Assembly (NCBI GenBank): GCA_041577295.1
Contig: JBFGJG010000001.1
Coordinates: 148,117 to 212,116, forward strand
DNA: 64,000 nt
Direction: 5' to 3'
Origin: Gemmatimonadales bacterium
Lineage (GTDB): Bacteria; Gemmatimonadota; Gemmatimonadetes; Gemmatimonadales; GWC2-71-9
In this document: positions 1-64,000 of the stretch, piece by piece
Layout of the letters: every line of letters starts with the position of its first letter
Numbering within the stretch: position 1 is the first letter of the stretch
Made by a program: the position numbers and the translations under genes
The notes under the pieces: model-generated
Database searches by the model: none
What the model was told of the DNA's origin: nothing
The model's input: the letters and a program-made list of their open reading frames with translations, nothing else

Positions 1-1536
1 TGTCCAGTGCACGGAGAGTTCGTCGACACGCTTTCCATCGACGCGAAGTTCAGTGAGCTGATCGAAGAGCGGTATCCCGGCCGTGATTTCCGCACAGCGG
101 AAGACGCGTTGATTCATCGGCACGGGACGTCGTCCATTCGCTACGGGCGCGGCGCGGTGCTCACGATCGACCTGACCAACCGCTGCAACATGATGTGCAA
201 TCCCTGCTTTATGGATGCCAACCAAGTGGGGTATGTGCACGAGCTGAGCATGGACGACATTAAGGAGATTTTGGACGCCTCTATTTCGTTCAAGCCACGG
301 CGCCAGATGTCCGTGCAGTTCTCGGGTGGTGAGCCCACCATGTCACCCTACTTCCTCGAAGCGTGTGCGTATGCTAAGGAGGTTGGGTACTACACAGTTC
401 AGGCGGCCACTAACGGATTGCGCTTTGCGCTCGAGCCGGAATACGCGTTCCAGGCCAAGGAAGCCGGTCTCGACATGGCGTACTTCCAGTTCGACGGCGT
501 GACCAACGAAGCGAATCAGCACCGGCAGATCAGCAATCTGTTCGACGCGAAGCAAATGGCTGTCGAGAACATGGCCGCGGCGGGCATCGACATCACGCCC
601 GTAACCACTGTGGTCAACACGATCAACGACGAGCAGGTTGGCCCGATCCTCGATTTCGTCATTCAGAACTCGGACAAGATGGGCGGCGTGTCCTTCCAAC
701 CCGTGTCATTTACAGGACGCGACGAGGACATCAGTGATGAGGACCGGCATCGTCAGCGGTACACAATTTCACACCTGGCGCACGAGCTTTCTCGCTACTA
801 CGGCGGCAAGATCGATCCGTATCGCGACTGGTATCCGCTCGGGGCCATGGGAGCGTTTACCGCCCTTGCCGATCACCTTCGCGGTTCAGAAGTCCCCTTT
901 GGCGGGTTGAACTGCTCATGCCATCCAAATTGCGGTTCGTCCGTCCTCCTCACGGTCAACTCGAAGACCAAGGAGTGGGCGCCGCTCACGCAGTTCTTCA
1001 ATGTGTGGCAATTCATGAAGGACGTGTCGGTCATCTGTGATACTGCGCGTGGCAAGAAGCTGACGGTCGCGCAAGTTGGCATGGCCGTACTGCGTAACTT
1101 CGATCAGTCGAAGGCACCGCCCGGATTCGATCTCGCGGAGTTCGCCAAACTGTTCAACCGCAAGATGGGTGGAGCGTTTACCGGTGGGAAAAAGCCCGAG
1201 CCTCCCGCGTGGAAGCTGATGTGGGTTGGCGGCATGTGGTTCCAGGATCTCTGGACCTACGATTTCCGCCGCACGGAAATGTGCGTGATTCCCTACGCCA
1301 CCCAGGAAGGCGAGATCTCCTTCTGCGCCTACAACACCGGTGTGGGTTGGCGGCAAGTGGTGGAGAACATGCACATGGTCGCGACTACCAAGGATTGGTT
1401 CAAGACGCGAGGTCGGCACAAGATCTACGCGGGGAACCGTCCAATGGATCTCCCGGGCAAGAAGGGTCGGTCGTTGCCCGTGGTCACCGCGGACGTTGGT
1501 GGTGGGAATGGCCACAGCGCCTGTGGGTGCCACTAG
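1..1536 (+). CDS. radical SAM protein, Tes/GDGT-MAS (MJ0619)-like; 5' end probably lies outside the window
   Basis: The frame is open to the window edge. Codons 1-6 encode C-P before the GTG at 7, and 'CPVHGEF' looks like the end of an N-terminal Zn-ribbon. It has the radical-SAM cluster motif 'CNMMCNPC'. The C-terminal block 'GGMWFQDLWTYDFRRTEMCVIPYATQEGEISFCAYN' and the Cys-rich tail 'HSACGCH' resemble the MJ0619/tetraether-synthase family as I recall it; this was not searched. Confidence 0.6.
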   Translation, partial: CPVHGEFVDTLSIDAKFSELIEERYPGRDFRTAEDALIHRHGTSSIRYGRGAVLTIDLTNRCNMMCNPCFMDANQVGYVHELSMDDIKEILDASISFKPRRQMSVQFSGGEPTMSPYFLEACAYAKEVGYYTVQAATNGLRFALEPEYAFQAKEAGLDMAYFQFDGVTNEANQHRQISNLFDAKQMAVENMAAAGIDITPVTTVVNTINDEQVGPILDFVIQNSDKMGGVSFQPVSFTGRDEDISDEDRHRQRYTISHLAHELSRYYGGKIDPYRDWYPLGAMGAFTALADHLRGSEVPFGGLNCSCHPNCGSSVLLTVNSKTKEWAPLTQFFNVWQFMKDVSVICDTARGKKLTVAQVGMAVLRNFDQSKAPPGFDLAEFAKLFNRKMGGAFTGGKKPEPPAWKLMWVGGMWFQDLWTYDFRRTEMCVIPYATQEGEISFCAYNTGVGWRQVVENMHMVATTKDWFKTRGRHKIYAGNRPMDLPGKKGRSLPVVTADVGGGNGHSACGCH

Positions 1537-1620
1537 GTCGGTCGGCGCGGAAGGAGCTGTCACCGACTCAGGAGCCTTGGGGATCGCGTGAACACCGTTC
1601 TTCGAACGGACGGAAAGACG

Positions 1621-1662
1621 GGGCCGGTCGGTTGTTTGCACGTTGAGCACACCGACCGGCCC
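1621..1662 (+). terminator. GC-rich stem-loop between the first two radical SAM genes (possible terminator or attenuator)
   Basis: Perfect 12-bp inverted repeat GGGCCGGTCGGT (1621-1632) / ACCGACCGGCCC (1651-1662) with an 18-nt loop, inside the 206-nt gap 1537-1742. No clear T-tract follows. Confidence 0.3.
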
Positions 1663-1742
1663 TCGCTGTTGATGGCAAAACGGCGCTGTGGTCGCCACGC
1701 TGAGCAGACCACCGCCGTCGCCTTCTCTCGCTCAGGCAGGGA

Positions 1743-3227
1743 GTGCCCGCCATGAAAATGCTACTGGTGCAGCCGCCGCAGGGAACCAGGTTCGGTCTCA
1801 CACGCATCCTGCGCGTCGAACCGCTGGGGTTGGAGTGCGTGGGTGCGGCTGTTCGCGAGCACGGCGTCGATGCCGAGCTCATCGACCTCCGTGTCGATAC
1901 GTGGGAAGGCCTCGACCGTGCACTCGACGACCGACCGGATGTGATTGGGGTGAGCTGCGCGTTCACGACCGATGTGTATCCAACGCTCGAGGTCACCCGC
2001 TTCATCAAAGAGCGCTACCCGGACCTCCCGCTGGTCGTGGGGGGCCACCATGCCTCGCTCGTGCCGGATGACTTCTTCCACACCGACTCCCATGTCGACG
2101 CTGTGGTTATTGGCGAGGGTGAGCAGCCGGCCATCAACATCGTGCAGGCCCTGAAGAACCGGCACCCGATCGATGCCGTCCCGGGGGTCATGACGTGGAA
2201 GAACCGCGAGAACGGCTTCAAGCATCAGCAACTGCGCGCCGGATTCGAGGTGATACCTCAGCCCGATCGATCACTCACGGCCAAGTATCGCGAATGGTAT
2301 CACCACGGCCAGGCAGTGCCGTCGGCCAGCGTCGAAACGTCACGCGGCTGCCCGTTCGACTGCAACTTCTGCAGCGTATGGGTGTTCTACCAGCGCCGTG
2401 CCCGCAGGCGCTCGCCAGAGACCATCGTACGGGAGCTCGAGAACGTCGACGAATACGAAGTCTTCTTCACGGACGACATCGCGTTTCTCCATTACGAGTC
2501 GTACAAGGAGATGGCGGAGCGCATCTTGGCGTCTGGCATGCAAAAGAAGTTCACGTGCGAAACGCGTTGCGACCTCGTCATCAAGTACCGCGACCTGTTC
2601 CCGTTGTGGAAGAAGGCAGGTCTCCACACGGTGTTTCTCGGGGTGGAGAAGATCGATGACGACGGGCTCAAGTCCGTGCGCAAGCGCACCAAAGGCGGGG
2701 CCGACTCCAACGTCGAGGCCATCCGGATCCTGAAGGATGCGGGCATCACGCCGCTGACATCGTTCATCACGGATCCGGCATGGCACGAAGAGGGGTTCGA
2801 TCGGCTGGAGGAATACATCCGGCGCCACGAGCTTCCCAATCCCGCGTTCACCGTGCTCACACCCTTGCCGGGAACGGAGCTGTACACCGAGCGCAAGCAC
2901 GAACTCACGACGCACGACTACGGCTACTATGATGTGATTCACGCCGTGCTGCCAACCACGCTCCCGTTAGAGCGGTTCTATGAACGCCTGGCGCAACTCT
3001 ACGATCTGACCGTCAAGACAACGCGGCTCACGATGCCAATGATGTTCAAGGCGGCGCGGATGGCAATGGATGGGAAGCTGTGGTGCATGCGTCGAGTGTA
3101 CAGTGCCGTGTCGGAAATGCGTCAGCCCAAGGCCTATCTCAAGCCCCCTGTGCGTGTTCTGGCGCCAAGTCGCAACGGCGACGCGGCGACAACCAACGGG
3201 CGCCGGCTCGCGTCACGCGTTGCCTGA
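1743..3227 (+). CDS. B12-binding domain radical SAM protein (class B radical SAM, methyltransferase-like)
   Basis: The N-terminal Rossmann-like B12-binding region is 'MLLVQPP...PDVIGVSCAF...PLVVGGHHAS'. The radical-SAM motif is 'SRGCPFDCNFCSV'. The start could instead be the ATG at 1752 or 1758. Confidence 0.85.
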   Translation: MPAMKMLLVQPPQGTRFGLTRILRVEPLGLECVGAAVREHGVDAELIDLRVDTWEGLDRALDDRPDVIGVSCAFTTDVYPTLEVTRFIKERYPDLPLVVGGHHASLVPDDFFHTDSHVDAVVIGEGEQPAINIVQALKNRHPIDAVPGVMTWKNRENGFKHQQLRAGFEVIPQPDRSLTAKYREWYHHGQAVPSASVETSRGCPFDCNFCSVWVFYQRRARRRSPETIVRELENVDEYEVFFTDDIAFLHYESYKEMAERILASGMQKKFTCETRCDLVIKYRDLFPLWKKAGLHTVFLGVEKIDDDGLKSVRKRTKGGADSNVEAIRILKDAGITPLTSFITDPAWHEEGFDRLEEYIRRHELPNPAFTVLTPLPGTELYTERKHELTTHDYGYYDVIHAVLPTTLPLERFYERLAQLYDLTVKTTRLTMPMMFKAARMAMDGKLWCMRRVYSAVSEMRQPKAYLKPPVRVLAPSRNGDAATTNGRRLASRVA

Positions 3228-3236
3228 CCTGGGACG

Positions 3237-4046
3237 CTACGAGCAGTCGATGCCCAGTCGGGTCGCGAGCCGCTTCGGATCGTCCCACCTCCTCGGCGCG
3301 AGCCCGAGCACGATGTTCCAAAGGCAGTGGAGCGGTGGCGGGAGGTTGGGAGCCGGACCCGGCGTGTAGAAGCGACCCCAACACTGCTCGTGGTCCCAGG
3401 ACCACCCTTTTCCATCCGGGTGCATCCCCGAGCGAGCAGTATAGGTTGGGCTGTGGCTGAGCAGATAAGGGTGAAGCTCGAACCGCGGCTCGATGGGTCG
3501 GCACGCAATGCGAAGTAGCGCGCATTGATGGTTTCGAAGCGCGGCGGGGGTGTCGGGGTGGAGATCCAACGAGATGTCGGTGATGTCGGCGAGGCCGTGA
3601 CGGTACTCACTCGCGATCGGATGCAGGATGGGATCGTCGAGCGTGACTGGGTGTGCCGTGGTCTGGTATTCCGCGAGACGACGCCCAACGACCCGCGTGA
3701 GTGGCGCTTCGGCGGCAGGCGGTGCCACGATCGTTAGAATCACCTCTGCTGGTGCCCTCGCCTCCGCCGGTGCCAATTTGACGATCGAGTAGCTGGTCGC
3801 GTGCTCCCGGACCACGGGATCCTGAACCGTGCCGCTGATCGCCTCCGAGACGAGGGCCTCGAGGGCTCGGAAGGGGGCTCCGGGGATGGAGGGATCAGGC
3901 TCCCGGCGCACCGTCCAGCGATAGAGCGCAAGTTCAGCGTGCATAGTATGCTGTGGGATCGTGACTGTTCTGCACCGTTCGACCACCGACGCCGGTGTGC
4001 TCGCTAGACTTGCGTCGATCGTCAGAAGGGTGAAGGTTTGCCACAC
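3237..4046 (-). CDS. hypothetical protein (269 aa), opposite strand, wedged between the two B12-radical SAM genes
   Basis: A long ORF with protein-like composition fills the whole gap (9 nt from the stop at 3227, 23 nt from the start at 4070). I recognise no motif. Confidence 0.45.
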   Translation of the reverse strand: MWQTFTLLTIDASLASTPASVVERCRTVTIPQHTMHAELALYRWTVRREPDPSIPGAPFRALEALVSEAISGTVQDPVVREHATSYSIVKLAPAEARAPAEVILTIVAPPAAEAPLTRVVGRRLAEYQTTAHPVTLDDPILHPIASEYRHGLADITDISLDLHPDTPAALRNHQCALLRIACRPIEPRFELHPYLLSHSPTYTARSGMHPDGKGWSWDHEQCWGRFYTPGPAPNLPPPLHCLWNIVLGLAPRRWDDPKRLATRLGIDCS

Positions 4047-4069
4047 CTCTCTCTAACCTAGGAACTGCC

Positions 4070-5671
4070 GTGCGACGTCTTCGGATCGGAATACTCGACC
4101 TGGTCACAAAAGCGCCGACGAAAGCGCTATACGGTCGGCTCATGCACCCGAACCTGGCGAGTATCATGCCCCAGGCGGTCGGCGTCTGGTGCGAAGAAGC
4201 GGGCCACAATGTGACGTTCGTCTGCTTCACCGGCTCAGAAGACCTCCTGCAAGAGCTTCCCGCGGACATGGACGTCCTGTTTATCGGCGCCTTCAGCCAG
4301 GCTGCGCAGCTGGCCTACGCTGTCAGCAATTTATTCCGGAAGCGCGGCGCTGTGACCGTCCTCGGTGGCCCCCATGCCCGCTGCTACCCCGACGACGCGA
4401 CCAAGTACTTCGATTATGTCGTGGGCTTCACCGATCAGACCATCATCGACGAGATCCTAAAGGACTGTAGCCCCCATCGACCGGTTGGCCTTCACCTGAC
4501 CGCCAAGAAGCAGCCGCAGTACCTGCCGGGGGTCCGAGAACGGTGGCGCTTCATTGAGCCGACGCTCGCCAAGTCGCCGACGAACATCAAGGGCGTTCCC
4601 ATGATCGGGAGTCTCGGGTGCCCGTATACCTGCAGCTTCTGTATCGATTCCGTCGTCGACTATCAGCCGCTGGATTATGACCAGATCCGTGAGGATCTAC
4701 GCTTTCTGATTGGCAAGATGCCAAATGCGTGGGTGGGATGGCACGATCCCAATTTTGGTGTGCGCTTCGATGACTACATGTCGGCCATCGAAGATGCCAT
4801 CCGTCCGGGAACCCTGACGTTTGCGGCCGAAAGCAGCCTGTCCCTTCTCAAAGAAGCGAATCTCAAGCGCCTCGCGGCGGCAGGCTTCAGGGTCATGCTC
4901 CCAGGGATCGAGTCATGGTACAGCCTCGGTGGCAAGTCCAAAACCGGGCGCAAGACTGGGATGGACAAGGTCCGGCAGGTGTCCGATCACGTCAACCTGA
5001 TTATGTCGTACATCCCATACGTTCAGACGAACTTCGTGCTAGGCCTCGACGTGGATGAGGGCGAGGAGCCGTTTGAATTGACCAAACGTTTCATCGATCT
5101 GACGCCCGGTGCATTTCCGGGATATTCCCTGCTCTCCGCCTTCGGTGAGGCGGCGCCGCTCAATCTCGAATTTCAGAAGGCGGATCGGGTACTGCCCTTC
5201 CCATTCCACTTCCTGAACAACAATCAGGCGATGAACGTCAAGCCCAAGAACTACGAATGGAAGACGTTCTACGATCACGTCATCGACCTGACCCAGTACT
5301 CGTTCTCGTGGAAGAACATCGTGCGGCGGGCCAGGGGGACACAGCGCGGCTTTGCCACGTGGGTGAACCTTCTCCGGGCGGTGTCTTCGGAAGGCTTCGG
5401 TCGCATCAAATACTACAAGACGGTGCGACGGCTGCTCGACACGGACAAGTCGGTGCAGCGCTTTTTTGCCGGGGAAGCCACGACCGATATTCCATCCTTC
5501 TATGTCGATCGCATGAAGAGCGATCTCGGGCCACTGTGGGAGCACCTGCCAGAGGGCGCCTTACACCACGACCCCAACGCCTATCTCAAAAAGATGAACG
5601 GTCGGGCTCCTGCGGTAACTCCGGAATCGGATCTCCAGAAGACTCCTGCGTTGGGTCGGGCCTCTGCCTGA
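4070..5671 (+). CDS. B12-binding-like domain radical SAM protein (second class-B-type radical SAM)
   Basis: The N-terminal region is 'RIGILDL...DVLFIGAFSQAA...VTVLGGPHA'. The radical-SAM motif is 'GSLGCPYTCSFCID'. Confidence 0.8.
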   Translation: MRRLRIGILDLVTKAPTKALYGRLMHPNLASIMPQAVGVWCEEAGHNVTFVCFTGSEDLLQELPADMDVLFIGAFSQAAQLAYAVSNLFRKRGAVTVLGGPHARCYPDDATKYFDYVVGFTDQTIIDEILKDCSPHRPVGLHLTAKKQPQYLPGVRERWRFIEPTLAKSPTNIKGVPMIGSLGCPYTCSFCIDSVVDYQPLDYDQIREDLRFLIGKMPNAWVGWHDPNFGVRFDDYMSAIEDAIRPGTLTFAAESSLSLLKEANLKRLAAAGFRVMLPGIESWYSLGGKSKTGRKTGMDKVRQVSDHVNLIMSYIPYVQTNFVLGLDVDEGEEPFELTKRFIDLTPGAFPGYSLLSAFGEAAPLNLEFQKADRVLPFPFHFLNNNQAMNVKPKNYEWKTFYDHVIDLTQYSFSWKNIVRRARGTQRGFATWVNLLRAVSSEGFGRIKYYKTVRRLLDTDKSVQRFFAGEATTDIPSFYVDRMKSDLGPLWEHLPEGALHHDPNAYLKKMNGRAPAVTPESDLQKTPALGRASA

Positions 5672-6419
5672 TCGCCGCTAGCTGAGCCCGAATCGCTTCA
5701 ACGATACGGTCGACGATGGCCTGAGCCGTCTCGCGCGACCGCGGTCCGTCTAACAGATCGGAGTAATCGACGGGTGGCCCGTATGCCACGCGAATCCGCT
5801 TGAAGAAGCGTGGGACAACCGATCCGATGGGCAGCACGTCCTGCATGCCATCGATCGCCACGGGGATCACCCTCGGTCGCGTGCCCAGAATGACCAGCCC
5901 CGCTCCCGGCCGGCCCCTCCCCACCGACCCGTCCCGTGTTCGGGTCCCCTCCGGAAAGACCGTCATGACGCCAGCCGGCAGAACCTGGAGCATACGATGG
6001 AGCGCATGCAAATCCCGGCGGCCCTCCTTGATCGGAATACACTTCCAGTTGTCCGCGAGCCAGCGCAGGGCAGGTGTCCGATAGAAATTCTCCTCCGCGG
6101 CGGGGTTCCAGGGGAGGAGATGGGGTTTCCAAAGCGATCGCGGGAAATAGGCGAGCAAGCCCACGAGGAAGCTGTCGATCATGGACTGATGGTTCGATAG
6201 CAGCAGCGTGTTCGGCTCATCATCGATGTTCTCGAGCCCGGTCACGGTCGTACGATTGAAGACGCGAAACAGCACCCAAAACACCGCGACCGTGAAATTG
6301 GTCAGGAAATACGCCGTGATCGGCCAAAGAAGCCGGAAGAGGCTCCCCCGCCGTGGCGGGGCATGCTTACGGAGGCGCTCGGTGATTCCTCGGGCGCGGC
6401 TCCGAACCGTTGACGTCAA
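5586..6419 (-). CDS. plsC: 1-acyl-sn-glycerol-3-phosphate acyltransferase family protein (PlsC-like)
   Basis: It has the HX4D acyltransferase motif 'NHQSMIDS', the 'FPEGTRTRDG' motif and an N-terminal TM segment. Its 3' end overlaps the convergent radical SAM gene by 86 nt. Confidence 0.8.
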   Translation of the reverse strand: MTSTVRSRARGITERLRKHAPPRRGSLFRLLWPITAYFLTNFTVAVFWVLFRVFNRTTVTGLENIDDEPNTLLLSNHQSMIDSFLVGLLAYFPRSLWKPHLLPWNPAAEENFYRTPALRWLADNWKCIPIKEGRRDLHALHRMLQVLPAGVMTVFPEGTRTRDGSVGRGRPGAGLVILGTRPRVIPVAIDGMQDVLPIGSVVPRFFKRIRVAYGPPVDYSDLLDGPRSRETAQAIVDRIVEAIRAQLAAIRQRPDPTQESSGDPIPELPQEPDRSSF

Positions 6420-6507
6420 ACCAGTCCCCCCGGAAAACCCGCCACAATGATGCCTGGCGCCAGTTCCGCCCGCAACCCACGAGAACCCCTGGGTTTAGTG
6501 GGCAAGT

Positions 6508-7833
6508 TCAGGTCAGAAACAGGTAACGGAGTACGAAGAGCACCGCGAAGACTGTGATCAACGAGGGAACTTCCTGGATCTTTCCACGAACGGCCTTGAG
6601 CAGCGTATACGAGATGAACCCAAACGCGATGCCTTCAGTAATGCTGAAGGTCAGGGGCATCACGATCATCGTGAGAAAAGCGGGAAGCGCCTCCGCGACG
6701 TCGCTCCAATCTACCCGCGCCACACTCTTGACCATGTAGCTCCCCACGACGATCAATGCCGGCGCCACGATGGGGTACAGCACCTGTCCGTCGCCAAGCG
6801 GCACACCGCGCCCGATCATCCCCACCAACGGCGCGAAGAACAGGGCAAAGAGAAACATTACGGCAGTGACCAGGCTGGCCAATCCCGTTCGGCCACCCGC
6901 GGTGACCCCGGCAGCACTTTCGACGTAGCTGGTTACGGTAGACGTCCCCATGAGGGACCCCGTGACCGTGCCAACGGCGTCTGACAGGAGTGCTTGCCGC
7001 GCCCGAGGCAGTGTGCCATCGTCGCGCACGAGCCCAGCCTCTTGTGTCACGCCGATCAGCGTTCCCACCGTATCGAAGAGGTCGAGAAAGAAGAACACGA
7101 AGATGACAGCAACCATTTCGATGCGGAACACGCCGAGCACGTCCAGACCGAACAACGTCGGCGTCAGTGAGGGCGGACGGCCCACGATCCCCTGAAACTC
7201 CACGAGACCGGTGACGAGTGCCGCGGTCAGCGTCGTCAGGATTCCTGCGAGGATCGCCGCACGGACGCGCCAGGCCAGCAGCACGGCGGTGACGATGAGT
7301 CCGAGCACCGTCAGCAGCGTGGCCGGACTCCGCAGGTCACCGAGCTGGACCAGCGTGCCGGGACTATCGACCACGATTCCGCCCCACTCGAAGCCCACCA
7401 AGGCAATGAGGAGCCCGATGCCCGCCGCGATACCGTTGCGCAGGGCTGCGGGGACCGCGTTGACCAGACGCTCTCGAAACCCGACAAACGCCAGGAGAAT
7501 GAACAAACAGCCCGATACAAAGATGGCTCCGAGCGCTTGTTGCCACGCGTATCCGAGCCCCCCTACTACGGTGTACGTGAAAAAGAAGTTGTGGCCCATA
7601 CCGGGAGCGAGCGCGATTGGGTAGTTCGCAAGCACGCCCATGAGCAACGTGGCGAGAGCGCTCGCGAGACAGGTCGCGACCATCACAGCCCCGGCGTCCA
7701 TCCCCGCAGCTCCCAACACCACCGGTTGGACGAAGATGATGTACGACATAGTGAAAAACGTCGTGGCGCCGGCCACAATCTCGCGCCGGATAGTGGTCTG
7801 GTGCTGTTCAAGCCGGAACAACGGTTCGATCAT
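6508..7833 (-). CDS. NCS2 family purine permease (AzgA/PbuG-type adenine/guanine/hypoxanthine permease)
   Basis: The N-terminus 'FRLEQHQTTIRREIVAGATTFFTMSYIIFVQP' is typical of the family, and the protein is polytopic. I chose the ATG at 7833, which forms an ATGA overlap with the recQ stop, over the ORF-track start at 7893. Confidence 0.85.
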   Translation of the reverse strand: MIEPLFRLEQHQTTIRREIVAGATTFFTMSYIIFVQPVVLGAAGMDAGAVMVATCLASALATLLMGVLANYPIALAPGMGHNFFFTYTVVGGLGYAWQQALGAIFVSGCLFILLAFVGFRERLVNAVPAALRNGIAAGIGLLIALVGFEWGGIVVDSPGTLVQLGDLRSPATLLTVLGLIVTAVLLAWRVRAAILAGILTTLTAALVTGLVEFQGIVGRPPSLTPTLFGLDVLGVFRIEMVAVIFVFFFLDLFDTVGTLIGVTQEAGLVRDDGTLPRARQALLSDAVGTVTGSLMGTSTVTSYVESAAGVTAGGRTGLASLVTAVMFLFALFFAPLVGMIGRGVPLGDGQVLYPIVAPALIVVGSYMVKSVARVDWSDVAEALPAFLTMIVMPLTFSITEGIAFGFISYTLLKAVRGKIQEVPSLITVFAVLFVLRYLFLT

Positions 7834-9104
7834 GTTTTCCCCGTGCGCGGGCCACGCCTCAAGCGGCGCAGCAACCCCTGCGTTGAGTTGCACCAGTCAC
7901 ACCCATGGCACCGCACGCCCTGCTCACCGAGGTAGCTCAACAGCAGCCGGCGACGGCACCGGGCCGCGGTCAAGTACGCGCGCATCGTCTCGAGCCCCCG
8001 ACCCGCCCCCTCACTCCCCATTCCTCCACTCGCGATTGCGCGCCGCGCCAGGCGTCCGGCGAGCCGCAGGTCGCCCTCGAGCCAGAACAGAGCACACTGT
8101 GCCAGCTGACCGTCACGCCCGGCGCGTCCCGCCTCCTGATAGTACGACTCGGGCCGTAGCGGGATGCCGAGGTGGACCACGAGGCGCACATCGGGACGGT
8201 CGATGCCCATACCAAATGCGCTTGTCGCGACGACGAAGCGGAGGCGACCATCGCGAAAGCGTGCGAGGATAGAACGGCGTGCTCTGCTAGGCAAACCCGC
8301 ATGGTATGGCACGACCGGCAAATCCCACCGGCGGAGGAGCGCCGCTACACCGTCAGCCCGGTTGCGTGTCGGCACGTAGATGATGGCCGCGCCGCCCCGC
8401 AAGGCCTCGAGCAGGCGGGAAACCTCCGTGATGCGCTCCAAATTGCTCGCAAAACGGCGAACCCAAAACCGCAAGTTGGGACGGTCGAACGACTGCACAA
8501 TCGTAACTGGACGACGCAATCGCAGGACCCGGGCGATGTCCGTCCGGGTAGCAGGGCTCGCTGTGGCGGTCAAGGCCATCGTGGGCGGCCGACCCAGCAG
8601 CTCCAGCGTGCGCCCGATCGCACGATATGGCGGTCGAAACTGATGACCCCACTCGCTTATGCAATGGGCCTCATCTACCGCAACTAGCGAAATGGGCATG
8701 CCGCGGAGCTCGTCGGTTGCCGAGCGGAGACGCTCGGGAGAGATGTAGAGCAGCTTGAGCTGTCCGGTGCGCGTCGCCCTCCAAACGTGTTGTTGGATCT
8801 GCCGGCGTTGCGTGCTCGCGAGGTAAGCTGCCGCAATGTTTCGTGCGTGGAGAGCAGCCACTTGGTCCTGCATGAGCGAGATCAACGGCGAGACGACGAT
8901 CGTGACGCCACGCATGAGGAGGGACGGAATCTGATAACAGAGCGACTTTCCGCCCCCGGTCGGCAAGACGGCAAGACAGTCTCGTGAATGCAGCGCAGCG
9001 AGGATTGCCCGACGTTGATGATGCCGGAAGTCCCGGTGCTGCCAAACCCCTCGAAGCAGCGATCGAGCCGCTGTGAGCTGCGCGTTCCGGTTCTCTCGAA
9101 TCAC
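7830..9104 (-). CDS. recQ: RecQ family ATP-dependent DNA helicase (short form, no HRDC)
   Basis: It has Walker A 'LPTGGGKSLCYQIP', the DEAH box 'DEAHCISEWGHQFRP' and a C-terminal Zn-binding 'CRRRLLLSYLGE..CHGCDWC'. Confidence 0.9.
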   Translation of the reverse strand: MIRENRNAQLTAARSLLRGVWQHRDFRHHQRRAILAALHSRDCLAVLPTGGGKSLCYQIPSLLMRGVTIVVSPLISLMQDQVAALHARNIAAAYLASTQRRQIQQHVWRATRTGQLKLLYISPERLRSATDELRGMPISLVAVDEAHCISEWGHQFRPPYRAIGRTLELLGRPPTMALTATASPATRTDIARVLRLRRPVTIVQSFDRPNLRFWVRRFASNLERITEVSRLLEALRGGAAIIYVPTRNRADGVAALLRRWDLPVVPYHAGLPSRARRSILARFRDGRLRFVVATSAFGMGIDRPDVRLVVHLGIPLRPESYYQEAGRAGRDGQLAQCALFWLEGDLRLAGRLARRAIASGGMGSEGAGRGLETMRAYLTAARCRRRLLLSYLGEQGVRCHGCDWCNSTQGLLRRLRRGPRTGKT

Positions 9105-9188
9105 ACTCGAGGGATAGCGGTGATTGGGGTGCGTGTGCGTACCAAACGCACTCGCCTTGGGGAGAATCTTCGCGGAAGGAGGTGAACC

Positions 9189-10130
9189 CTAATACACCTC
9201 GAGATCCCGTCCAAACACCACGTCACCATCCCACTCTGCCCGGACCTCCTCTACGAGCTCCTCGGGACCCGTACCCCACAACAGCTGATGGTAGAGCACG
9301 AGCAGCCCCGGTCGCGCCCGTTGCGCGAGGGCTGCTAGCTCACGGGTGGACGTATGGGCGCTGGCGTGATAACGCTGCCACTCCGGTGCACGCCGCTGAA
9401 AGCTGACCTCCGAGTACACCTCGTGAGCGAGCACGTCGCACCCATCGCAGTGCGTGACGATGGTCTCGCTTGGGGCCGCATCTCCTGAAATGACGATCGA
9501 TCGATCGCTCGCCTCAAACCGATATCCAACCGCACTCGGCCACGTTGCATGACGCACCGGAAACGCCGTGACCCGCACACGCTCGTCCTCGAACACCAAT
9601 CCCGAGTCGATGTCGGTCGCCCTCACGCGGTATCCTTGGTGATTCGTGGGTTCGAGACCGTCCGTCCGAACGCGGATGTCCGCCGCGTACGCCTGAAGCA
9701 GGTGCTCCACCATCTCGCGCGTGCCTCTGGGCCCGTAAACCTGGAGCGGTCGGTCGCGACCGAGTACCCACGGCGTAAAGATGAGATCCGGTAGTCCTAC
9801 GGTGTGATCGCTGTGAAGGTGGGTCAGGAAGACGATGTCGAGATCCGGAATCCGAAACGGCCCCAGCCCCTGCTGGTAGGCCGCGTTGGCCCGGCGCACG
9901 ATGCCCGGGCCCGCATCCACCAGATAGGCACGAGTGCCAGCCGTAACGGCCAGCGCCGTCCCAGAACGGTCGGGCTCCGCGTTCGGAGTGCCCGTCCCCA
10001 ACAGCACGAGCTTGGTGCCCGCGCCGCGTTCGGCTGCCGCAGGTTGATCAGCGGTGTCGTCACCTCCCCCACACGCCACGCAGAAGGTGAAGACAGCTGC
10101 TAAGAATGGTCTCGGCCGCAACCCACTCAC
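9189..10130 (-). CDS. MBL-fold metallo-hydrolase, predicted lipoprotein
   Basis: It has 'LTHLHSDHTVG' (HxHxDH) and a lipobox-like 'FTFCVACGG'. The GTG start forms a GTGA overlap with the upstream stop at 10127-10130. Confidence 0.8.
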   Translation of the reverse strand: MSGLRPRPFLAAVFTFCVACGGGDDTADQPAAAERGAGTKLVLLGTGTPNAEPDRSGTALAVTAGTRAYLVDAGPGIVRRANAAYQQGLGPFRIPDLDIVFLTHLHSDHTVGLPDLIFTPWVLGRDRPLQVYGPRGTREMVEHLLQAYAADIRVRTDGLEPTNHQGYRVRATDIDSGLVFEDERVRVTAFPVRHATWPSAVGYRFEASDRSIVISGDAAPSETIVTHCDGCDVLAHEVYSEVSFQRRAPEWQRYHASAHTSTRELAALAQRARPGLLVLYHQLLWGTGPEELVEEVRAEWDGDVVFGRDLEVY

Positions 10131-10888
10131 TTCTCGAAGAATTGCTTGACCGCGCGCTCGAAGTCCGGCGTCGCGCGTGCGAGCGCGTTCACCTCCGCTC
10201 CAAGCGCAATGGCATCCGTGAAGCTCCGTCCATCGATCTCGTAGAGCTGGCGCTTGATAAACGCGAGTGCCGACGGGCTCGAGTCGGCGAGTTGTTGAAT
10301 GAGACTCGCCACGTCCTGTTCGAACCGCTCCGCGGTCGACATCCGCGACACCAGGCCGATGGCCAGCGCCTCGGCGGCCTGCAATAGCCGTCCCGTGGCC
10401 ACCAGATCGAACGCTACCCGTTCTCCAACAGCCCGACGCAGCATGGCCATCACCATTGCAGGCACAAAGCCCCGCGACACCTCTGGATAGCCGAAAACGC
10501 TATCTGCGTGCGCGTGGATCAGGTCGCATGCGGACGCCAAACCGCAGCCTCCGGCGAGCGCACGGCCGTGCACCGCTGCCACAACCGGCTTGGGCAGTTG
10601 CCGCATTCGTACGAACACCTCTCCGAGGTGCGCGGCGTGCGCAGCATTTTCCTGAGGCGTGTTCCCCACGGAATCGAGCAACTCCTGGAGATCGGCTCCT
10701 GCGCAAAAGTCTTTGCCAGCGCCGCGGATGACGACGACGCGCACGTCCGCATCGACGTCGGCTGTTTCCAATCCAGTAATGAGCCCGTCGACCATCGGGC
10801 GGTCCATCGCATTGCGCTTTTCCGGCCGGTTGAGTGTTAGCGTGAGCACCCCGTTCGCGATAGCGGTCACGACCCGCTCAGCGGACAC
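10127..10888 (-). CDS. enoyl-CoA hydratase/isomerase family protein (AtuE/LiuC-like)
   Basis: It has 'GVLTLTLNRPEKRNAM' and 'VVIRGAGKDFCAGADL'. I placed the start at the GTG at 10888, 5 nt after the upstream stop. The ORF-track ATGs at 10954 and 10984 would overlap the upstream gene. Confidence 0.8.
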   Translation of the reverse strand: MSAERVVTAIANGVLTLTLNRPEKRNAMDRPMVDGLITGLETADVDADVRVVVIRGAGKDFCAGADLQELLDSVGNTPQENAAHAAHLGEVFVRMRQLPKPVVAAVHGRALAGGCGLASACDLIHAHADSVFGYPEVSRGFVPAMVMAMLRRAVGERVAFDLVATGRLLQAAEALAIGLVSRMSTAERFEQDVASLIQQLADSSPSALAFIKRQLYEIDGRSFTDAIALGAEVNALARATPDFERAVKQFFEK

Positions 10889-11243
10889 GGAGACCTCCGG
10901 GAACCCTGATTTCCATGCGAAGGAGTGCGGTTGAAAGGACCTTTCCTTGCGCATCGGTCTTGAGGGAGATCGTTCCCCCCCCACCGAGCGCGCCGTGTAA
11001 CAGGAAGTTCAGGGCGTGCAGGTTTGGAAGCTCGAAACGCTCCACTGGTCCTTTGATCACGCCACGGAAGTGCCGGGCAACGCGGGCCGCCGTGACCTCC
11101 TTGGCGAGCACGGGATAGTACTCTGGTCGCAAGGCAATCAACCCAACGTTGGCCGCGTCACCTTTGTCTCCACTGCGGGCATGCGCGAGATCCAGCAGCC
11201 GCACCAGGCGCGTGGCGACGCGTTTTGCTCCCTTCTTACCCAT
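10878..11243 (-). CDS. small AtuA-associated protein (partner of DUF1446 proteins)
   Basis: It is a 121-aa ORF immediately downstream of the AtuA-like gene (5-nt gap). The 'LAHARSGDKGDAANVG...FLLHGALGGGG' pattern is the one I recall from the small proteins that accompany DUF1446. Confidence 0.55.
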   Translation of the reverse strand: MGKKGAKRVATRLVRLLDLAHARSGDKGDAANVGLIALRPEYYPVLAKEVTAARVARHFRGVIKGPVERFELPNLHALNFLLHGALGGGGTISLKTDAQGKVLSTALLRMEIRVPGGLRVR

Positions 11244-11248
11244 GTGGC

Positions 11249-12625
11249 TCAGGCCTCCAGGATCGACACCCGTGGGTGGATCTCCGTCTTCGGAATGAGC
11301 GCCGGCCAGTAGGCTACAATCTCTTCCACCTTTGGCCGCCCGCTGGCGAATCCGGTGACGCTCGGCGGACCGTTGAGGATCAGCGGGGCGATCTCCCGGG
11401 TGAAACGCTCAACCGGTGTCCGGTCCCTCGCCCGAACCCCGATCCGCAGCTGGACCTCCGCCAGTTCCGGTGTCGGCTCTGGCGCGAGTCGGCCGTGCGT
11501 TGCGTTTGCACCAACGAACTCCGTCAGCGTCTCCTCGAATTCGAGGCCCAGCCGTCTCAAACGCTCCCGGAGAATTCTGTCGGCTTTCTTGGCCTTCTTC
11601 AGCGCGTCCGGCCACGCGTAGACGAGCGTGCCCACCGCCTTGTAGCCATAGTGGTAAGACAGAGAAACCTTGAGCGAGTCGGTGGCTTCCCGACCCTTCA
11701 CCCCGGAGACGCCGACACGGTCTCTCCCGACCTGCGCAAGCTGAATGGTCGTGAAGTCCGCCACACAGTCCGGTGTGATGTAATTACGAGGATCGCCCAT
11801 CTCATAGACGAGTTGTTCGGTGACGCTCGCCACTGTGACGCGCCCACCGGTCTTTGCGTGCTTCGTGACCACGAAGGTGCCATCTCGCTGCGCTTCGATG
11901 ATGGGATACCCCGGATCTTCCATCCCAGGAAGCGACTGCCATCCCACGAGACAGTTGCCACCGGTGCACTGCGCCCCACATTCGATGATGTGTCCGGCAA
12001 CCGTTCCGGCGGCAAGGCGATCCCACTGGTTCCGTCGCCAACCAAAGGCATGGATCATCGGGCCCAACGTGAGTCCCGTATCCGTCACGCGCCCCGTGAT
12101 GACCACGTTAGCGTCCCGCTCTAGCGCCTCCACCACAGGCCAGGCACCAAGGTAGGCGTTGGCCGACTCTACCTTATCACGCACGGTGGAGAGGGGCTCA
12201 CCGGTGTCGAGGTTGTTCAGTGCGTGCCCGCTGGCGAGCAGCTCATCGAGCCGATCCAGCATGTCATCGCCCTCGACGATGCCGATCTTCACTTTGCCGT
12301 GCAATCCAAGGTTTCGCGCCTGTTCCGCAACGGCTGCGGCACACGCCTGCGGATTGACCCCCCCTGCGTTCGCCGTGACGCGGATACCGCGCTCGACCAG
12401 GGCGGGAAGCAGCTTCCGCATGAGCGGCACGAAGTCTTTGGCGTAGCCGAGATTGGGATCGCGCCGTCGCTGCTTCTGCATGATGGACATGGTCACCTCG
12501 GCCAGGTAATCCATCATGAGATAATCGATCGGACCGCCCTCGACCTGCCGCAAAGGTGCCTCGAGCCAGTCACCCCAGAACCCCTGGCCTGACGCGATAC
12601 GGACCAACGTACCGTCAGTCATCAA
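11249..12625 (-). CDS. atuA: acyclic terpene utilisation AtuA family protein (DUF1446)
   Basis: The N-terminus is '[41 protein letters not shown]' and the protein is about 458 aa, as is typical of AtuA/DUF1446. Confidence 0.75.
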
Positions 12626-12652
12626 TCTCCAGGCGGTGCGGCAGCGGGCTCG

Positions 12653-15529
12653 TCAGGGTGTCTCGAGCGCTGGTTCGGGCAGCTTCGAGGCGCCCCGGCG
12701 TACCGAGGACCCGCCATTCGAAAGGGTCGCACGGACCTCGATTAGTGGATCAAAGCCCTCGGGGATTGGCACGGGCGCTGCTTCTGACGGGATGGCCACG
12801 GCCCGCGCTTCGTAGGGGGACAGCTCCACCACGGATTCCGCCATCGTGGAGTCCTGATGGAGCGCTCTCTGCGTGGCGAGTTCGAAGATGATGCGAATCT
12901 CGGCGTCCCAAGTTTCGGGAGCCTCGAGGTGTGCGAAGCCCGGAAGCAACTCCAGGTCGATCCATCCACCTACTCTCGACGAGTCGAGTTCCACGCGGTG
13001 GCGACCGAAGGCGTAGTTGAGCGGAGAATCGCTCACCTTGCGACCCGTCGAATCGAACACCGTGACCCCAAAGTCCGTCAGCTGATGCCAGAGTGGCGGC
13101 GGAACAGCCACATCCACCACCAATCGGCTCGCCCACCTGGGCGGCGCCAACCGGACGACGACCGGCCCGGATCTCTTGCCTGTGACCCGTTTCGTTTGCA
13201 CGGCGCCAACGAGGTCAGCTTCGACGCGCATTGCCCGCGAGGACGCGGTGGGATTTTGCACCACGACGCGTGGCCCCGAGTCGATCGTGGCGATGACGAC
13301 CTCCGGCAGGCGCGCCGTGAGCGAATACCGCACACCCCCGGTAGGGGGAGCAACCACCACCGCCTCGTACACACCGGACACGAGATCGTCGGTCGACACG
13401 CGCAGGGTCACTATATGGCTACCCTCGTCCCCTGCGGTGATGCTGCTCTGATCGCGGAACGGCTGGCCCGATGGCTCGTACAGGTACAGGGTGGCTTCCC
13501 CGGTGCCACGGATTTCCAGCGTGACCTCGAAGCCCCCTCGCTCGGACGGAACGGACAGAAAGAATCGGGACAGCTCGCCAGGTGCCAAGCTGCCCGAGGT
13601 TTCGAATCCTTCTTCGATGGCATGAGGAACCACGACGCTATTCACGAGCGCCAGCGACGGACCAGCGATCGTATCCGTTGCCGGGGAGGCCCAGACGGTT
13701 CCGACATAGAGACCCGGATCCTGGAGCCGCAACGCGTCGTAGCGAACCGTGACGGTCTCCGGCCGTCCTTCGAGATCGATACTCGAAGGCACCCGGAGCC
13801 ATGGCGCGTCAGGCTCGAGGAGAAGGCGGGCAGCGGGTTGCCCTCCGACGGAGCGGATCACGAAGCGCTGCAGCGTGTCCGCGCTCGACCGAAGACCCGT
13901 TCGGCGAAATGCTGCGGGTCGCTCGTCGGTATCCTCACCCAAAGCACGAACCTCGTAGATGCCCGTCTGATGCGCCGCGAGGAGCCAGCGATAGGCGCGC
14001 AGGACGTCTACTACGCCTGCGCCGGCGTCGAGGACCGTAGCACCCGAGATCGGCTTGGCCGTTGCCATCATGGCGCGCTTGAGATCCACCGCTCGGATCG
14101 TGCGTCCCTGCTGCTTCATCGCGGACAACAGGAGCGCTCCGACTCCACTCACGTGGGGCGCCGCCATGCTCGTCCCACCCGAAACCTCCTCGCCCACCCG
14201 CCACTGTGGGACGCTGGAAAAAGCGACCCCGGGCGCACACACGTCGGGCTTGGCCACCTCTCCTCCTCGACCGCTCCACCACCCGAGGATATCGGGCGCG
14301 GGGGCGACACCGCTCTGTGGCGGCCGCGCGAACACCCCGGGGAAGAGCGCACAGACCGATAGCGCGCGCTCCGCCGAGCCGGGAAACCCTACCGTCGACA
14401 GCCCGGGACCGTCGTTTCCGGCGCTGATAACGACGAGGACATCCGGATGCTTCAGGGCGAACTCGTCGATCACCGAGTCAATCGCTGCAGCTCCCTCTTG
14501 CTCATTGCCAACGCCAAAGCTGAGGTTGATTACGAGCGGCAGTCCTCGCTGTTCAGCAAACACCGCCGCGTAGTTCAGCGCGCGGAGCATGCTGCCCGTC
14601 ATCGAAATACCGCCTCTCGTGTTATTGGAAATCTTGAGACCCAGCAGCCACGCCCCGGGGGCAACACCATCGAACCCCTGCACCCCGAAGAGATTGTGGC
14701 CCGCGGCGATACCCGCGACATGCGTACCGTGGCTGGAGTTGTCGAGAAACAGGTCGAGGAGCGGCTGTCCCCCGTACTCAACGAGGTTCGCCGCGACGGT
14801 GATGGGGCCCTTCATTCTGGGATCACTGCGGAACGTGAGCACTTCGCCTGCCACTGCGAAGTCGCGGACATGCGGCTCTCCGGCGAGCGAGCCGTCACCA
14901 TCTGTATCGGCGAAGAGCACCCAGCCCGCGGTCGACCTGGCCACGAGGAGCGGAAGCTCATCGGTCACGCGCCCGTTGCCGTTGATGTCCCCCTCAGGCG
15001 CGGTACCGAGCGTGATCTCTCGGAAGACGCCGCCGTAAAAGGGTGGGGTCGCAACACGGGCAACGCGTCCGAAGCCTTGGAGGCGGTGGCGTCCGATCGT
15101 GATGGTGCCATCGGAAGCGGGTCGCACCAGTGTCAAGGGAACACGTCCCTCTCCCGAGAAATCGCGCAGGTCGAGGATCTTGCGGTCACCGGTGGTGGTC
15201 TCGCCAAGGCCGAGGACGCCCGCATCGATGCCGCTATCCAGAATGGCAATGACGACTCCACGGCCGTCGTAATTCGGTCGTGCCACTCGAAACGTGTCTG
15301 CCCCGCTGCTCCGTAGCGGCATCAGACCGGCCAGCATGGCCAGCTGTGGAGGCAGCACCGGTTCGCGCGGAGGTGGTGGCGTGATGGCGCGAGGCTCCTC
15401 GGGCGGGGCGTCGGCAAGCGTTGCGTCCGCGCGGCTCGGCTCCGGCGTGGGAGTGGGCGCGGGACCGCTGGCGCATGCCGCAGACACAGACACAAACGTC
15501 ACGAGCAGCCAAGCGCGGGTTCCGATCAT
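12653..15529 (-). CDS. S8 family serine peptidase, large secreted lipoprotein (tripeptidyl-peptidase-II-like spacing of the triad)
   Basis: The catalytic triad is Asp 'AILDSGID', His 'HGTHVAGIAAG' and Ser 'GGTSMAAPHVSG', with about 170 residues between Asp and His. The signal peptide/lipobox is 'LLVTFVSVSAAC'. The start forms an ATGA overlap with the upstream stop at 15526-15529. Confidence 0.9.
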   Translation of the reverse strand: MIGTRAWLLVTFVSVSAACASGPAPTPTPEPSRADATLADAPPEEPRAITPPPPREPVLPPQLAMLAGLMPLRSSGADTFRVARPNYDGRGVVIAILDSGIDAGVLGLGETTTGDRKILDLRDFSGEGRVPLTLVRPASDGTITIGRHRLQGFGRVARVATPPFYGGVFREITLGTAPEGDINGNGRVTDELPLLVARSTAGWVLFADTDGDGSLAGEPHVRDFAVAGEVLTFRSDPRMKGPITVAANLVEYGGQPLLDLFLDNSSHGTHVAGIAAGHNLFGVQGFDGVAPGAWLLGLKISNNTRGGISMTGSMLRALNYAAVFAEQRGLPLVINLSFGVGNEQEGAAAIDSVIDEFALKHPDVLVVISAGNDGPGLSTVGFPGSAERALSVCALFPGVFARPPQSGVAPAPDILGWWSGRGGEVAKPDVCAPGVAFSSVPQWRVGEEVSGGTSMAAPHVSGVGALLLSAMKQQGRTIRAVDLKRAMMATAKPISGATVLDAGAGVVDVLRAYRWLLAAHQTGIYEVRALGEDTDERPAAFRRTGLRSSADTLQRFVIRSVGGQPAARLLLEPDAPWLRVPSSIDLEGRPETVTVRYDALRLQDPGLYVGTVWASPATDTIAGPSLALVNSVVVPHAIEEGFETSGSLAPGELSRFFLSVPSERGGFEVTLEIRGTGEATLYLYEPSGQPFRDQSSITAGDEGSHIVTLRVSTDDLVSGVYEAVVVAPPTGGVRYSLTARLPEVVIATIDSGPRVVVQNPTASSRAMRVEADLVGAVQTKRVTGKRSGPVVVRLAPPRWASRLVVDVAVPPPLWHQLTDFGVTVFDSTGRKVSDSPLNYAFGRHRVELDSSRVGGWIDLELLPGFAHLEAPETWDAEIRIIFELATQRALHQDSTMAESVVELSPYEARAVAIPSEAAPVPIPEGFDPLIEVRATLSNGGSSVRRGASKLPEPALETP

Positions 15530-17148
15530 GTGGAGGGCACCTCACGGGTGGGAAGCACGAATGGGCCGATATGGGGACCGCGGTAGTGTTGCACGACTTC
15601 GAGCGCAAACGTGAGCAACACCCGTGTGTCCTCTGGTGGCACGATGGCATCGACGAATCCGCGGGCGCCCGCGAACTTGGCGTCGAGCTGGTGCTCGTAA
15701 TCCTCTCGCATTTTTTCGACAGCTTCCGCCGTCGCCTCGTCCTCCGCCCGATCACCGAACACGGCGCGCACCGCCGAGTCACCTTCCATCACCCCCATCC
15801 TCCCTGTGGGCCACGAGAGAATGAAGTCGGGATCGAATCCCTGTCCCGCCATGGCGTAATAGCCGGCGCCCGATGCGTGATTGACCGTCAGCACTAGCTT
15901 CGGGACGACGGCGGTGGCCATCGCCTCGACGAACTGTGCCCCCGCCCTGATGATGCCCGAGTGTTCCGCTTCCGGACCAACCATGAACCCGCTGACGTCC
16001 TGAATGAACAGCAGGGGAATCCCCTCGCGGTTGGCCGTGTCGATGAAGTACGCGACCTTCTCAGCACTTTCCGTGTACACGATGCCGCCGATTCGCGGTC
16101 GGGTTCCCACGGCGCCTTTGATCAACCCCCGTTGGTTCGCGATGATCGCTACGGAATGTCCCTCGATCAACGCATGGCCGCACAGCATTTCACGCGCCAC
16201 ATCAGGCTGAAACTCGTCGAGCTTTCCACCATCGATGATACACGCCAGGACGTCTTGCATGTCGTACGCCATTCGGTGGTCCGGCGGCAGGAGATCGTAC
16301 AACTCCGCAGGCAACCGTACAGGTTGCGTGCTTGCGCTGCGCCCTGCCCTGACATTCGGGACCCGACCGGCTGGGAGGCGGGCGACGTAGTCTCGAATCA
16401 GGGTGAGGCACGCCTCATCGTCGGCGGCACGATAATGCGCGACGCGGCTCGTCGTGGTGTGTGTGAGTGCGCCACCAAGCGTTTCCGCGTCCACCCGTTG
16501 TCCGGTCGCACCCTGCACCAGGTTGGGCCCCCCCAATCCCATGAAGGAAGTTCCCTCCACCATGAAAATCACGTCAGACAGCGCAGGCAAATACGCCCCT
16601 CCAGCGACACAGGGACCCATGACGGCACTGACCTGCGGCACGTGGAGGTAGTGGCGCATGATGGAGTTGTAGTAGAAGATGCGCGCCGCCCCATACTGTC
16701 CTGGGAAGACCCCTCCCTGATATGGGAGGTTCACACCGGCGGAATCCACCAGATAGACAATCGGGATCCGCTGACGCATCGCGATCTCTTGCGCCCGGAG
16801 GATCTTCTTGATCGTTTCGGGCCACCACGACCCGGCTTTGACAGTCGCATCGTTGGCCACGACCACGCAGTGATGCTCCGCGATGATGCCCACCCCCGTG
16901 ATGACTCCCGCGCCCGGTGCCTGGCCCTCGTACTGATCGTGCGCGACGAGCAAGCCGACCTCGAGCCAGGGGGTATCCCGGTCGAGGAGGCGCCGGACCC
17001 GCTCACGGGCGGTGAGCTTTCCCTGCTCGTGCTGGCGCTGGATTTTGGCCTCGCCACCACCCAGCTCCAAGCGAGCCGCCAGCTCACGATATTCCTCGGT
17101 CAACTCTCGCAGGCGGTTGCGAGAGCCGGTGGCCGTTCCGCCACTCAC
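15526..17148 (-). CDS. acyl-CoA carboxylase carboxyltransferase (beta) subunit, methylcrotonyl-/geranyl-CoA carboxylase-like
   Basis: It resembles the carboxyl-transferase family throughout ('GKLTARERV', '[13 protein letters not shown]', '[16 protein letters not shown]', '[12 protein letters not shown]'). The GTG at 17148 forms a GTGA overlap with the upstream stop. Confidence 0.85.
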
Positions 17149-17585
17149 TCGACGCGACCCGCGGCCCACGTTCGGATGTATTCGATGATCTCGGTGGTGG
17201 GTGTGCCTGGGGTGAAGATCTTCGCGACGCCCTGCTCCCCGAGCCGGTCGATATCGTCCTGTGGGATGATGCCGCCGCCGATGAGCAACACGTCACCGCG
17301 CCCGGCATCTGTCAGGAGGTCACGCACTCGTGGAAAGAGGGTCATGTGCGCACCCGAGAGAATCGACAGGCCCACGACGTCGACATCCTCCTGAACCGCG
17401 GCCGTGGCGATCATTTCCGGGGTCTGATGCAGTCCCGTGTAGATGACCTCCATCCCCGCGTCCCGCAGTGCGGCCGCGACGACTTTGGCGCCGCGATCAT
17501 GGCCGTCGAGCCCGGGTTTGCCCACGAGAACGCGGATCGGTCGCACGGCCGATTGGCTGGCCTTCCGTTTCACCGCTGGATTCAT
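17145..17585 (-). CDS. icmB: acyl-CoA mutase small subunit, cobalamin-binding domain (IcmB-like)
   Basis: It has the B12-binding DxHxxG motif '[12 protein letters not shown]' and '[11 protein letters not shown]', and is about 146 aa like the ICM small subunit. Confidence 0.8.
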
Positions 17586-17643
17586 TGTGCGCGCAACGTA
17601 CCGTGGGGCGGAGTGGCGAACAAGCGGCTGCCATCCATGGGGG

Positions 17644-18843
17644 CTAGCGCGCTCTGAATCGCAGCAGTGCCGCGAGCCCGTCTACGTCCGATCGGCCCGT
17701 TTCGTCTTCGACCACCTCGACGTGCCCCCCCAATCGCAGAGTGTCTTCGATGGCGTCGTCGATCACATCGGGGACCGCGTCGGGCGCACCCTCGCCATCG
17801 CACGCGTCCCGCACGCTCGTGAGCCGTCCAGACGTCGAACAGCGGAACCCGGAACGCTCGGCAGTGGGATCGACGAGCAGCGTACGCACCTGTCCGTGCG
17901 ACAGGGCGCGCAGGCTCGCTTCCACCCCGCTCACGGCCCACCCCCGACCGCGCGCTTCCCGCAGCTCCTCGATATACTTCGCCTCCCATTCTCGCTCCAT
18001 GGTGCGACGCACGGCCAGGACAGACTCCATCACCTCTGCGGGGGAGGCGCTCTTGGGATTGAGGCGCGTCGCTCCCAAAACCTGGCGGGCGAGGTACGGG
18101 TGCAGGTGCGGACGGACGGCATCCGCGTCCGCCCCGGTCCCGGCGAGGACAATGCCGCGAACAGAGTTTCCGCGCGCCAAATCGAACAATCGTTGTGCGA
18201 TCTGTGCGTAGTGACGATGCTTCTCCTCTTGGATTCGCTGATTGAAGTTGTGTTCCCCCGCGCCCGCCAACCCGGCGCCGGCGGAGTGTGCCGTGCGACC
18301 TCCGTGGAACCGCCCGGCGCGCGTCGTGTCACCTGCGGGCAGCCCCGTCAGCTCCTCAGCACCAAAGGCGGACACCTTGAAGAACCTCGCGCTGGTGCGA
18401 TCGTACACCGTGCAGAGAACCATGCCGAACTCGTCGTCGAGCGCTGCGAGCTCGCGGACGAGCGGTGTCCGATCTACCGCGAGCCGCGAACGCAAGACCC
18501 GAGGAAGCGGTAGGGCCGCGAACAGCTCCAACGGCTCCGCAGCGAACACCGCAATGCCCCGTCCGGGCGGCAGGTTCCCCGGATGCTCCAGGTACTCGCG
18601 GACTCGGCGGAGGTCCCGCTCGACCGTCTCCCGAACCGCTCGGTCCACTCCGCGCTCGTCGAGCCACTCGAGCCGTTCCCGGACGCGGTTCTTCAGCTTG
18701 ATCAAGTATTTGCCACGGCTCCGGTCGCGCGGCTCGAGCTTGAGATAGCACGATACGAACCACTGCGCGTGCTCTGCTCCGAGTCGGGTCAGCCACTCAA
18801 CAACAGGCCCTACAGACGTGGTCGCGGCGTCCATCCCGTCCAT
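17644..18843 (-). CDS. eRF1/Pelota/Vms1-like (bacterial baeRF superfamily) protein
   Basis: 'GRFHGG...[25 protein letters not shown]...[21 protein letters not shown]' matches the pattern I recall for bacterial Vms1/eRF1-like proteins. I placed the start at the ATG at 18843, downstream of the mutase stop at 18878; the ORF-track start at 19050 would overlap that gene. Confidence 0.5.
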
Positions 18844-18877
18844 TCGCAGATTTACCTCCCCGTCCGCGACGAAGACA

Positions 18878-20521
18878 CTAGAAGAAGACCGGCTCGCGGT
18901 AGGCACCATAAACCTCCTCCAAGGCATGCCGGATTTCGAATAGCGTACAATACGTGCGTGCACAGTCGAGCATCGCAGGAATGACGTTTTCATCCCGTTC
19001 CGCCGCCGTCCGCAGCGCCCGAAGACCCTGTTCGACCTCTCGGGCGTCACGCCGCGCGCGCAGCTGTGTCAAACGGCGGCGTTGGACCTCGGCCGGCTCG
19101 TCACTCACACGCAACACCTCGAGCGCGTCATCGTCCTCTTCCACGAACTCGTTGACACCGACCACCACGCGCCGCTCTTCCTCCAGCTCGCGCTGGAAGC
19201 GTACGGAACTCTGATGAATTTGACGCTGGAACCACCCAGTCTCGATGCCGCGCACCACGCCACCAATGGCAGAGACTTCCGAGAAGATCGCCTCTGCCTC
19301 ACGCTCCATGCGGTCCGTCATGGCCTCTACGAAGTAGGAGCCACCGAGCGGGTCGATGACGTTGGCGACGCCGGTCTCGTACGCGAGGATTTGTTGAGTA
19401 CGTAACGCCAGCTTGACACTTTCTTCGGTCGGGAGAGCGTACGTTTCGTCGAGCGAGTTCGTGTGCAGTGACTGGGCACCGCCCAACGCGGCCGCCATCG
19501 CCTGATATGCGACTCTGACGACGTTATTCATCGGCTGTTGCGCCGTGAGCGAGACGCCGGCCGTCTGACAGTGAAAACGCATTGTCCACGACCGCGGGCT
19601 CTGTGCGCCGTACTTGTCTCGCATATGACGCGCCCAGATGCGCCGGGCCGCACGCATCTTGGCAATCTCTTCGAAGAAATCGTTGTGGACGTCCCAGAAG
19701 AAGGAGAGCCGCGGTGCGAAATCGTCGACGTTCAGCCCGCGGGCCATGCCTCGCTCGACATACTCGAAACCGTTTGCCAGGGTGAACGCGAGCTCCTGCA
19801 CCGCCGTCGCACCCGCCTCCCGAATGTGGTAGCCGCTGATCGAAATGGTGTTCCACTTGGGCGTGTTGGTCGACGCCCACTCGAACATGTCGACGATGAT
19901 CTTGAGCGCGGGCTCCACGGGATACACCCAGGCGTGTTGCGCCATGTATTCCTTGAGGATGTCGTTCTGCACCGTGCCACGCAGCTGCCCGATATCTACG
20001 CCCTGCCGCTCCGCCGCCGCGACGTAAAAGCAGAACAGCATCGCCGCGGGTCCGTTGATCGTCATGGAGGTCGAGACCGCGTTCAGCGGGATGCCGTCAA
20101 ACAACGTCTCCATATCCGCCAACGATGAGATGGCCACCCCGCACTTCCCCACTTCCCCTTCGGCGCGCGCGTGGTCGGAGTCGTACCCCATGAGCGTCGG
20201 AAAGTCGAAGGCAACGGACAACCCCGTTTGACCGTGCTCGAGGAGGTACTTGTACCGCTTGTTGGTATCTTCGGCGGTCCCGAACCCGGCAAACTGCCGC
20301 ATCGTCCACAACCTGCCGCGGTACATGGTGGGGTGGACCCCGCGAGTGTACGGGAACTCCCCGGGATAGCCTAGGCTCGTCTCCTCATCGAAGTCCTGCA
20401 GGTCTTGGGACGTGTAGACCGGTTTGACTGCCGCGGAGCTCTGGGTGACAAACGCGATGTCGCGCTTCTCCGCTTCCTCGTATCGCTTCTTCCAACGATC
20501 GTAGGAGTCCTTAGTCGCCAT
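18878..20521 (-). CDS. icmA: acyl-CoA mutase large (catalytic) subunit, isobutyryl-CoA-mutase-like
   Basis: It aligns by eye along its whole length with the methylmalonyl-CoA mutase TIM-barrel domain. It has 'WTMRQFAGF' (Phe where MCM has Tyr89) and 'ILKEYMAQHAWVYP' (Gln where MCM has Arg207). The ATG is at 20521. Confidence 0.75.
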   Translation of the reverse strand: MATKDSYDRWKKRYEEAEKRDIAFVTQSSAAVKPVYTSQDLQDFDEETSLGYPGEFPYTRGVHPTMYRGRLWTMRQFAGFGTAEDTNKRYKYLLEHGQTGLSVAFDFPTLMGYDSDHARAEGEVGKCGVAISSLADMETLFDGIPLNAVSTSMTINGPAAMLFCFYVAAAERQGVDIGQLRGTVQNDILKEYMAQHAWVYPVEPALKIIVDMFEWASTNTPKWNTISISGYHIREAGATAVQELAFTLANGFEYVERGMARGLNVDDFAPRLSFFWDVHNDFFEEIAKMRAARRIWARHMRDKYGAQSPRSWTMRFHCQTAGVSLTAQQPMNNVVRVAYQAMAAALGGAQSLHTNSLDETYALPTEESVKLALRTQQILAYETGVANVIDPLGGSYFVEAMTDRMEREAEAIFSEVSAIGGVVRGIETGWFQRQIHQSSVRFQRELEEERRVVVGVNEFVEEDDDALEVLRVSDEPAEVQRRRLTQLRARRDAREVEQGLRALRTAAERDENVIPAMLDCARTYCTLFEIRHALEEVYGAYREPVFF

Positions 20522-21560
20522 GCGTCGTCTCCTGATCCAACCGCGCAATGAGGTCGTGCGCGAGTTTGTATGGACTGATCTCACCACTCGCCACCCTGTC
20601 AAAGCCCGCCGCCAACACGGCCTCTCCCCCCCGTATCTCCCACAACCAACGGCTTACAGCTCGCTCGATCACCTCGCGCGTATGCTGCTCCAGGCGCGCC
20701 CGCCGCCGGGCGGCGAGAGCCCCGGACTGTTCCAGATGTGCCTGATGTCGATCGAGTGCGTCTATCAGCTCGGCGATTCCCTCGTCCTTCGTCGCGACGG
20801 TCTGCAGCACAGGAGGAACCCACTCGGCCGGTGGCGTTGCCATCGCGACGCGTACGTCGCCATCCCCGTGATGACCCGACGTTGCCTTATACGCGATGCC
20901 CTGACGGAGACCCAACATCACCTCCACCTCTTGCGCTACGCGACCCGCACCGGCCCGATCCGCCTTGTTCACAACGTAGAGGTCGGCGATCTCCATCACC
21001 CCGGCCTTGAGGACCTGGACCCCGTCGCCGGACTCTGGAACGAGCACGAGCAGGGCAGTGTCGGCGCTCGCCGCGATGGCCAGCTCCGACTGGCCGACGC
21101 CAACCGTCTCAATGAGAATCCGGTCGAAACCAAACGCATCGAGCACATCGCAGACTTCCCGGGTTGTGGTGGCCAGGCCACCCACACCACCGCGCGTGGC
21201 CATCGATCGAATGTAGACGCCCGGGTCGAGCGTGACCGACTCCATGCGGATCCGGTCGCCGAGCAAGGCACCACCGCTGAAGGGACTGGTCGGGTCGACC
21301 GCCACCACCCCAACGGTGACACCGCGCTCGCGGTACCCGTGGACCAAACGCTCCACCAACGTCGATTTCCCGGCGCCCGGCGGCCCGGTTACCCCGATCC
21401 GCCTCGCCTTGCCCACGGCGGGGTGAATCTCCGACAGAAGACGCTCGTACCCCTCGCGACCGTTCTCCACGAGCGAAATCGCGCGCGCCAAGGCCGGGAC
21501 TCGGCGCTCACGAATCCCCTCGATCAGGGCCAGCTCGGACATTTCGGAAGTTCGTGTCAT
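20511..21560 (-). CDS. meaB: methylmalonyl Co-A mutase-associated GTPase MeaB/ArgK (G-protein chaperone)
   Basis: It has the P-loop 'GVTGPPGAGKSTLV', 'ILIETVGVGQSE' and 'VVNKADR'. I chose the ATG at 21560, 23 nt after the mgtE stop. Confidence 0.9.
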   Translation of the reverse strand: MTRTSEMSELALIEGIRERRVPALARAISLVENGREGYERLLSEIHPAVGKARRIGVTGPPGAGKSTLVERLVHGYRERGVTVGVVAVDPTSPFSGGALLGDRIRMESVTLDPGVYIRSMATRGGVGGLATTTREVCDVLDAFGFDRILIETVGVGQSELAIAASADTALLVLVPESGDGVQVLKAGVMEIADLYVVNKADRAGAGRVAQEVEVMLGLRQGIAYKATSGHHGDGDVRVAMATPPAEWVPPVLQTVATKDEGIAELIDALDRHQAHLEQSGALAARRRARLEQHTREVIERAVSRWLWEIRGGEAVLAAGFDRVASGEISPYKLAHDLIARLDQETTHGD

Positions 21561-21582
21561 TTCCGCGATCCCCGCAACCCAA

Positions 21583-22935
21583 TCACGTGACCCCCCCCGG
21601 GAGCAACAGCAGTGCGGCCAGTCCCAGCAGCAGCAAGAACCCACACACGTCGGTCATCGCCGTGACGAACACCGAGCTCGCGACCGCGGGGTCAGCTCCG
21701 AGCCTTTCGAGAATCAGCGGAACGACGGCTCCCAGTGCCGTGGCGAGGACGAGGTTGCCCCACATGGCCATGAGCACGACCAAGCCAAGTTGCCATCCCA
21801 ACCCGACGATGGTTGTGACCGCCGCCACAACGGCACCCACGGCGAGTCCGTTGATGAGCCCCACCACCAGCTCCTTCCCCAACACGCGCGCACCCGTCCC
21901 GCGGGTCATGCCGCCCACGGCGATGCGCCGCACGGTCACGGCCAGCGCCTGGGTAGCCGCGTTCCCGCTGAGACCCGCAATGACCGGCATCAGCACGGCG
22001 AGCGCGATGACCCGCTCAATGGTATGCTGGAAGACGTAGACCACGCCGCCACCGACGAACGCCGTCAGCATGTTGAGCGAGAGCCACGGGAGGCGGCTCC
22101 GGACCGCCTGTCGCCAATCGCCTCCTAACTGCTCGTCCCCTGGAACACCAGCAAACTTGAGCAGATCCTCGGTCGTTTCCGCTTCCACCACATCCATGAC
22201 GTCGTCGAACGTGACTCGGCCAAGCAGCTTTCCCTCTGCATTGACCACCGGGAGCGCTGGCACGTTGTATCGCGCCATGAGTCGCGCCACTTCTTCCTGA
22301 TCCAACTCCGGCGTAGCTTGGACCACCGGCTCCTCCATGATCGATCCGACACGCTGCGTCGGCGACACGACGACGAGCCGCTGCAGTGGCAGGATCCCCA
22401 CGAGTCGAAACTGGTGGTCGACGCAATACACCTGATAAAACTCGCCCACCTCCTCCGCCTGTCGTCGGATCTCATCGATGGCCTCAGCGGCGGTCGCGGT
22501 CTCCTTCACAGTCATGACGCTCGCGGTCATGCGCCCACCAGCCGTGTCCTCGTCATACACGAGGAGTCGCTCGATCTCGACGCGATCAGCGACGTGGCTG
22601 AGGATCGGAACGACCTTCTCGGCCGGGAGCTCCGCGATCAGGTCGGCTGCGTCATCATCCTCCAATTCCTCGACGATGTGGGCCGCCTGCTCGGGTCGGA
22701 GTGCGGCGAGCACCTCCTCTGGGTGCTCTTCCACTTCCATCTCGGCGAGCGCATCGGATACCAGCTCCGCGGGAAGGGCACGTACCAGGAGGAGCTGAAG
22801 CTCCGGCTTCAGTGCGGCCAAAACGTCTGAGAGGTCCGAGGCGTGCAGATCGCGTGCTTTGGCGAGGAACCCACCGATGTCACCGGCCTCAGCAAGCGAC
22901 CGGAGCTCGTCTTGCAGCGTCTCGTGTTGATCCAC
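21583..22935 (-). CDS. mgtE: magnesium transporter MgtE
   Basis: It has an N-terminal MgtE_N domain, tandem CBS domains and a C-terminal 5-TM domain ('TDVCGF'). The start is GTG. Confidence 0.9.
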   Translation of the reverse strand: MDQHETLQDELRSLAEAGDIGGFLAKARDLHASDLSDVLAALKPELQLLLVRALPAELVSDALAEMEVEEHPEEVLAALRPEQAAHIVEELEDDDAADLIAELPAEKVVPILSHVADRVEIERLLVYDEDTAGGRMTASVMTVKETATAAEAIDEIRRQAEEVGEFYQVYCVDHQFRLVGILPLQRLVVVSPTQRVGSIMEEPVVQATPELDQEEVARLMARYNVPALPVVNAEGKLLGRVTFDDVMDVVEAETTEDLLKFAGVPGDEQLGGDWRQAVRSRLPWLSLNMLTAFVGGGVVYVFQHTIERVIALAVLMPVIAGLSGNAATQALAVTVRRIAVGGMTRGTGARVLGKELVVGLINGLAVGAVVAAVTTIVGLGWQLGLVVLMAMWGNLVLATALGAVVPLILERLGADPAVASSVFVTAMTDVCGFLLLLGLAALLLLPGGVT

Positions 22936-23588
22936 TAACTGTCTCGGAGCAACGAATCGAGGTCGAGTCCGCGGCGGCGCGAGAGTGCTGTGACATCACT
23001 GGGGCTGACCGAGCCACCCGAGAGAATGAGCTTCATCGCGTCCTCCACCGTGACCTGCGTTTCGATCAATCGGGTCCGCGGAACGACCAGCATGAAGCCC
23101 GTGGTGGGGTTAGGCGTCGATGGAACGAAGACGTTGACGCACGGCTCGCCCACGATTTGCGACATGACGACTGCCTCTTCATTGGTGACGAAGGCAATCG
23201 CCCAGAGACCATCGGTCGGATAGGGAATCAGGACGGTTCGGCGGAACAGCTTCCGGCGCTCCCCCACCATCGACTGGACGATCTGACTCACCGCGTTGTA
23301 GATGCGGCCGGTCAGCGGAAACCGCACCAACGCCTCATTCCACCAGTGCAGCAGCTGGCGACCGGCTGCCCGGTGCACGATCCATCCGACCAACAGCACG
23401 AACACGATGAGCAACAGGAACCCGAGCCCTGGGACACGGAGCCCCAACGTGTCTCGCAACGGGTCGCCGAGGATCGAGTCCAATGTCTCGAACACCCAGC
23501 GGAGAACGAAGATGGTGAGACCCACGGGCGCGATGACCACGAGTCCCACGAGGAAGTAACGTCGGAAACGACGCGCGATTGGACTCAT
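22935..23588 (-). CDS. DUF502 domain-containing membrane protein
   Basis: 'RRFRRYFLVGLVVIAPVGLTIFVLRWVFETLDSILG' and 'VFVPSTPNPTTGF' are typical of DUF502. The ATG at 23588 forms an ATGA overlap with the upstream stop. Confidence 0.75.
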   Translation of the reverse strand: MSPIARRFRRYFLVGLVVIAPVGLTIFVLRWVFETLDSILGDPLRDTLGLRVPGLGFLLLIVFVLLVGWIVHRAAGRQLLHWWNEALVRFPLTGRIYNAVSQIVQSMVGERRKLFRRTVLIPYPTDGLWAIAFVTNEEAVVMSQIVGEPCVNVFVPSTPNPTTGFMLVVPRTRLIETQVTVEDAMKLILSGGSVSPSDVTALSRRRGLDLDSLLRDS

Positions 23589-24772
23589 GGCGATGGCCCG
23601 AGGTGAAGGATCGGCACCGGACTTCGTCGTACGACGACGCGGTCGACCCGCGTAGGGGTGGCTGCCAACACATCGAACTCCAGGGCACCCACCACGAACC
23701 GCTCGCCGGCGAGCGGTATCCGTCCCGCGCTGCGCGCCAAGAGGCCACCCACAGTCTCTGCTTTTGAAGGGAATGACACTTGGAAGCGGGCGGCGATCTC
23801 CTCGCACGGCGTGGCCCCAGTAGCTTCCACGACCTCGAGCGCGCCGCCCGATTCCGGCCCGCGGCCGTTGGGCTCCGGAAAAATCTCACCCACGAGCTCC
23901 TCGAGGAGATCTTGAAACGTGGCGATGCCGGCCGTACCCCCGAACTCGTCCAATACCACCGCGAAGTGCCGACGATCTCGCTGCATTTCGAACAGGAGGT
24001 CCGCGCAGTGCTTGCTTGCAGGCGCCACTGTGACGGGACGCAGCGGGAGCTCCGCCCCCGGGGCAACCTTGAGAAGGTCGAGTGCGTAGATCATCCCGAT
24101 GATGTTGTCGAGGGACTCACGGTAGACCGGCACGCGGGAGTACCCCGATTCCGCGAAGATCTGCCCGACTTCCTCGAGCGGCGCGCCTTCGCGCACCGCG
24201 ACGATGTTGGTACGAGGAGTCATGATTTCGCGCAGCGGACGTTCCGTGAAGTTGAGGACGCCGAGGAGCACCGCTACCAGCTCGCCGGTTTCCACCGCGT
24301 CTTCATCCGCCTCGAGGAATCTGGCCAGCGCGGCCTCGGGCTCCGCGTCCCCGCCACTTGGCACGAGCGGCGTGAGTAGCGTGGCCAGCCGATGGAGCCA
24401 CGGGAGGGCACCCTTCACGATCGGTTCCGCCCAGCGCCGCCCTAGCGCGCGCGGAATCGCGTAGACCACGACGAGCAGGAACGGGATGGCGATCAAGAAC
24501 ACGGTTGCCGCACCCAGCCACAAGGGGAGAGGCCCCACCAGCGCCATGACACCGAAGGCCGCGAGGATGATGCCCACCCCAGCGATTCCATTGGCGACGC
24601 CGTTGATCCGCGTGGGGACGGAGAGCACGGCACCCCCTGGCCCGGTCACGAGTCCGTGGGAGATCCAGCGATACAGCTCGACGCGACTTACGGCCACCGC
24701 GCCGACTACGAGCGTCATTCCGGTTGCGGCCAGGAGCGAGCCCACACTGAACAACAGCCAGGCAATCATCAT
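23585..24772 (-). CDS. CNNM/hemolysin-family transporter (DUF21 + CBS pair + CorC_HlyC)
   Basis: It has an N-terminal 4-TM DUF21 region, the CBS region 'REIMTPRTNIVAV' and the C-terminal 'CorC' domain 'FEVVEA..'. The start forms an ATGA overlap at 24769-24772. Confidence 0.85.
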   Translation of the reverse strand: MMIAWLLFSVGSLLAATGMTLVVGAVAVSRVELYRWISHGLVTGPGGAVLSVPTRINGVANGIAGVGIILAAFGVMALVGPLPLWLGAATVFLIAIPFLLVVVYAIPRALGRRWAEPIVKGALPWLHRLATLLTPLVPSGGDAEPEAALARFLEADEDAVETGELVAVLLGVLNFTERPLREIMTPRTNIVAVREGAPLEEVGQIFAESGYSRVPVYRESLDNIIGMIYALDLLKVAPGAELPLRPVTVAPASKHCADLLFEMQRDRRHFAVVLDEFGGTAGIATFQDLLEELVGEIFPEPNGRGPESGGALEVVEATGATPCEEIAARFQVSFPSKAETVGGLLARSAGRIPLAGERFVVGALEFDVLAATPTRVDRVVVRRSPVPILHLGPSP

Positions 24773-25965
24773 GCGTCGCTCGGTTCGGCTTCGATGACCG
24801 AGGCATCGTGAAGGCGCTCGAAGTAGACGCGTCGGACCCGGCGCCGAAGTACCCGCTCGACGACGACGCGGAACTCGCCAATCCTCAGCTCTTCACCGGG
24901 GCGCGGAACGCGTCCCAGTTCGCTATAAATGAGCCCGCCCACTGTCGCTACCTCTTCTTCGTCGAACGGAATGCCGAGCAGCTCCGCGAGGTCGTCGAGG
25001 CTGACCCGTCCGTCCACCCAGAAACGATCGGCACCCTCCTGTTCGACCGCCGGCTCCTCCTCGACATCGTATTCGTCGTAAATCTCCCCAACCACCTCTT
25101 CCAGGATATCCTCGAGCGTGACGAGGCCGGACGTACCGCCGAATTCGTCGACCACGATAGCGAGATGCGAAGGGCCACGCTGGAAGTCGCGCAATTGGGC
25201 GGCGAGCGACTTGGACTCCGGAACGAATTGGGCCGGCCGAACAAGCTCAATCCAGTTATCGGGTGGGTGCGCCACGCCAGCCGCCGAGGGCGTCAAGTCC
25301 TTCGCATAGAGGACTCCGGCGATGTTGTCTAGATCTTCCGAGTACACCGGGATACGCGCGTGCTCGCTGCGACGCAGGAGCTCGATCACCTCGCGCACGG
25401 ACGCGCGCGCCTCGAGGGCCACGACGTCTAAGCGGGGTGTCATCACTTCGGCGACCGTCGTGTCGCGCAGGGACAGCAACCCCAGCAGCATGTCCCGTTG
25501 ACCCTGACCAAACGTCTCGTGGCGCCGGCGGTCGGCGGGGAAGAGTCCGGCAATCCGTCGCTCGATGCCCGTCACGAGTCTGAGCAACGGAACAAACGGC
25601 GAGAGGGTACGCCGCGCCACGGGGGCAACAGCCGCGGCTAGGCGAGGGATCAACACGGCGAGCGCGCGGGGGATTCCCTCGGCGACCATGTAGAGAAACC
25701 CGGTGGCCAACAGCACGGTACCCAACGCTTCCACCAGAGGGCGCCGCCACCATGCGACCGCCGCGGCCGCCAGCACGCTGGCGAGAATGAGGAGCGCGAG
25801 TCGACTGACTTGTAGGGCCTGAAACACGGTGGGCAGCTCTGCCGATCGTTCCCGGCGCGCTTGGGCGAGCGTGGGTGCCTCTTGCGCAAGCACGAGCAAG
25901 CCCGCCCACGCCGCAGCCATGAGCGCCGCGCCGAAGGCGGCGAAGGAGATCGCTGCTCCGTTCAC
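24769..25965 (-). CDS. CNNM/hemolysin-family transporter (DUF21 + CBS pair + CorC_HlyC), tandem paralog
   Basis: It has the same architecture ('VAEVMTPRLDVVAL', 'DEFGGTSGLVTLEDILEEVVGEI', 'FRVVVERV'). The GTG at 25965 forms a GTGA overlap with the ybeY stop. Confidence 0.85.
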   Translation of the reverse strand: MNGAAISFAAFGAALMAAAWAGLLVLAQEAPTLAQARRERSAELPTVFQALQVSRLALLILASVLAAAAVAWWRRPLVEALGTVLLATGFLYMVAEGIPRALAVLIPRLAAAVAPVARRTLSPFVPLLRLVTGIERRIAGLFPADRRRHETFGQGQRDMLLGLLSLRDTTVAEVMTPRLDVVALEARASVREVIELLRRSEHARIPVYSEDLDNIAGVLYAKDLTPSAAGVAHPPDNWIELVRPAQFVPESKSLAAQLRDFQRGPSHLAIVVDEFGGTSGLVTLEDILEEVVGEIYDEYDVEEEPAVEQEGADRFWVDGRVSLDDLAELLGIPFDEEEVATVGGLIYSELGRVPRPGEELRIGEFRVVVERVLRRRVRRVYFERLHDASVIEAEPSDA

Positions 25966-26384
25966 GAGGCTTCGCCGGTGAGCTGCCGGACGTATCGCTC
26001 TTGTCGACGCCACATGGCGGATCGCTGTCGCCCTTCCCCATCGGGATGGCGATACCCGAGCACGTGCAACGTGCCGTGAACCACCAGCCGGATGATCTCC
26101 TCGTGCTCGGGCACGCCAGCTGTCCGCCGCCGCCGCGCCACGGCCGGACAGATGTAGATGTCCCCGACGATACGCCCGTCGTGTGGCAGTTCGAACGCAA
26201 TGACGTCCGTGGCCCGGTCCCGTCCCAAGCTGCGCCGATTGAGCCCGCGCATCTTTGGACCGGTGAGAAAGGTGACGCTCACGAGGGCGGGCCCGGCGTC
26301 TTCGCCGTCGAGCACGCTCGTGACCGTACGCTCGACCGTCGTTGCCGGGAGGGGCCCGAGCTCGCTTGGGTCCGCCACGACCAC
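25962..26384 (-). CDS. ybeY: rRNA maturation RNase YbeY
   Basis: It has the metal-binding motif 'HGTLHVLGYRH'. I prefer the GTG at 26384, 1 nt after the upstream stop; the ORF-track start at 26426 is also possible. Confidence 0.85.
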   Translation of the reverse strand: MVVADPSELGPLPATTVERTVTSVLDGEDAGPALVSVTFLTGPKMRGLNRRSLGRDRATDVIAFELPHDGRIVGDIYICPAVARRRRTAGVPEHEEIIRLVVHGTLHVLGYRHPDGEGRQRSAMWRRQERYVRQLTGEAS

Positions 26385-26385
26385 C

Positions 26386-28593
26386 TCACGCAGTGGACGC
26401 GCGCTGCCAATCTGACGAGATGCCACCGACGGAACTCGGGTACTCGATTCGATTGTGGTACACGCCCCCGAGCACGCGAGCGAACTCCTCCTTGATCCGG
26501 TTCAGCTGCGCCATCGTGACCGGCGCTTCGTCTAGCTGCTTCGCGGCGACCCGCTGAGCAACGATATGATCGATGGCGTCGCTCACCTTCTGCGGCGTCG
26601 GATCGTCGAGCACGCGCACGGCGGCCTCGACACCGTCCGCCAGCATCGTCACCGCGGTTTCGACTGATTGCGGCCGGGGACCCGGGTACCGATACTCCTC
26701 CGGGTTGACGTTTGGCCCCGAGGTGCGGGACCGGGCGCGGTCTAAGAAGTACGTGATCTCCATCGTACCGTGATGCTCGGGAATGAACGCCTTGATCGCA
26801 TCCGGCAGTTTGTGCTCATCGGCCAACGCCAAGCCCTCACGGACATGATTCCGAATGATGGCTGCCGAGACATCGGGTTTCAGTTTGTCGTGCGGATTGC
26901 TACCGGGTAGTTGATTCTCCACGAAGAACTGGGGCTTCTTCAGCTTCCCCACGTCATGGTAGTACGACCCGACACGCGCGAGCAGCCCGTCGGCACCGAT
27001 GGCGTTGCAGGCCGCCTCGCACAGATTGGCCATGGCGATACTGTGCGCGTAGGTGCCTGGGGTTTCCGTCGCAAGACGACGAAGCAGCGGCCGGCTCGGA
27101 TCCGAGAGTTCGAGCAGCGTGAGATCCGTAGTGACGCGGGCCATCGATTCGAAGATGGGAAGGGCGATCAGCACGAGGGCTGCCGAGACGAGCGCGTTCA
27201 GTCCACCGGCCAACCCGCCGAGACCCACCTCCTGCAGCGCGACGCCGCCGCGAAGACCCACCACGGAGCTGGCGAGCACGAACGCCCCCGTGACGATTGC
27301 CACTGAGCTGAGGAGCTGGGTTCGACGCCGGATGACCCGCACACTCAACGCGGCGGCGACACCGCCCACGACAGCCACGAACAGGGCGTCCGCGCCGCCG
27401 TAGGCCGCCTGGGTGCCGATCAAAATGGCCAAGACCAAGGCGGCCACGATTGCAACGCGACCGCTGAACAACACGGTGATCAGCATCGCGGCGAACGGGA
27501 TGGGAATCAACTCGGGCGCTTCGGAGAGCACTTGCCTGTTGAGCGCGGCACCCACGACGACCAACCCCACCAGGATGGCTAGCACCGCCATGTGACGGAA
27601 GTTCGCATAGGTGTACGACCGGTACAGCATCAGCAGGAGCCAGAACGCGGCGAGGATCAGCGCGTTACTGAGCATCTGCCCGGAGATCGTCGCGACGTTG
27701 CTCTTCTCACCACCGCCGCGGCGTAGCTGTTCCGCCCGCAGCGCCAAGAGCCGGTCCCGAACCTCCGGCGTCACGACTTCATTCGCATCGACGATTCGCT
27801 CGTTCGCGCGCACCCGATCCTTCACGGAGTCCACGCTCGCGCGGAGATCGCGCCGAAGCTCTTCCGTCTGCGCCCGATTGGGCAAGAGCGTCGGTTGGAA
27901 TAATCCGGCCAGGAACTTCACGAACACCGCGTTGCCGAGCGCAGAATTCGGATCTGGATGGCTCGCCGCGCGGCTATCGAGAAACCGCTGATAGGTGATC
28001 GCCGAGTCGCGCGGCACCACCCGCTCGCTGTCACCCCGTCGCAGAAGCAGGCTCACGTGCTGCTCAGTCTCGACCGTACCCGGTCCGGCCACGCCTCGAC
28101 CCAACTCCCTCCGCAGAACTGTTCGCACGGCGCTCCGGTAGCGCCCGAGACGCCCATTGCCAAGCAAGTATTGCCCCTCTTCGGGGTTGAGTCGTATGCC
28201 AAACCGCAACGCCGCAGCATTGAGGGTCTCGGACGTGCGGGCACTGTCCAATGTGGCAAAGAGTCGGTCTGTCCGAGCCAGCACCGAGTCGCGGACCTCT
28301 GGGCGGTACTCGTACACGGGGGGGACCGTCGTGGCCAGAGCGCTCGCCTCGCGCTCGATCTCCGAGGCGGTCTTCTGAACGGCAAACTCGAAGGGTGCGA
28401 GGATCTCGACGCGCGAGACCTCGCCCACCTCCGGAATCGCCACCTCGAACCCGCCGGCAACTGGGAACAGCAGATAGGTCAGCACCGCGAGCCCAAGGAG
28501 AAGACCCCAGCGCGCCGCGTGGAACCCGATGGCGCGGGGCAGCCGGCTGCGCGGCAATTCGAGGTAGAGGAGCGATCGCCGGTCGGGACTCAT
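26386..28593 (-). CDS. 7TM-receptor HD/HDIG phosphohydrolase (PgpH/YqfF-like)
   Basis: It has a large N-terminal extracytoplasmic region, a 7-TM block and a C-terminal HD domain ('HSIAMANL...YYHDVGK'). It sits between phoH and ybeY, as is typical. Confidence 0.85.
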   Translation of the reverse strand: MSPDRRSLLYLELPRSRLPRAIGFHAARWGLLLGLAVLTYLLFPVAGGFEVAIPEVGEVSRVEILAPFEFAVQKTASEIEREASALATTVPPVYEYRPEVRDSVLARTDRLFATLDSARTSETLNAAALRFGIRLNPEEGQYLLGNGRLGRYRSAVRTVLRRELGRGVAGPGTVETEQHVSLLLRRGDSERVVPRDSAITYQRFLDSRAASHPDPNSALGNAVFVKFLAGLFQPTLLPNRAQTEELRRDLRASVDSVKDRVRANERIVDANEVVTPEVRDRLLALRAEQLRRGGGEKSNVATISGQMLSNALILAAFWLLLMLYRSYTYANFRHMAVLAILVGLVVVGAALNRQVLSEAPELIPIPFAAMLITVLFSGRVAIVAALVLAILIGTQAAYGGADALFVAVVGGVAAALSVRVIRRRTQLLSSVAIVTGAFVLASSVVGLRGGVALQEVGLGGLAGGLNALVSAALVLIALPIFESMARVTTDLTLLELSDPSRPLLRRLATETPGTYAHSIAMANLCEAACNAIGADGLLARVGSYYHDVGKLKKPQFFVENQLPGSNPHDKLKPDVSAAIIRNHVREGLALADEHKLPDAIKAFIPEHHGTMEITYFLDRARSRTSGPNVNPEEYRYPGPRPQSVETAVTMLADGVEAAVRVLDDPTPQKVSDAIDHIVAQRVAAKQLDEAPVTMAQLNRIKEEFARVLGGVYHNRIEYPSSVGGISSDWQRASTA

Positions 28594-29552
28594 GCGCCCT
28601 GATCGTCCGCGTACGCCCGCACGATATCCCGCACAATGCGGTGTCGCACGACGTCACGCTCGTCGAGATAGCAGAACCCGACGCCATCGATTCCCGGAAG
28701 AATCCGTTCGACTTGTATCAGGCCTGATTCCTCGCGGTGGCTCAAGTCGATCTGCGTCTTGTCCCCCACGATCACGGCGCGCGAATTGAGACCGAGCCGC
28801 GTGAGGAACATCTTCATCTGCCCTCCCGTGACGTTCTGGGCCTCGTCCAAGATGACAAATGCATCGGCGAGCGTGCGTCCGCGCATGTAGGCGAGAGGCG
28901 CGATTTCGATGGTTCTCGTTTCGAGCGCCTTCTGAATCCGGTCAAACGGCATCATGTCTTCGAGGGCATCGTACAGGGGGCGCAGGTACGGGTCCACCTT
29001 GGCCTGAAAATCCCCCGGCAGAAAGCCGAGCCGCTCCCCGGCCTCCACTGCCGGCCGGGCGAGCACCAGGCGCCGCACCCGCTTCCGTGCCAACGCTTCC
29101 GCCCCGATCGCGACAGCGAGATACGTCTTCCCCGTCCCGGCGGGCCCGATTCCAATCACGATCTCCTGATCGCGTAACGCGCGGACGTAATCGCGCTGAC
29201 CCTGCGTCCGCGGCTGAATCACGCGTCGCAGCCCGGGAAGAACGATCTTGAGCTCGGGATCGTCGACGGCGGACGTGCCATTGCCGTCACCGTCGTTGAG
29301 ACTGCGCACATCGTCCGTGGTGACAGTCTCACCGATCCGTGCGAGGTCAATCATGGCCGACGTCACGCGCGTCGCCCGTTCCACCGCTTCCAATTCGCCA
29401 GCCAGCGTAACCTGGTCGCCCCGCATCGACGCTCGGACCCCGGTGACGCGCTCCAACTCCAACAGATTGGCGTCGTTGACCCCGGCGAACGCCAGGGGGT
29501 CGGCGCCTTCTGCCGACAGGCGATGGGTGACTTCACCGCTCTTAGACATCAC
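28590..29552 (-). CDS. phoH: PhoH family ATPase (YbeZ)
   Basis: It has the P-loop 'GPAGTGKTYLA' and 'ILDEAQN'. Confidence 0.9.
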   Translation of the reverse strand: MMSKSGEVTHRLSAEGADPLAFAGVNDANLLELERVTGVRASMRGDQVTLAGELEAVERATRVTSAMIDLARIGETVTTDDVRSLNDGDGNGTSAVDDPELKIVLPGLRRVIQPRTQGQRDYVRALRDQEIVIGIGPAGTGKTYLAVAIGAEALARKRVRRLVLARPAVEAGERLGFLPGDFQAKVDPYLRPLYDALEDMMPFDRIQKALETRTIEIAPLAYMRGRTLADAFVILDEAQNVTGGQMKMFLTRLGLNSRAVIVGDKTQIDLSHREESGLIQVERILPGIDGVGFCYLDERDVVRHRIVRDIVRAYADDQGA

Positions 29553-31321
29553 GGCTCGACCCTCAGCGCGAGCTCTTTGAGCTCCGCAGGGTCGATGACG
29601 GCCGGCGCGGCTTCGAACAGCGCTCGCGCGGCCGTCGTCTTGGGAAACGCAATCACGTCGCGCAAGCTGCTCGCCCCGGCGAGAAGCATCGTCACACGAT
29701 CAAACCCTACTGCAAATCCGCCGTGTGGTGGTGCGCCCGCTGCGAGCGCACGTAGTAGAAAGCCAAAACGCTCCTGTGACTGTTGCGCGGTCAAGCCCAG
29801 GAGACCGAGCACGTGCACTTGCAGACGCAAATCCGTGATACGAATGGAGCCGCTTCCCAGCTCGACGCCGTTGTAGACGAGGTCGTAGTGCAGCGCGCGA
29901 ACGTCCTCGACCTGTCCGGCCAGCAAACGCTCCACGTCGTCGGGGTGCGGAGACGTGAAAGGGTGGTGGGCAAACACCCATCGCTTCGTGTTCGGATCGT
30001 GCTCGAACAGGGGGAAGTCCTCGACCCAGGCGAACGCGTGGGCCCGCGACGGCGAGAGCGCTAGGCGCTGTATGAGATGGGTGCGCACACGGCCGAGTGC
30101 CGGTGACGTCACCGCATCGGGCCCCGCCGCGGCGATCAGCAGGTCACCGTCGCGGAGCGCCGCCGTGTTCGCCGTGATCCCCTCGAGCTTCGCGAGCGGC
30201 CCCGAGAGCGCGTCACCCTGCCGCTTGAGCGTGGCGAGCCCGCCCGCACCTGCTTGCTTCGCCACCGCGGTCAAGGCATCGATATCCTTGCGCGAGAGCG
30301 CGGCACCTCCCGGGACCCGGATGCCGCGCACGCGCCCGCCGTCGCCAAGCGCGCTGTCGAACGCCCGAAACCCCTTCCCACGAAACATTTCGCCGAGATC
30401 CGCGAGGGTGAGCTCGTAGCGGAGATCGGGTTTGTCACTACCGTAGTGTTCCATCGCGTCGCGATAACGCAGGCGCTCAAATGGCTGGGTCACCGAGTGG
30501 CCCGCCTCGCTCCACAGCGCCACGTGAAGCGTTTCGAGAAAGCCGTACACATCGACCGGTTCCACAAACGATGCCTCGATGTCGATCTGCGTGAACTCGG
30601 GTTGTCGGTCGGCCCGCGTGTCTTCGTCCCGGAAGCAGCGGGCAATCTGGAAGTAGCGATCGAAGCCCGACATCATGAGGACTTGCTTGTAGATCTGAGG
30701 CGACTGTGGCAGCGCGTAGAACTGGCCGCGATGGATTCGGGAGGGGACCAGGTAGTCACGCGCGCCTTCCGGAGTGGGCCGCGTGAGAATTGGCGTCTCC
30801 AGCTCGTAGAAATCCAGTGCCGAGAGTGTCGCTCGCGTCCGCTGGAGGAGCCGGTGCCGCAGCGCAAAGTTCCGCTGGAGCTCGGGACGCCGCAGGTCGA
30901 GGTGCCGGTGCTCGAGTCGGAGCTCTTCAGCGGGAAGTTCCTCCCCCTTGGTCCGCCACACCGGGATCGGAAGCGCGGCTGGATCGGCCGGACCGACTAC
31001 GGCCAAGGTATCGGCGCGCACCTCGACTGCACCGGTGGGCATGTCTGGATTACGCGCCTCGGGTGGTCGTGACTCGACCACACCCTCCACCAACACGACC
31101 GACTCTGGACCCACCCCGGCCGCGCGCCGCAGCACGTCTGGCCCAGCCCAGTCCGGGCCAAATGCCACCTACACCAGCCCGTCGCGATCCCGTAGATCGA
31201 AGAACAGGAGGCCGCCCAGGTCGCGGATCCGATGGACCCACCCCCCGAGCCGCACGCGCGTCCCGACGTGGGACGGCCGGAGCGCCCCACAGCGGTGCGT
31301 TCGCAACGCCGTTCGGGTCAC
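29549..31321 (-). CDS. aspS: aspartate--tRNA ligase, reading frame interrupted by an in-frame TAG at 31169-31171
   Basis: The main ORF 29549-31168 carries the class II core ('[18 protein letters not shown]', 'GGFAVGFDR'). The missing N-terminal OB-fold start '[45 protein letters not shown]' lies in the same frame directly upstream, starting at the GTG at 31321. The two parts are separated only by the TAG. Confidence 0.85.
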
Positions 31322-31623
31322 CTGCCCGTCAGACAGCTTATGCGCTTTCGTGAATACCCGGAGTGCGGCCCCGGCCCGTACTGGTTTGGGGGGCCGCCGT
31401 GGTCGTGGCAACGCCCGTCCCCGAGGGGGCACGGCGCACCCTGCCGGGGTGCGGGGGTGCCGTCTCGACGTGGCCAAGCGGGGAAAACTTGCGATGTGAC
31501 AAGCGGTTGATTCCCATAATCCTCGGGACCTGCCAAGTCCCAGTACCACAGGAACATAATGGCCTCCGGGAGGAGCAGCAAGCGGCCGCTTGACACCCAA
31601 CCGGGCGTCTATGAACCTTCGGC

Positions 31624-32520
31624 GTGCGTCGCCTGTTCCTTTTGATGTCGTGCTCCTGGGTCGCGTCCCCACTCATGGCGCAGGCTCCACCCTCTGCTAA
31701 TCTCTGGCGCGTGGCCGCCGCATCGCTTACCAGCCCCGCCGCTCTAGCCCAGGGGGCAACCGCGGTGTTCTGGAACCCCGCCGCGGCCGAGCCCACGCGT
31801 CTCAGCGTCGGGGTGCAAGTCATTGAGACCTCGGAAGTCTTGGGTCTCCGCGGCATCGTCGGGGCTGTGACCACGTCGCTGGGCCCGCGAGTACAGCTCG
31901 GGGTGGTCGCCGGACGCATGGATATACGCGACCTGGTTCGTACGACGTCTTCCCCCATCAGTACGGGCGGTTCCATCCCGGTCTATGATCAGATGATCGG
32001 AGGGCGGGTGCGTGTCACCCTAGCCGGGTTGGAGCTCGGGGGACTTGTGCGGGCGCACGACTCACGATTCGACGCGCTACGGGAGGGTGGCGTGACCATG
32101 GACCTGGGCGTCCGCTATCGCCCGTTCCCCCACGTCCAGGTGGCGGCAGCCACCCACTTCCTCCCCGTGGACCTCAGCGAGCGCGAGAACACCGACTACT
32201 ACTTTGGCGCAGAGTACGCCTTTACCGACGCCGTGTCGGTCGCTGGCCTGCCAACCACCATCCTCGGTCGCTATGGGTTGAGCGTGCGCCCAACCGGAGA
32301 TGTCGAGCACGCGCTTGGCGCCGGCGCCGGGTTTGGCAGCCATGTCTTCGTCGATGGGTTCGTCGTCCGCGAGAGCGCCTTCGGCGACGTCGCGTGGCGT
32401 CCTGCATTCGGCATCGACATCGTGATTGGTCGGTATGCCATCACCTTCGCACGGAGTGTGGGTATCAACGACGTTGGGGGCACCTTTCGGATCGGTTTGG
32501 ACGTCGATTTCATCCGATGA
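31624..32520 (+). CDS. putative outer-membrane beta-barrel protein with signal peptide
   Basis: The signal peptide is '[21 protein letters not shown]' and 'NPAAA' lies near the N-terminus. The protein shows an alternating hydrophobic pattern and an aromatic-rich C-terminus. I could not assign a family. Confidence 0.4.
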
Positions 32521-33617
32521 ATCTGCTCGACCTCGCTCCGTCGGACGCGGCAACGGCTCTCGCAGCATGGATGAGCGAGCAGGGCGAACCGCGCTACCGC
32601 ACGCCGCAGGCGCTCCGGCGGTTGTGGCGCCAGCCCGCGCGAGCGTGGCACGACGCTACGGAACTGCCGCTCGCACTACGCAACGCGCTCGAGCGGAAGT
32701 TTCCACTCCGGCGCCCACGGCTCGTCACCAGGCAGGTGTCGTCAGACGGCACCATCAAGTTCCTGTGGGGCTTTCCCGATGACGAAGCCGTCGAAGCAGT
32801 CCTGATCCCCGAAGGGCGGCGAAAAACGCTGTGCATCTCTTCACAGGTGGGGTGCGCGTACGGCTGCATCTTTTGTGCAACCGGCCGCATGGGCTTTGGG
32901 CGTCATTTGGAAGCGTGGGAGATCACCGCGCAGCTCCGCGAACTCCTGCTCGACGACACCTATGAGCGTCCGACCAACGTCGTCTTCATGGGCATGGGAG
33001 AGCCGCTGCACAACTGGGATAACGTCGACCGCGCGCTCACCATCCTCAACGATCCTCAGGGGTTGGGACTCGGTGCCCGCCACATCACGGTGAGCACGAT
33101 TGGCCTCGTCCCTGCCCTCGCCAAGCTGGCTGCCCGCCCAGAGCAGTTTCGTCTGGCGCTCTCGTTGCATGGGGCCGATTCGGATACCCGTCGGCGCCTG
33201 ATGCCTATTGAGAAGAAGTACCCGCTGGCGAGCGTCGTGAAGGCGCTGGGAAATTTCCGCCGCCGCATCACGCTCGAGTACGTGTTGATCGCCGACATCA
33301 ACGATCAGCCTGAGCACGCTGATCGATTAGCCAACCTCGCCCGCCCACTCAGAGCGCATGTGAATCTGTTGCCATTGCACCCAGGAGGTGCGCCCGATCT
33401 CCACCCCTCGTCCGAGGCGCGGATGCGGCGCTTTGCGGATCGACTGCTGGAGCTTGGCGTGCGCGCGACCCTGCGGCGGAGTCGCGGACTCGATATCAGC
33501 GCTGCGTGCGGCCAACTACGGCTCGAGACCGATCGTCACGGCATCCGCGCCCAAGATCACGGTCACGTCCAGCAACCGAGAGGGATTGGGATCAAGGGCA
33601 ACGACCCCATAGCCTAA
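32517..33617 (+). CDS. rlmN: 23S rRNA (adenine2503-C2)-methyltransferase RlmN
   Basis: It has the radical-SAM motif 'SSQVGCAYGCIFCATG', the 'GMGEPL' motif and the C-terminal catalytic Cys in 'SAACGQL'. The ATG at 32517 forms an ATGA overlap with the upstream stop. Confidence 0.9.
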   Translation: MNLLDLAPSDAATALAAWMSEQGEPRYRTPQALRRLWRQPARAWHDATELPLALRNALERKFPLRRPRLVTRQVSSDGTIKFLWGFPDDEAVEAVLIPEGRRKTLCISSQVGCAYGCIFCATGRMGFGRHLEAWEITAQLRELLLDDTYERPTNVVFMGMGEPLHNWDNVDRALTILNDPQGLGLGARHITVSTIGLVPALAKLAARPEQFRLALSLHGADSDTRRRLMPIEKKYPLASVVKALGNFRRRITLEYVLIADINDQPEHADRLANLARPLRAHVNLLPLHPGGAPDLHPSSEARMRRFADRLLELGVRATLRRSRGLDISAACGQLRLETDRHGIRAQDHGHVQQPRGIGIKGNDPIA

Positions 33618-33914
33618 CGCAGCGCGCACGCGCTTCGCGCCGGTCGAGTCACCTCGACGAACCAGGAGGAGCGTCGTATCCCGTCCGCGCGTCGACGCGT
33701 CCCCCCAAAAAACCACGTCAATCCCGGCGCGACGCAGCTCGCGCGTCGTCTCCCGGGCGAGCCCATCGGTGCCTGTTCCGTTCAAGACTTCGACGGTGAC
33801 GCGATCACCTTCGCCGGGAATGGGAAGCGTGTCCGTTCGACCGGCGCGGCTGAGCACGAGCGCGGTCGTCAAGATCAGGGCACCCGCGCCGGCGGCGAAA
33901 ATCAGTCGACGCAT
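33516..33914 (-). CDS. LytR C-terminal (LytR_C) domain-containing membrane-anchored protein
   Basis: It has an N-terminal TM anchor and 'VEVLNGTGTDGLARETTRELRRAGIDVV ... VTVILGAD'. Confidence 0.65.
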   Translation of the reverse strand: MRRLIFAAGAGALILTTALVLSRAGRTDTLPIPGEGDRVTVEVLNGTGTDGLARETTRELRRAGIDVVFWGDASTRGRDTTLLLVRRGDSTGAKRVRAALGYGVVALDPNPSRLLDVTVILGADAVTIGLEP

Positions 33915-34444
33915 CGGAGGGAGTTCCAGAAGTCGACTGTCTCGGGCAACAGTGATTGATCTCGTGCAATGATCATGGTGATGCGCGCCCGCGCGACATG
34001 ACGGAGCGCGCTATGCCGGTCGTCGAGCACGAGCGCGGTGAGCTGTTCGCGCTCGGCACGGTTCCCCCCGGTCCGTCCTGGTTCGAGGAAGTCTGCCAGA
34101 TAGAGCATGCGGCCCACGTCATCCCACCGCGCATACCCAACGGAGTGGAACGCCACGGCGTCGAGGACACCACGGTCGTCCTCGCCGTGTTGGGCCGCCA
34201 TCGCCGCCGCCGCCGGGCCGTGTAGCAGCGCTGGCCGATCCCAAGCTCGCGGCGCCAGCGCTCGCAGCGTCTCCACTGGCGCGTCTTTGAGCGCGTCATG
34301 GAGTGCCGCGGCCCTCAACCACCGTTCCCGTTCGGTCCGGTCCACGCTCAACGCGTCCGCCCAGGTCATCAACAGACGTCCCACGCGCTCGATGTGTTGA
34401 CGACGCGTCTCGCTCACCGCGGCCCACGACGGGATCGCTTTCAC
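33902..34444 (-). CDS. HD domain protein, YqeK-like (bis(5'-nucleosyl)-tetraphosphatase family)
   Basis: It has 'RRQHIERVGRLL...AAALHDALKD' and is about 180 aa. The start forms a GTGA overlap with the folK stop. Confidence 0.55.
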   Translation of the reverse strand: MKAIPSWAAVSETRRQHIERVGRLLMTWADALSVDRTERERWLRAAALHDALKDAPVETLRALAPRAWDRPALLHGPAAAAMAAQHGEDDRGVLDAVAFHSVGYARWDDVGRMLYLADFLEPGRTGGNRAEREQLTALVLDDRHSALRHVARARITMIIARDQSLLPETVDFWNSLRCVD

Positions 34445-34866
34445 GGCTGTGCATCCTCGAGCTCGGCGAGTTCCCGGAGCCAGAAGCTGCGATTGGGAAG
34501 TTCTGGGTGTGGCAGGATGAGATCGGCCTCGGCGATTGCCAGGTCCCCGTACCGCACAATGTCGATATCCAACGTCCGCGGCCCCCAGCGCCGCTCGCGC
34601 ACGCGTCCCGCCTCACGTTCGATCGCGTGACACGCGGCCAGGAGGGCCTGGGGCGTGAGGCCCGTGGTCACCAGCACCATCTGGTTCAGATATCGGGGCT
34701 GCGGTGGACCGAGGGGCTCGGTCTCGTCGATGCTGCTCGTTGCCAGCACCTCGGTGTGCGGTAGCGCGTGGAGTCGTTCGCGCGCCAAGGCCAGATAGCG
34801 AGCGCGGTCACCCTGATTGGACCCCAACGCGATGTAGACGTGCTCAGGTTTCCGCGCGACGCTCAC
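34441..34866 (-). CDS. folK: 2-amino-4-hydroxy-6-hydroxymethyldihydropteridine diphosphokinase
   Basis: It has 'VYIALGSNQGDR', 'ETEPLGPPQPRYLNQ' and 'WGPRTLDIDIV'. Confidence 0.9.
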   Translation of the reverse strand: MSVARKPEHVYIALGSNQGDRARYLALARERLHALPHTEVLATSSIDETEPLGPPQPRYLNQMVLVTTGLTPQALLAACHAIEREAGRVRERRWGPRTLDIDIVRYGDLAIAEADLILPHPELPNRSFWLRELAELEDAQP

Positions 34867-35221
34867 GTTCCAATACCACCTCGACGTAGTCCAGCAATCC
34901 GTGGATCGGTGCGTGGGGCTTACGCGCCGCCACGCGGACGCGCTCGACCCGATCCAGCGTCAGCGCGCCGGCGGCGATCTTCTCACACAGGGCTTCCAAC
35001 AGGCGGTGGTGACTGGTCCCGACCGTCTCTGCGACGAGGTTGTAAAGGTCACGGTAGTCGAGCAGACGCCGCGGCGAGTCGGTCTCGCCCACGTGTCGGA
35101 GGTCGAGCCACACGGTGAGATCCACGTCGAGCGGCTGCGGCACGGACTCCTCGTGTGGCAAGAGCCCTACGCACGTGTGAAACCGCATCCCGCGTAATGT
35201 GATCGAATCGCTAGTGCTCAC
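34844..35221 (-). CDS. folB: dihydroneopterin aldolase
   Basis: It has 'ITLRGMRFHTCVGLLPHEE' and 'LDYRDLY', and is about 125 aa. Confidence 0.85.
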   Translation of the reverse strand: MSTSDSITLRGMRFHTCVGLLPHEESVPQPLDVDLTVWLDLRHVGETDSPRRLLDYRDLYNLVAETVGTSHHRLLEALCEKIAAGALTLDRVERVRVAARKPHAPIHGLLDYVEVVLERERRAET

Positions 35222-35255
35222 GGAAACGAAGCGTAAGGCCCCCGGGGGTCGGGTG

Positions 35256-37349
35256 TCAAAGGCCGGCGCCGTCTTCCGAGGTCACTTGGCTGGTAATCTC
35301 CGATAACATCTTTGCAATGGCGTTGAGCTCGTTGGTGGCCTGCCCCATTTCATCGACGCCGCTTGCGACGTCCTTGGCCCGTTGTAGCACGGTGTCGGCG
35401 TCTTTCCGATTGCGCGACGAGATCGTTGCCACGCCGGTGATCCGCTCGTCGAGCCGTGCGAAAACTTCGGTCTGCTGCCGCGTGGTCGCTGCGATACGTC
35501 GCACGTGGTCCGTCGCCTCCAGGGTGATACGGGTGATCGATTCCAAGGCCTGAAGCCCCTCGGTGCTCAGGTCTTCCACACCACCGACGGCGATCTCGCC
35601 GCCCCGCATGTGATCCACCACCTCCCCCAGCCGCCGTTGCATGTCCTCGACCAGTTCCGCCGCCTCGTCGGCGGTGCGCACTCCCTGCTCGGCCAGGCTG
35701 CGAACCTCGCGCGCGACCTCGGCAAACCCGCGACCATGCGCACCCGCCCTGGCGGCTTCGATCGCGGCATTCAGCGCCAGCAGGTGGGTCAGATCCGCCA
35801 ATTCGCGAATCGACGTTAGAAACTTCACGATCCGTCGGCTCGCGGTGCCAAGCTCACCAACCTTCTGGGAACTCTCCGCAACGAACGTCTTCAGCGTCAC
35901 GAGTCGCTCAATCGCGTCGCCGATCGTGCGGCGGTGCCGCTCGGCTAGATCGCTGGCTGTGGTGCTCGCCTTCGCCGCCTCGCTGCTGTCCTGATGCACT
36001 TGCTTGGTGGCAGCGCTCAACTCCTGCGTGGCATCCAACCCGCTAACCACCTCGGTGTCCTGTTGGGATAACCCACCGCCGATCGCCTCGGTGGCAGCCG
36101 TCATCGCGTCTGCCGCCGCGCGAAGCCCGTCCGCCAGGGAACCCAGCGCTTTCACTTGTTGATTGATCCGTGCGACCGTGTCGAGCAGCGGCTTGCGCAG
36201 GTCCGCAATGTGAACCGCGGTGGCAATGCGGCGTGCGCAGGTTTCGACCAACCCGAGCCGGCGGCGGCCATACTGGCGTCGCTTGTGGTGATCCAGCTCG
36301 AACGTCCCGATGAACTCCTCGCCGAAGACGAGGGGCACGATCACCAGACTGCGAACGTAGGTCGTGAGTCCGACCGTGCGTGCATCGCTCTCGGTATCCT
36401 GGATCGCGATCGTGCGGCGCGTCTCGAGCGCCTCCGTGCGCAACGTCTCAAACACAGGAGATATGTCGCCGGTTTCCGGTGTCCCGCTCGCTCCGCGATA
36501 GAGTGCCTCGAACGCGGTGCCGGTCCAGCGGTACACGCGATAGTCGCGCCAATCGAGAATCCGATGGGCCAGATCTTCGATGGTGGTGAGTGCCCGATCG
36601 AGCGTGACGTTGCTGGTGATCACGAGCTCCATTGCATGCAGCTTGTTCAGTTCCTCTGCTTGAATGGCCTCTTCCAGGATCCGCTTGATGATCGAGGCGA
36701 TGAAGACCACCAGGAAAGCGACGAACGGCCAGACGATCGCCGGCAGGAAAGCAACGGTCAGGATGACCACGCCGGCGCCGACCAGCGTGATCCCGTACGC
36801 CACGACCTCGTATCGCAGCACGAACAACCGCTCGTCGTGCGGAAGCTTGTCGCGAATGATGAGCGTGTAGTAGAACAGCGCGCGGGAAACGACGAAGTAG
36901 CTCAACCCGAACAGCGTGATTGCGAGAATCGCCTCATAGGATCTCGGCGTCGTGACACCGGAGAGGAGCAGCGCCCCTGCGTAAAACCCGTACGAGACAA
37001 CGAGCGCCGTCGCTTCGCGTGCCACGTTGACCAGTGCCGCTCGGGGATCTTTGCGAAACCAGATCCAATCCGTCGCGAACAGTCCGAGCGACACGCCGAG
37101 AACGGTCGTTGCCGGACCGAAGAGGAGCGCACCAGCGACCAGCGCAATTCCCGCCTGCGTCGCGTACGAGTATTTCCCGATCGCCAGGTAAAACGCACGC
37201 AGTGCAGCGGTGCCCAGCGCGAGCGCTAGGATGGCCGTCCACGATTCGAGCCACCGGGGGTCTCGCACAGGAACGGCAAGCAACAACAGACCGCCCGTTC
37301 CCGCGAGCGTCCGTGAGAACACGAAGCTCCATCGCCGAACGGCTCTCAC
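35256..37349 (-). CDS. methyl-accepting chemotaxis protein with polytopic N-terminal membrane domain and GAF domain
   Basis: It carries the highly conserved MCP signalling hairpin '[36 protein letters not shown]'. The GAF-like region is '...[24 protein letters not shown]'. There are about 6 predicted TM helices at the N-terminus. The GTG at 37349 forms a GTGA overlap with the trpA stop; the ORF-track start at 37670 lies inside trpA. Confidence 0.8.
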
Positions 37350-38152
37350 GCCACGCCCTCGCCGATGGGTGCCGCGTTGTCGAGGCTCATGCGAAGCCCA
37401 CTGAAAAATTCTCTGGCGTTGGCCAGCCCTTGCTCCAGCCGCTGTACCAGCGCACTCCCCACCACGACCCCGTCCGCGATCGCCGCGGCCGCCGCCAGTT
37501 GGCGACCCTCGGTGAGCCCAAAACCCACCACGATGGGCAAGCTGGTGCAGCGACGCACCCGTGCAACTGTCGCCTCGAGACCTCCCGTCACCTCCGTCCG
37601 CGCGCCGGTGACGCCTAGCCGCGCGATGACGTACACAAATCCCCGGGCGTTCCGCAGGATGGCACCGCATCGCGCATCGTTCGTGGTGGGTGCGATCAGC
37701 TGAATCTGTGTCAGCGGACTATCGGCGAGCGCACCTTCGACCGCGGCATCTTCACCGCCAGGCACGTCCGTGAGGAGGACACCCGCAACGCCTGCCTCGC
37801 TCGCGTCCGTCACGAAGCGCTCGAGACCGTACGCCAGAATGGGATTCACGTAGCCGAACAAGATGATCGGAATCTCGAGGTCCACCTCACGCACCATGGC
37901 GAGGACCTTCGCGAGGTTCATTCCCCCCTCGAGGGCGATCTGATTGGCGCGCTGGATCACGGGACCGTCGGCGACGGGGTCACTGAATGGCACGCCGACC
38001 TCGACGAAATCGGCGCCCGCGTCCACCACCATTTCGAGGGCGGCGCGTGACACCTCGGCCGTCGGGAAACCGGCGGTCAGGTAGGGAATGAGAGCGGTAC
38101 GGCGCTTGTGACGGAGGTGCGACCAGCGCGCCTCGATGCTGCTGTCAGACAA
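37346..38152 (-). CDS. trpA: tryptophan synthase alpha chain
   Basis: It has '[10 protein letters not shown]', '[20 protein letters not shown]' and 'GFGL'. Confidence 0.9.
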
Positions 38153-39632
38153 AGTAATCGCCGGGGTTGATTCCGTACTTCTCCGGATCCGTCACCTTGA
38201 TGATCGACCGCTTGAACGAGCCGTCCGGGGCCACGTCCGAGAGATTCACCAAGTGCCCCGGCTTGAGCATCGTTCCCTCGGGCGTGCTAATGATGCGCAC
38301 CATCGGACGGTGTAACTGGGTGAGGTCGGAGTTCGCGGCATGCACAATACCCAGCTCATATGAGTCGAGAATTACACATGTGCCTACCGGATAGACGCCG
38401 ATCAGATTGATGAGGGCCTTGACCAGCACCGGGTCGAACCCGCGACGTGGGTTCTCCCACATCTCACGCAGCACCTCGTCCGGCTGTAACGGGACCGTCT
38501 GATAGCTGCGTCGCGTGGTTGCCGCGTCAAACGCGTCCGCTACTGCCACGATCTTCGAGAATACCGACAAGCCACGAGGGCGGATCGACTTCGGGTAGCC
38601 GGTCAGGTCCACCTTCATGTGGTGCTCGTACGCGGCGATCATGGCCCGGTATGGTATCTCCCCGTAGCCACGCAGGCCGAACAGCACGAGCACCCCCAGC
38701 CACGGGTGGGCCTGCATGATTCGCCACTCCTCGTCGGTTAGGGCACCTTCTTTGGACAGAATCTCAATCGGGACGCGGCTCTTCCCCACGTCGTGGAACA
38801 GCGCCGCGAGACCCAGGTCGTATAGTTGGAGTTTGTTGAGCCCGATCCGTTTCCCGATCGACACGCTGAAGATGCACACGTTGACTGAATGCGTGAACGT
38901 ATACTCGTCGTAATCGCGGATGGTGGTGAGACCCACGAGCGACACTTCGTTCTTGAGTACCTGATCGACGATACCTTGCACGGCGCGCTTTACCTTCCTG
39001 ACGCTTGCCGTGCGGCCCATACGCACGCTGTTGATGACTTCCTTCGTTACCGCGACAGACCGTTCGTACGTGCGCTTGGCAACCTCTTTCGCCTTCTCCT
39101 CGTCCTGGAGATCCTCGTCGCTCTCGGCAGGGGGCTCCACCCCGACGTGGGTGACCCCGCCTTGCACGAGCTTCTGCTGAAGCTCGAACAGTTTGTTTGG
39201 ATCGGCCTCGCGCGCGGCGAACGACAGCAGCAACGAGATCAACACCTGCCATTCACGCCGCTCGACCTCCTCGCTGACCAAGAGCACGCCAATGTCACAC
39301 TGCCGTAGCGTCATGAGGACGTGGCTGAACGATGCGTAGTTGTCGAGGTCGAGTCGCAACCGGGTGGAGTTGACGAAAATGAACTCTCCAGAAATACGCA
39401 CTTCCAACTCGCTCTCGAGGTCGAGCAGCTTCCTCGCGGAGCCGTTCAGCTCGTCGAGCGCCCGCTGGACTTGGTCGTTTTCGACGGGGTAGAGCTTGAG
39501 GCTGCGAAGGGCAGCATAGAAGGACACGAGGAACGTACGACCGGTTTGCCGCAGGAGGCCTGCGGTCGTTCCCACCGCGTCGGTGAGCGTCGTGCGCGCT
39601 TCGCGCGTTTCCTGGTCCCCAATACTCGCCAT
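38145..39632 (-). CDS. HD-GYP domain-containing protein (putative c-di-GMP phosphodiesterase) with uncharacterised N-terminal domain
   Basis: The HD motif is 'LAALFHDVGK' and the GYP-type motif is 'YEHHMKVDLTGYPKS'. The N-terminal 140 aa or so resemble the N-terminus of the upstream HEAT protein. Confidence 0.85.
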   Translation of the reverse strand: MASIGDQETREARTTLTDAVGTTAGLLRQTGRTFLVSFYAALRSLKLYPVENDQVQRALDELNGSARKLLDLESELEVRISGEFIFVNSTRLRLDLDNYASFSHVLMTLRQCDIGVLLVSEEVERREWQVLISLLLSFAAREADPNKLFELQQKLVQGGVTHVGVEPPAESDEDLQDEEKAKEVAKRTYERSVAVTKEVINSVRMGRTASVRKVKRAVQGIVDQVLKNEVSLVGLTTIRDYDEYTFTHSVNVCIFSVSIGKRIGLNKLQLYDLGLAALFHDVGKSRVPIEILSKEGALTDEEWRIMQAHPWLGVLVLFGLRGYGEIPYRAMIAAYEHHMKVDLTGYPKSIRPRGLSVFSKIVAVADAFDAATTRRSYQTVPLQPDEVLREMWENPRRGFDPVLVKALINLIGVYPVGTCVILDSYELGIVHAANSDLTQLHRPMVRIISTPEGTMLKPGHLVNLSDVAPDGSFKRSIIKVTDPEKYGINPGDYFV

Positions 39633-39634
39633 CG

Positions 39635-41311
39635 TTACGACATCTCCCGTATGGCCCGGCCCACCGCGTTGCGCACCAACGGATCCTTATCCTGTGCAGC
39701 CGCGTTGAGAATGTCCTTCGCCTCGGGCGTGCCAATCTTGCCAAGCGCCATCGCGGCGCACGCCCGCGTCTCGGGGTCTTCTTTCCGCTTGATGAAACCC
39801 TTCGCTTTGAGCATCGACTGCAGCTTCTTGATCGCGGACGGACCCGCCAGGGTGCCGTAGGCTTCGAAGAACGCCGTCTTCTCAGTGAGGTCGGCCTGCC
39901 GTAGGCTGTTCCCGGTAATGATCGACTCAATCTTGCTGAAGCCACCGCGGTAGCCCCGGTTGGCGAACGCGCGAACCGCACCGACCCGCACATCCCGATC
40001 CTCATCCTCTACGGCGACCTCGAGTTCCTTGAGGGCTCCGGGGGAACCGATGGCAGCCAAGGCGGTGACGGCGGCGCGCCGAATCGCCGGAATTTCCCGC
40101 TTGAGCGCTCCTCCCAACGCCGGCACGACCGGCGGCAGCTTGACGTGTCCCACCACGCGGATCGCCTCGAGCACCACCGCTTCGTCGTTGGATGCGATCG
40201 CGCCCGCGAGGCGATCCGGATGCGCCGCAGCCAAACGCCTCGTGGAGTTCCCCAGGAGCTCCCGTACCCGTTGATTCGTGAGCCGAGGCAACCACGACAG
40301 AAGCGTCTCCAACGCCTCCGGCCGAAGTTCGCGAAAGAGCTCACCTAGCTCCTCTTCGGTGGGGTGGACGTGCGCTTCATCGAGTGACTGGAGCAGCTGT
40401 GCCAAGGTGTCCGACTGTGAGAGCTTGGCCGGCAGCTCTTCGAGCGTTTCCCGGTGCTCGTCCAACAACTCTCGAGCACGTTGACGCACCGCGCGAACCT
40501 CGCGCAGTACGTACGCAACCGACTGAAAGTCGCCAGCGGCGAGCAGGTACGGGATGAAATTCTCGACGATTGAGATCAGCTCGGCTCGTACTGTGGCGTA
40601 CGTCTGGAGCTCGAGCAAATCGAAGAGCATCGCGAGGACGTTGCCGCGCAGGTTCTGCGCGTACTCGCGATCGACCTCGCTCTTCAGATACTTGATCTCC
40701 TTAGGGTCGAGGAAGTAGAGCGTGGAGTCGAATTCCTCGATATCCACCAGCCCGGGCGGGCGTTGTGGCTCGGGTTGCTCCTCCACCTCACGCCGTATCT
40801 CCGCCACCGTCGCTGCTGGCGGCTCCTTGGTGGATGCCTCAATGGGATGGTGGTCGGCGCTGGTGAGGTCGACGTAGTCATACCGCACCGATTCCAGATT
40901 CGCTTCCCACAGCAGCGTCAGGAGATCGTCGTTCGACTCGGGTGGGAGGTGACGCGCCTTATTGACAACCTCGAGGAACCGGACGATCTCACCGTCCTCG
41001 ACCCCTGGCATGAGCGTGAGCGACCGGATTCCGTCTTTGTAGAGAACCCAGGCCAGGCTCTCGGACTTCGGCTGGGACAACACCGCGGCGCCATCCCACC
41101 GGAACTCCGTTTCCGCCACCTCCAGCTCCAGTTCGGCGCACTCGTCCCAAACCGGAGCGAACGCCGTAGTGACGTTGGCGAGGGCCCTCTGATAGACGGG
41201 GTTGTTCGGGAGATAGAGCTGAATCGCCCGCAAGCCCTTCGTAAACACCTGAAGGAGGTTCTCGACGGCCGCCGTTTCCTGTGGGGTGTTCGTCGTAGTC
41301 GATTCGGTCAC
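39635..41311 (-). CDS. HEAT-repeat protein with N-terminal domain paralogous to that of the adjacent HD-GYP protein
   Basis: The C-terminal HEAT-like repeats are '[14 protein letters not shown]', '[14 protein letters not shown]' and '[17 protein letters not shown]'. The GTG start forms a GTGA overlap with the trpB stop at 41308-41311. Confidence 0.7.
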
Positions 41312-42504
41312 TCAGCTTTCCCCGTGAGCGCCGCGATGTGGGCCACATCCTTGTCACCGCGGCCGCTCACGTTGACCACGATGACGTCACCTTCGAGCGA
41401 GCCGGATGGCTCGAGCAACCATGCCACCGCGTGTGCGCTCTCCAACGCGGGCAGGATGCCCTCCAGTCGCGCGAGCGTCGCGAAGGCTTCGAGCGCAGCG
41501 CTGTCCGAGACAGATTCGTACCGCACTCGACCCGTTTCGCGTAGATACGCATGTTCGGGACCGACCGCAGGGTAGTCAAGCCCCGCAGACACCGAATGCG
41601 CCGGTTCAACCTGCCCGTCAGCATCTTGGAGCAGGTAGGTGTAGCACCCGTGCAAGACGCCCGGCCGGCCCCGCGCCAATGAGGCGGCGTGGCGGCCCGG
41701 ACCGGGACCCTCACCTCCGGCCTCGACCCCAACCAGCGCCACCGAGGGGTCCTCGAGAAACGCGCGGAAGATCCCAATGGCGTTGGACCCGCCCCCGACG
41801 CAGGCAACCACCATGTCCGGGGCCCCACCGGTCCTCTCCGCCACCTGGGTCCGGGTCTCGCAGCCGATCACGCTCTGAAAATCCCCCACCATTCTAGGAA
41901 AAGGATCCGGACCGACTGCGGAACCGATCACATAATGTGTGGTCGGAACCGTCGTGACCCAGTCCCGGAGGGCCTCGTTGGTCGCATCCTTGAGGGTCCG
42001 GCGCCCGGCTGTGACCGGAACCACACGGGCACCTAACAGCTCCATGCGAAACACGTTGAGCCGTTGGCGCTCCATGTCGGCGGACCCCATATAGACAACA
42101 CACTCGAGCCCCAGGTGAGCGCACGCGGTGGCGGTCGCCACACCGTGCTGACCTGCCCCAGTTTCGGCAATGACGCGTCGCTTGCCGATCCGACGAGCCA
42201 GCAACGCCTGGCCAAGCGTGTTGTTGATCTTGTGGGCACCGGTGTGCGCCAGATCCTCTCGCTTGAGCAGGACCCGAGCGCCCAATCGTTCCGACAGCCG
42301 TGGGGCCTCCGAAAGCGGGGTCGGTCGCCCCGCGAACGTCCGGAGAAGCTCTCCCAGCTCGGCTCGAAAAGCGGGATCGTGTGCGGCCTCGTCGTACGCG
42401 TGAGCTAACTCATCCAGCGCCGGGATGAGGGTCTCGGGCACGTAACGACCGCCAAACGGCCCGAACCGGCCGCCTTTCACGGCGGGTGACGCAATGGCGG
42501 TCAC
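41308..42504 (-). CDS. trpB: tryptophan synthase beta chain
   Basis: It has '[15 protein letters not shown]', the PLP lysine region '[16 protein letters not shown]' and 'GGGSNAIG'. The GTG at 42504 forms a GTGA overlap with the trpC stop. Confidence 0.95.
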
Positions 42505-43310
42505 GCGCTGACGTTTCGCCGCGACCGGCCATGGCGCGGCACGCCCGACAGCAGGCGGACTGCCCGCTCGGGATGAGGCGCCCTGGACAGCACCGTGCCG
42601 ATCAGCACGGCATCCGCTCCCCACCCGGCCACGCGTTCGACGTCCGCTCGCCCGGCGAGTCCGCTTTCCGCCACGGCGACGATGTCCGCCGGCACTTGTG
42701 GAAGGAGTCGATGGTGGGTGACCGGGTGCACCACGAGGGACGCGAGATCGCGGCTGTTGATGCCAACGGTTTGGGGCTCGAGTGACAAGGCAATGCGAAG
42801 CTCTCGTTCGTCATGCACCTCAATGAGCTGCCCGAGGCCCAGCTCCCGGGCCACGCCTACCAACTCGCCGAGACGGGATTCCGTGAGCGCACGGACAATC
42901 AGCAGTATGGCGCTCGCGCCCACCGCGCGGGCCTCGACGATCTGGACTGGATCGAGAATGAAATCCTTTCGCAGGACCGGTAGCGATGCGCCTGCGCGCA
43001 CGGCGATGATGTCTTGGACGGAGCCGCCAAAGTGATGCCGTTCGGTGAGCACCGAGATCGCACGCGCTCCCCCAGCAGCATACGCCGTCGCCTGCTGGCG
43101 TGGGTCGAGCGTCTCGGCGATCACCCCCTGCGACGGCGAGCGTCGCTTGACCTCCGCTATCACTGCGACCTCTTCGCCCGCGAATGCGCTCAGCCACGGC
43201 ACGGGTGCCGGGGCCTCCCGGGCCGCCCGTTCCAGTATCGAGCGGCGGGTGCGCAGCTGCTCCACAACTTGACGCGTTTCCTCTAGAATCGCGCTCAACC
43301 CAGCCGTCAT
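42501..43310 (-). CDS. trpC: indole-3-glycerol phosphate synthase
   Basis: It has '[13 protein letters not shown]', 'ISVLTE..HFGG' and 'LRKDFI'. Confidence 0.9.
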
Positions 43311-43386
43311 TCCAGTCCCTTGCGCTTCGGTCTGTATTCGGGTATTTTCACTTCGGAGTTCTTTCGGTTTCCTCGGAGCGTGGCCA

Positions 43387-43995
43387 ATGCCGCTGACGCG
43401 CAGACAAAAACAGATTCTGGATTACCTGCAAAGCTACATTCAGGATCAGGGCTTCGCGCCGTCCTTCGAGGAGATCGCGGAGCATTTTTCCTTCGCCTCG
43501 CTCGCCACCGTGCATGAGCATCTCACCAATCTCCAGCGAAAAGGCTACATCCGGCGTGGCTACAACGAGAGCCGCTCCATAGAGCTCGTCCCACCCGCGG
43601 GCCAGTCCGGAGCCACGGAGCTTCCGTTGCTGGGAGAGGTGGCGGCCGGTGAACCGATCGAGGCGGTCACGTCACCAGAGACCATTGCGGTCCCGAACGA
43701 TCTGATCCCACGGCGCGGCAGCGCCTATGTGCTGCGCGTGCGGGGGAATTCAATGATCGACGAGCATATCCAAGACGGTGATTGTGTCGTGGTGCAGGGA
43801 CGCGATTCCGCCAACAACGGTGAGATGGTGATCGCTTTGGTCGATGGGACTTCGGCCACCGTCAAGCGCCTGTTTCGCGAAGCTGGCGGGTGGATCAGGC
43901 TACAGCCTGCGAACGATCAGATCGCACCCCTCCGCGTTCATGAGGACAACATCCTCATCCAGGGCGTGGTGGTTGGAGTGATTCGGAAGTACTGA
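43387..43995 (+). CDS. lexA: LexA repressor (S24 peptidase)
   Basis: It has the N-terminal wHTH 'LTRRQKQILDYLQSYIQDQGFAPSFEEIAEHF', the catalytic Ser in 'VRGNSMID' and Lys in 'ATVKRL'. Confidence 0.9.
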   Translation: MPLTRRQKQILDYLQSYIQDQGFAPSFEEIAEHFSFASLATVHEHLTNLQRKGYIRRGYNESRSIELVPPAGQSGATELPLLGEVAAGEPIEAVTSPETIAVPNDLIPRRGSAYVLRVRGNSMIDEHIQDGDCVVVQGRDSANNGEMVIALVDGTSATVKRLFREAGGWIRLQPANDQIAPLRVHEDNILIQGVVVGVIRKY

Positions 43996-45031
43996 GCGGC
44001 GTCTCGGCCCTCAGCCGCTCCAACGGACCCGCTCCCTCACCAGCCTCGAGAAGAGACACGGCGCGCGCCATCGCTTCATCCAGCGTAGCAGATACCCCTG
44101 CAACGTACAGCGCCGCTCCAGCATTCAAGCCGACGGCATTCCGCCCCGCCTGGTCGGCGCCGGCGTCGTGAAGCAGCCGCTCCACGCGGGACGCGTTCTC
44201 CTCCGGGGTGCCCCCTGCCAACGCCTCAATCGAGTCGCCGGCCAATCCGTAGGCTGATGGGTCGATGACCAGTGTTCGCACCCGGCCCTCGCGGATCTCC
44301 CATGCATCGGTCAGCCCAACGGGCGAGATCTCGTCCATTCCGACACGCGCGTGAACCACCAGTGCGTGCTGGCCGTCCAAGCGTGCGAGGACCCTGGCGA
44401 CCAGTGGAGCCCGCGACGCGTCCCACACGCCGATGACCTGCCGCTGCGTCCCGGCTGGGTTTGCCAGCGGGCCGATGAGGTTCATGATGGTCGGCACCGC
44501 GAGCTGGCGTCGGACAGGGGTGATCGGCGCCGTCGCGGGGTGAAATGCGGGCGCGAATAGGAACGCCATACCGACCGAGGACAGCAACTCCGCCGCGCGT
44601 GTGGGGTCGACGCTGATAGCCACCCCCAAGGCCTCGAGCAAGTCCGCCGAGCCGCACTTCGACGTGTACGAGCGATTGCCGTGTTTGGCCACCGCGGCCC
44701 CGCCGGCCACCGCGACGAAGGCCGCAGCGGTCGACACGTTGAACGTGGAGACGGTTCCACCACCCGTACCGCACGTGTCGATGGGGTGCATTCCCTCCGC
44801 GACCGGCACGCGCACCATGGCGCCGCGCAGCGCGCGAACGATCCCGACCACCTCGTCCTCCCGCTCCCCACGCGCCCGGAGGCCCATCAGCAATCCCGCA
44901 ATCTGGGCGGCACTCGCCTCGCCTCGCATGACCTCACTGAACGCATCGCTGGCCAACGTCTCACCGAGAGGGGTACCCTCGGCCAACGCCTGGAGTGCGC
45001 GCGCGACTGCGGTGCGAAGTGGCGTGGTCAT
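43955..45031 (-). CDS. trpD: anthranilate phosphoribosyltransferase
   Basis: It has 'DTCGTGGG' and 'KHGNRSYTSKCGSADLLEALG'. The ATG is at 45031; the ORF-track TTG at 45079 is less likely. The 3' end overlaps the convergent lexA by 41 nt. Confidence 0.9.
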   Translation of the reverse strand: MTTPLRTAVARALQALAEGTPLGETLASDAFSEVMRGEASAAQIAGLLMGLRARGEREDEVVGIVRALRGAMVRVPVAEGMHPIDTCGTGGGTVSTFNVSTAAAFVAVAGGAAVAKHGNRSYTSKCGSADLLEALGVAISVDPTRAAELLSSVGMAFLFAPAFHPATAPITPVRRQLAVPTIMNLIGPLANPAGTQRQVIGVWDASRAPLVARVLARLDGQHALVVHARVGMDEISPVGLTDAWEIREGRVRTLVIDPSAYGLAGDSIEALAGGTPEENASRVERLLHDAGADQAGRNAVGLNAGAALYVAGVSATLDEAMARAVSLLEAGEGAGPLERLRAETPLSTSESLQPPRPG

Positions 45032-45068
45032 AGAAAAACGTGGTGCGAGTGCGGTAGTGGAGCGTCCG

Positions 45069-45098
45069 AAAATGCCCAAGCACCCGGCTCATTGTCAA
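45069..45098 (-). promoter_or_regulatory. candidate sigma70-type promoter for trpD
   Basis: On the minus strand, TTGACA (45098-45093), an 18-nt spacer and CATTTT (45074-45069) lie about 40 nt upstream of the trpD ATG. The consensus for this lineage is unknown. Confidence 0.25.
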
Positions 45099-45161
45099 AC
45101 GCTGCAAGTGATTGTTTTGCTTGCTGGTACGTGAGGATGGGTCGTATCTTCCTCACGCCGC

Positions 45162-45935
45162 ATGTCCCACCATTACTACGCCGTCCTGCACTACGCGGGG
45201 GCCGGCTTCGCTGGCTGGCAGCGCCAGCCCAATCAGCGTACCGTGCAGGGCACGTTCGAAAGCGTGCTCGAGCGTCTGCTCGATCGCCGCGTTCCCACTC
45301 ATGCCGCCGGCCGTACGGACGCCGGCGTTCACGCGCTCGGTCAGGTAGTGAGTTTCCGTTTACCAAAACCTTGGGAGCTCGCCACCCTGCTCCGTGCGCT
45401 TCGCGCGCTGTCGCCACGGGACGTGTGGGTGTCGCGCCTGGGAGCAGCGCCCGCCGGCTTTCATGCGCGAAGGGACGCGCTGTCACGCCGGTACCGCTAC
45501 GTCATCGGCTGCGATCCACACTCCGCTTCACCCTTTCGCCGACCGTGGGAGTGGGCCCTTGGCCTGCCCCTCGAGGGTGAGCTGCTCGCGCGAGCCGCCA
45601 CTCAGCTTTTGGGCGAGCACGATTTTCGTGCACTCAGTAGTGTGGGCCAAAAAAAAGCTCATTATCGCTGCCGCGTGTCCGTGTCCGAATGGCACGCGCG
45701 TTCGGACGATGAAGGTTTTATCTTTACCATCGAAGCGGATCGTTTTCTCCACCGTATGGTGCGTTTTCTCATTGGGCTCATGGCGGACGTGGGACGCGGG
45801 CGACGGCCCGTAAGCGACGTGGCGCTGCTGTTGGAGAGCACGTCGAACCACGGCGCCAGTCCCCCTGCACCACCACAAGGACTCTACTTCGTGGGAGCAC
45901 GCTACCCACACCTCGACGAGGGCATCGACCGATGA
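45162..45935 (+). CDS. truA: tRNA pseudouridine(38-40) synthase TruA
   Basis: It has '[14 protein letters not shown]' and the catalytic Asp in '[10 protein letters not shown]'. Confidence 0.9.
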
Positions 45936-46600
45936 AATTCTTTCTCGACACTGCGGATCTGAGTGACATCCGATGGGCAGCTCAGGCAGGACTCATCGAC
46001 GGTGTGACGACCAATCCCACGCTGCTCTCGAAGGTCGCGCGCGACCTCGAGCCCCGAGACGTGTTAAAGGAGATCTGCTCCTTGGTCGACGGTCCTGTGA
46101 GCGCCGAGGTGGTCGCGGTCGACGCTGACAAGATGTACGCGGAAGGACGCGAGCTGGCCAAGATCGCTGACAACGTCGTGGTCAAGATTCCCATGCTCGA
46201 AGACGGGCTGGTGGCCGTGCGGCGGCTCACTGTGGAGGGGATCAAGGTGAACGTCACACTAGCGTTTAGCTCGGTGCAGTGTCTGCTGGCGGCGAAAGCC
46301 GGCGCGACGTACATCTCGCCCTTTCTCGGTCGGCTGGACGACATTGGTCATGAGGGCATGGAGGTCGTACGCGAAGCGCGGATTATTTACGACAACTACG
46401 GCTACGAAACGGCTATCCTCGCCGCCTCGATCCGTCACCCACGCCACGTGGCGGAGGCGGCCATGCTCGGAGCCGATGTGGCCACCATGCCTACGGCCAC
46501 ACTCAAAAAACTCATCCTCCACCCCCTCACCGATCGCGGCCTCGACCAATTCCTCAACGATTGGAGCAAGATCGCGTCGCGGTCCAAGGTCGGCGCTTGA
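45932..46600 (+). CDS. fructose-6-phosphate aldolase / transaldolase (short type 3B)
   Basis: It has '[13 protein letters not shown]', 'GVTTNPTL' and the Schiff-base Lys in 'VVVKIP', and is 222 aa. Confidence 0.9.
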
Positions 46601-48027
46601 GAGCAGTCGCATCACTCGCGTTCATCGCGGTAGTGGCGTGCGGAAACGCCACTCCCCAGACGCGCCCCGCGGAGGCCTCCCCACCGTCGGAGGTCGCGCG
46701 ACCCCCCGCGCAAGCGGCCAGCCGACAGGCGGTCAACGACAGCCTCACGCGGTCGCGGCATTCTGCCATCGTGGAGGCCGCCGCCCGCGTCGCACCGGCC
46801 GTCGTGAGCGTTAACGTCGTCCGGCGGGAGCGGCGCATCGCACGCTCGGCGTGGGACCTGTTCTTCGTTCCACGCGGATACGAGCGCTTAGTGGAGGGCA
46901 TGGGATCGGGGTTCCTCGTGACGGATGACGGCGTCATCATCACCAACCAACACGTGACCGCTGGTGCCGAACGGATCGTCGTCACGATGCGTGACGGGAC
47001 GGATGCCGATGCGGAGTTGCTCGGCCAAGATCCCCTCACCGACATCGCGGTGCTCAAGATCGAAGGCACCAACCTGCCAACGGCCCCGCTTGGTTCGAGC
47101 CGCGACCTGCTAATCGGAGAGTGGGTCGTGGCGATCGGGAATCCATACGGGTATCTGTTGGGCAACAGCGAACCCTCAGTGACGGCGGGAGTGGTCAGCG
47201 CGGTGGGGCGCAACCTTTTGCCCGGCGGCGAGGATTCGCGCGTATACGTGCGCATGATTCAGACGGACGCGGCGATCAATCCTGGCAACAGCGGGGGACC
47301 ACTCGTCAACGCGCTGGGTGAGGTGGTCGGCGTCAACGCATCGATCTTTACCGAGAGCGGGGGCTCGGTGGGGATCGGGTTTGCAATACCGATCGAGCGC
47401 GCCCTGCGCGTCGCTCAGGAACTCCAAGCCCACGGCACCGTGCGACGCGCGTGGGTCGGACTGGATGTGGCGGGCATGACGGACACGCGGGATTGGAAGC
47501 GGCGTGGCGGCGTGCCAGTCACCGATGTGGCCCCGGGCGGTCCCGCCGCCCGTGTCGGCATTCGCGCCGGTGACGTACTCGTCCGGGCCAGCGATTACCG
47601 GCTCCACACGTTCCTCGACTGGGAGGCGGTCAAGCTCGACGTCGGGCCCGGTGATCGTTTGCATGTGACCTACGAGCGGAGCGGTCGGGAGCGGACGGTA
47701 ACGCTCGCTGTGGAAGAGCTACCTACGAGCGTCGCGGAGAAGCTCACGGTCCTTGGCGACGTGCAACTCGTGACGGTCACCGCAGCCATTCGGCAAGAGC
47801 GTAGCCTCCGCCAAGAGCATGGTGTGCTCGTCTACGACGTGGGTGAGGCCACACAACGGAACACCGGACTCCGTCCTGGCGACGTGATCTTTCAGATAAA
47901 TCGCGAGCGCATCACCACGGCAGAGGAGGCCCGCGCGGCTTTTCGATCGGCCGCCGGGCGCGGAGCCGTGCGCGTGTACCTCGAGCGCGGTGGGACCCTC
48001 GGGTTCACCGACTTCCGGATCCGGTGA
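46561..48027 (+). CDS. HtrA/DegP-family trypsin-like serine protease with PDZ domain
   Basis: The triad is 'ITNQHV', 'DIAVLKI' and 'GNSGGPLVN', followed by a C-terminal PDZ-like region. The start is uncertain; the TTG at 46597 would form a TTGA overlap with the upstream stop. Confidence 0.85.
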
Positions 48028-49463
48028 CGGGCGCCCCGCGGTACGAGTCGGCACTGGCCACACGCTACGCGTCGCCGGCGATGCTCAAACTGTGGAGCGC
48101 GGAGCATCGCGCACGGATCTGGCGTCGCCTGTGGCTCGCCCTCGCTCGCGAGCAACGCCAGCTCGGCGCTGACATTCCACAGACCGCCATCGACGATATG
48201 GAAACGCACCTCGACGATCCGGACCTGACCGCGGTGCGTCGCTACGAGCATCGAGTGCGTCACGATGTCATGGCACACATCCATCATTTCGCGGACCAAG
48301 CGCCGGCCGCGCGACCGTATCTGCACCTGGGCGCGACAAGTGCCTACGTCACGGACAACGCGGATCTGATCGTGATGCGCGACGCCATGCGCCTCCTCCT
48401 CGGACGCATGGCGGCGGTGTTGCGCAGCCTGCGCAGCTTTGCACACCGTCAACGCGAGATGCCGACGGTGGCCTATACCCACTTTCAGCCAGCCCAACTG
48501 ACGACGGTCGGAAAGCGCGCGACGCTTTGGCTCTACGATTTTTGCCTCGACGCCGATTCGTTGTGCACGACCGTGGACAGCCTGCCCTTTCGTGGTTGCA
48601 AGGGAACGACAGGTACCCAAGCGAGCTACCTGCAGCTCTTCGGTGGCGACGATGCCCGTGTGCGCGAGCTCGATCGGCGCGTTGCCGAGGCGTTCGGCTT
48701 TCGCATCACGGTCCCCGTCTGTGGGCAAACCTACACCCGTAAGATTGACAGCAGTGTGCTCGGCGTCCTCGCCGGGGTTGCCGAGTCCGCATCGAAGTTC
48801 GGCACCGACCTGCGACTGCTGCAGCACGAGGGTGAGGTTTTGGAACCCTTCGAAGAGGATCAGGTGGGGTCGAGTGCGATGCCCTACAAGCGCAATCCGG
48901 TGCGCGCGGAGCGGGTGTGCGGTCTCGCCCGATACGCGCTCAGCCTGCGGGACAACACCTCGTATACCGTAGCGACCCAGTGGTTAGAGCGTTCCCTGGA
49001 CGACAGCGCCAACCGGCGGCTGGCGTTGCCGGAGAGCTTCCTGGCGGCCGATGCCATCCTGATGCTCTGCACCAACATCGCGGCCGGGCTGGTCGTGAGG
49101 GAGGATGTGGTTCGACGCAACGTCGAACGGTACATGCCGTTCATCGCCACGGAACGCTGGCTGCTCATGGGCGTGGCCCGTGGCGGGGACCGTCAGGCGC
49201 TGCATGAGATCATTCGGCGGCATAGCCGCGCGGCGAGTGAGGCGGTGGCACGTGGGGAACCGAACGATCTCCTCGAGCGGCTCTCCGCGGATGCCGCCTT
49301 TTCCTCTGTTAACACGACGGAGCTGCGCTCCGCCTTGGCGCCGTCCGGCTACATTGGCCGCGCGCCCCACCAGGTCACCGAGTTTCTAGAAGAGACGGTC
49401 GATCCATTACTCGCCCGGCTCGACGCCCACGCTGTTACCGACGAGGCTACCGTTACCGTATGA
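48024..49463 (+). CDS. purB: adenylosuccinate lyase
   Basis: It resembles the fumarate-lyase family and has the signature 'GSSAMPYKRNP'. Confidence 0.9.
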   Translation: MTGAPRYESALATRYASPAMLKLWSAEHRARIWRRLWLALAREQRQLGADIPQTAIDDMETHLDDPDLTAVRRYEHRVRHDVMAHIHHFADQAPAARPYLHLGATSAYVTDNADLIVMRDAMRLLLGRMAAVLRSLRSFAHRQREMPTVAYTHFQPAQLTTVGKRATLWLYDFCLDADSLCTTVDSLPFRGCKGTTGTQASYLQLFGGDDARVRELDRRVAEAFGFRITVPVCGQTYTRKIDSSVLGVLAGVAESASKFGTDLRLLQHEGEVLEPFEEDQVGSSAMPYKRNPVRAERVCGLARYALSLRDNTSYTVATQWLERSLDDSANRRLALPESFLAADAILMLCTNIAAGLVVREDVVRRNVERYMPFIATERWLLMGVARGGDRQALHEIIRRHSRAASEAVARGEPNDLLERLSADAAFSSVNTTELRSALAPSGYIGRAPHQVTEFLEETVDPLLARLDAHAVTDEATVTV

Positions 49464-50386
49464 GTTCCCTGCCGATCACCCAGACATCACTTCCGTTACG
49501 CTGCGTACGGCGCGGCAAGGTCCGCGAGATGTACGAGGTCGATGATACGACGCTGCTCATGGTTGCTAGCGATCGCATCAGTGCCTTCGACGTCATTCTC
49601 GCCGAGCCCATCCCACGGAAGGGCGCCGTCCTCACGCAAATGAGCGCGTTCTGGTTCCATGAGCTCGCGCCCATCACGCCGAATCACTTTCTCTCGGCGG
49701 ATACCGACGAGATCATCGATCGGGTCCCGGAGCTGGGAGAGTACCGCGAGACGATCAGCGGGCGATCGATGCTCGTGCGACGCACAACGCCGATCAGCTT
49801 CGAGTGTGTGGTGCGCGGGTACGTTGCGGGTTCGGCCTGGAAGGAGTACGCGCAGTCCGGCACACTCGCGGGTGAGCCGTTGCCCGCCGGGCTCGAAGAG
49901 TGCGGTATCCTTCCCGCCCCGATCTTCTCTCCGGCAACCAAGGCGGAGGAAGGGCACGATGAGAACGTTACGTTTAACCAGATGTGTGAGGCTCTTGGCG
50001 AGTCGCTGGCGGGCGAACTGCGTTCCAAGAGCCTCCGTTTGTACGAAGCAGGGGCTGCGCGAGCGAAGCAGCGTGGCATCATCATCGCCGACACCAAGTT
50101 CGAGTTTGGGCGCGCTCCCGACGGCACGGTGCTACTGATCGATGAGGTGCTAACGCCGGACTCCTCACGGTTTTGGCCGGCCGACCGGTACCGTGCGGGC
50201 CAGGGTCAGCCAAGCTTCGACAAGCAACCAGTTCGGGACTATCTTGCCGGCCACCGGGACCGAGGCGGCTGGGACGGCAACCCACCACCACCGCCGCTAC
50301 CGCACGAGATCGTCCGCGCGACGAGCATCCGGTACCAAGACGCGTATGTGCGCATCACTGGCGATCGTCTCCCGATGGACCAGTGA
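49460..50386 (+). CDS. purC: phosphoribosylaminoimidazole-succinocarboxamide synthase
   Basis: It has 'RGKVREMY', 'SDRISAFD' and 'IIIADTKFEFG'. Confidence 0.9.
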   Translation: MSSLPITQTSLPLRCVRRGKVREMYEVDDTTLLMVASDRISAFDVILAEPIPRKGAVLTQMSAFWFHELAPITPNHFLSADTDEIIDRVPELGEYRETISGRSMLVRRTTPISFECVVRGYVAGSAWKEYAQSGTLAGEPLPAGLEECGILPAPIFSPATKAEEGHDENVTFNQMCEALGESLAGELRSKSLRLYEAGAARAKQRGIIIADTKFEFGRAPDGTVLLIDEVLTPDSSRFWPADRYRAGQGQPSFDKQPVRDYLAGHRDRGGWDGNPPPPPLPHEIVRATSIRYQDAYVRITGDRLPMDQ

Positions 50387-51030
50387 TGATCGCGCCCGAG
50401 GGGCGCCCCTTCGTCCTGGCGGCGGCGGCAATACTCGTCGGACTCCTGGGGTTGGCGTGGTGGCGGGGCGGATGGTGGATCGTATTACTGTTGTGTTGGC
50501 TGCCCGTCGCGGTGTGGGTGCCGGCATTTTTTCGCGACCCCGCGCGACTGGGTCCGCGCGGCGAACGGCTCGTGATCGCGCCGGCCGACGGTCGAGTGAC
50601 GGAGGTGGTCAGCGTTGACGAGCCCGAATTCCTGCAAGGGCCGGCGACGAGAATCTCAGTGTTCATGAACGTGTTTGATGTCCATGTGAACCGCCATCCG
50701 GTGTCAGGAGTCGTTGTGTACCGTCTATACCGCCCCGGTCGATTCGTCAACGCGACGCTAGACAAGGCCAGCGAGGACAATGAGCGGATGTCCCTCGGGA
50801 TACGCACACCGCACGGTCCGGTGTTGGTTCGCCAGATTGCGGGGCTCGTGGCGCGGCGAATCGTGACGGACCCAGTAGAGGGCGATAGCGTTCGACAAGG
50901 CGAGCGTCTTGGGCTGATCCGCTTCGGCTCACGGGTCGATACGTTCCTGCCTCGAGGCGTAGAGGTGCGTGTCCAGCCGGGAGAGCGGACGCGCGCTGGC
51001 ATCACCATCCTTGCGGAGTGGCCGTCGTGA
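50383..51030 (+). CDS. psd: phosphatidylserine decarboxylase proenzyme (short form)
   Basis: It has N-terminal TM helices and the self-cleavage 'FGS' site in 'GLIRFGSRVD'. The GTG at 50383 forms a GTGA overlap with the purC stop; the ATG at 50386 is also possible. Confidence 0.8.
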   Translation: MMIAPEGRPFVLAAAAILVGLLGLAWWRGGWWIVLLLCWLPVAVWVPAFFRDPARLGPRGERLVIAPADGRVTEVVSVDEPEFLQGPATRISVFMNVFDVHVNRHPVSGVVVYRLYRPGRFVNATLDKASEDNERMSLGIRTPHGPVLVRQIAGLVARRIVTDPVEGDSVRQGERLGLIRFGSRVDTFLPRGVEVRVQPGERTRAGITILAEWPS

Positions 51031-51872
51031 GCCGCGGTTCGAAGCGACGCAGGCGCATGGGTCGCGCCATCGTAGTGGTGCCGAGTCTGTTCACGCTCGC
51101 CAACCTCTTTTTTGGCATTTGGTCCATCGTCCTCGCCGCCAACGGCGACTTCTACCGCGCCAGCTGGTGGATTGTCATTGCCGGGCTGCTCGACACGATG
51201 GATGGGCTCCTCGCCCGGGTGAGTCGCACCGGTACCCGGTTCGGTGCGGAGCTGGACTCACTCGTGGACATGGTGAGCTTTGGACTCGCACCTGCCGTCC
51301 TCATGTACCACCTGCTCTTCGCCGCGCAGGGGCCGTTCGCCTGGGTGTTCTCGTACGCCTTCGCGGTGTGCGTCGCGCTTCGTCTCGCCCGCTACAACGT
51401 CGCCGACGCTCCCAAAGGGACCTTCACCGGGCTGCCTTCGCCGGCTGCTGGGATGACGCTGGCAACCTACTACCCGTTCACGCAAACGACCTTCTTCCAG
51501 ACGCAACTGCTCGATCTGCCGTGGAACCAGATCATCGTCTTTCTGACTATCACGCTGAGCTTGGCGATGGTCAGCAACATTCAATACGCTCGATTGCCGC
51601 GAATCGGCTTCCGGTCGCTCCGTGGCGTGCTTGGGCTGATCGTCAACTTGACGATCTTGGGATTCGGAATCTGGTCGCGCGACATCTTCTTCTTCCCGCT
51701 CGGTATCACGTACGTCTCCTATGGCGTGGCGCGTGCGGCCGTGATCGGCTTCTTGGAGCGTGGGGAGGACGAGAGCTCACAGGTAGATCAACCAGCATCC
51801 GACTCGGCGCGGTCCCTCACCGTGCACCCTGGCTCCCTCGGGCGGCGTGGCCGCCGCCGGCATCGGGGCTAA
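51027..51872 (+). CDS. pssA: CDP-diacylglycerol--serine O-phosphatidyltransferase
   Basis: It has the CDP-alcohol phosphatidyltransferase motif 'DTMDGLLARV....GAELDSLVDMV'. The GTG at 51027 forms a GTGA overlap with the psd stop; alternative starts are at 51018 and 51057. Confidence 0.85.
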   Translation: MSRGSKRRRRMGRAIVVVPSLFTLANLFFGIWSIVLAANGDFYRASWWIVIAGLLDTMDGLLARVSRTGTRFGAELDSLVDMVSFGLAPAVLMYHLLFAAQGPFAWVFSYAFAVCVALRLARYNVADAPKGTFTGLPSPAAGMTLATYYPFTQTTFFQTQLLDLPWNQIIVFLTITLSLAMVSNIQYARLPRIGFRSLRGVLGLIVNLTILGFGIWSRDIFFFPLGITYVSYGVARAAVIGFLERGEDESSQVDQPASDSARSLTVHPGSLGRRGRRRHRG

Positions 51873-51880
51873 CGGGGCGA

Positions 51881-52144
51881 ATGGCTCGCTACCTCGTGGA
51901 GGTCCGGGTGATGTCCCGGCCCACCCTGCTCGACCCCCAGGGCCAAACGGTCGAGCACGCCCTCGAGGCACTCGGCTTCCGTGGGGTGGGTGACGTGCGT
52001 GTGGGGAAGGCACTCACGTTCAGCCTCGAAGGCAATGGCTCGAGTCGGGAGGAGGCAGAGCAGAAGGTTCGGCAGATGTGTGAGCGGTTGCTCGCAAACC
52101 CTGTGACGGAGGACTTTGTGATCACGCTGCGGGAGGGTGCATGA
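51881..52144 (+). CDS. purS: phosphoribosylformylglycinamidine synthase subunit PurS
   Basis: It is an 87-aa protein, 'MARYLVEVRVMSRPTLLDPQGQTVEHAL..'. It corresponds to the last 87 codons of the 391-aa ORF-track entry 50969-52144, the rest of which overlaps psd and pssA. Confidence 0.85.
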   Translation: MARYLVEVRVMSRPTLLDPQGQTVEHALEALGFRGVGDVRVGKALTFSLEGNGSSREEAEQKVRQMCERLLANPVTEDFVITLREGA

Positions 52145-52827
52145 TCCGAGTCGCCGTCATTCGGTTTCCCGGATCCAACTGCGACGCGGACACCTTGCGG
52201 GCCGCCGAGGCGGCTGGCGCCCACGCCTATTATATCTGGCATCGTCGGGATCATCTGGAGGACGCCGACGCAGTCATCATTCCTGGTGGATTCGCCTACG
52301 GCGATCATCTGCGCGCCGGGGCCATCGCGCGGTTCAGTCCGGTGATGCCCGCCGTGGAGGCCTTTGCCCGCGACGGTGGTCCGGTGCTCGGTATCTGCAA
52401 CGGCTTTCAGGTTCTCTGCGAGGCTGGCCTCCTGCCAGGGGCCTTGGTCAGAAACGCCGGCATTACCTTCCTCTCGCGGCCTGTACGGGTTCGCGTGGAG
52501 AGCACCGACACGCCGTTTACCGCGCAGTTCGAGCCCGGTGCTATTTTGCGTATGCCGATCGCTCATGGAGAGGGACGCTACGTCGCGCCGTCCGGCGTCA
52601 TCGACGAGTTGGAGGCCACCCAGCGCGTGATCCTCCGTTATGTAGGGGAGAATCCCAACGGGTCCATGCAGGCAATCGCCGGTGTGTCGAACCAACGGCG
52701 CAACGTTGTCGGCATGATGCCCCACCCTGAACGTTCAGCATTCACCCACTTGGGTGAGACTAGTGGCGCCCTAGTGTTCCAATCGCTCACGCGAAGCTTG
52801 GAAGTCTTCGAGGGAGGAGCCCGATGA
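52141..52827 (+). CDS. purQ: phosphoribosylformylglycinamidine synthase subunit PurQ (glutaminase)
   Basis: It has the nucleophile Cys in 'GICNGFQ' and the C-terminal 'MPHPER'. Confidence 0.9.
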   Translation: MIRVAVIRFPGSNCDADTLRAAEAAGAHAYYIWHRRDHLEDADAVIIPGGFAYGDHLRAGAIARFSPVMPAVEAFARDGGPVLGICNGFQVLCEAGLLPGALVRNAGITFLSRPVRVRVESTDTPFTAQFEPGAILRMPIAHGEGRYVAPSGVIDELEATQRVILRYVGENPNGSMQAIAGVSNQRRNVVGMMPHPERSAFTHLGETSGALVFQSLTRSLEVFEGGAR

Positions 52828-53465
52828 ACTGGCCGGCAACTATCGCCACGATCACCACCCTGACGCTCACCGCGACGGGCTGCGACAGCATCCCGTTCTT
52901 CGGGGGCCGCGGAGCGGACACGACCGCCACAGATACGGCAGCCGTGACCGCCCAAGCAACACCACCCGCTCAGCAGCCAGCGACCCAACCCGCGGCCCAG
53001 CAGCCGGCGGCGACGCAAGAGCCACAGCCACAACCTGCGGCCACCCAGACACCCCCCCGGCAACAGCCTCGCACATCCCCACCGCAGACGGCCCGACAGA
53101 CGCCACCGACCACGGTACGGCCACCAGCCGCCGCGCGGATGCCAATGGGACAAGACGAACCGTGGACACCCCAGTTCAGCGGCACGGTCGATCCGGGAAT
53201 GACCGCCGACCAGGTGATCGCGACGTGGGGACCACCGGTCGCCCAGCGGGCAGCCGGGAATTGGCTATACCTTTATTTCCGCAACGGGTGCGAATACACT
53301 TGCGGCACCTTTGACGTTGTCTTCTTGCAGGACGGACAGGTGGTGGACGCGATTGTCCGCGCTGGGAATCACATTTACTCAGGTGTGTCATCCTCGCCTC
53401 GAGGCCGCCCCGCGCTTTTCACGGCACCCGGCACAACACTCGACATCGGCGGGACAGGAACATGA
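52824..53465 (+). CDS. lipoprotein with P/Q/T/A-rich linker and BamE (SmpA/OmlA)-like C-terminal domain
   Basis: The lipobox is 'LTLTATGC'. The low-complexity region is 'PPAQQPATQPAAQQPAATQEPQPQPAATQTPP'. The C-terminus 'GMTADQVIATWGPPV...WLYLYF' resembles BamE. Confidence 0.5.
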   Translation: MNWPATIATITTLTLTATGCDSIPFFGGRGADTTATDTAAVTAQATPPAQQPATQPAAQQPAATQEPQPQPAATQTPPRQQPRTSPPQTARQTPPTTVRPPAAARMPMGQDEPWTPQFSGTVDPGMTADQVIATWGPPVAQRAAGNWLYLYFRNGCEYTCGTFDVVFLQDGQVVDAIVRAGNHIYSGVSSSPRGRPALFTAPGTTLDIGGTGT

Positions 53466-53767
53466 CCACAGAGAAGCCGAGTCGCTCCGAGGAAGAGTAT
53501 TTCGCGAAGCGAGAGGCTGAGCTCCTCAAGCAGCGGCGCGAGGCCGTCGACCGGGCCTCGAAAGATGCCGAGCGGCGTAGCCATTTCATGAAGTGCCCAA
53601 AATGCGGCGCGGATCTCGCCACCGAAGACTATCAGGGAGTTCAGGTGGATCGTTGCCCCGAATGCAATGGCGTCTGGTTCGACCGGGACGAGGCTGAGAG
53701 CCTCCTGAAGAAAGACGCCGGCGTGGTTGGGATCTTTCGATCGATCATGCGCGGCGTAAGCTCTTGA
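53462..53767 (+). CDS. zinc-ribbon (zf-TFIIB-type) domain protein
   Basis: It has '[10 protein letters not shown]....[16 protein letters not shown]' preceded by a charged helix. Confidence 0.6.
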
Positions 53768-53792
53768 GTCGAATCGCTCGCGGGCCCGTGGT

Positions 53793-56063
53793 ATGATCAC
53801 GACGCGGGCCCGCTCCCTCCCTGACGACCCGCCGATCACACCCGAGCTGGTTCGCGAACATGGCCTGAATGACGGAGAGTATGCCCGGATCGAGGCCATG
53901 CTCGGCCGCGCGCCTACCTTCTGCGAACTCGGCATTTTTTCCGCCCTGTGGAGCGAGCACTGTTCCTACAAGCACTCGCGCAATGTGCTGCGTGGGTTTC
54001 CCACCGACGGTCCGCGCGTCATCCAGGGACCAGGCGAGAACGCCGGCGTGCTCCGCCTGCGAGATGGTTGGGCCGTGGCGTTCAAGATCGAGTCGCACAA
54101 CCACCCATCGGCGGTTGAACCCTATCAAGGAGCTGCTACTGGCGTGGGTGGTATTCTCCGCGATGTGTTCACCATGGGAGCGCGCCCGGTAACACTGTTG
54201 AACAGTTTGCGATTCGGTCCACTTACCGAAGCACGGAATCGGTATCTGTTCGCCGGAGTGGTGCGGGGTGTCGGCGACTACGGTAACTGCGTCGGCGTGC
54301 CCACCGTTGGCGGTGAGGTCGTGTTTGGTGAGAGCTACAGCGGCAACCCGCTCGTCAACGCCATGTGCGTGGGCATCCTTCGGGAGGACCAGCTCATTCG
54401 CGCGGCTGCGCACGGCGTGGGCAACATCCTGTTGGCCGTTGGTGCCCGCACAGGTCGGGACGGCATTCACGGGGCGTCGTTCGCCTCCGAGGAACTGACC
54501 GCGGAGAGCGAGGCAAGGCGACCGCAGGTCCAAGTCGGCGACCCCTTTACTGAAAAACTTCTCCTCGAGGCGAGCCTCGAGTTAATCGCGTCCGGCCACA
54601 TCGTCGCGATCCAGGATATGGGAGCGGCCGGGCTCACGTCCTCATCGGCAGAGATGGCCGCACGCGGGGGTGTGGGTGTCGAGATCGATGTATCGCGCTT
54701 GCCGACCCGCGAGCCGGACATGACTCCCTACGAGATGCTGCTCTCCGAGTCTCAAGAGCGGATGCTGGTGGTTGTCCGCCACGATCGGGTGGCAGAGGCC
54801 CAGGAGATCGCGCGTAAGTGGGAGCTGACCGCCACACCCATCGGCAGGGTCACTGACGATGGCATGTACCGTGTTCGTCATGGGGAGACGGTGGTGGCGG
54901 AGATCCCCGGTGACCGATTGACCGAGGACTGCCCAGTCTACTCACCACATGCGGTCGAGAGTCCCGTGGCGGAAGCTAGACGCCAGCGCGCGCCCGACGC
55001 AGGAGATATCGATCCCCACGACGCGTTGGTCCGTTTGCTGGACGCACCCACAATCGCCTCCAAGCGCTGGGTCTACGAGCAGTACGATTCGACGGTTCAG
55101 GCGTCCACCGTGATAGGTCCCGGAGGCGATGCTGGCGTCATCGGCATTCCCGGAACCACCATTGGGATCGCAACGGCCACAGACGGCAACGCGCGGTACG
55201 TTTTGTTGGATCCGTACGAGGGCGGGAAAGCGGCGGTCGCGGAAGCGGCGCGCAACGTGGCCTGCACAGGAGCTCGCCCGATTGGCATCACCAACTGCCT
55301 CAACTTTGGGAATCCGGAAAAGCCCGACGTCTTCTATCAATTCCAGATGGCCTGCCGCGGTATCGCCGACGCCTGTAGCGCGCTGAGGACACCGGTCACT
55401 GGTGGGAACGTGTCATTCTATAATGAAAGCCCAACCGGCGCCGTCGACCCTACACCGGTGATCGGCATGGTGGGGATCCTGGACGACGTGCGCGTGGCAC
55501 GACCGTCGCATTTTCGTTCACCCGGTGACAGCATTGTCTTGTTGGGTGACTCACGGGGGCACATCGCCGGGAGTGGCTACTGGGAGTACGTGTTGGGCGT
55601 CGTGGCGGGCGCACCACCCCCCGTGGACCTCGACGCGGAGCGTCGGCTGGTGGAACTGCTCGTGGACCTCGCCCAACAGAATCTGATCACCAGCGCTCAC
55701 GATGTCAGCGACGGAGGGCTCGCGGTGGCCTTGGCCGAAGCGTGCATCGGCGGTGCCTACGACCATGAGACGCTTGGGGCCGATGTTGACCTCAGGTCGC
55801 TGGACACCACCGCATCGGTCCACGCCCTGCTCTTTGGCGAGGACCATGGCCGGGCCCTCCTGAGCCTTCCCACCACCGCCCTGTCCGATGTCACACGACG
55901 AGCGGCCAAACGCGGCGTTCCCTCCTGGGCGCTCGGACACGTTGGTGAGATTAACGGCGATTTGGTGATCCGTACGCGGGGCGCGATATTTCAATGGCCG
56001 ACAGGCGACTTACGTACGCAATATGCGACGGCCATTCCCCGACGCATGCAGTTCCAGTCCTGA
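53793..56063 (+). CDS. purL: phosphoribosylformylglycinamidine synthase subunit PurL
   Basis: It has '[14 protein letters not shown]', '[21 protein letters not shown]' and duplicated AIR-synthase-like domains. Confidence 0.95.
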
Positions 56064-56064
56064 T

Positions 56065-57465
56065 ATGTGTGGCATCTTTGGAATCGCCAATCACAGACGC
56101 GCCGCCGAGCTGACCTACCTCGGCTTGTACGCGCTGCAACACCGCGGGCAGGAGTCCGCCGGAATCGTGAGCGTCACCGAGGAGCGGCGCGCTCACGTTC
56201 GTCGCGGCATGGGGTTGGTGCACGACGTGTTCCCTCCCGCCTCGCTCGCCCGACTATCCGGATCGCTGGCAATTGGGCACACGCGCTACTCGACGGCCGG
56301 CGAATCGACGCCGGTCAACGTCCAACCGGTCCTCGTCAATTATCATGGCGGTCCTCTAGCGCTGGCACACAATGGGAACCTGACCAACGCGGCACGTTTG
56401 CGCGAAGACCTGGTACGTAAGGGGTCCATCTTCCAGTCATCCTCGGATTCCGAGGTGCTCATTCACCTCGTGGCGCGCTCCGAGGCCCGCGTGCCGGAAG
56501 ATCAGATCCTCGACGCCCTCGAACGTGTCGAGGGCGCGTACTCGCTCTTGCTCACCATTGGCCAAACGCTCTATGGCATCGTCGATCCGCGGGGGTTCCG
56601 TCCTCTCGTGCTGGGTCAGCTTGGCGGGGCGTGGATCCTCACCTCGGAGACGTGCGCGCTGGACCTGGTGGGAGCCACGCTCGTGCGAGAGCTGGCACCC
56701 GGTGAGTGGCTCAAAGTGGAAAACGGTCAAGTACACGACTTGCCACCCCTCCCTGCGAAACCCCACCGGCGCTGTGTGTTCGAGCTGATCTACTTCTCAC
56801 GGCCGGACAGCGTGGTGTTTGGCGAATCGGTCGATCGTGTCCGACGCGACCTCGGAAGACAGCTGGCCCGCGAACACCCGACGCCCGGCGCCGATTGTGT
56901 GTTCTCCGTCCCTGACTCATCAAATGCGATGGCGCTGGGCTACGCCGAAGAGAGTGGCATCAAGCTCGAACACGGGCTGATCCGCAGCCACTACGTGGGG
57001 AGGACATTCATCAATCCGGGTCAGGCCGATCGCACGGAGAAGGTCCGCATCAAGTTCAATCCGGTGCGGGGAATTATTCGCGACAAGCGCGTCGTCGTGG
57101 TCGATGATTCGTTGGTTCGGGGTACGACCTCGCATGGTCTGATTCAGCTCATCCGCCAGGCCGGTGCTCGCGAGGTGCATCTGCGGGTCGCATCCCCGCC
57201 CATCACGGGCCCGTGCTATTACGGCATCGATACACCGGACCGCTCAGAGCTCATCGCGGCACAGTGTACCGTCAAAGAGATTCGGCAGCGGCTCGGAGTC
57301 GATACGCTCGGGTATCTCTCCCTCGAAGGTACCCTTGCCGCGGTGGGGGGAAAGCCTGACCGTTTCTGCCACGCCTGCTTCTCGGGGGCGTATCCCACAG
57401 CAGTGGACGACCAACCACACACGAGGGATGCGAGTCCGTTTCGTCAACCGTTAATGGTCGAGTAA
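56065..57465 (+). CDS. purF: amidophosphoribosyltransferase
   Basis: It has the N-terminal nucleophile 'MCGIFG' and the PRPP loop 'VVVVDDSLVRGTT'. The ATG is at 56065. Confidence 0.95.
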   Translation: MCGIFGIANHRRAAELTYLGLYALQHRGQESAGIVSVTEERRAHVRRGMGLVHDVFPPASLARLSGSLAIGHTRYSTAGESTPVNVQPVLVNYHGGPLALAHNGNLTNAARLREDLVRKGSIFQSSSDSEVLIHLVARSEARVPEDQILDALERVEGAYSLLLTIGQTLYGIVDPRGFRPLVLGQLGGAWILTSETCALDLVGATLVRELAPGEWLKVENGQVHDLPPLPAKPHRRCVFELIYFSRPDSVVFGESVDRVRRDLGRQLAREHPTPGADCVFSVPDSSNAMALGYAEESGIKLEHGLIRSHYVGRTFINPGQADRTEKVRIKFNPVRGIIRDKRVVVVDDSLVRGTTSHGLIQLIRQAGAREVHLRVASPPITGPCYYGIDTPDRSELIAAQCTVKEIRQRLGVDTLGYLSLEGTLAAVGGKPDRFCHACFSGAYPTAVDDQPHTRDASPFRQPLMVE

Positions 57466-57468
57466 CGC

Positions 57469-60114
57469 ATGCCTGACGTCTACTGGTTCGGAAATGGCAG
57501 GGCCGACGGCCATGCTGGAATGAAGGATACCCTCGGGGGCAAAGGTGCGAACCTCGCCGAAATGACGAACCTCGGCATCCCGGTGCCGCCCGGCTTCACT
57601 ATCTCGGCTCAACAGTGCGGCGTCTATCTCGAACACGGCCGGCTGCCCGATGCGCTGCGCTCTGAGGTGGAACAAGCCATGCGCCGGCTCGAGCAAGCGA
57701 CCGGCCGCACGTTCGGCGATCCGCACACTCCGTTGCTGGTTTCGGTTCGCTCGGGCGCGAAGTTCTCGATGCCCGGCATGATGGACACCATTCTAAACCT
57801 GGGACTCAACCAACGGACCGTCGCGGCGCTAGCGAGGCAGTCCGGCAACGACCGTTTCGCGTTCGATTCGTACCGACGCTTCGTGCAGATGTACGCTCAA
57901 GTGGTCTTCGGTCTAGCCGGGCATGGCGGCAAAAACCCGTTTGAGGCGGCCCTCGAAGAGCTGAAGCAAGAGCGCGGCGTTGAACGGGATATCGATCTCG
58001 AGGCCAAGGACCTGCGAACCCTGGTGGACACCTATCGCTCGATCGTGGGGAACGGAACTGCGCGTCCGTTCCCCGATGATCCGTGGGACCAGCTGTGGGG
58101 CGCCATCGAGGCCGTCTTCAAGAGCTGGCAGACCAAGCGTGCCATCGACTATCGCCGGGTCCACCGGATACCCGATCACCTTGGAACCGCGGTCAACGTC
58201 GTCGCGATGGTCTACGGCAACATGGGCAACGATTCGGGTACCGGCGTGGCGTTCACCCGCGATCCCGCAACAGGTGAACAGCAGCTGTTTGGCGAGTTTT
58301 TGGTCAACGCACAAGGCGAAGACGTCGTGGCCGGCATACGCGATCCGGAACCCATTAGTCGCATGGATCAACGCTTGCCAAAGGCTGCCGAGCAGTTCCG
58401 TGAGATCTGCGCGCGCCTCGAGCAGCATTACCGCGACATGCAAGATGTGGAGTTCACCGTTGAACGCGGAAAGCTCTACCTGCTGCAAACCCGCACCGGG
58501 AAGCGAACGGCACAAGCCGCCGTTCGCATCGCGGTAGACATGGTAAAGGAGGGCTTGATCGACAGAGCCACGGCCATCAACCGAGTCGAGGCGGAGCAAC
58601 TCCACCAGCTGTTGCATCCCACCGTCGACCCCGCCGCCGATCTGGCCGTCCTGACGACTGGTCTGCCAGCATCACCCGGCGCGGCCGTCGGGACGGTCGT
58701 GTTCGACGCAGATATAGCGGCCGAACGCGGGCAGGCCGGAGAAGCGGTAGTGCTTGTCCGTCGGGAAACGAGCCCGGACGACTTTCACGGCATGGTCGCG
58801 GCGCAGGCGATCCTTACCGCACGGGGTGGGATGACCAGTCACGCTGCGGTCGTGGCGCGCGGGATGGGGAAGACCTGTGTGGTGGGCGCGCGAGATATGG
58901 TTGTAGACGAAACGGCTCGGTGCTTCCATATCGACTCACGTGCGGTACAAGAAGGTGAATGGATCACCGTCGATGGTTCATCGGGACGAGTGTTCTTGGG
59001 ACGCGCCCATTTGGTGGAGCCTCGGCCCTCTCCACAGCTGACCGAGCTCATGGGATGGGCAGACGACGTGCGACGACTACGCGTACGCGCGAACGCCGAC
59101 ACCCCGGCGGACGCGGCCAAGTCCCGCGAATTCGGTGCAGAGGGCATCGGTCTCTGCCGCACCGAGCACATGTTCTTCGAAGGGGACCGCATCACCAAAA
59201 TGCGCGAGATGATCTTGGCGACCGATGAGGCGGGCCGACGCCGCGCGTTGGATACGTTGGAGCCGATGCAGCGCGACGACTTCGTCGGCATCTTTCGCGC
59301 GATGGCCGGGTATCCGGTCACAATTCGCCTGCTCGATCCCCCACTGCATGAGTTCCTCCCCAAGGAAGAAGAGGACATTCAGGCCGTGGCCGTCGATCTC
59401 GGCACCGGTGTTGACCGCGTTCGCCGCACGGTCGAGAGTCTCACTGAAGCCAATCCGATGTTGGGGCATCGTGGCTGCCGATTGGGCATCACATACCCCG
59501 AGATCACGGAAATGCAGGCGCGGGCGATCTTCGAGGCCGCGTGCCAGGTCACCGCTGAGGGAATCGAAGTCCTCCCGGAAATCATGGTCCCGCTGGTCTC
59601 CCACGTTGAGGAGCTCCGCCGGCAGGCCCAGATCGTTCGCGACGTCGCGGAGGCCGTTTTTCATGAATCCGGTAGGCGCGTCGAGTACTTGGTGGGCACC
59701 ATGATCGAGTTGCCGCGCGCGGTCATGACGGCCGATGAGATCGCAGAGGCCGCCGAGTTCTTCTCGTTCGGCACCAACGACCTCACGCAGACGACATTTG
59801 GCTTGTCGCGCGACGACGCCGGTCGCTTTCTTCCTGCGTACATCGAGGCGGGCATCCTCGCCGACGACCCGTTTCAGACCCTGGACAGCGGTGTGGCCAA
59901 GCTCGTCGCCCTGGCAGTCGAGCTCGGCCGGAAGCGAAACCCCAAACTAAAGATCGGCATCTGCGGCGAACACGGTGGCGACCCCCGCTCCGTGGTTACG
60001 TGCCACCGACTCGGGCTGAATTACGTGAGCAGTTCGCCGTTTCGCGTCCCCATCGCCCGCCTTGCAGCCGCACAAGCCGCCCTGGGATCTATCGCAGAAA
60101 GCTCGACGGCATGA
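57469..60114 (+). CDS. ppdK: pyruvate, phosphate dikinase
   Basis: It has 'LGGKGANLAEM', the phospho-His region 'GGMTSHAAVVARGMG' and the PEP-utilising C-terminal domain 'GICGEHGG'. Confidence 0.95.
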   Translation: MPDVYWFGNGRADGHAGMKDTLGGKGANLAEMTNLGIPVPPGFTISAQQCGVYLEHGRLPDALRSEVEQAMRRLEQATGRTFGDPHTPLLVSVRSGAKFSMPGMMDTILNLGLNQRTVAALARQSGNDRFAFDSYRRFVQMYAQVVFGLAGHGGKNPFEAALEELKQERGVERDIDLEAKDLRTLVDTYRSIVGNGTARPFPDDPWDQLWGAIEAVFKSWQTKRAIDYRRVHRIPDHLGTAVNVVAMVYGNMGNDSGTGVAFTRDPATGEQQLFGEFLVNAQGEDVVAGIRDPEPISRMDQRLPKAAEQFREICARLEQHYRDMQDVEFTVERGKLYLLQTRTGKRTAQAAVRIAVDMVKEGLIDRATAINRVEAEQLHQLLHPTVDPAADLAVLTTGLPASPGAAVGTVVFDADIAAERGQAGEAVVLVRRETSPDDFHGMVAAQAILTARGGMTSHAAVVARGMGKTCVVGARDMVVDETARCFHIDSRAVQEGEWITVDGSSGRVFLGRAHLVEPRPSPQLTELMGWADDVRRLRVRANADTPADAAKSREFGAEGIGLCRTEHMFFEGDRITKMREMILATDEAGRRRALDTLEPMQRDDFVGIFRAMAGYPVTIRLLDPPLHEFLPKEEEDIQAVAVDLGTGVDRVRRTVESLTEANPMLGHRGCRLGITYPEITEMQARAIFEAACQVTAEGIEVLPEIMVPLVSHVEELRRQAQIVRDVAEAVFHESGRRVEYLVGTMIELPRAVMTADEIAEAAEFFSFGTNDLTQTTFGLSRDDAGRFLPAYIEAGILADDPFQTLDSGVAKLVALAVELGRKRNPKLKIGICGEHGGDPRSVVTCHRLGLNYVSSSPFRVPIARLAAAQAALGSIAESSTA

Positions 60115-61001
60115 GCGAACGCATCCGGATTGCGTCGCTGCAGTACTTCGTGCGGCCTGTCCGGGCCTTCTCAGATTTCCGCGCCCAGGTGGAGGCCTTG
60201 CTGGAGACGGCGGTCGACTACAACTGCCAGCTCGTCGTGTTCCCTGAGTACTTCACGGTACAGCTACTGACACTCGGCAACGTCAGGCGACCCATCGAAG
60301 AGCAGATTCGGGACCTCGCCTCCCAGCGCGAGAACTACGTCAGCCTGTTCAGTGAGTTGGCGAAAAAGTTCAAGGTCTACGTCGTCGGCGGCACCATTCC
60401 CGTGATCGAAGATTCGGCACCGCACGTCTACAACGAATGCCACTTTTTTGGCCCGTCAGGTGACTTCGGCGTGCAGGGCAAGCTCCATATGACCCGCTTT
60501 GAGAACGAAGAGTGGAAGATCACGCCGAGGACGCAGCTGCGGCTCTTCGAAACGAGCTACGGACGCGTCGCTGTCGCCATCTGCTATGATGTGGAGTTCC
60601 CCGAGATCGCACGGGCCGCCGCGCGCCAAGAAGCCCATATCCTCGTCGTCCCGAGCTGCACCGACGACCGTCAAGGGTTTCTCCGCGTCCGCTATTGCGC
60701 ACACGCACGAGCGATCGAGAACCAGATGTACGTCATTCAGTCTCACACCGTCGGTTCCTTGCCGATGGTCCCGGCGGTACACTTGAACTACGGCCAAGCC
60801 GCAATCCTCACCCCCAGTGATTTTCCGTTTGCACGGGACGGGATACTCGCCGAAGGTAACGTCAACCAAGAGATGATGGTGATCGGCGAGTTGAACCTCG
60901 AGACCATTACCCACTCTCGAGTGACAGGCACGGTCCTGCCACTCGAGGACTCTCGACGAACGGCAAGACTGGTTGAAACACTCGAGCTGCTGACGTTGTG
61001 A
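60111..61001 (+). CDS. carbon-nitrogen hydrolase (nitrilase superfamily) protein
   Basis: The Glu-Lys-Cys triad context is 'VVFPEYF', 'GKLHMTRFE' and 'VAICYDVEFPE'. The start forms an ATGA overlap with the ppdK stop. Confidence 0.85.
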   Translation: MSERIRIASLQYFVRPVRAFSDFRAQVEALLETAVDYNCQLVVFPEYFTVQLLTLGNVRRPIEEQIRDLASQRENYVSLFSELAKKFKVYVVGGTIPVIEDSAPHVYNECHFFGPSGDFGVQGKLHMTRFENEEWKITPRTQLRLFETSYGRVAVAICYDVEFPEIARAAARQEAHILVVPSCTDDRQGFLRVRYCAHARAIENQMYVIQSHTVGSLPMVPAVHLNYGQAAILTPSDFPFARDGILAEGNVNQEMMVIGELNLETITHSRVTGTVLPLEDSRRTARLVETLELLTL

Positions 61002-61726
61002 AGCCAAAGACGTCCCACATCGAGGTCCGCCAGACCCAACTCACGGACGTCCCCGCGGTCATCGCGCTGTGTCAAGCCGTGTACCCACAGTCTCCGCCTT
61101 GGAAACCAGAGCAACTCGAGTCCCATCTCGACCGCTTTCCCCACGGACAACTCGTTGCCGTCGAACGACCGACCGACCGGGTGGTGGGGATGGCGTCGAG
61201 CCTCATCGTCCGGTGGGACGAGTACGACATCGACGCCACGTGGCGCCACATGACCGCGTCCGGCTGGTTTACCAATCACGATCCCACCGGCCGTACCTTG
61301 TACGGCGCCGAGGTCATGGTGCACCCCGAGCTCCAGGGTCACGGGATAGGTAAGAGGCTCTATGCGGCCCGGCGCGATATCGCACGGGGCCTGGGATTGC
61401 TACGCATCCGGGCAGGGGCACGCCTCCGTGGCTACCACAGATACGCCAGCGACCTGTCACCCGAGGAGTATGTGTTGCGCATCCTGCGGGGGGAGCTCAG
61501 CGATCCCACCCTCAGCTTTCAGCTGAAGCAGCGGTTTCGCGTCATTGCCGTGGTTGAGGGATACCTGCGGAACGATCCCGAGAGCCTTGGCCATGCCGCC
61601 GTTATCGAGTGGATCAACCACCAAGTGGCAACCCGAGATGATTGGAAAGGGCGGGATCCGCGCTTTGGCAAGCCGCGCAAAACACCCAAGCAAAAGGACC
61701 TCCACAAGACTTCACATTCATCTTGA
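60998..61726 (+). CDS. GNAT family N-acetyltransferase
   Basis: The acetyl-CoA-binding motif is 'VHPELQGHGIGKRLY'. The start forms a GTGA overlap with the upstream stop. Confidence 0.75.
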   Translation: MKPKTSHIEVRQTQLTDVPAVIALCQAVYPQSPPWKPEQLESHLDRFPHGQLVAVERPTDRVVGMASSLIVRWDEYDIDATWRHMTASGWFTNHDPTGRTLYGAEVMVHPELQGHGIGKRLYAARRDIARGLGLLRIRAGARLRGYHRYASDLSPEEYVLRILRGELSDPTLSFQLKQRFRVIAVVEGYLRNDPESLGHAAVIEWINHQVATRDDWKGRDPRFGKPRKTPKQKDLHKTSHSS

Positions 61727-61985
61727 GGCTCTACATGTAATTAGCTGTTGAGCAACGATTTACCGTCTTCTTGGTAATCCACAATCGATGTGGAAAACCC
61801 TGGCGCCTGACGCATTTTCTCGTCGCCTCAATTAGCGCCACTAGCACCGTGTCCGGCACCCTTCGCCTAGATCGGATCAGCGGCGACAGGCGTTCGATCC
61901 GAAACAGCCCACTCCCTCGGGTACCATCAACACCTATATTCGGCGCAGCGGGGGTCGTGCCGACCACCCAACTCCACCCTAGGCG

Positions 61986-62825
61986 GTGTCAGTGCTGACG
62001 GTCCCACCAGTTCGCCCTTGCGTACTCGCGGCGCTCGTGCTCTCCGTGCCGGGCCCAGTATGGGGTCAGTCCGTCGGTGGGCGGGTGTTGACCGGAGCAC
62101 CCGAGCGTCCTCTGTCGGGAGCGTTCGTGCTGCTCCTCGACTCGGCAGGTGCGGTAACACGTGTCGTGGTAACTGATTCGGCGGGCATGTATGCCGTTCT
62201 CGCGCCATCGGATGGCCTCTACAACATCCGGGTCCGCCACGGCGGGTACGATATGGTGACGACTGCTCCGCTGCGCCTGAGGTCGGGCGAGTCTGTGCTG
62301 GCTGATCTGTTCTTGCCACAGACCGTGTTCGTGCTCGATCCCGTCACCGTCTCCGCATCCGCCACCACCGTGCCCACTGTCGGCGTGCTAGCCGGGTTCT
62401 ACAGACGGATGGCTCGGGGGTGGGGACATTTCATCACGCGCGAAGAGATCCAAAAGCGGGGAGCGCGACGGATCTCCGAGTTGCTACACGGGATTCCGGA
62501 CCTCCGGGTGATTCAGCGCAGCGAACTCGAAAGCACTATCCGAATCGGTACGGAGCTGTCCCGAGTCAACATCGGTCCGTTGAGCCTCGGGGAAGACGGG
62601 ATGCCCGAGGTCGTAGGAGACATGCCACTGCGGTGTGCCCCGCTCCTGTACGTCGACGGTTTGAAGTTCGGGCGGGTAGATGAGGTGCTGGATCAGGTCG
62701 GCCCGACCGAGATCGAAGGCATCGAAATCTACCGGCGCTCGTCGGAGGTGCCTCCCGAGTTTGGTGGCATATACGCGCGTTGTGGCGTGATCGTCGTTTG
62801 GACCCGACGTACCCGAACAAACTGA
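61986..62825 (+). CDS. secreted carboxypeptidase-regulatory-like domain protein with TonB-receptor plug-like C-terminus
   Basis: It has a signal peptide, 'GRVLTG...DSAGMYAVLAPSDGLYNIRVRHGGY' (CarboxypepD_reg-like) and the plug-like 'IEGIEIYR...GGIYARCGVIVVWT'. Confidence 0.5.
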   Translation: MSVLTVPPVRPCVLAALVLSVPGPVWGQSVGGRVLTGAPERPLSGAFVLLLDSAGAVTRVVVTDSAGMYAVLAPSDGLYNIRVRHGGYDMVTTAPLRLRSGESVLADLFLPQTVFVLDPVTVSASATTVPTVGVLAGFYRRMARGWGHFITREEIQKRGARRISELLHGIPDLRVIQRSELESTIRIGTELSRVNIGPLSLGEDGMPEVVGDMPLRCAPLLYVDGLKFGRVDEVLDQVGPTEIEGIEIYRRSSEVPPEFGGIYARCGVIVVWTRRTRTN

Positions 62826-62850
62826 GGGCCCAAGGATTCTCCTTAGGCCC
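62826..62850. terminator. bidirectional stem-loop between the convergent CDS and ssrA
   Basis: GGGCCCAAGGA-TTC-TCCTTAGGCCC forms an 11-position stem with one mismatch, immediately after the TGA at 62823-62825 and 14 nt beyond the tmRNA 3' end. A T-rich stretch (GTTTGTT) follows on the minus strand. Confidence 0.55.
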
Positions 62851-62863
62851 TCCGTGACTTTGA

Positions 62864-63218
62864 TGGAGGCGCGGGGAATCGAACCCCGGTCCGAACCTCG
62901 ATCCAATACCGCTTCTACGTGCGTAGACTACGCTCTTTGGTCTCCGCCGGGCGGCGCGCAGCCAGCCTCTCGACAGACGAGCTTCCAACATTCTCACACG
63001 TGGTGCGGAAGCGTCACCTCGTGCCAGCTCGATTCATCGATGCCCGTTACCCCGCCTCGAGCGGGCAGTGTAGCGGACAGGTGCGTCAGCTAGTGCTTAC
63101 GCAGCCAGAGCCAATTCAGTGTTGGCAATTGTGGTTTTTCCCAGTTGTTTCACCAGGGTACCGGGAACCTGGGCACGCTGCGATATCCTCACAAGACCCG
63201 TCGAAGCCAGTCGCCCCC
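62864..63218 (-). ncRNA. ssrA: transfer-messenger RNA (tmRNA, SsrA)
   Basis: On the minus strand, the 5' GGGGGCG pairs with the 3' CGCCUCC, including the G3:U alanine identity pair. A T-arm GGTTCGATTCC-type motif (GGGGTTCGATTCCCCG) is present. The tag reading frame GCC AAC ACT GAA TTG GCT CTG GCT GCG TAA encodes ANTELALAA* (63126-63097). The 3' CCA is not encoded; the discriminator A is followed by TCA. Confidence 0.9.
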
Positions 63219-63231
63219 TCTCCTATCGTAC

Positions 63232-63267
63232 GTAAACTACACTATGTAATATAGTTAAGTCGTTTAC
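63232..63267. promoter_or_regulatory. AT-rich nested palindrome between the GGDEF gene stop and the ssrA 5' end (terminator and/or ssrA promoter/operator region)
   Basis: GTAAAC (63232-63237) and GTTTAC (63262-63267) flank an inner ACTAT-N5-ATAGT. This is by far the most AT-rich stretch in its neighbourhood. Confidence 0.3.
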
Positions 63268-63272
63268 TCAGC

Positions 63273-64000
63273 TCAAGACGACGGATTGCCCCGCAACGAC
63301 GCATGAACTCGGTTGCGGCCGGCTCGCTTGGCCTTGTACAAGGCGGCGTCTGCCGCGGTAAACAGGTTCGCGACCTGACCTACGCTCTCCGGCACGGACG
63401 CCACCCCCACCGAGCACGTCATCTTGAGGTCGCTGCCGTCCCAGTGCAGTGCCGAATCCGCCAACCGGCCGCGAACCCGTTCCCCGACATCCACCGCCCT
63501 TGGGAGCGGGGTATCTGGCAGCCACAGCGCAAACTCCTCACCGCCGATGCGCGCCGCGAGATCGTTCTCGCGCAGGGTTCGACGGAAGACCTGAGCCACA
63601 TGCTTGAGCGCGGCGTCGCCGGCGACGTGCCCGTGTCCATCGTTGAACTGCTTGAAGTGATCGAGATCCACGCAGAGCATCGAGCAGGCCCCTTGAGACC
63701 ATCGTGCCAGGGCGCGATCGAGCGCACGCCTATTGGGCAAGCCGGTGAGTGGATCGGTCATTGCTCGTGTCTCCGCCGCCCGAACCTCCAAGGCGCTGGC
63801 GAGCCGCGGCCCGGCATCCACGGTAAGCCACAGAATGCGTTCGAGCGTCCCCGCATCGAGCGAGTCGTGATTCCCAAAGACGATCAGGGCGCCGATCCCT
63901 TCCCGCCCATCGCGCAGCGGAAACGCCGTGCCCCCGGAGCGGCGGAGACGCCGGTCGCTCCGACTCTGGCCGAGGAGGTCTTCGAACGTGGGGCCGACAA
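63273..64000 (-). CDS. diguanylate cyclase (GGDEF domain) with upstream GAF-like region; 5' end outside the window
   Basis: It has 'DPLTGLPNRRAL', 'DLDHFKQFNDGHGH' and the active site 'RIGGEEFALW'. The frame stays open from 63822 to the window end and encodes 'AFPLRDGREGIGALIVFGNHD' (GAF-like), so the GTG at 63821 in the ORF track is probably internal. Confidence 0.85.
   Translation of the reverse strand, partial: VGPTFEDLLGQSRSDRRLRRSGGTAFPLRDGREGIGALIVFGNHDSLDAGTLERILWLTVDAGPRLASALEVRAAETRAMTDPLTGLPNRRALDRALARWSQGACSMLCVDLDHFKQFNDGHGHVAGDAALKHVAQVFRRTLRENDLAARIGGEEFALWLPDTPLPRAVDVGERVRGRLADSALHWDGSDLKMTCSVGVASVPESVGQVANLFTAADAALYKAKRAGRNRVHASLRGNPSS

Follow-up and report, generated by a model that had tools for sequence, protein, structure and literature searches.

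The archaeal tetraether lipid synthase, Tes, couples two lipid tails, giving a lipid that spans the membrane. The metal ligands of the archaeal enzyme GDGT-MAS, including the cysteines of its N-terminal cluster, [4Fe–4S]N, have been listed, and its substrate–sulfur intermediate forms on a [4Fe–4S] cluster (PMC9433317); a 2026 review places this intermediate on [Fe4S4]C (PMC13459092). In archaea, Tes products are modified by B12 radical-SAM enzymes (bioRxiv 10.1101/2025.10.20.683597); in bacteria, tes genes occur in clusters with gms (PMC11214058). Bacterial Tes homologs have been in print as brGDGT candidates since 2022 (PMC8941075); the same idea, raised in a preliminary description of the locus considered here, is not new. 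Evidence from culture work on bacterial Tes (Chen 2025), as far as it is related in the article that cites it (PMC13023045), concerns acidobacterial homologs. Mss, the membrane-spanning lipid synthase, belongs to another radical-SAM lineage, known from anaerobes, and mss was not found among the Acidobacteria examined in the same study, in which acidobacterial subdivisions 3, 4, 6, and 1 are reported as iso-diabolic acid makers (PMC13159169).

Here we analyze a locus at the start of a 64,000-nucleotide stretch of DNA (the window) from a soil-type Gemmatimonadales bacterium. The locus is a testable candidate for the bacterial building and methylation of “brGDGT-type” lipids, which serve as palaeothermometers. 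New in this work are the loss of a cofactor site throughout a clade, the Gemmatimonadota hosts, and a conserved B12 partner as candidate lipid-tail methylase.

Sequence and predicted fold of the Tes-like enzyme

Every open reading frame in the preliminary description was found in place. The window edge truncates ORF1 at the 5′ end: frame 1 is open across nt 1 to 1536 (plus strand), the 3′ 1.5 kb of the gene, which encodes the last 511 residues (109–619) of the 619-residue full-length protein P0001. Residue 109 is therefore the first in the window, and the edge falls at the CPVH half of a rubredoxin-like site. The radical-SAM CX3CX2C motif, CNMMCNPC (nt 184–207, plus strand), and the C-terminal block GGMWFQDLWTYDFRRTEMCVIPYATQEGEISFCAYN (nt 1228–1335) are both present as first read. 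Alignment to PDB 7TOL places HRHGTSS (nt 115–135, plus strand) where GDGT-MAS has C73X3C77X2C80, the [4Fe–4S]N ligands. The segment at nt 922 to 1335 (plus strand) aligns with the [4Fe–4S]C cluster region and includes HPNCG (922–936), GGMWF with the equivalent of Met439 (1228–1242), EMCVIPY (1276–1296), and SFCAYN (1318–1335).

ORF1 matches 7TOL with an E value of 2e-61. Among NCBIfam families, Tes (NF045702) scores best: its model, with a cutoff of 450 bits, gives the fragment 281 bits and the full protein 310.7 bits; TrsS comes next at 208 bits. The AF2 model of ORF1 matches 7TOM with an E value of 1e-25 and TMt of 0.74 (7TOM/7TOL TM 0.74/0.60), the runner-up being SkfB (TMt 0.41/TMq 0.26; E 6e-07). 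Sequence, profile, and predicted fold together support the assignment of ORF1 to the Tes/GDGT-MAS family of radical-SAM enzymes, and the profile and structure comparisons suggested earlier both bear out this part of the original reading. The name “Tes” as such is not established, since the score (311 versus 450 bits) falls below the curated cutoff and one of four Tes metal sites is missing; for the same reasons, the low score and the absent [4Fe–4S]N cluster, the chemistry or the substrate may differ.

Cofactor sites and hosts of the bacterial sister clade

ORF1 sits in a coherent bacterial sister clade of Tes, clade A, which comprises at least 595 species genomes. Its hosts include Gemmatimonadota, Latescibacterota, Polyangia, and most Acidobacteriota groups known for iso-diabolic acid, namely Bryobacterales, Pyrinomonadaceae/Blastocatellia, Vicinamibacterales, and Terriglobia (with Terriglobus roseus WP_014786616.1 as one homolog); by our own mapping, these correspond to subdivisions 3, 4, 6, and 1. 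The rubredoxin-like CX2C…CX2H, the CX3CX2C motif (within an invariant RCNMMCxPCF), the [4Fe–4S]C-region residues, and the Met439 equivalent are kept in 79 of 79 clade A members. The N-terminal [4Fe–4S] cysteine triad is lost in the clade, which has HxHG[TS]S versus CPxxCGxC in canonical Tes.

ORF2 and its linkage to the Tes-like gene

ORF2 (“B12A”; nt 1743–3227, plus strand) was rightly described as a B12-binding radical-SAM protein: both the B12-binding (78.9 bits) and the Radical_SAM (69.4 bits) families of Pfam match it, and it carries the motif CPFDCNFC (nt 2349–2372). The ATG at 1752, used in database gene calls, is its likely true start and makes the protein 491 residues long. The window also includes genes for methylmalonyl-CoA mutase and its B12-binding subunit, pointing to cobalamin use. 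The nearest named family, and top NCBIfam match, is the lipid methylase HpnR (351 bits versus a cutoff of 650); all ORF2-family members tested score 332 to 355 bits, about half of that cutoff, and cover only positions 1 to ∼430 of the 490 in the model. These scores place ORF2 among HpnR-like cobalamin radical-SAM enzymes, yet outside HpnR itself.

The Tes-like gene adjoins an ORF2-family gene in 13 of 16 metagenome loci (ORF2 family at ≥52% identity, with 2.5 kb or more of sequence on each side), in three arrangements and with most gaps spanning 10 to 290 bp. The link is real, and the pairing recurs on many independent contigs in spite of rearrangement. In Gemmatimonadota-type genomes, the Tes-like gene has ORF2 as its conserved partner; ORF2 probably modifies the same lipid as the Tes-like enzyme. 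Further genes had been expected upstream, and a short AMP-binding-like gene indeed lies just upstream of ORF1, beyond the window, as a conserved second partner of the Tes-like gene; relatives additionally carry an upstream ChaC-like gene. In most clade A members, neither ORF2, ORF3, nor the acyltransferase lies near the Tes-like gene, and none of the three is adjacent to the Tes-like gene in Acidobacteriota, Latescibacterota, or Polyangia.

Possible extent of the functional unit

ORF3 (“rSAM_B”; nt 4070–5671, plus strand) is a radical-SAM protein of a divergent class-B type; its N-terminal domain is Rossmann-like, and it has the motif CPYTCSFC (nt 4619–4642). Its Pfam Radical_SAM score of 30.7 bits is barely over the cutoff of 29.5, and its B12-binding match of 20.5 bits lies under the cutoff of 32.1. 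The best PDB matches of its AF2 model (pLDDT 80) are TokK, CysS, and AprD4 at TM of about 0.5, and hhalign finds a weak profile–profile match to the ORF2 family (72% probability, E 3e-5). Of the two B12-binding radical-SAM proteins first described, ORF2 therefore stands in full and ORF3 as a radical-SAM protein, its B12-binding label deriving from the predicted fold and the match to the ORF2 family, with Pfam below threshold.

The PlsC/LPLAT-family acyltransferase (nt 5586–6419, minus strand; PF01553, 66.9 bits) has the expected HX4D motif (HQSMID), as well as FPEGTR and PVAI, and is convergent with ORF3, the 3′ ends overlapping by 86 bp. In NCBIfam, it matches best to the acyltransferase domain of the Aas-type acyl-ACP–phospholipid O-acyltransferase. 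The tie of this gene to the lipid cluster is uncertain. It closes a string of minus-strand genes (RecQ and others downstream) that is syntenic with the closest relative, L002, and could equally be attributed to that string.

Between ORF2 and ORF3 lies, as described, an orphan ORF of 269 residues (nt 3237–4046) with a coding-like GC3 of 0.74 and no match to a Pfam or NCBIfam family. It is on the minus strand, in about 580 bp missing from the 88%-identical L002, and recurs only in L001, which is the same organism; it is a strain-specific insertion outside the conserved module.

It is an even bet that the functional unit consists only of the Tes-like gene, ORF2, and the AMP-binding-like gene, and that local rearrangement put ORF3, the acyltransferase, and the orphan ORF beside it as bystanders. 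The four-gene neighborhood originally envisaged is not conserved, as ORF3 and the PlsC-type gene adjoin the Tes-like/ORF2 pair nowhere but in the window and a single sister population (L002-5/L136). Homologs of ORF3 with 68 to 85% identity in Gemmatimonadota, Longimicrobiales, and Calditrichia stand alone, those in three other genomes occur in unrelated contexts without the pair, and the contigs that agree in length between the ORF3 and Tes match lists are three large ones only. The minus-strand string that the acyltransferase ends and the orphan insertion point the same way. Against this, ORF3 is on the same strand as ORF2, at a spacing of only 262 bp in a close relative, and is a distant ORF2 homolog with a class-B radical-SAM fold; moreover, ORF3 and the Tes-like protein are both unusually conserved, at ≥68 to 70% identity across Gemmatimonadota and Calditrichota.

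Proposed pathway and alternatives

We favor, with a probability of roughly 0.55, a pathway in which a Tes paralogue couples lipid tails and ORF2 tailors the same chains, with partners. ORF1 would act as a bacterial tetraether synthase paralogue. With SAM-derived 5′-deoxyadenosyl radicals and a C-terminal auxiliary [4Fe–4S] cluster, it would couple two lipid tails at their terminal carbons and so yield iso-diabolic-acid-type membrane-spanning lipids; the tails would most plausibly be the iso-branched fatty-acyl chains that glycerolipids carry. ORF2 would tailor these hydrocarbon chains, the likeliest reaction being C-methylation of an unactivated carbon, as for HpnR and archaeal Gmm/Cgm. B12 radical-SAM enzymes can also cyclize, desaturate, and contract rings, and methylation by ORF2 is thus a prior expectation only. 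The AMP-binding-like gene is the second conserved partner, and ORF3 and the acyltransferase might contribute further tail modification and re-acylation, as suggested by their adjacency in this lineage only. Of the membrane-spanning or methylated lipid locus first proposed, the Tes-family ORF1 and the ORF2 linkage survive; four-gene conservation and the name Tes as such do not. Our literature search turned up no account of Gemmatimonadota making membrane-spanning lipids.

We regard it as unlikely that the clade A enzyme acts instead on another substrate (acyl chains of lipid A or others of the envelope, fatty acids in free or adenylated form, or a molecule other than a lipid), its likeness to Tes being one of fold and cofactors only. 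Such a role would fit the clade-wide loss of one of four metal sites, the N-terminal extension of roughly 56 residues, the score under the equivalog cutoff, and upstream partners that are adenylate-forming-enzyme-like and ChaC-like, not phospholipid genes. Subdivision-4 Acidobacteriota loci have lpxD, lpxB, and an LptD-like gene beside the Tes-like gene, and a past assignment of the family as a pterin methyltransferase gave rise to the Pfam name Zn_ribbon_HMPTM, a role that those who solved the structure were unable to corroborate (PMC9433317). Conservation of the catalytically implicated C-terminal cluster ligands and the labile Met argues against another substrate, as do the sole close structural relative, GDGT-MAS, itself a lipid enzyme, and the recurrent partner ORF2, nearest to a lipid methylase. 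Phospholipids are further suggested, in other genomes, by an LPG_synthase_TM gene that overlaps the stop codon of the Tes-like gene and by a nearby CDP-alcohol phosphatidyltransferase gene; together with the lpxD/lpxB neighbors, these genes also give the favored pathway a lipid setting.

That ORF2 is simply the hopanoid C-3 methylase HpnR, placed by the Tes-like gene without functional meaning, is very improbable: HpnR is its top family, and JGI and some NCBI records so name ORF2-family members, but the match is partial and at half the cutoff, the adjacency persists through three rearrangements, and hopanoid genes are absent from the window and from the flanks of ORF2 homologs without a Tes-like neighbor.

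Comparison with known systems

GDGT-MAS is the best match of ORF1 in sequence and structure by a wide margin. ORF1 shares with archaeal Tes/GDGT-MAS (MJ0619, MA_1486; 7TOL/7TOM) the radical-SAM core, the rubredoxin-like CX2C…CX2H, residues aligning with the C-terminal [4Fe–4S] region including the labile Met, and a predicted fold with TM of 0.74 on the target. Its identity to MJ0619 is about 32%; it comes from a separate bacterial sister clade and differs in lacking the CX3CX2C ligands of the N-terminal [4Fe–4S] cluster, in a ∼56-residue N-terminal helix extension and a C-terminal CGC(H) tail, and in the rubredoxin-like spacer (X42 versus X20). Because the host is bacterial, its presumed substrates are fatty-acyl and not isoprenoid, unlike those of archaeal Tes.

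With the bacterial Tes homologs put forward for brGDGT and iso-diabolic acid (Zeng 2022; Halamka 2022; Chen 2025), ORF1 shares both superfamily and hypothesis. The accessible portions of that work do not separate the clade without the N-terminal cluster from canonical-type enzymes (e.g., of Phycisphaerae) and mention neither Gemmatimonadota nor a B12 radical-SAM partner. Mss from Thermotoga/Thermoanaerobacter (PMC13159169) is also a radical-SAM enzyme, with the same tail-to-tail fatty-acyl coupling that we propose for ORF1; ORF1 is Tes-like, not Mss-like. ORF2 has the same B12-binding and radical-SAM architecture as HpnR, its nearest curated family, at half the cutoff and with no hopanoid context. 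Compared by description with archaeal Gmm, Cgm, Pgm, Grs, and Ted, its candidate reactions are methylation, cyclization, and desaturation, and it is clustered with a tail-coupling enzyme just as gmm and grs lie beside gms (PMC11214058).

Results

A Tes-like protein lacking the N-terminal cluster cysteines

The Tes-like gene at the edge of the window (ORF1, 1–1536, plus strand) is open in frame 1 from the first base to a stop codon at 1536, with the CNMMCNPC motif at nucleotides 184 to 207 and the C-terminal block quoted in the preliminary description at 1228 to 1335; a six-frame ORF list and direct translation recovered all of the features listed there. The window edge truncates ORF1 at its 5′ end, and a database search returned an identical product of 619 residues (P0001), residue 109 of which is the first residue encoded in the window. 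The P0001 search also yielded a 5.3-kb contig that extends the locus upstream of the window.

The assignment of ORF1 to Tes stands as to best family, PDB match and fold, but the protein scores below the curated cutoff and lacks the N-terminal cluster triad. The top NCBIfam family for P0001 is Tes (equivalog NF045702), roughly 100 bits ahead of TrsS (208 bits); the scores are 310.7 bits for P0001 and 281.4 bits for the window fragment, and P0001 does not reach the curated cutoff of 450 bits, which applies to a whole-protein HMM score. GDGT-MAS is the sole significant PDB sequence match (7TOL, E 2e-61). An AF2 model (pLDDT 70.8), in which the metal-site loops are of low confidence, aligns with 7TOM/7TOL at E 1e-25 (TMt 0.74, TMq 0.60), with SkfB as the next structural match (E 6e-07, TMt 0.41, TMq 0.26). 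The comparison with the GDGT-MAS crystal structure, proposed at the outset, thus points to a predicted four-domain 7TOL/7TOM-like fold.

We used the metal ligands of GDGT-MAS as the reference for comparison (PMC9433317). The radical-SAM CX3CX2C motif of P0001 consists of C170, C174, and C177, and the rubredoxin-like CX2C...CX2H arrangement is kept (C63-X2-C66 ... C109-X2-H112), with only C109 and H112 of this site encoded inside the window (nucleotides 1–12); the rubredoxin-like mononuclear Fe site of MJ0619 comprises C9, C12, C33, and H36, with a spacer of X20 as compared with X42 in P0001. The [4Fe-4S]N cluster of GDGT-MAS is ligated by C73X3C77X2C80 and a His, whereas the aligned P0001 segment reads HRHGTSS, and the stretch of P0001 that separates the CPVH site from the radical-SAM motif contains no Cys. 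The C-terminal [4Fe-4S] region contains HPNC419G, M520, MC536VIP, and SFC550AY, all conserved clade-wide, with the individual Cys ligands placed by alignment only; GDGT-MAS binds its C-terminal auxiliary [4Fe-4S] cluster through Cys ligands and a labile Met439, the apparent equivalent of which is M520. Tail-to-tail Csp3–Csp3 coupling of two lipid chains is the candidate activity of the Tes-like protein.

The extreme C terminus is Cys-rich (ACGCH, P0001 residues 615–619, window 1519–1533), and a CGC or CC near the C terminus recurs in a subclade of Gemmatimonadota, Calditrichota, and Latescibacterota. Tails of this type might supply candidate extra metal ligands that replace the lost N-terminal cluster.

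Signature and distribution of the variant clade

A clade search that was exhaustive over 50%-identity representatives, and then took one genome per species, found relatives of the Tes-like protein in at least 595 species genomes. All 79 full-length relatives examined contain RCNMMCxPCF, HPNCG, GMWF, MC[VI]IP, and SFCAY, and all 79 lack the N-cluster cysteines. Nearly all of the more distant homologs examined (31–38% identity), among them MJ0619, a Thorarchaeota protein, and a Phycisphaerae protein, keep the CPxxCGxC motif, with P0300 as the one exception. A neighbor-joining tree separates the CPxxCGxC group from the clade without N-cluster cysteines, hereafter clade A. Hosts of clade A include Gemmatimonadota, Latescibacterota, Polyangia, Eremiobacterota, and Acidobacteriota, the latter represented by Bryobacterales, Pyrinomonadaceae/Blastocatellia, Vicinamibacterales, Terriglobia, Thermoanaerobaculia, and Holophagales. 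By our own mapping, these acidobacterial orders cover the subdivisions from which iso-diabolic acid has been reported (PMC13159169; see Discussion).

Some aligned C-terminal cluster cysteines are lost in three divergent clade members, P0256, P0279, and the Terriglobus roseus protein P0248 (WP_014786616.1), which reads HPDAS, LSTAL, and SFSF and retains the Met439 equivalent. Such paralogues could differ in catalysis or have no activity. We take T. roseus to be a member of subdivision 1 of the Acidobacteria, for which iso-diabolic acid production has been reported.

ORF2 belongs to a sister family of HpnR

ORF2 (1743–3227, plus strand), for which database gene calls use a later start than the ORF beginning at 1743, was described as a B12-binding-domain radical SAM protein, and profile searches agree (PF02310 B12-binding, 78.9 bits; PF04055 Radical_SAM, 69.4 bits). 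It has the class B, cobalamin-dependent radical-SAM architecture, with an N-terminal B12-binding Rossmann domain followed by the CX3CX2C core (CPFDCNFC). Among curated families HpnR (TIGR04367) fits best, at 351 bits; seven members of the ORF2 family range from 332 to 355 bits, and the equivalog cutoff is 650 bits. Neither the window nor loci L096 and L099 contain hopanoid genes, and ORF2 homologs that are without a Tes-like neighbor have none beside them. Score and context together rule out ORF2 as a true HpnR hopanoid C-3 methylase, and the "HpnR" labels in some databases are thus over-annotations. Within the cobalamin radical-SAM enzymes, the ORF2 family is instead a sister family to HpnR.

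The Tes-like gene and ORF2 form a recurrent pair

The preliminary description grouped the Tes-like gene with ORF2, ORF3, and a PlsC-type acyltransferase and made conservation of this neighborhood a test of its significance. As a whole, the four-gene neighborhood is not conserved in 80 genome loci from other lineages: tblastn found ORF3 and the acyltransferase near the Tes-like gene in none of the 80, ORF2 in four, and the AMP-binding-like gene in five, and when the neighbors were clustered, every family was confined to 20 or fewer of 83 loci. These two analyses rule out a cross-phylum four-gene cluster.

What survives of the grouping is the pairing of the Tes-like gene with ORF2, which held up in a scan of metagenome contigs with an ORF2-family alignment. 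A Tes-like gene lies within the available flank in 29 of 53 ORF2-family loci (≥52% identity) and is present in 13 of the 16 that have at least 2.5 kb on both sides; in more distant ORF2 clades the link is found in one of 27 loci. The two genes occur in tandem, convergent, and divergent arrangements with gaps of mostly 10 to 290 bp, and since the adjacency persists despite rearrangement, it is good evidence of a functional link. The ORF2-family loci also repeatedly contain a ChaC-like gene and, immediately 5′ of the Tes-like gene, one of the AMP-binding-like type.

The expectation that more genes would lie upstream of the window proved correct, as an AMP-binding-like gene is found there, joined by a ChaC-like gene in the 88%-identical relative (L002). 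The gene order in this relative is ChaC-like, AMP-binding-like, Tes-like, ORF2 homolog, ORF3 homolog, and convergent acyltransferase. Other Gemmatimonadota-type contigs carry the Tes-like gene and ORF2 only, the AMP-binding-like and Tes-like genes with an LPG_synthase_TM gene, or the Tes-like gene alone. Scans of window 1400–6600 for promoters and terminators gave no usable signal above shuffled expectation.

Genes for LPG_synthase_TM and CDP-alcohol phosphatidyltransferase proteins lie around the Tes-like gene in two other loci (L087, 9863–10855; L089, 5634–6722 and 15678–16523) and so provide an independent phospholipid context; the LPG_synthase_TM membrane-protein gene is located either 3′ of the Tes-like gene, overlapping its stop codon, or 5′ of it. 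In many Pyrinomonadaceae/Blastocatellia genomes (L016–L034 and others), lpxD-like, lpxB, and LptD-like genes are found 0.1 to 8 kb upstream of the Tes-like gene. These subdivision-4 neighbors serve in the biogenesis of lipid A and the outer membrane and hint at an envelope-lipid context, but the synteny may be simply inherited.

ORF3, the acyltransferase, and an inserted ORF

ORF3 (4070–5671, plus strand) had been described as a second B12-binding radical SAM protein; the radical-SAM motif (CPYTCSFC) and the fold agree with this, but the B12-binding profile PF02310 falls below threshold (20.5 bits), and Radical_SAM itself is borderline (30.7 bits). A PDB sequence search with the ORF3 profile returned insignificant matches only. 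In Foldseek searches the ORF3 model (pLDDT 80) matches the class B enzymes TokK and CysS as well as AprD4 with TM ≈0.5; AprD4 does not use cobalamin. The ORF3 family aligns weakly with the ORF2 family across both domains (hhalign 72%, E 3e-5), which together with the fold matches assigns it, though divergent, to the same class by architecture. ORF3 would therefore be class B by predicted fold only, and its cobalamin binding is putative. Members of the ORF3 family are at least 68% identical across Gemmatimonadota, Longimicrobiales, and Calditrichia; homologs in three other genomes occur in unrelated contexts, which rule out a conserved acyltransferase partner for ORF3 elsewhere.

The convergent acyltransferase (5586–6419, minus strand) is of the PlsC type, as proposed (PF01553, 66.9 bits). 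It contains PlsC/LPLAT motifs I (HX4D, H77QSMID) and III (FPEGTR at residue 155) and the hydrophobic motif IV (PVAI at residue 186), and scores 34 bits against the 1-acyl-G3P acyltransferase family TIGR00530, below the cutoff of 103. ORF3 and the acyltransferase gene converge and share 86 bp at their 3′ ends (window 5586–5671), where both proteins have weakly conserved tails of low pLDDT; a gap of 234 bp separates the two genes in L002.

The orphan ORF noted between the radical-SAM genes (3237–4046, minus strand, 269 residues) is present and gene-like (codon-position GC 0.67/0.53/0.74), with no Pfam or NCBIfam match, but it is an insertion on the minus strand, outside the cluster. It sits in ≈580 bp missing from the 88%-identical closest relative, and its only homolog among the fetched loci is on another contig of the same organism (L001), which rules it out as a cluster member. 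A second local insertion/deletion difference between the two lineages is a xanthine/uracil-family permease gene (PF00860, 144 bits; 6508–7893, minus strand) between the acyltransferase and RecQ genes, at the position of which L002 has only a 76-residue ORF.

Other cobalamin and radical-SAM genes in the window

A string of acyl-CoA genes on the minus strand (10127–20602), interrupted by a subtilase gene, encodes an enoyl-CoA hydratase, AtuA with an AtuA-ferredoxin domain, a carboxyltransferase, a B12-binding subunit (17145–17585), and a methylmalonyl-CoA-mutase-type large subunit (18878–20602). The latter two indicate that the organism uses cobalamin, and the string may bear on branched-chain acyl-CoA supply. 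A 407-residue radical-SAM protein (32394–33617, plus strand) has a weak match to the RlmN N-terminal domain; it probably serves as a housekeeping methyltransferase for rRNA or tRNA, with no relation to the cluster.

Discussion

The homology, cofactor pattern, and gene linkage observed here most likely mark a membrane-spanning-lipid module composed of the Tes-like protein, ORF2, and the adenylate-forming-like protein, for which we infer substrate, product, and reaction type as follows. A Tes-type tail-coupling enzyme from a bacterial variant clade would form a functional pair with ORF2, a tailoring enzyme of the HpnR-like cobalamin radical-SAM type, with the adenylate-forming-like protein, encoded by the AMP-binding-like gene outside the window, as a further partner. 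Together, these three proteins would make membrane-spanning fatty-acyl lipids and would probably also methylate them. Roles for ORF3 and the acyltransferase in such a pathway are speculative.

Iso-diabolic acid is known from certain acidobacterial subdivisions (PMC13159169). A 2022 paper described Tes homologs in bacteria and proposed that they make brGDGTs (PMC8941075), an idea taken up for Solibacter usitatus (PMC10087280) and still called experimentally unconfirmed in 2025 (PMC11868695); a 2025 study is cited as tying the iso-diabolic tetraesters of Ca. Koribacter versatilis to Tes (PMC13023045). Archaeal B12 radical-SAM enzymes methylate, cyclize, or desaturate Tes products (PMC13459092; bioRxiv 10.1101/2025.10.20.683597), and in bacteria gms is found in clusters with tes or mss (PMC11214058). 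The producers of brGDGTs, the tail-coupling enzymes of aerobes, and above all the enzymes that add the extra methyl groups are still treated as unresolved (PMC11868695, PMC13023045, PMC13274423). No paper that ties Gemmatimonadota to Tes homologs or brGDGTs turned up in our literature searches, and the accessible literature neither singles out the clade without the N-terminal cluster nor identifies a C5/C6 methylase.

A bolder proposal, which we put forward tentatively and consider rather unlikely, is that clade A is the long-missing enzyme that makes iso-diabolic acid and the brGDGT core in soil bacteria living aerobically (Gemmatimonadota, Latescibacterota, Polyangia, and subdivisions 1, 3, 4, and 6 of the Acidobacteriota) and that ORF2, its gene-order partner in Gemmatimonadota, is the mid-chain (C5/C6) methylase behind the MBT′5Me palaeothermometer. 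Indices of brGDGT methylation and cyclization are among the most widely used terrestrial proxies of palaeotemperature and pH. Gemmatimonadota are common in soils and become a new candidate producer phylum; if the proposal is true, they would be a major unrecognized source of methylated membrane-spanning lipids there.

The most likely reading, a membrane-spanning-lipid module, offers a compact and testable unit of two or three genes, encoding the AMP-binding-like protein, the Tes-like protein, and the HpnR-like B12 radical-SAM enzyme, which makes two questions clonable: who makes iso-diabolic-type lipids in aerobes, and where the extra methyl groups come from. The bacterial "Tes homologs" split into two clades by a signature in which CPxxCGxC is lost and RCNMMCxPCF, GMWFQDLW, and SFCAYN are present, and this signature should sharpen metagenomic surveys that now pool them. 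The locus also raises the mechanistic question of how a Tes-type enzyme works without an N-terminal [4Fe-4S] cluster; clade A proteins would be expected to carry two [4Fe-4S] clusters and one Fe, as compared with three clusters in GDGT-MAS. Set beside known systems, the finding is a variant of the known Tes-type kind rather than a new system.

Follow-up and report, generated by a model that had tools for sequence, protein, structure and literature searches.

A HEAT-repeat and HD-GYP gene pair between trpB and trpA of Gemmatimonadales is an autonomous unit that also occurs without tryptophan genes

The window analysed here is a 64,000-nt stretch of a Gemmatimonadales genome, in which Pfam and NCBIfam searches identified a string of six minus-strand genes. 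The string begins with trpC, encoding indole-3-glycerol-phosphate synthase (42501–43310; PF00218 (IGPS), E 6e-73; NF001377, 259.5 bits), and continues with trpB, encoding a TrpB1-type tryptophan synthase beta subunit (41308–42504; TIGR00263, 601 bits vs a cutoff of 392). Two genes follow, for a HEAT-repeat partner protein of 558 aa (39635–41311; HEAT_2, E 1e-22) and an HD-GYP phosphodiesterase-type protein of 495 aa (38145–39632; HD_5, E 4e-20, and HD). Then come trpA, encoding tryptophan synthase alpha from a TTG start (37346–38152; PF00290, E 4.5e-83; TIGR00262, 242 bits vs a cutoff of 102), and a gene for a membrane-bound, GAF-containing methyl-accepting chemotaxis protein (MCP) of 697 aa (35256–37349; GAF and MCPsignal). 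TrpB and TrpA are both bona fide by equivalog models, yet their genes are not neighbours, being 3155 nt apart with two genes between them. Read from the sequence, the junctions are GTGA for trpC/trpB (42501–42504, the trpB GTG start overlapping the trpC stop), GTGA for trpB/HEAT (41308–41311), TAA-cg-ATG with a 2-nt gap for HEAT/HD-GYP, TTGTCTGA for HD-GYP/trpA, an 8-nt overlap with the trpA TTG start at 38152, and GTGA for trpA/MCP (37346–37349). The interruption of trpB-trpA by these two genes and the GAF-MCP directly after trpA had been described in a first-pass annotation of this DNA, and all of its genes, domains and junctions were found again.

The MCP gene is followed on the same strand by genes with Pfam matches to folB (34844–35221), folK (34441–34866), an HD-domain protein (33902–34444) and a LytR_C protein (33516–33914). 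By their coordinates, folB/folK, folK/HD and HD/LytR_C overlap by 23, 4 and 13 nt. The first-pass annotation had read the tightness of the junctions as a sign of a link to tryptophan, but the same tightness holds equally for these three. On the other side, lexA (43387–43995, plus strand; Pfam LexA_DNA_bind and Peptidase_S24) is divergent from the trpC string, a position kept in 63 related loci, and trpD, encoding anthranilate phosphoribosyltransferase, lies on its far side (43955–45079, minus strand; Glycos_transf_3 and Glycos_trans_3N). The position of trpD is conserved, and in trp-less loci it is missing along with trpC, trpB and trpA. A motif scan located two TTCGG-N6-TTCGG direct-repeat pairs (CCGAA toward trpC; 43326–43367) in the 76-nt lexA-trpC spacer; these are the only two matches in the 64-kb window, where 0.28 are expected. 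Of 130 matches across 1.07 Mb of related loci, 121 are no more than 150 nt upstream of lexA, and they occur in 62 of the 63 loci; trp-less loci have the repeats as well. The fourfold CCGAA repeat, conserved at this site, is a candidate operator or shared promoter element. Rfam searches found no regulatory RNA in the window, and terminator-like sites in it are no commoner than in shuffled sequence.

Loci from 80 Gemmatimonadota species were retrieved via the HD-GYP protein, 67 of them readable on both sides. The order trpB-HEAT-HD-GYP-trpA is present in 59 of these 67, in 54 with the MCP and in 5 without it. Among loci found through the HD-GYP gene, the pair lies between trpB and trpA in every one that has both; contiguous trpBA, which would have spoken against the first-pass annotation, was looked for and is absent from this set. 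The position is retained order-wide down to 48–51% HD-GYP identity, including a lineage at 48% (L173) that reads trpC-trpF-trpB-HEAT-HD-GYP-trpA. Junctions in the relatives were scored from whichever start codon lay nearest the upstream stop, among those at most 75 nt from the projected start, a procedure that favours tight junctions. The trpB/HEAT overlap was −4 in 43/63 loci, HEAT/HD-GYP −4 in 67/76, HD-GYP/trpA −8 in 50/67 and trpA/MCP −4 in 43/52. Because the exact overlap is identical in most loci, which the bias toward the nearest start cannot produce, the recurring order and overlap types are far beyond chance. Median identity to the window over 52 loci was 70% for HD-GYP, 72% for TrpB, 54% for TrpA, 53% for TrpC and 55% for HEAT. 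The HD-GYP protein is conserved about as strongly as TrpB and LexA, a housekeeping level of constraint. Since the GC3 of the HEAT and HD-GYP genes (0.79) is similar to that of neighbouring genes, the insertion is not recent. Many spurious long ORFs arise in GC-rich DNA, and misassembly or over-read frames might in principle make trpB and trpA look separated. This explanation has a negligible probability and is refuted by the thousands of homologues of each inserted protein (E ≤ 0.001) and by the recurrence of the order in over 60 genomes assembled independently, the complete chromosomes CP070792.1 and OY969695.1 among them; the confident AlphaFold2 models of both proteins argue against it too. 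The gene order is real, ancient and apparently undescribed.

The pair also occurs without trp neighbours, namely in Nitrospirota (L167, L172), a Methylomirabilis-like contig (L168), Zixibacteria (L169), a deep Gemmatimonadota lineage (L170) and unassigned metagenome contigs (L087–L090, L093, L096). Other phyla also have the HEAT orthologue upstream of HD-GYP, and the two gene calls overlap by 4–11 nt in L167, L168 and L170. The neighbours in other contexts include murQ/DUF2007, PduO, FabH, a GDSL lipase, G6PD, Skp and nth. In one Nitrospirota lineage the pair adjoins pabB/pabC-like genes, in the other a chorismate pyruvate-lyase gene with ubiA and ubiD, and in L168 a PilZ gene is divergent to it. 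Within Gemmatimonadales, about ten species are missing trpD, trpC, trpB and trpA at the locus and retain the pair, in the layout htrA-(tal)-truA-lexA followed by HEAT-HD-GYP-(MCP)-(folB)-folK. On the HD-GYP tree these trp-less loci are spread over at least four separate clades. The HEAT and HD-GYP genes form an autonomous unit, independent of the trp genes.

The HD-GYP protein comprises an N-terminal domain (residues 30–164; 39141–39545, minus strand; hhalign, joint alignment A7), a catalytic domain (residues about 235–414; 38391–38930, minus strand; family alignments A1 and A4 and an alignment with PmGH and V-cGAP3) and a C-terminal beta-rich domain (residues 415–494; 38151–38390, minus strand; AlphaFold2 model, pLDDT 83). 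The C-terminal domain has five strands in the model, is conserved through the family and has no match in Pfam. A DUF3391 domain (PF11871) at the N-terminus was considered and rejected, as the faint match (E 0.013; 16.4 bits vs a cutoff of 27.8) spans profile positions 90–135 only and covers just the linker helix (residues 168–213), and the isolated N-terminus has no DUF3391 match in Pfam. The top Foldseek matches are PmGH, DvhD, Bd1817 and PA4781, with a probability of 1.00 for the HD-GYP fold to 4mcw, 9rbz, 3tm8 and 4r8z and target-normalised TM-scores of at most 0.73 for the isolated domains. Like Bd1817, PA4108 and VC2497, the protein is a cytoplasmic HD-GYP with a non-REC, non-GAF N-terminal domain and a long joining helix. 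In contrast to that family, its modelled N-terminus consists of two long helices followed by strands, where DUF3391 has four strands followed by two helices; it carries the additional C-terminal beta domain, and it has an obligate HEAT-repeat neighbour with the same N-terminal domain.

Several lines of evidence bear on catalysis. The catalytic domain aligns over ~170 residues with PmGH (4MCW) and V-cGAP3 (5Z7C), sharing all His/Asp metal ligands and the GYP motif. The ligands H248, H280-D281, H309, H337-H338 and D369 align to those of both enzymes and, together with the GYP motif, are invariant or nearly so in alignments A1 and A4. The motif reads EHHMKVDLTGYP, with G345-Y346-P347 invariant and, relative to HHExxDGxGYP, the E after HH and the G after D replaced; the HDxGK lysine and the GYP tyrosine are invariant across the family alignments. 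Because all metal ligands are kept, the protein is probably an active phosphodiesterase. A catalytically dead HD-GYP protein, which would have spoken against the first-pass annotation, was looked for by sequence, and neither the metal ligands nor the GYP motif show any loss. The third-metal ligand of PmGH, Glu185, corresponds to Tyr244 here, so a binuclear site is predicted. Unlike PmGH and V-cGAP3, the window protein has a different sensor domain, K294-E-G296 in place of KPG (K and G retained, P not) and R375-S-Y377-Q378 in place of the guanine-contact motif RxY[K/R] (R and Y retained, the final K/R not).

The substrate would be c-di-GMP, cut to pGpG. A less likely alternative is that the same autonomous unit acts on another substrate (3'3'-cGAMP, pGpG or another signal) or is mainly a nucleotide receptor, with the HEAT protein as an effector scaffold in a housekeeping process. 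The median conservation of 70%, level with TrpB and LexA, is more than signalling phosphodiesterases usually show, and among PDB sequences the cGAMP-specific V-cGAP3 (5z7c, E 4e-25) ranks first, with PmGH (4mcw) also matching. The final RxY[K/R] position is glutamine in Gemmatimonadales and variable across the family, and receptor-type HD-GYP domains exist, such as DvhD (9rbz) among the top fold matches. However, the invariant metal ligands, GYP tyrosine and HDxGK lysine argue for catalysis, hydrolysis by known HD-GYP enzymes is limited to c-di-GMP or cGAMP, with c-di-GMP hydrolysed by the DUF3391-HD-GYP proteins PA4108 and VC2497 (bioRxiv 10.1101/2021.11.05.467447), and the divergent PilZ gene in L168 also favours c-di-GMP.

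The HEAT protein (AlphaFold2 model, pLDDT 81) starts with an N-terminal domain (residues 15–143; 40883–41269, minus strand; hhalign, joint alignment A7), followed by a linker modelled with low confidence and an alpha-solenoid from about residue 203 to 556. Its tandem repeats match HEAT_2 (80 bits) and AlphaRep, and its PDB structure matches are solenoids only. The N-termini of the HEAT and HD-GYP proteins are homologous over ~130 residues (hhalign 92.9%, E 3.8e-7; 97.1%, E 5.9e-11 with more diverse alignments, the joint alignment being A7). This shared domain is unmatched in Pfam, NCBIfam and PDB sequences. We infer that the two proteins associate, or are jointly controlled, through it. An anti-phage defence system was rejected with PADLOC, which returned only a generic HEAT-ARM repeat (29 bits) and, marginally, a Cas3 HD match (E 0.009).

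The MCP has a well-supported signalling domain (PF00015, 98.9 bits vs a cutoff of 34.6) with the GAF domain upstream, and its N-terminus, judged by eye from the translation, is polytopic, with about 6–7 hydrophobic segments in residues 1–225. The reading frame is open upstream to 37670, and the relatives call a gene of 697–698 aa from the GTGA start. The MCP gene comes after trpA in 54 loci; L001, L003, L009, L027, L036 and L173 lack it. Neither CheA nor CheW was found among the Pfam-scanned genes, which cover part of the window ORFs. The MCP is a later, lineage-variable addition, and its absence from several loci weakens the earlier proposal that it belongs to a tryptophan-linked taxis system.

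We consider it most probable (roughly 60%) that the locus is a trapped autonomous phosphodiesterase cassette inside a housekeeping gene string, not a tryptophan-linked system. A long tight string, trpC-trpB-[HEAT-HD-GYP]-trpA-[MCP]-folB-folK-HD-LytR_C, would start at a promoter region common to the divergent lexA. The pair, an old self-contained unit of a probably active, binuclear-type cyclic-dinucleotide phosphodiesterase and its HEAT partner, would have been inserted between trpB and trpA at an early stage of Gemmatimonadota evolution and then locked in place by overlapping stop and start codons. It probably shares a transcript with the trp genes but would function independently of them. 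Such co-transcription is plausible from the gene arrangement and, if true, means co-expression, not necessarily a common function.

The first-pass annotation had gone further, linking tryptophan or indole status to second-messenger or taxis signalling. The tightly packed interruption beneath that interpretation is real; the link itself is poorly supported. In its fuller form, this proposal has the pair, perhaps together with the MCP, sensing or responding to tryptophan, indole or some other metabolite derived from chorismate; selection would have favoured the site inside the trp operon because it lets taxis and second-messenger turnover track aromatic amino acid biosynthesis. The order-wide position, junctions that look like translational coupling, the pabB/pabC-like or chorismate pyruvate-lyase, ubiA and ubiD neighbours in Nitrospirota, and folB and folK next in the same string in Gemmatimonadales are consistent with such coupling, and a lasting position exactly between two subunit genes could reflect selection for co-expression, not a frozen accident. 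But at least four clades keep the pair after losing every trp gene from the locus, the pair is autonomous in other phyla with many contexts that hold no aromatic-pathway genes, the MCP varies by lineage, and the would-be ligand-sensing domain shared by the two proteins resembles no known domain. We therefore regard functional coupling as unlikely. More speculative still is a sensor or heterodimerisation role for the N-terminal domain common to both proteins, with a chorismate-derived metabolite such as tryptophan, indole, anthranilate or PABA as its ligand; the pair would then adjust cyclic-dinucleotide levels to the status of the aromatic pathway, and in Gemmatimonadales taxis as well via the MCP. 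If true, this would explain both fixation in the trp operon and the chorismate-pathway neighbours in Nitrospirota.

The co-directional, overlapping genes of the string mix Trp, folate and envelope functions, with panB-panC too in relatives, and the string is conserved while single genes drop in and out. In gene layout, from which alone the likeness is drawn, it is comparable to conserved super-operons of unrelated housekeeping genes. Genes of unknown function between trpB and trpA occur in Burkholderia, some Flavobacterium and a Sargasso Sea contig (PMC2395257). By position, the Burkholderia and Flavobacterium inserts resemble ours, a foreign gene lying exactly between trpB and trpA and stable lineage-wide (PMC2395257). 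Unlike them, the window insert consists of two genes over 3.2 kb with recognisable signalling domains, can be followed into other phyla as a free-standing unit, and outlives the trp genes. In known split trp operons, accD-folC and truA flank trpFBA (PMC2395257), and truA and folate genes adjoin the window locus too.

The products of trpB and trpA are a standard case of subunits whose genes are kept adjacent, and the two genes are usually neighbours (PMC6941341). Gemmatimonadales form an order-wide exception, in which a 3.2 kb signalling insert, a HEAT-repeat protein gene followed by an HD-GYP protein gene, lies between trpB and trpA with conserved overlaps. The best explanation of this gene order is a HEAT/HD-GYP unit, autonomous and under strong constraint, that became trapped in a housekeeping operon. 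The main products of the analysis are a natural experiment in trp gene loss, the definition of a HEAT/HD-GYP family whose two proteins share a new domain, and a conserved CCGAA element beside lexA.

Domain calls with Pfam and NCBIfam bore out the six minus-strand genes at 35256–43310, together with the domains and junctions described in the first-pass annotation. These genes are trpC (42501–43310; Pfam IGPS, E = 6e-73), trpB of the TrpB1 type (41308–42504; TIGR00263, 601 bits, cutoff 392), the HEAT-repeat protein gene (39635–41311, 558 aa; HEAT_2, E = 1e-22), the HD-GYP-type gene (38145–39632, 495 aa; HD_5, E = 4e-20), trpA (37346–38152; TIGR00262, 242 bits, cutoff 102) and a GAF-MCP gene (35256–37349, 697 aa; GAF and MCPsignal), whose product begins with ~225 hydrophobic, membrane-spanning residues. 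trpC and trpB overlap directly at GTGA (42501–42504; trpF is missing), as do trpB and HEAT (41308–41311) and trpA and MCP (37346–37349); HEAT and HD-GYP are separated by 2 nt (TAA-cg-ATG), and HD-GYP and trpA overlap by 8 nt (TTGTCTGA), with TTG as the trpA start. The string continues 3' of MCP with folB after a 34-nt gap, and then with folK, an HD-domain protein gene and a LytR_C gene, joined by successive overlaps of 23, 4 and 13 nt. Upstream of trpC, lexA is divergent across a 76-nt spacer (43311–43386), from which the string would be transcribed, and trpD, truA, a transaldolase gene and htrA lie past lexA. The HD-GYP gene region (38000–39500) has a GC content of 0.60 against 0.65–0.67 in the flanks, and its GC3 of 0.79 is high like that of its neighbours; GC and GC3 give no sign of recent transfer of the gene.

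The names attached to close homologues assign the window to Gemmatimonadota, order Gemmatimonadales. Scanning one genome per species with the HD-GYP alignment yielded 80 loci, all in Gemmatimonadota and at 59–88% identity, on which the window proteins were placed by tblastn. The commonest order is trpD, lexA (opposite strand), trpC, (trpF), trpB, HEAT, HD-GYP, trpA, MCP, (folB), folK. The stretch trpB-HEAT-HD-GYP-trpA-MCP is found in 54 loci, five others have the same order without MCP, and a further five end just after trpA. Overlaps recur as exactly −4 at trpB/HEAT (43/63 loci), −4 at HEAT/HD-GYP (67/76), −8 at HD-GYP/trpA (50/67) and −4 at trpA/MCP (43/52); the start-codon choice of the overlap script favours tight junctions, but it cannot produce an identical exact overlap in most loci. 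Two distant Gemmatimonadota lineages extend the series, with trpC-trpF-trpB-HEAT-HD-GYP-trpA without MCP in L173 (48% HD-GYP identity) and HEAT-HD-GYP-trpA in L171 (51%). The conserved order, the shared overlap types and these two lineages together establish the trpB-trpA interruption as an ancient, stable and deep order-wide feature. Relatives that have trpB and trpA around the HD-GYP gene thus keep the interrupted order, and not the contiguous trpBA that the first-pass annotation had named as part of a refutation. Flanking content varies: of the more distant loci, 28 have trpF placed between trpC and trpB (L043–L086 range), as does L173, and the gene is missing in the window's clade; panB-panC lies 3' of folK in some relatives (L001, L003), while none of trpF, panB and panC occurs in the 64 kb window. 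A restriction of MCP to close relatives of the window was rejected, as the 80-locus survey showed it to be widespread and secondarily lost in some clades.

An interrupted trpBA pair has precedent, since genes of unknown function lie between trpB and trpA in Burkholderia, some Flavobacterium and a Sargasso Sea contig (PMC2395257). The insert described here consists of two signalling genes and is order-wide, for which no precedent was found in the literature searched; likewise, we found no description there of the trpB-HEAT-HD-GYP-trpA arrangement or of the HEAT/HD-GYP pair.

About ten Gemmatimonadales species carry htrA-(tal)-truA-lexA beside HEAT-HD-GYP-(MCP)-(folB)-folK without trpD, trpC, trpB and trpA at the locus (L010, L028, L038, L042, L044, L058, L065, L067 and L079; also L055 and L056); in the other genomes these four genes occupy three separate positions. 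In a neighbour-joining tree built on HD-GYP, the loci without trp genes are spread over at least four clades, which are nested among clades that have them; hence the trp genes disappeared from the locus repeatedly, each time leaving the pair in place. With genes scored at this locus, such repeated loss is the strongest evidence that the pair functions independently of tryptophan synthase, and it also suggests repeated loss of tryptophan biosynthesis with possible auxotrophy. The lineages form a natural experiment, which demonstrates that function inferred only from the order of genes and their tight coupling can be wrong.

The HD-GYP family with the same full-length architecture is large: a cutoff of E ≤ 1e-30 gives 2550 representatives, with identity as low as 29%. 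Among metagenome loci, only about 10 of 80 were full-length members, the remainder being generic HD-GYP proteins. Distant members have a full-length HEAT homologue directly 5' of the HD-GYP gene, and trp genes are absent nearby. On unassigned metagenome contigs, the pair stands downstream of a murQ-like SIS gene and DUF2007, with DUF5683 downstream on the other strand (L088, L090), downstream of a PduO-type adenosyltransferase gene (L096), or among GDSL lipase, G6PD, Skp and nth genes (L087, L089). DUF5683 also lies downstream on the other strand in Zixibacteria (L169), and a deep Gemmatimonadota lineage (L170) has a divergent fabH and a downstream DUF4136 gene. A divergent PilZ gene (2262–3005) on a Methylomirabilis-like contig (L168) hints weakly at a setting that involves c-di-GMP. 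In Nitrospiria (L167), pabB/pabC-like genes are divergent (1622–3082, 752–1615) and rrf2-isc follows downstream; in Nitrospirae (L172), chorismate pyruvate-lyase, ubiA and ubiD genes are divergent (752–3151) and recJ-relA lies downstream on the strand of the pair. The chorismate-using genes of these two lineages belong to different pathways. The HEAT/HD-GYP pair is therefore an autonomous unit.

The first-pass annotation had read the arrangement as a functional link between tryptophan or indole status and second-messenger or taxis signalling. The interruption and its tight junctions are real, but the pair is independent of the trp genes, so that reading is only partly supported. A real link of the position to aromatic metabolism keeps some weight, given that the arrangement is long-lasting and that chorismate-pathway genes neighbour the pair in two Nitrospirota lineages; however, the murQ-like/DUF2007, PduO-type, fabH and GDSL lipase, G6PD, Skp and nth contexts give it no support. 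We favour an autonomous unit whose placement between trpB and trpA would be a frozen insertion, in which overlapped stop and start codons on both sides make clean excision unlikely unless the flanking genes decay. The trp-less lineages fit such a history, as there the flanking genes decayed and the pair was retained. Co-expression of the pair with the trp genes would then be a result of position.

The pair defines an uncharacterised multi-phylum HD-GYP family with a new N-terminal domain that is duplicated on the partner protein. Median identity to the window proteins, taken over 52 loci, was 72% for TrpB, 70% for both HD-GYP and LexA, 56% for TrpD, 55% for HEAT, 54% for TrpA, 53% for TrpC and 44% for MCP. 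The constraint on HD-GYP is at housekeeping level and unusually strong for a signalling phosphodiesterase. The protein aligns to V-cGAP3 (5z7c, E = 4e-25) and PmGH (4mcw, E = 1e-21), and its AlphaFold2 model (pLDDT 83) matches PmGH, DvhD, Bd1817 and PA4781 in Foldseek. All metal ligands (H248, H280-D281, H309, H337-H338, D369) are present, and these, G345-Y346-P347 and the HDxGK lysine are invariant or nearly so family-wide; the sequence thus speaks against the catalytically dead protein considered in the first-pass annotation. Tyr244 occupies the position of the third-metal ligand Glu185 of PmGH, which predicts a binuclear centre under the published classification (bioRxiv 10.1101/2021.11.05.467447). 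The KPG motif is KEG here, and the guanine-contact motif RxY[K/R] is R-S-Y-Q, with a last position that is variable among family members. The predicted reaction is hydrolysis of a cyclic dinucleotide, and c-di-GMP, cut to pGpG, is its most likely substrate. A 50%-identity member, P0244, on a 1.8 kb contig, carries GFP instead of GYP, with the RxY motif missing, and may be a degenerate, non-catalytic variant. The beta domain at the C-terminus of HD-GYP (~80 residues) is unassigned, with no Pfam match. PADLOC models led us to reject the pair as a defence system.

In the AlphaFold2 model of the HEAT protein (pLDDT 81), an alpha/beta domain at the N-terminus is followed by a linker of low confidence (~residues 150–200) and an alpha-solenoid. 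The N-terminal domain of this protein and that of the HD-GYP protein have secondary-structure elements in identical order and align jointly nearly without gaps. In hhalign, the Gemmatimonadota HEAT alignment matched a mixed-phylum HD-GYP alignment at 92.9% (E = 3.8e-7), and diverse alignments of the two domains matched at 97.1% (E = 5.9e-11, 128 columns). As judged from these profiles, the domains are homologous and duplicated, and through them the two proteins may associate or be co-regulated. The shared domain has no match in Pfam, NCBIfam or PDB sequences, and whole-protein Foldseek matches covered only the HD-GYP and solenoid parts. A cytochrome c555-trimer match (E = 1.6e-7) is spurious, arising from three copies of a 40-residue stretch (single-copy cytochrome, E = 0.32), and DUF3391 was rejected because its faint match covers the linker helix only. 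Of the HD-GYP architectures described so far, the Bd1817/PA4108 type (DUF3391-HD-GYP) comes closest, but the present family differs from it in the N-terminal domain. Many HD-GYP N-terminal domains are undefined, a recognised gap, and the review of HD-GYP architectures leaves a HEAT partner unmentioned (bioRxiv 10.1101/2021.11.05.467447).

The lexA-trpC spacer contains four direct CCGAA/TTCGG repeats (43326–43367), forming two N6-spaced pairs with no other match in the window. In related loci, 121 of 130 repeat matches lie within 150 nt upstream of lexA (62 of 63 loci), and the repeats are kept in trp-less loci, which indicates that they go with lexA and not with the trp genes. Their spacing resembles the alphaproteobacterial GTTC-N7-GTTC box. 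The repeats may be a first candidate LexA operator for Gemmatimonadota, for which no LexA motif description was found in the literature searched, and an SOS influence on the string is possible. In L085, the lexA match (1973–2579) is in two pieces (1973–2281 and 2271–2579), which may reflect a frameshift, a pseudogene or a sequencing error.

The rest of the window is core housekeeping (aspS, phoH, a 7TM-HD protein gene, corC, mgtE, purB, purC, purL and ppdK). A scan for promoter- and terminator-like sites gave no excess over shuffled sequence. The 7TM-HD gene, adjoining phoH (26386–28593), encodes a 7TM receptor that carries an HD hydrolase domain on its intracellular side (7TMR-HDED, 7TM-7TMR_HD, HD); besides HD-GYP, it is the window's second signalling hydrolase of the HD type. 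An Rfam scan found no T-box, trp leader or riboswitch near the operon; its sole match in the window was the tmRNA gene (62861–63218, minus strand; RF00023, 171 bits), for which ARAGORN gave the tag peptide ANTELALAA.
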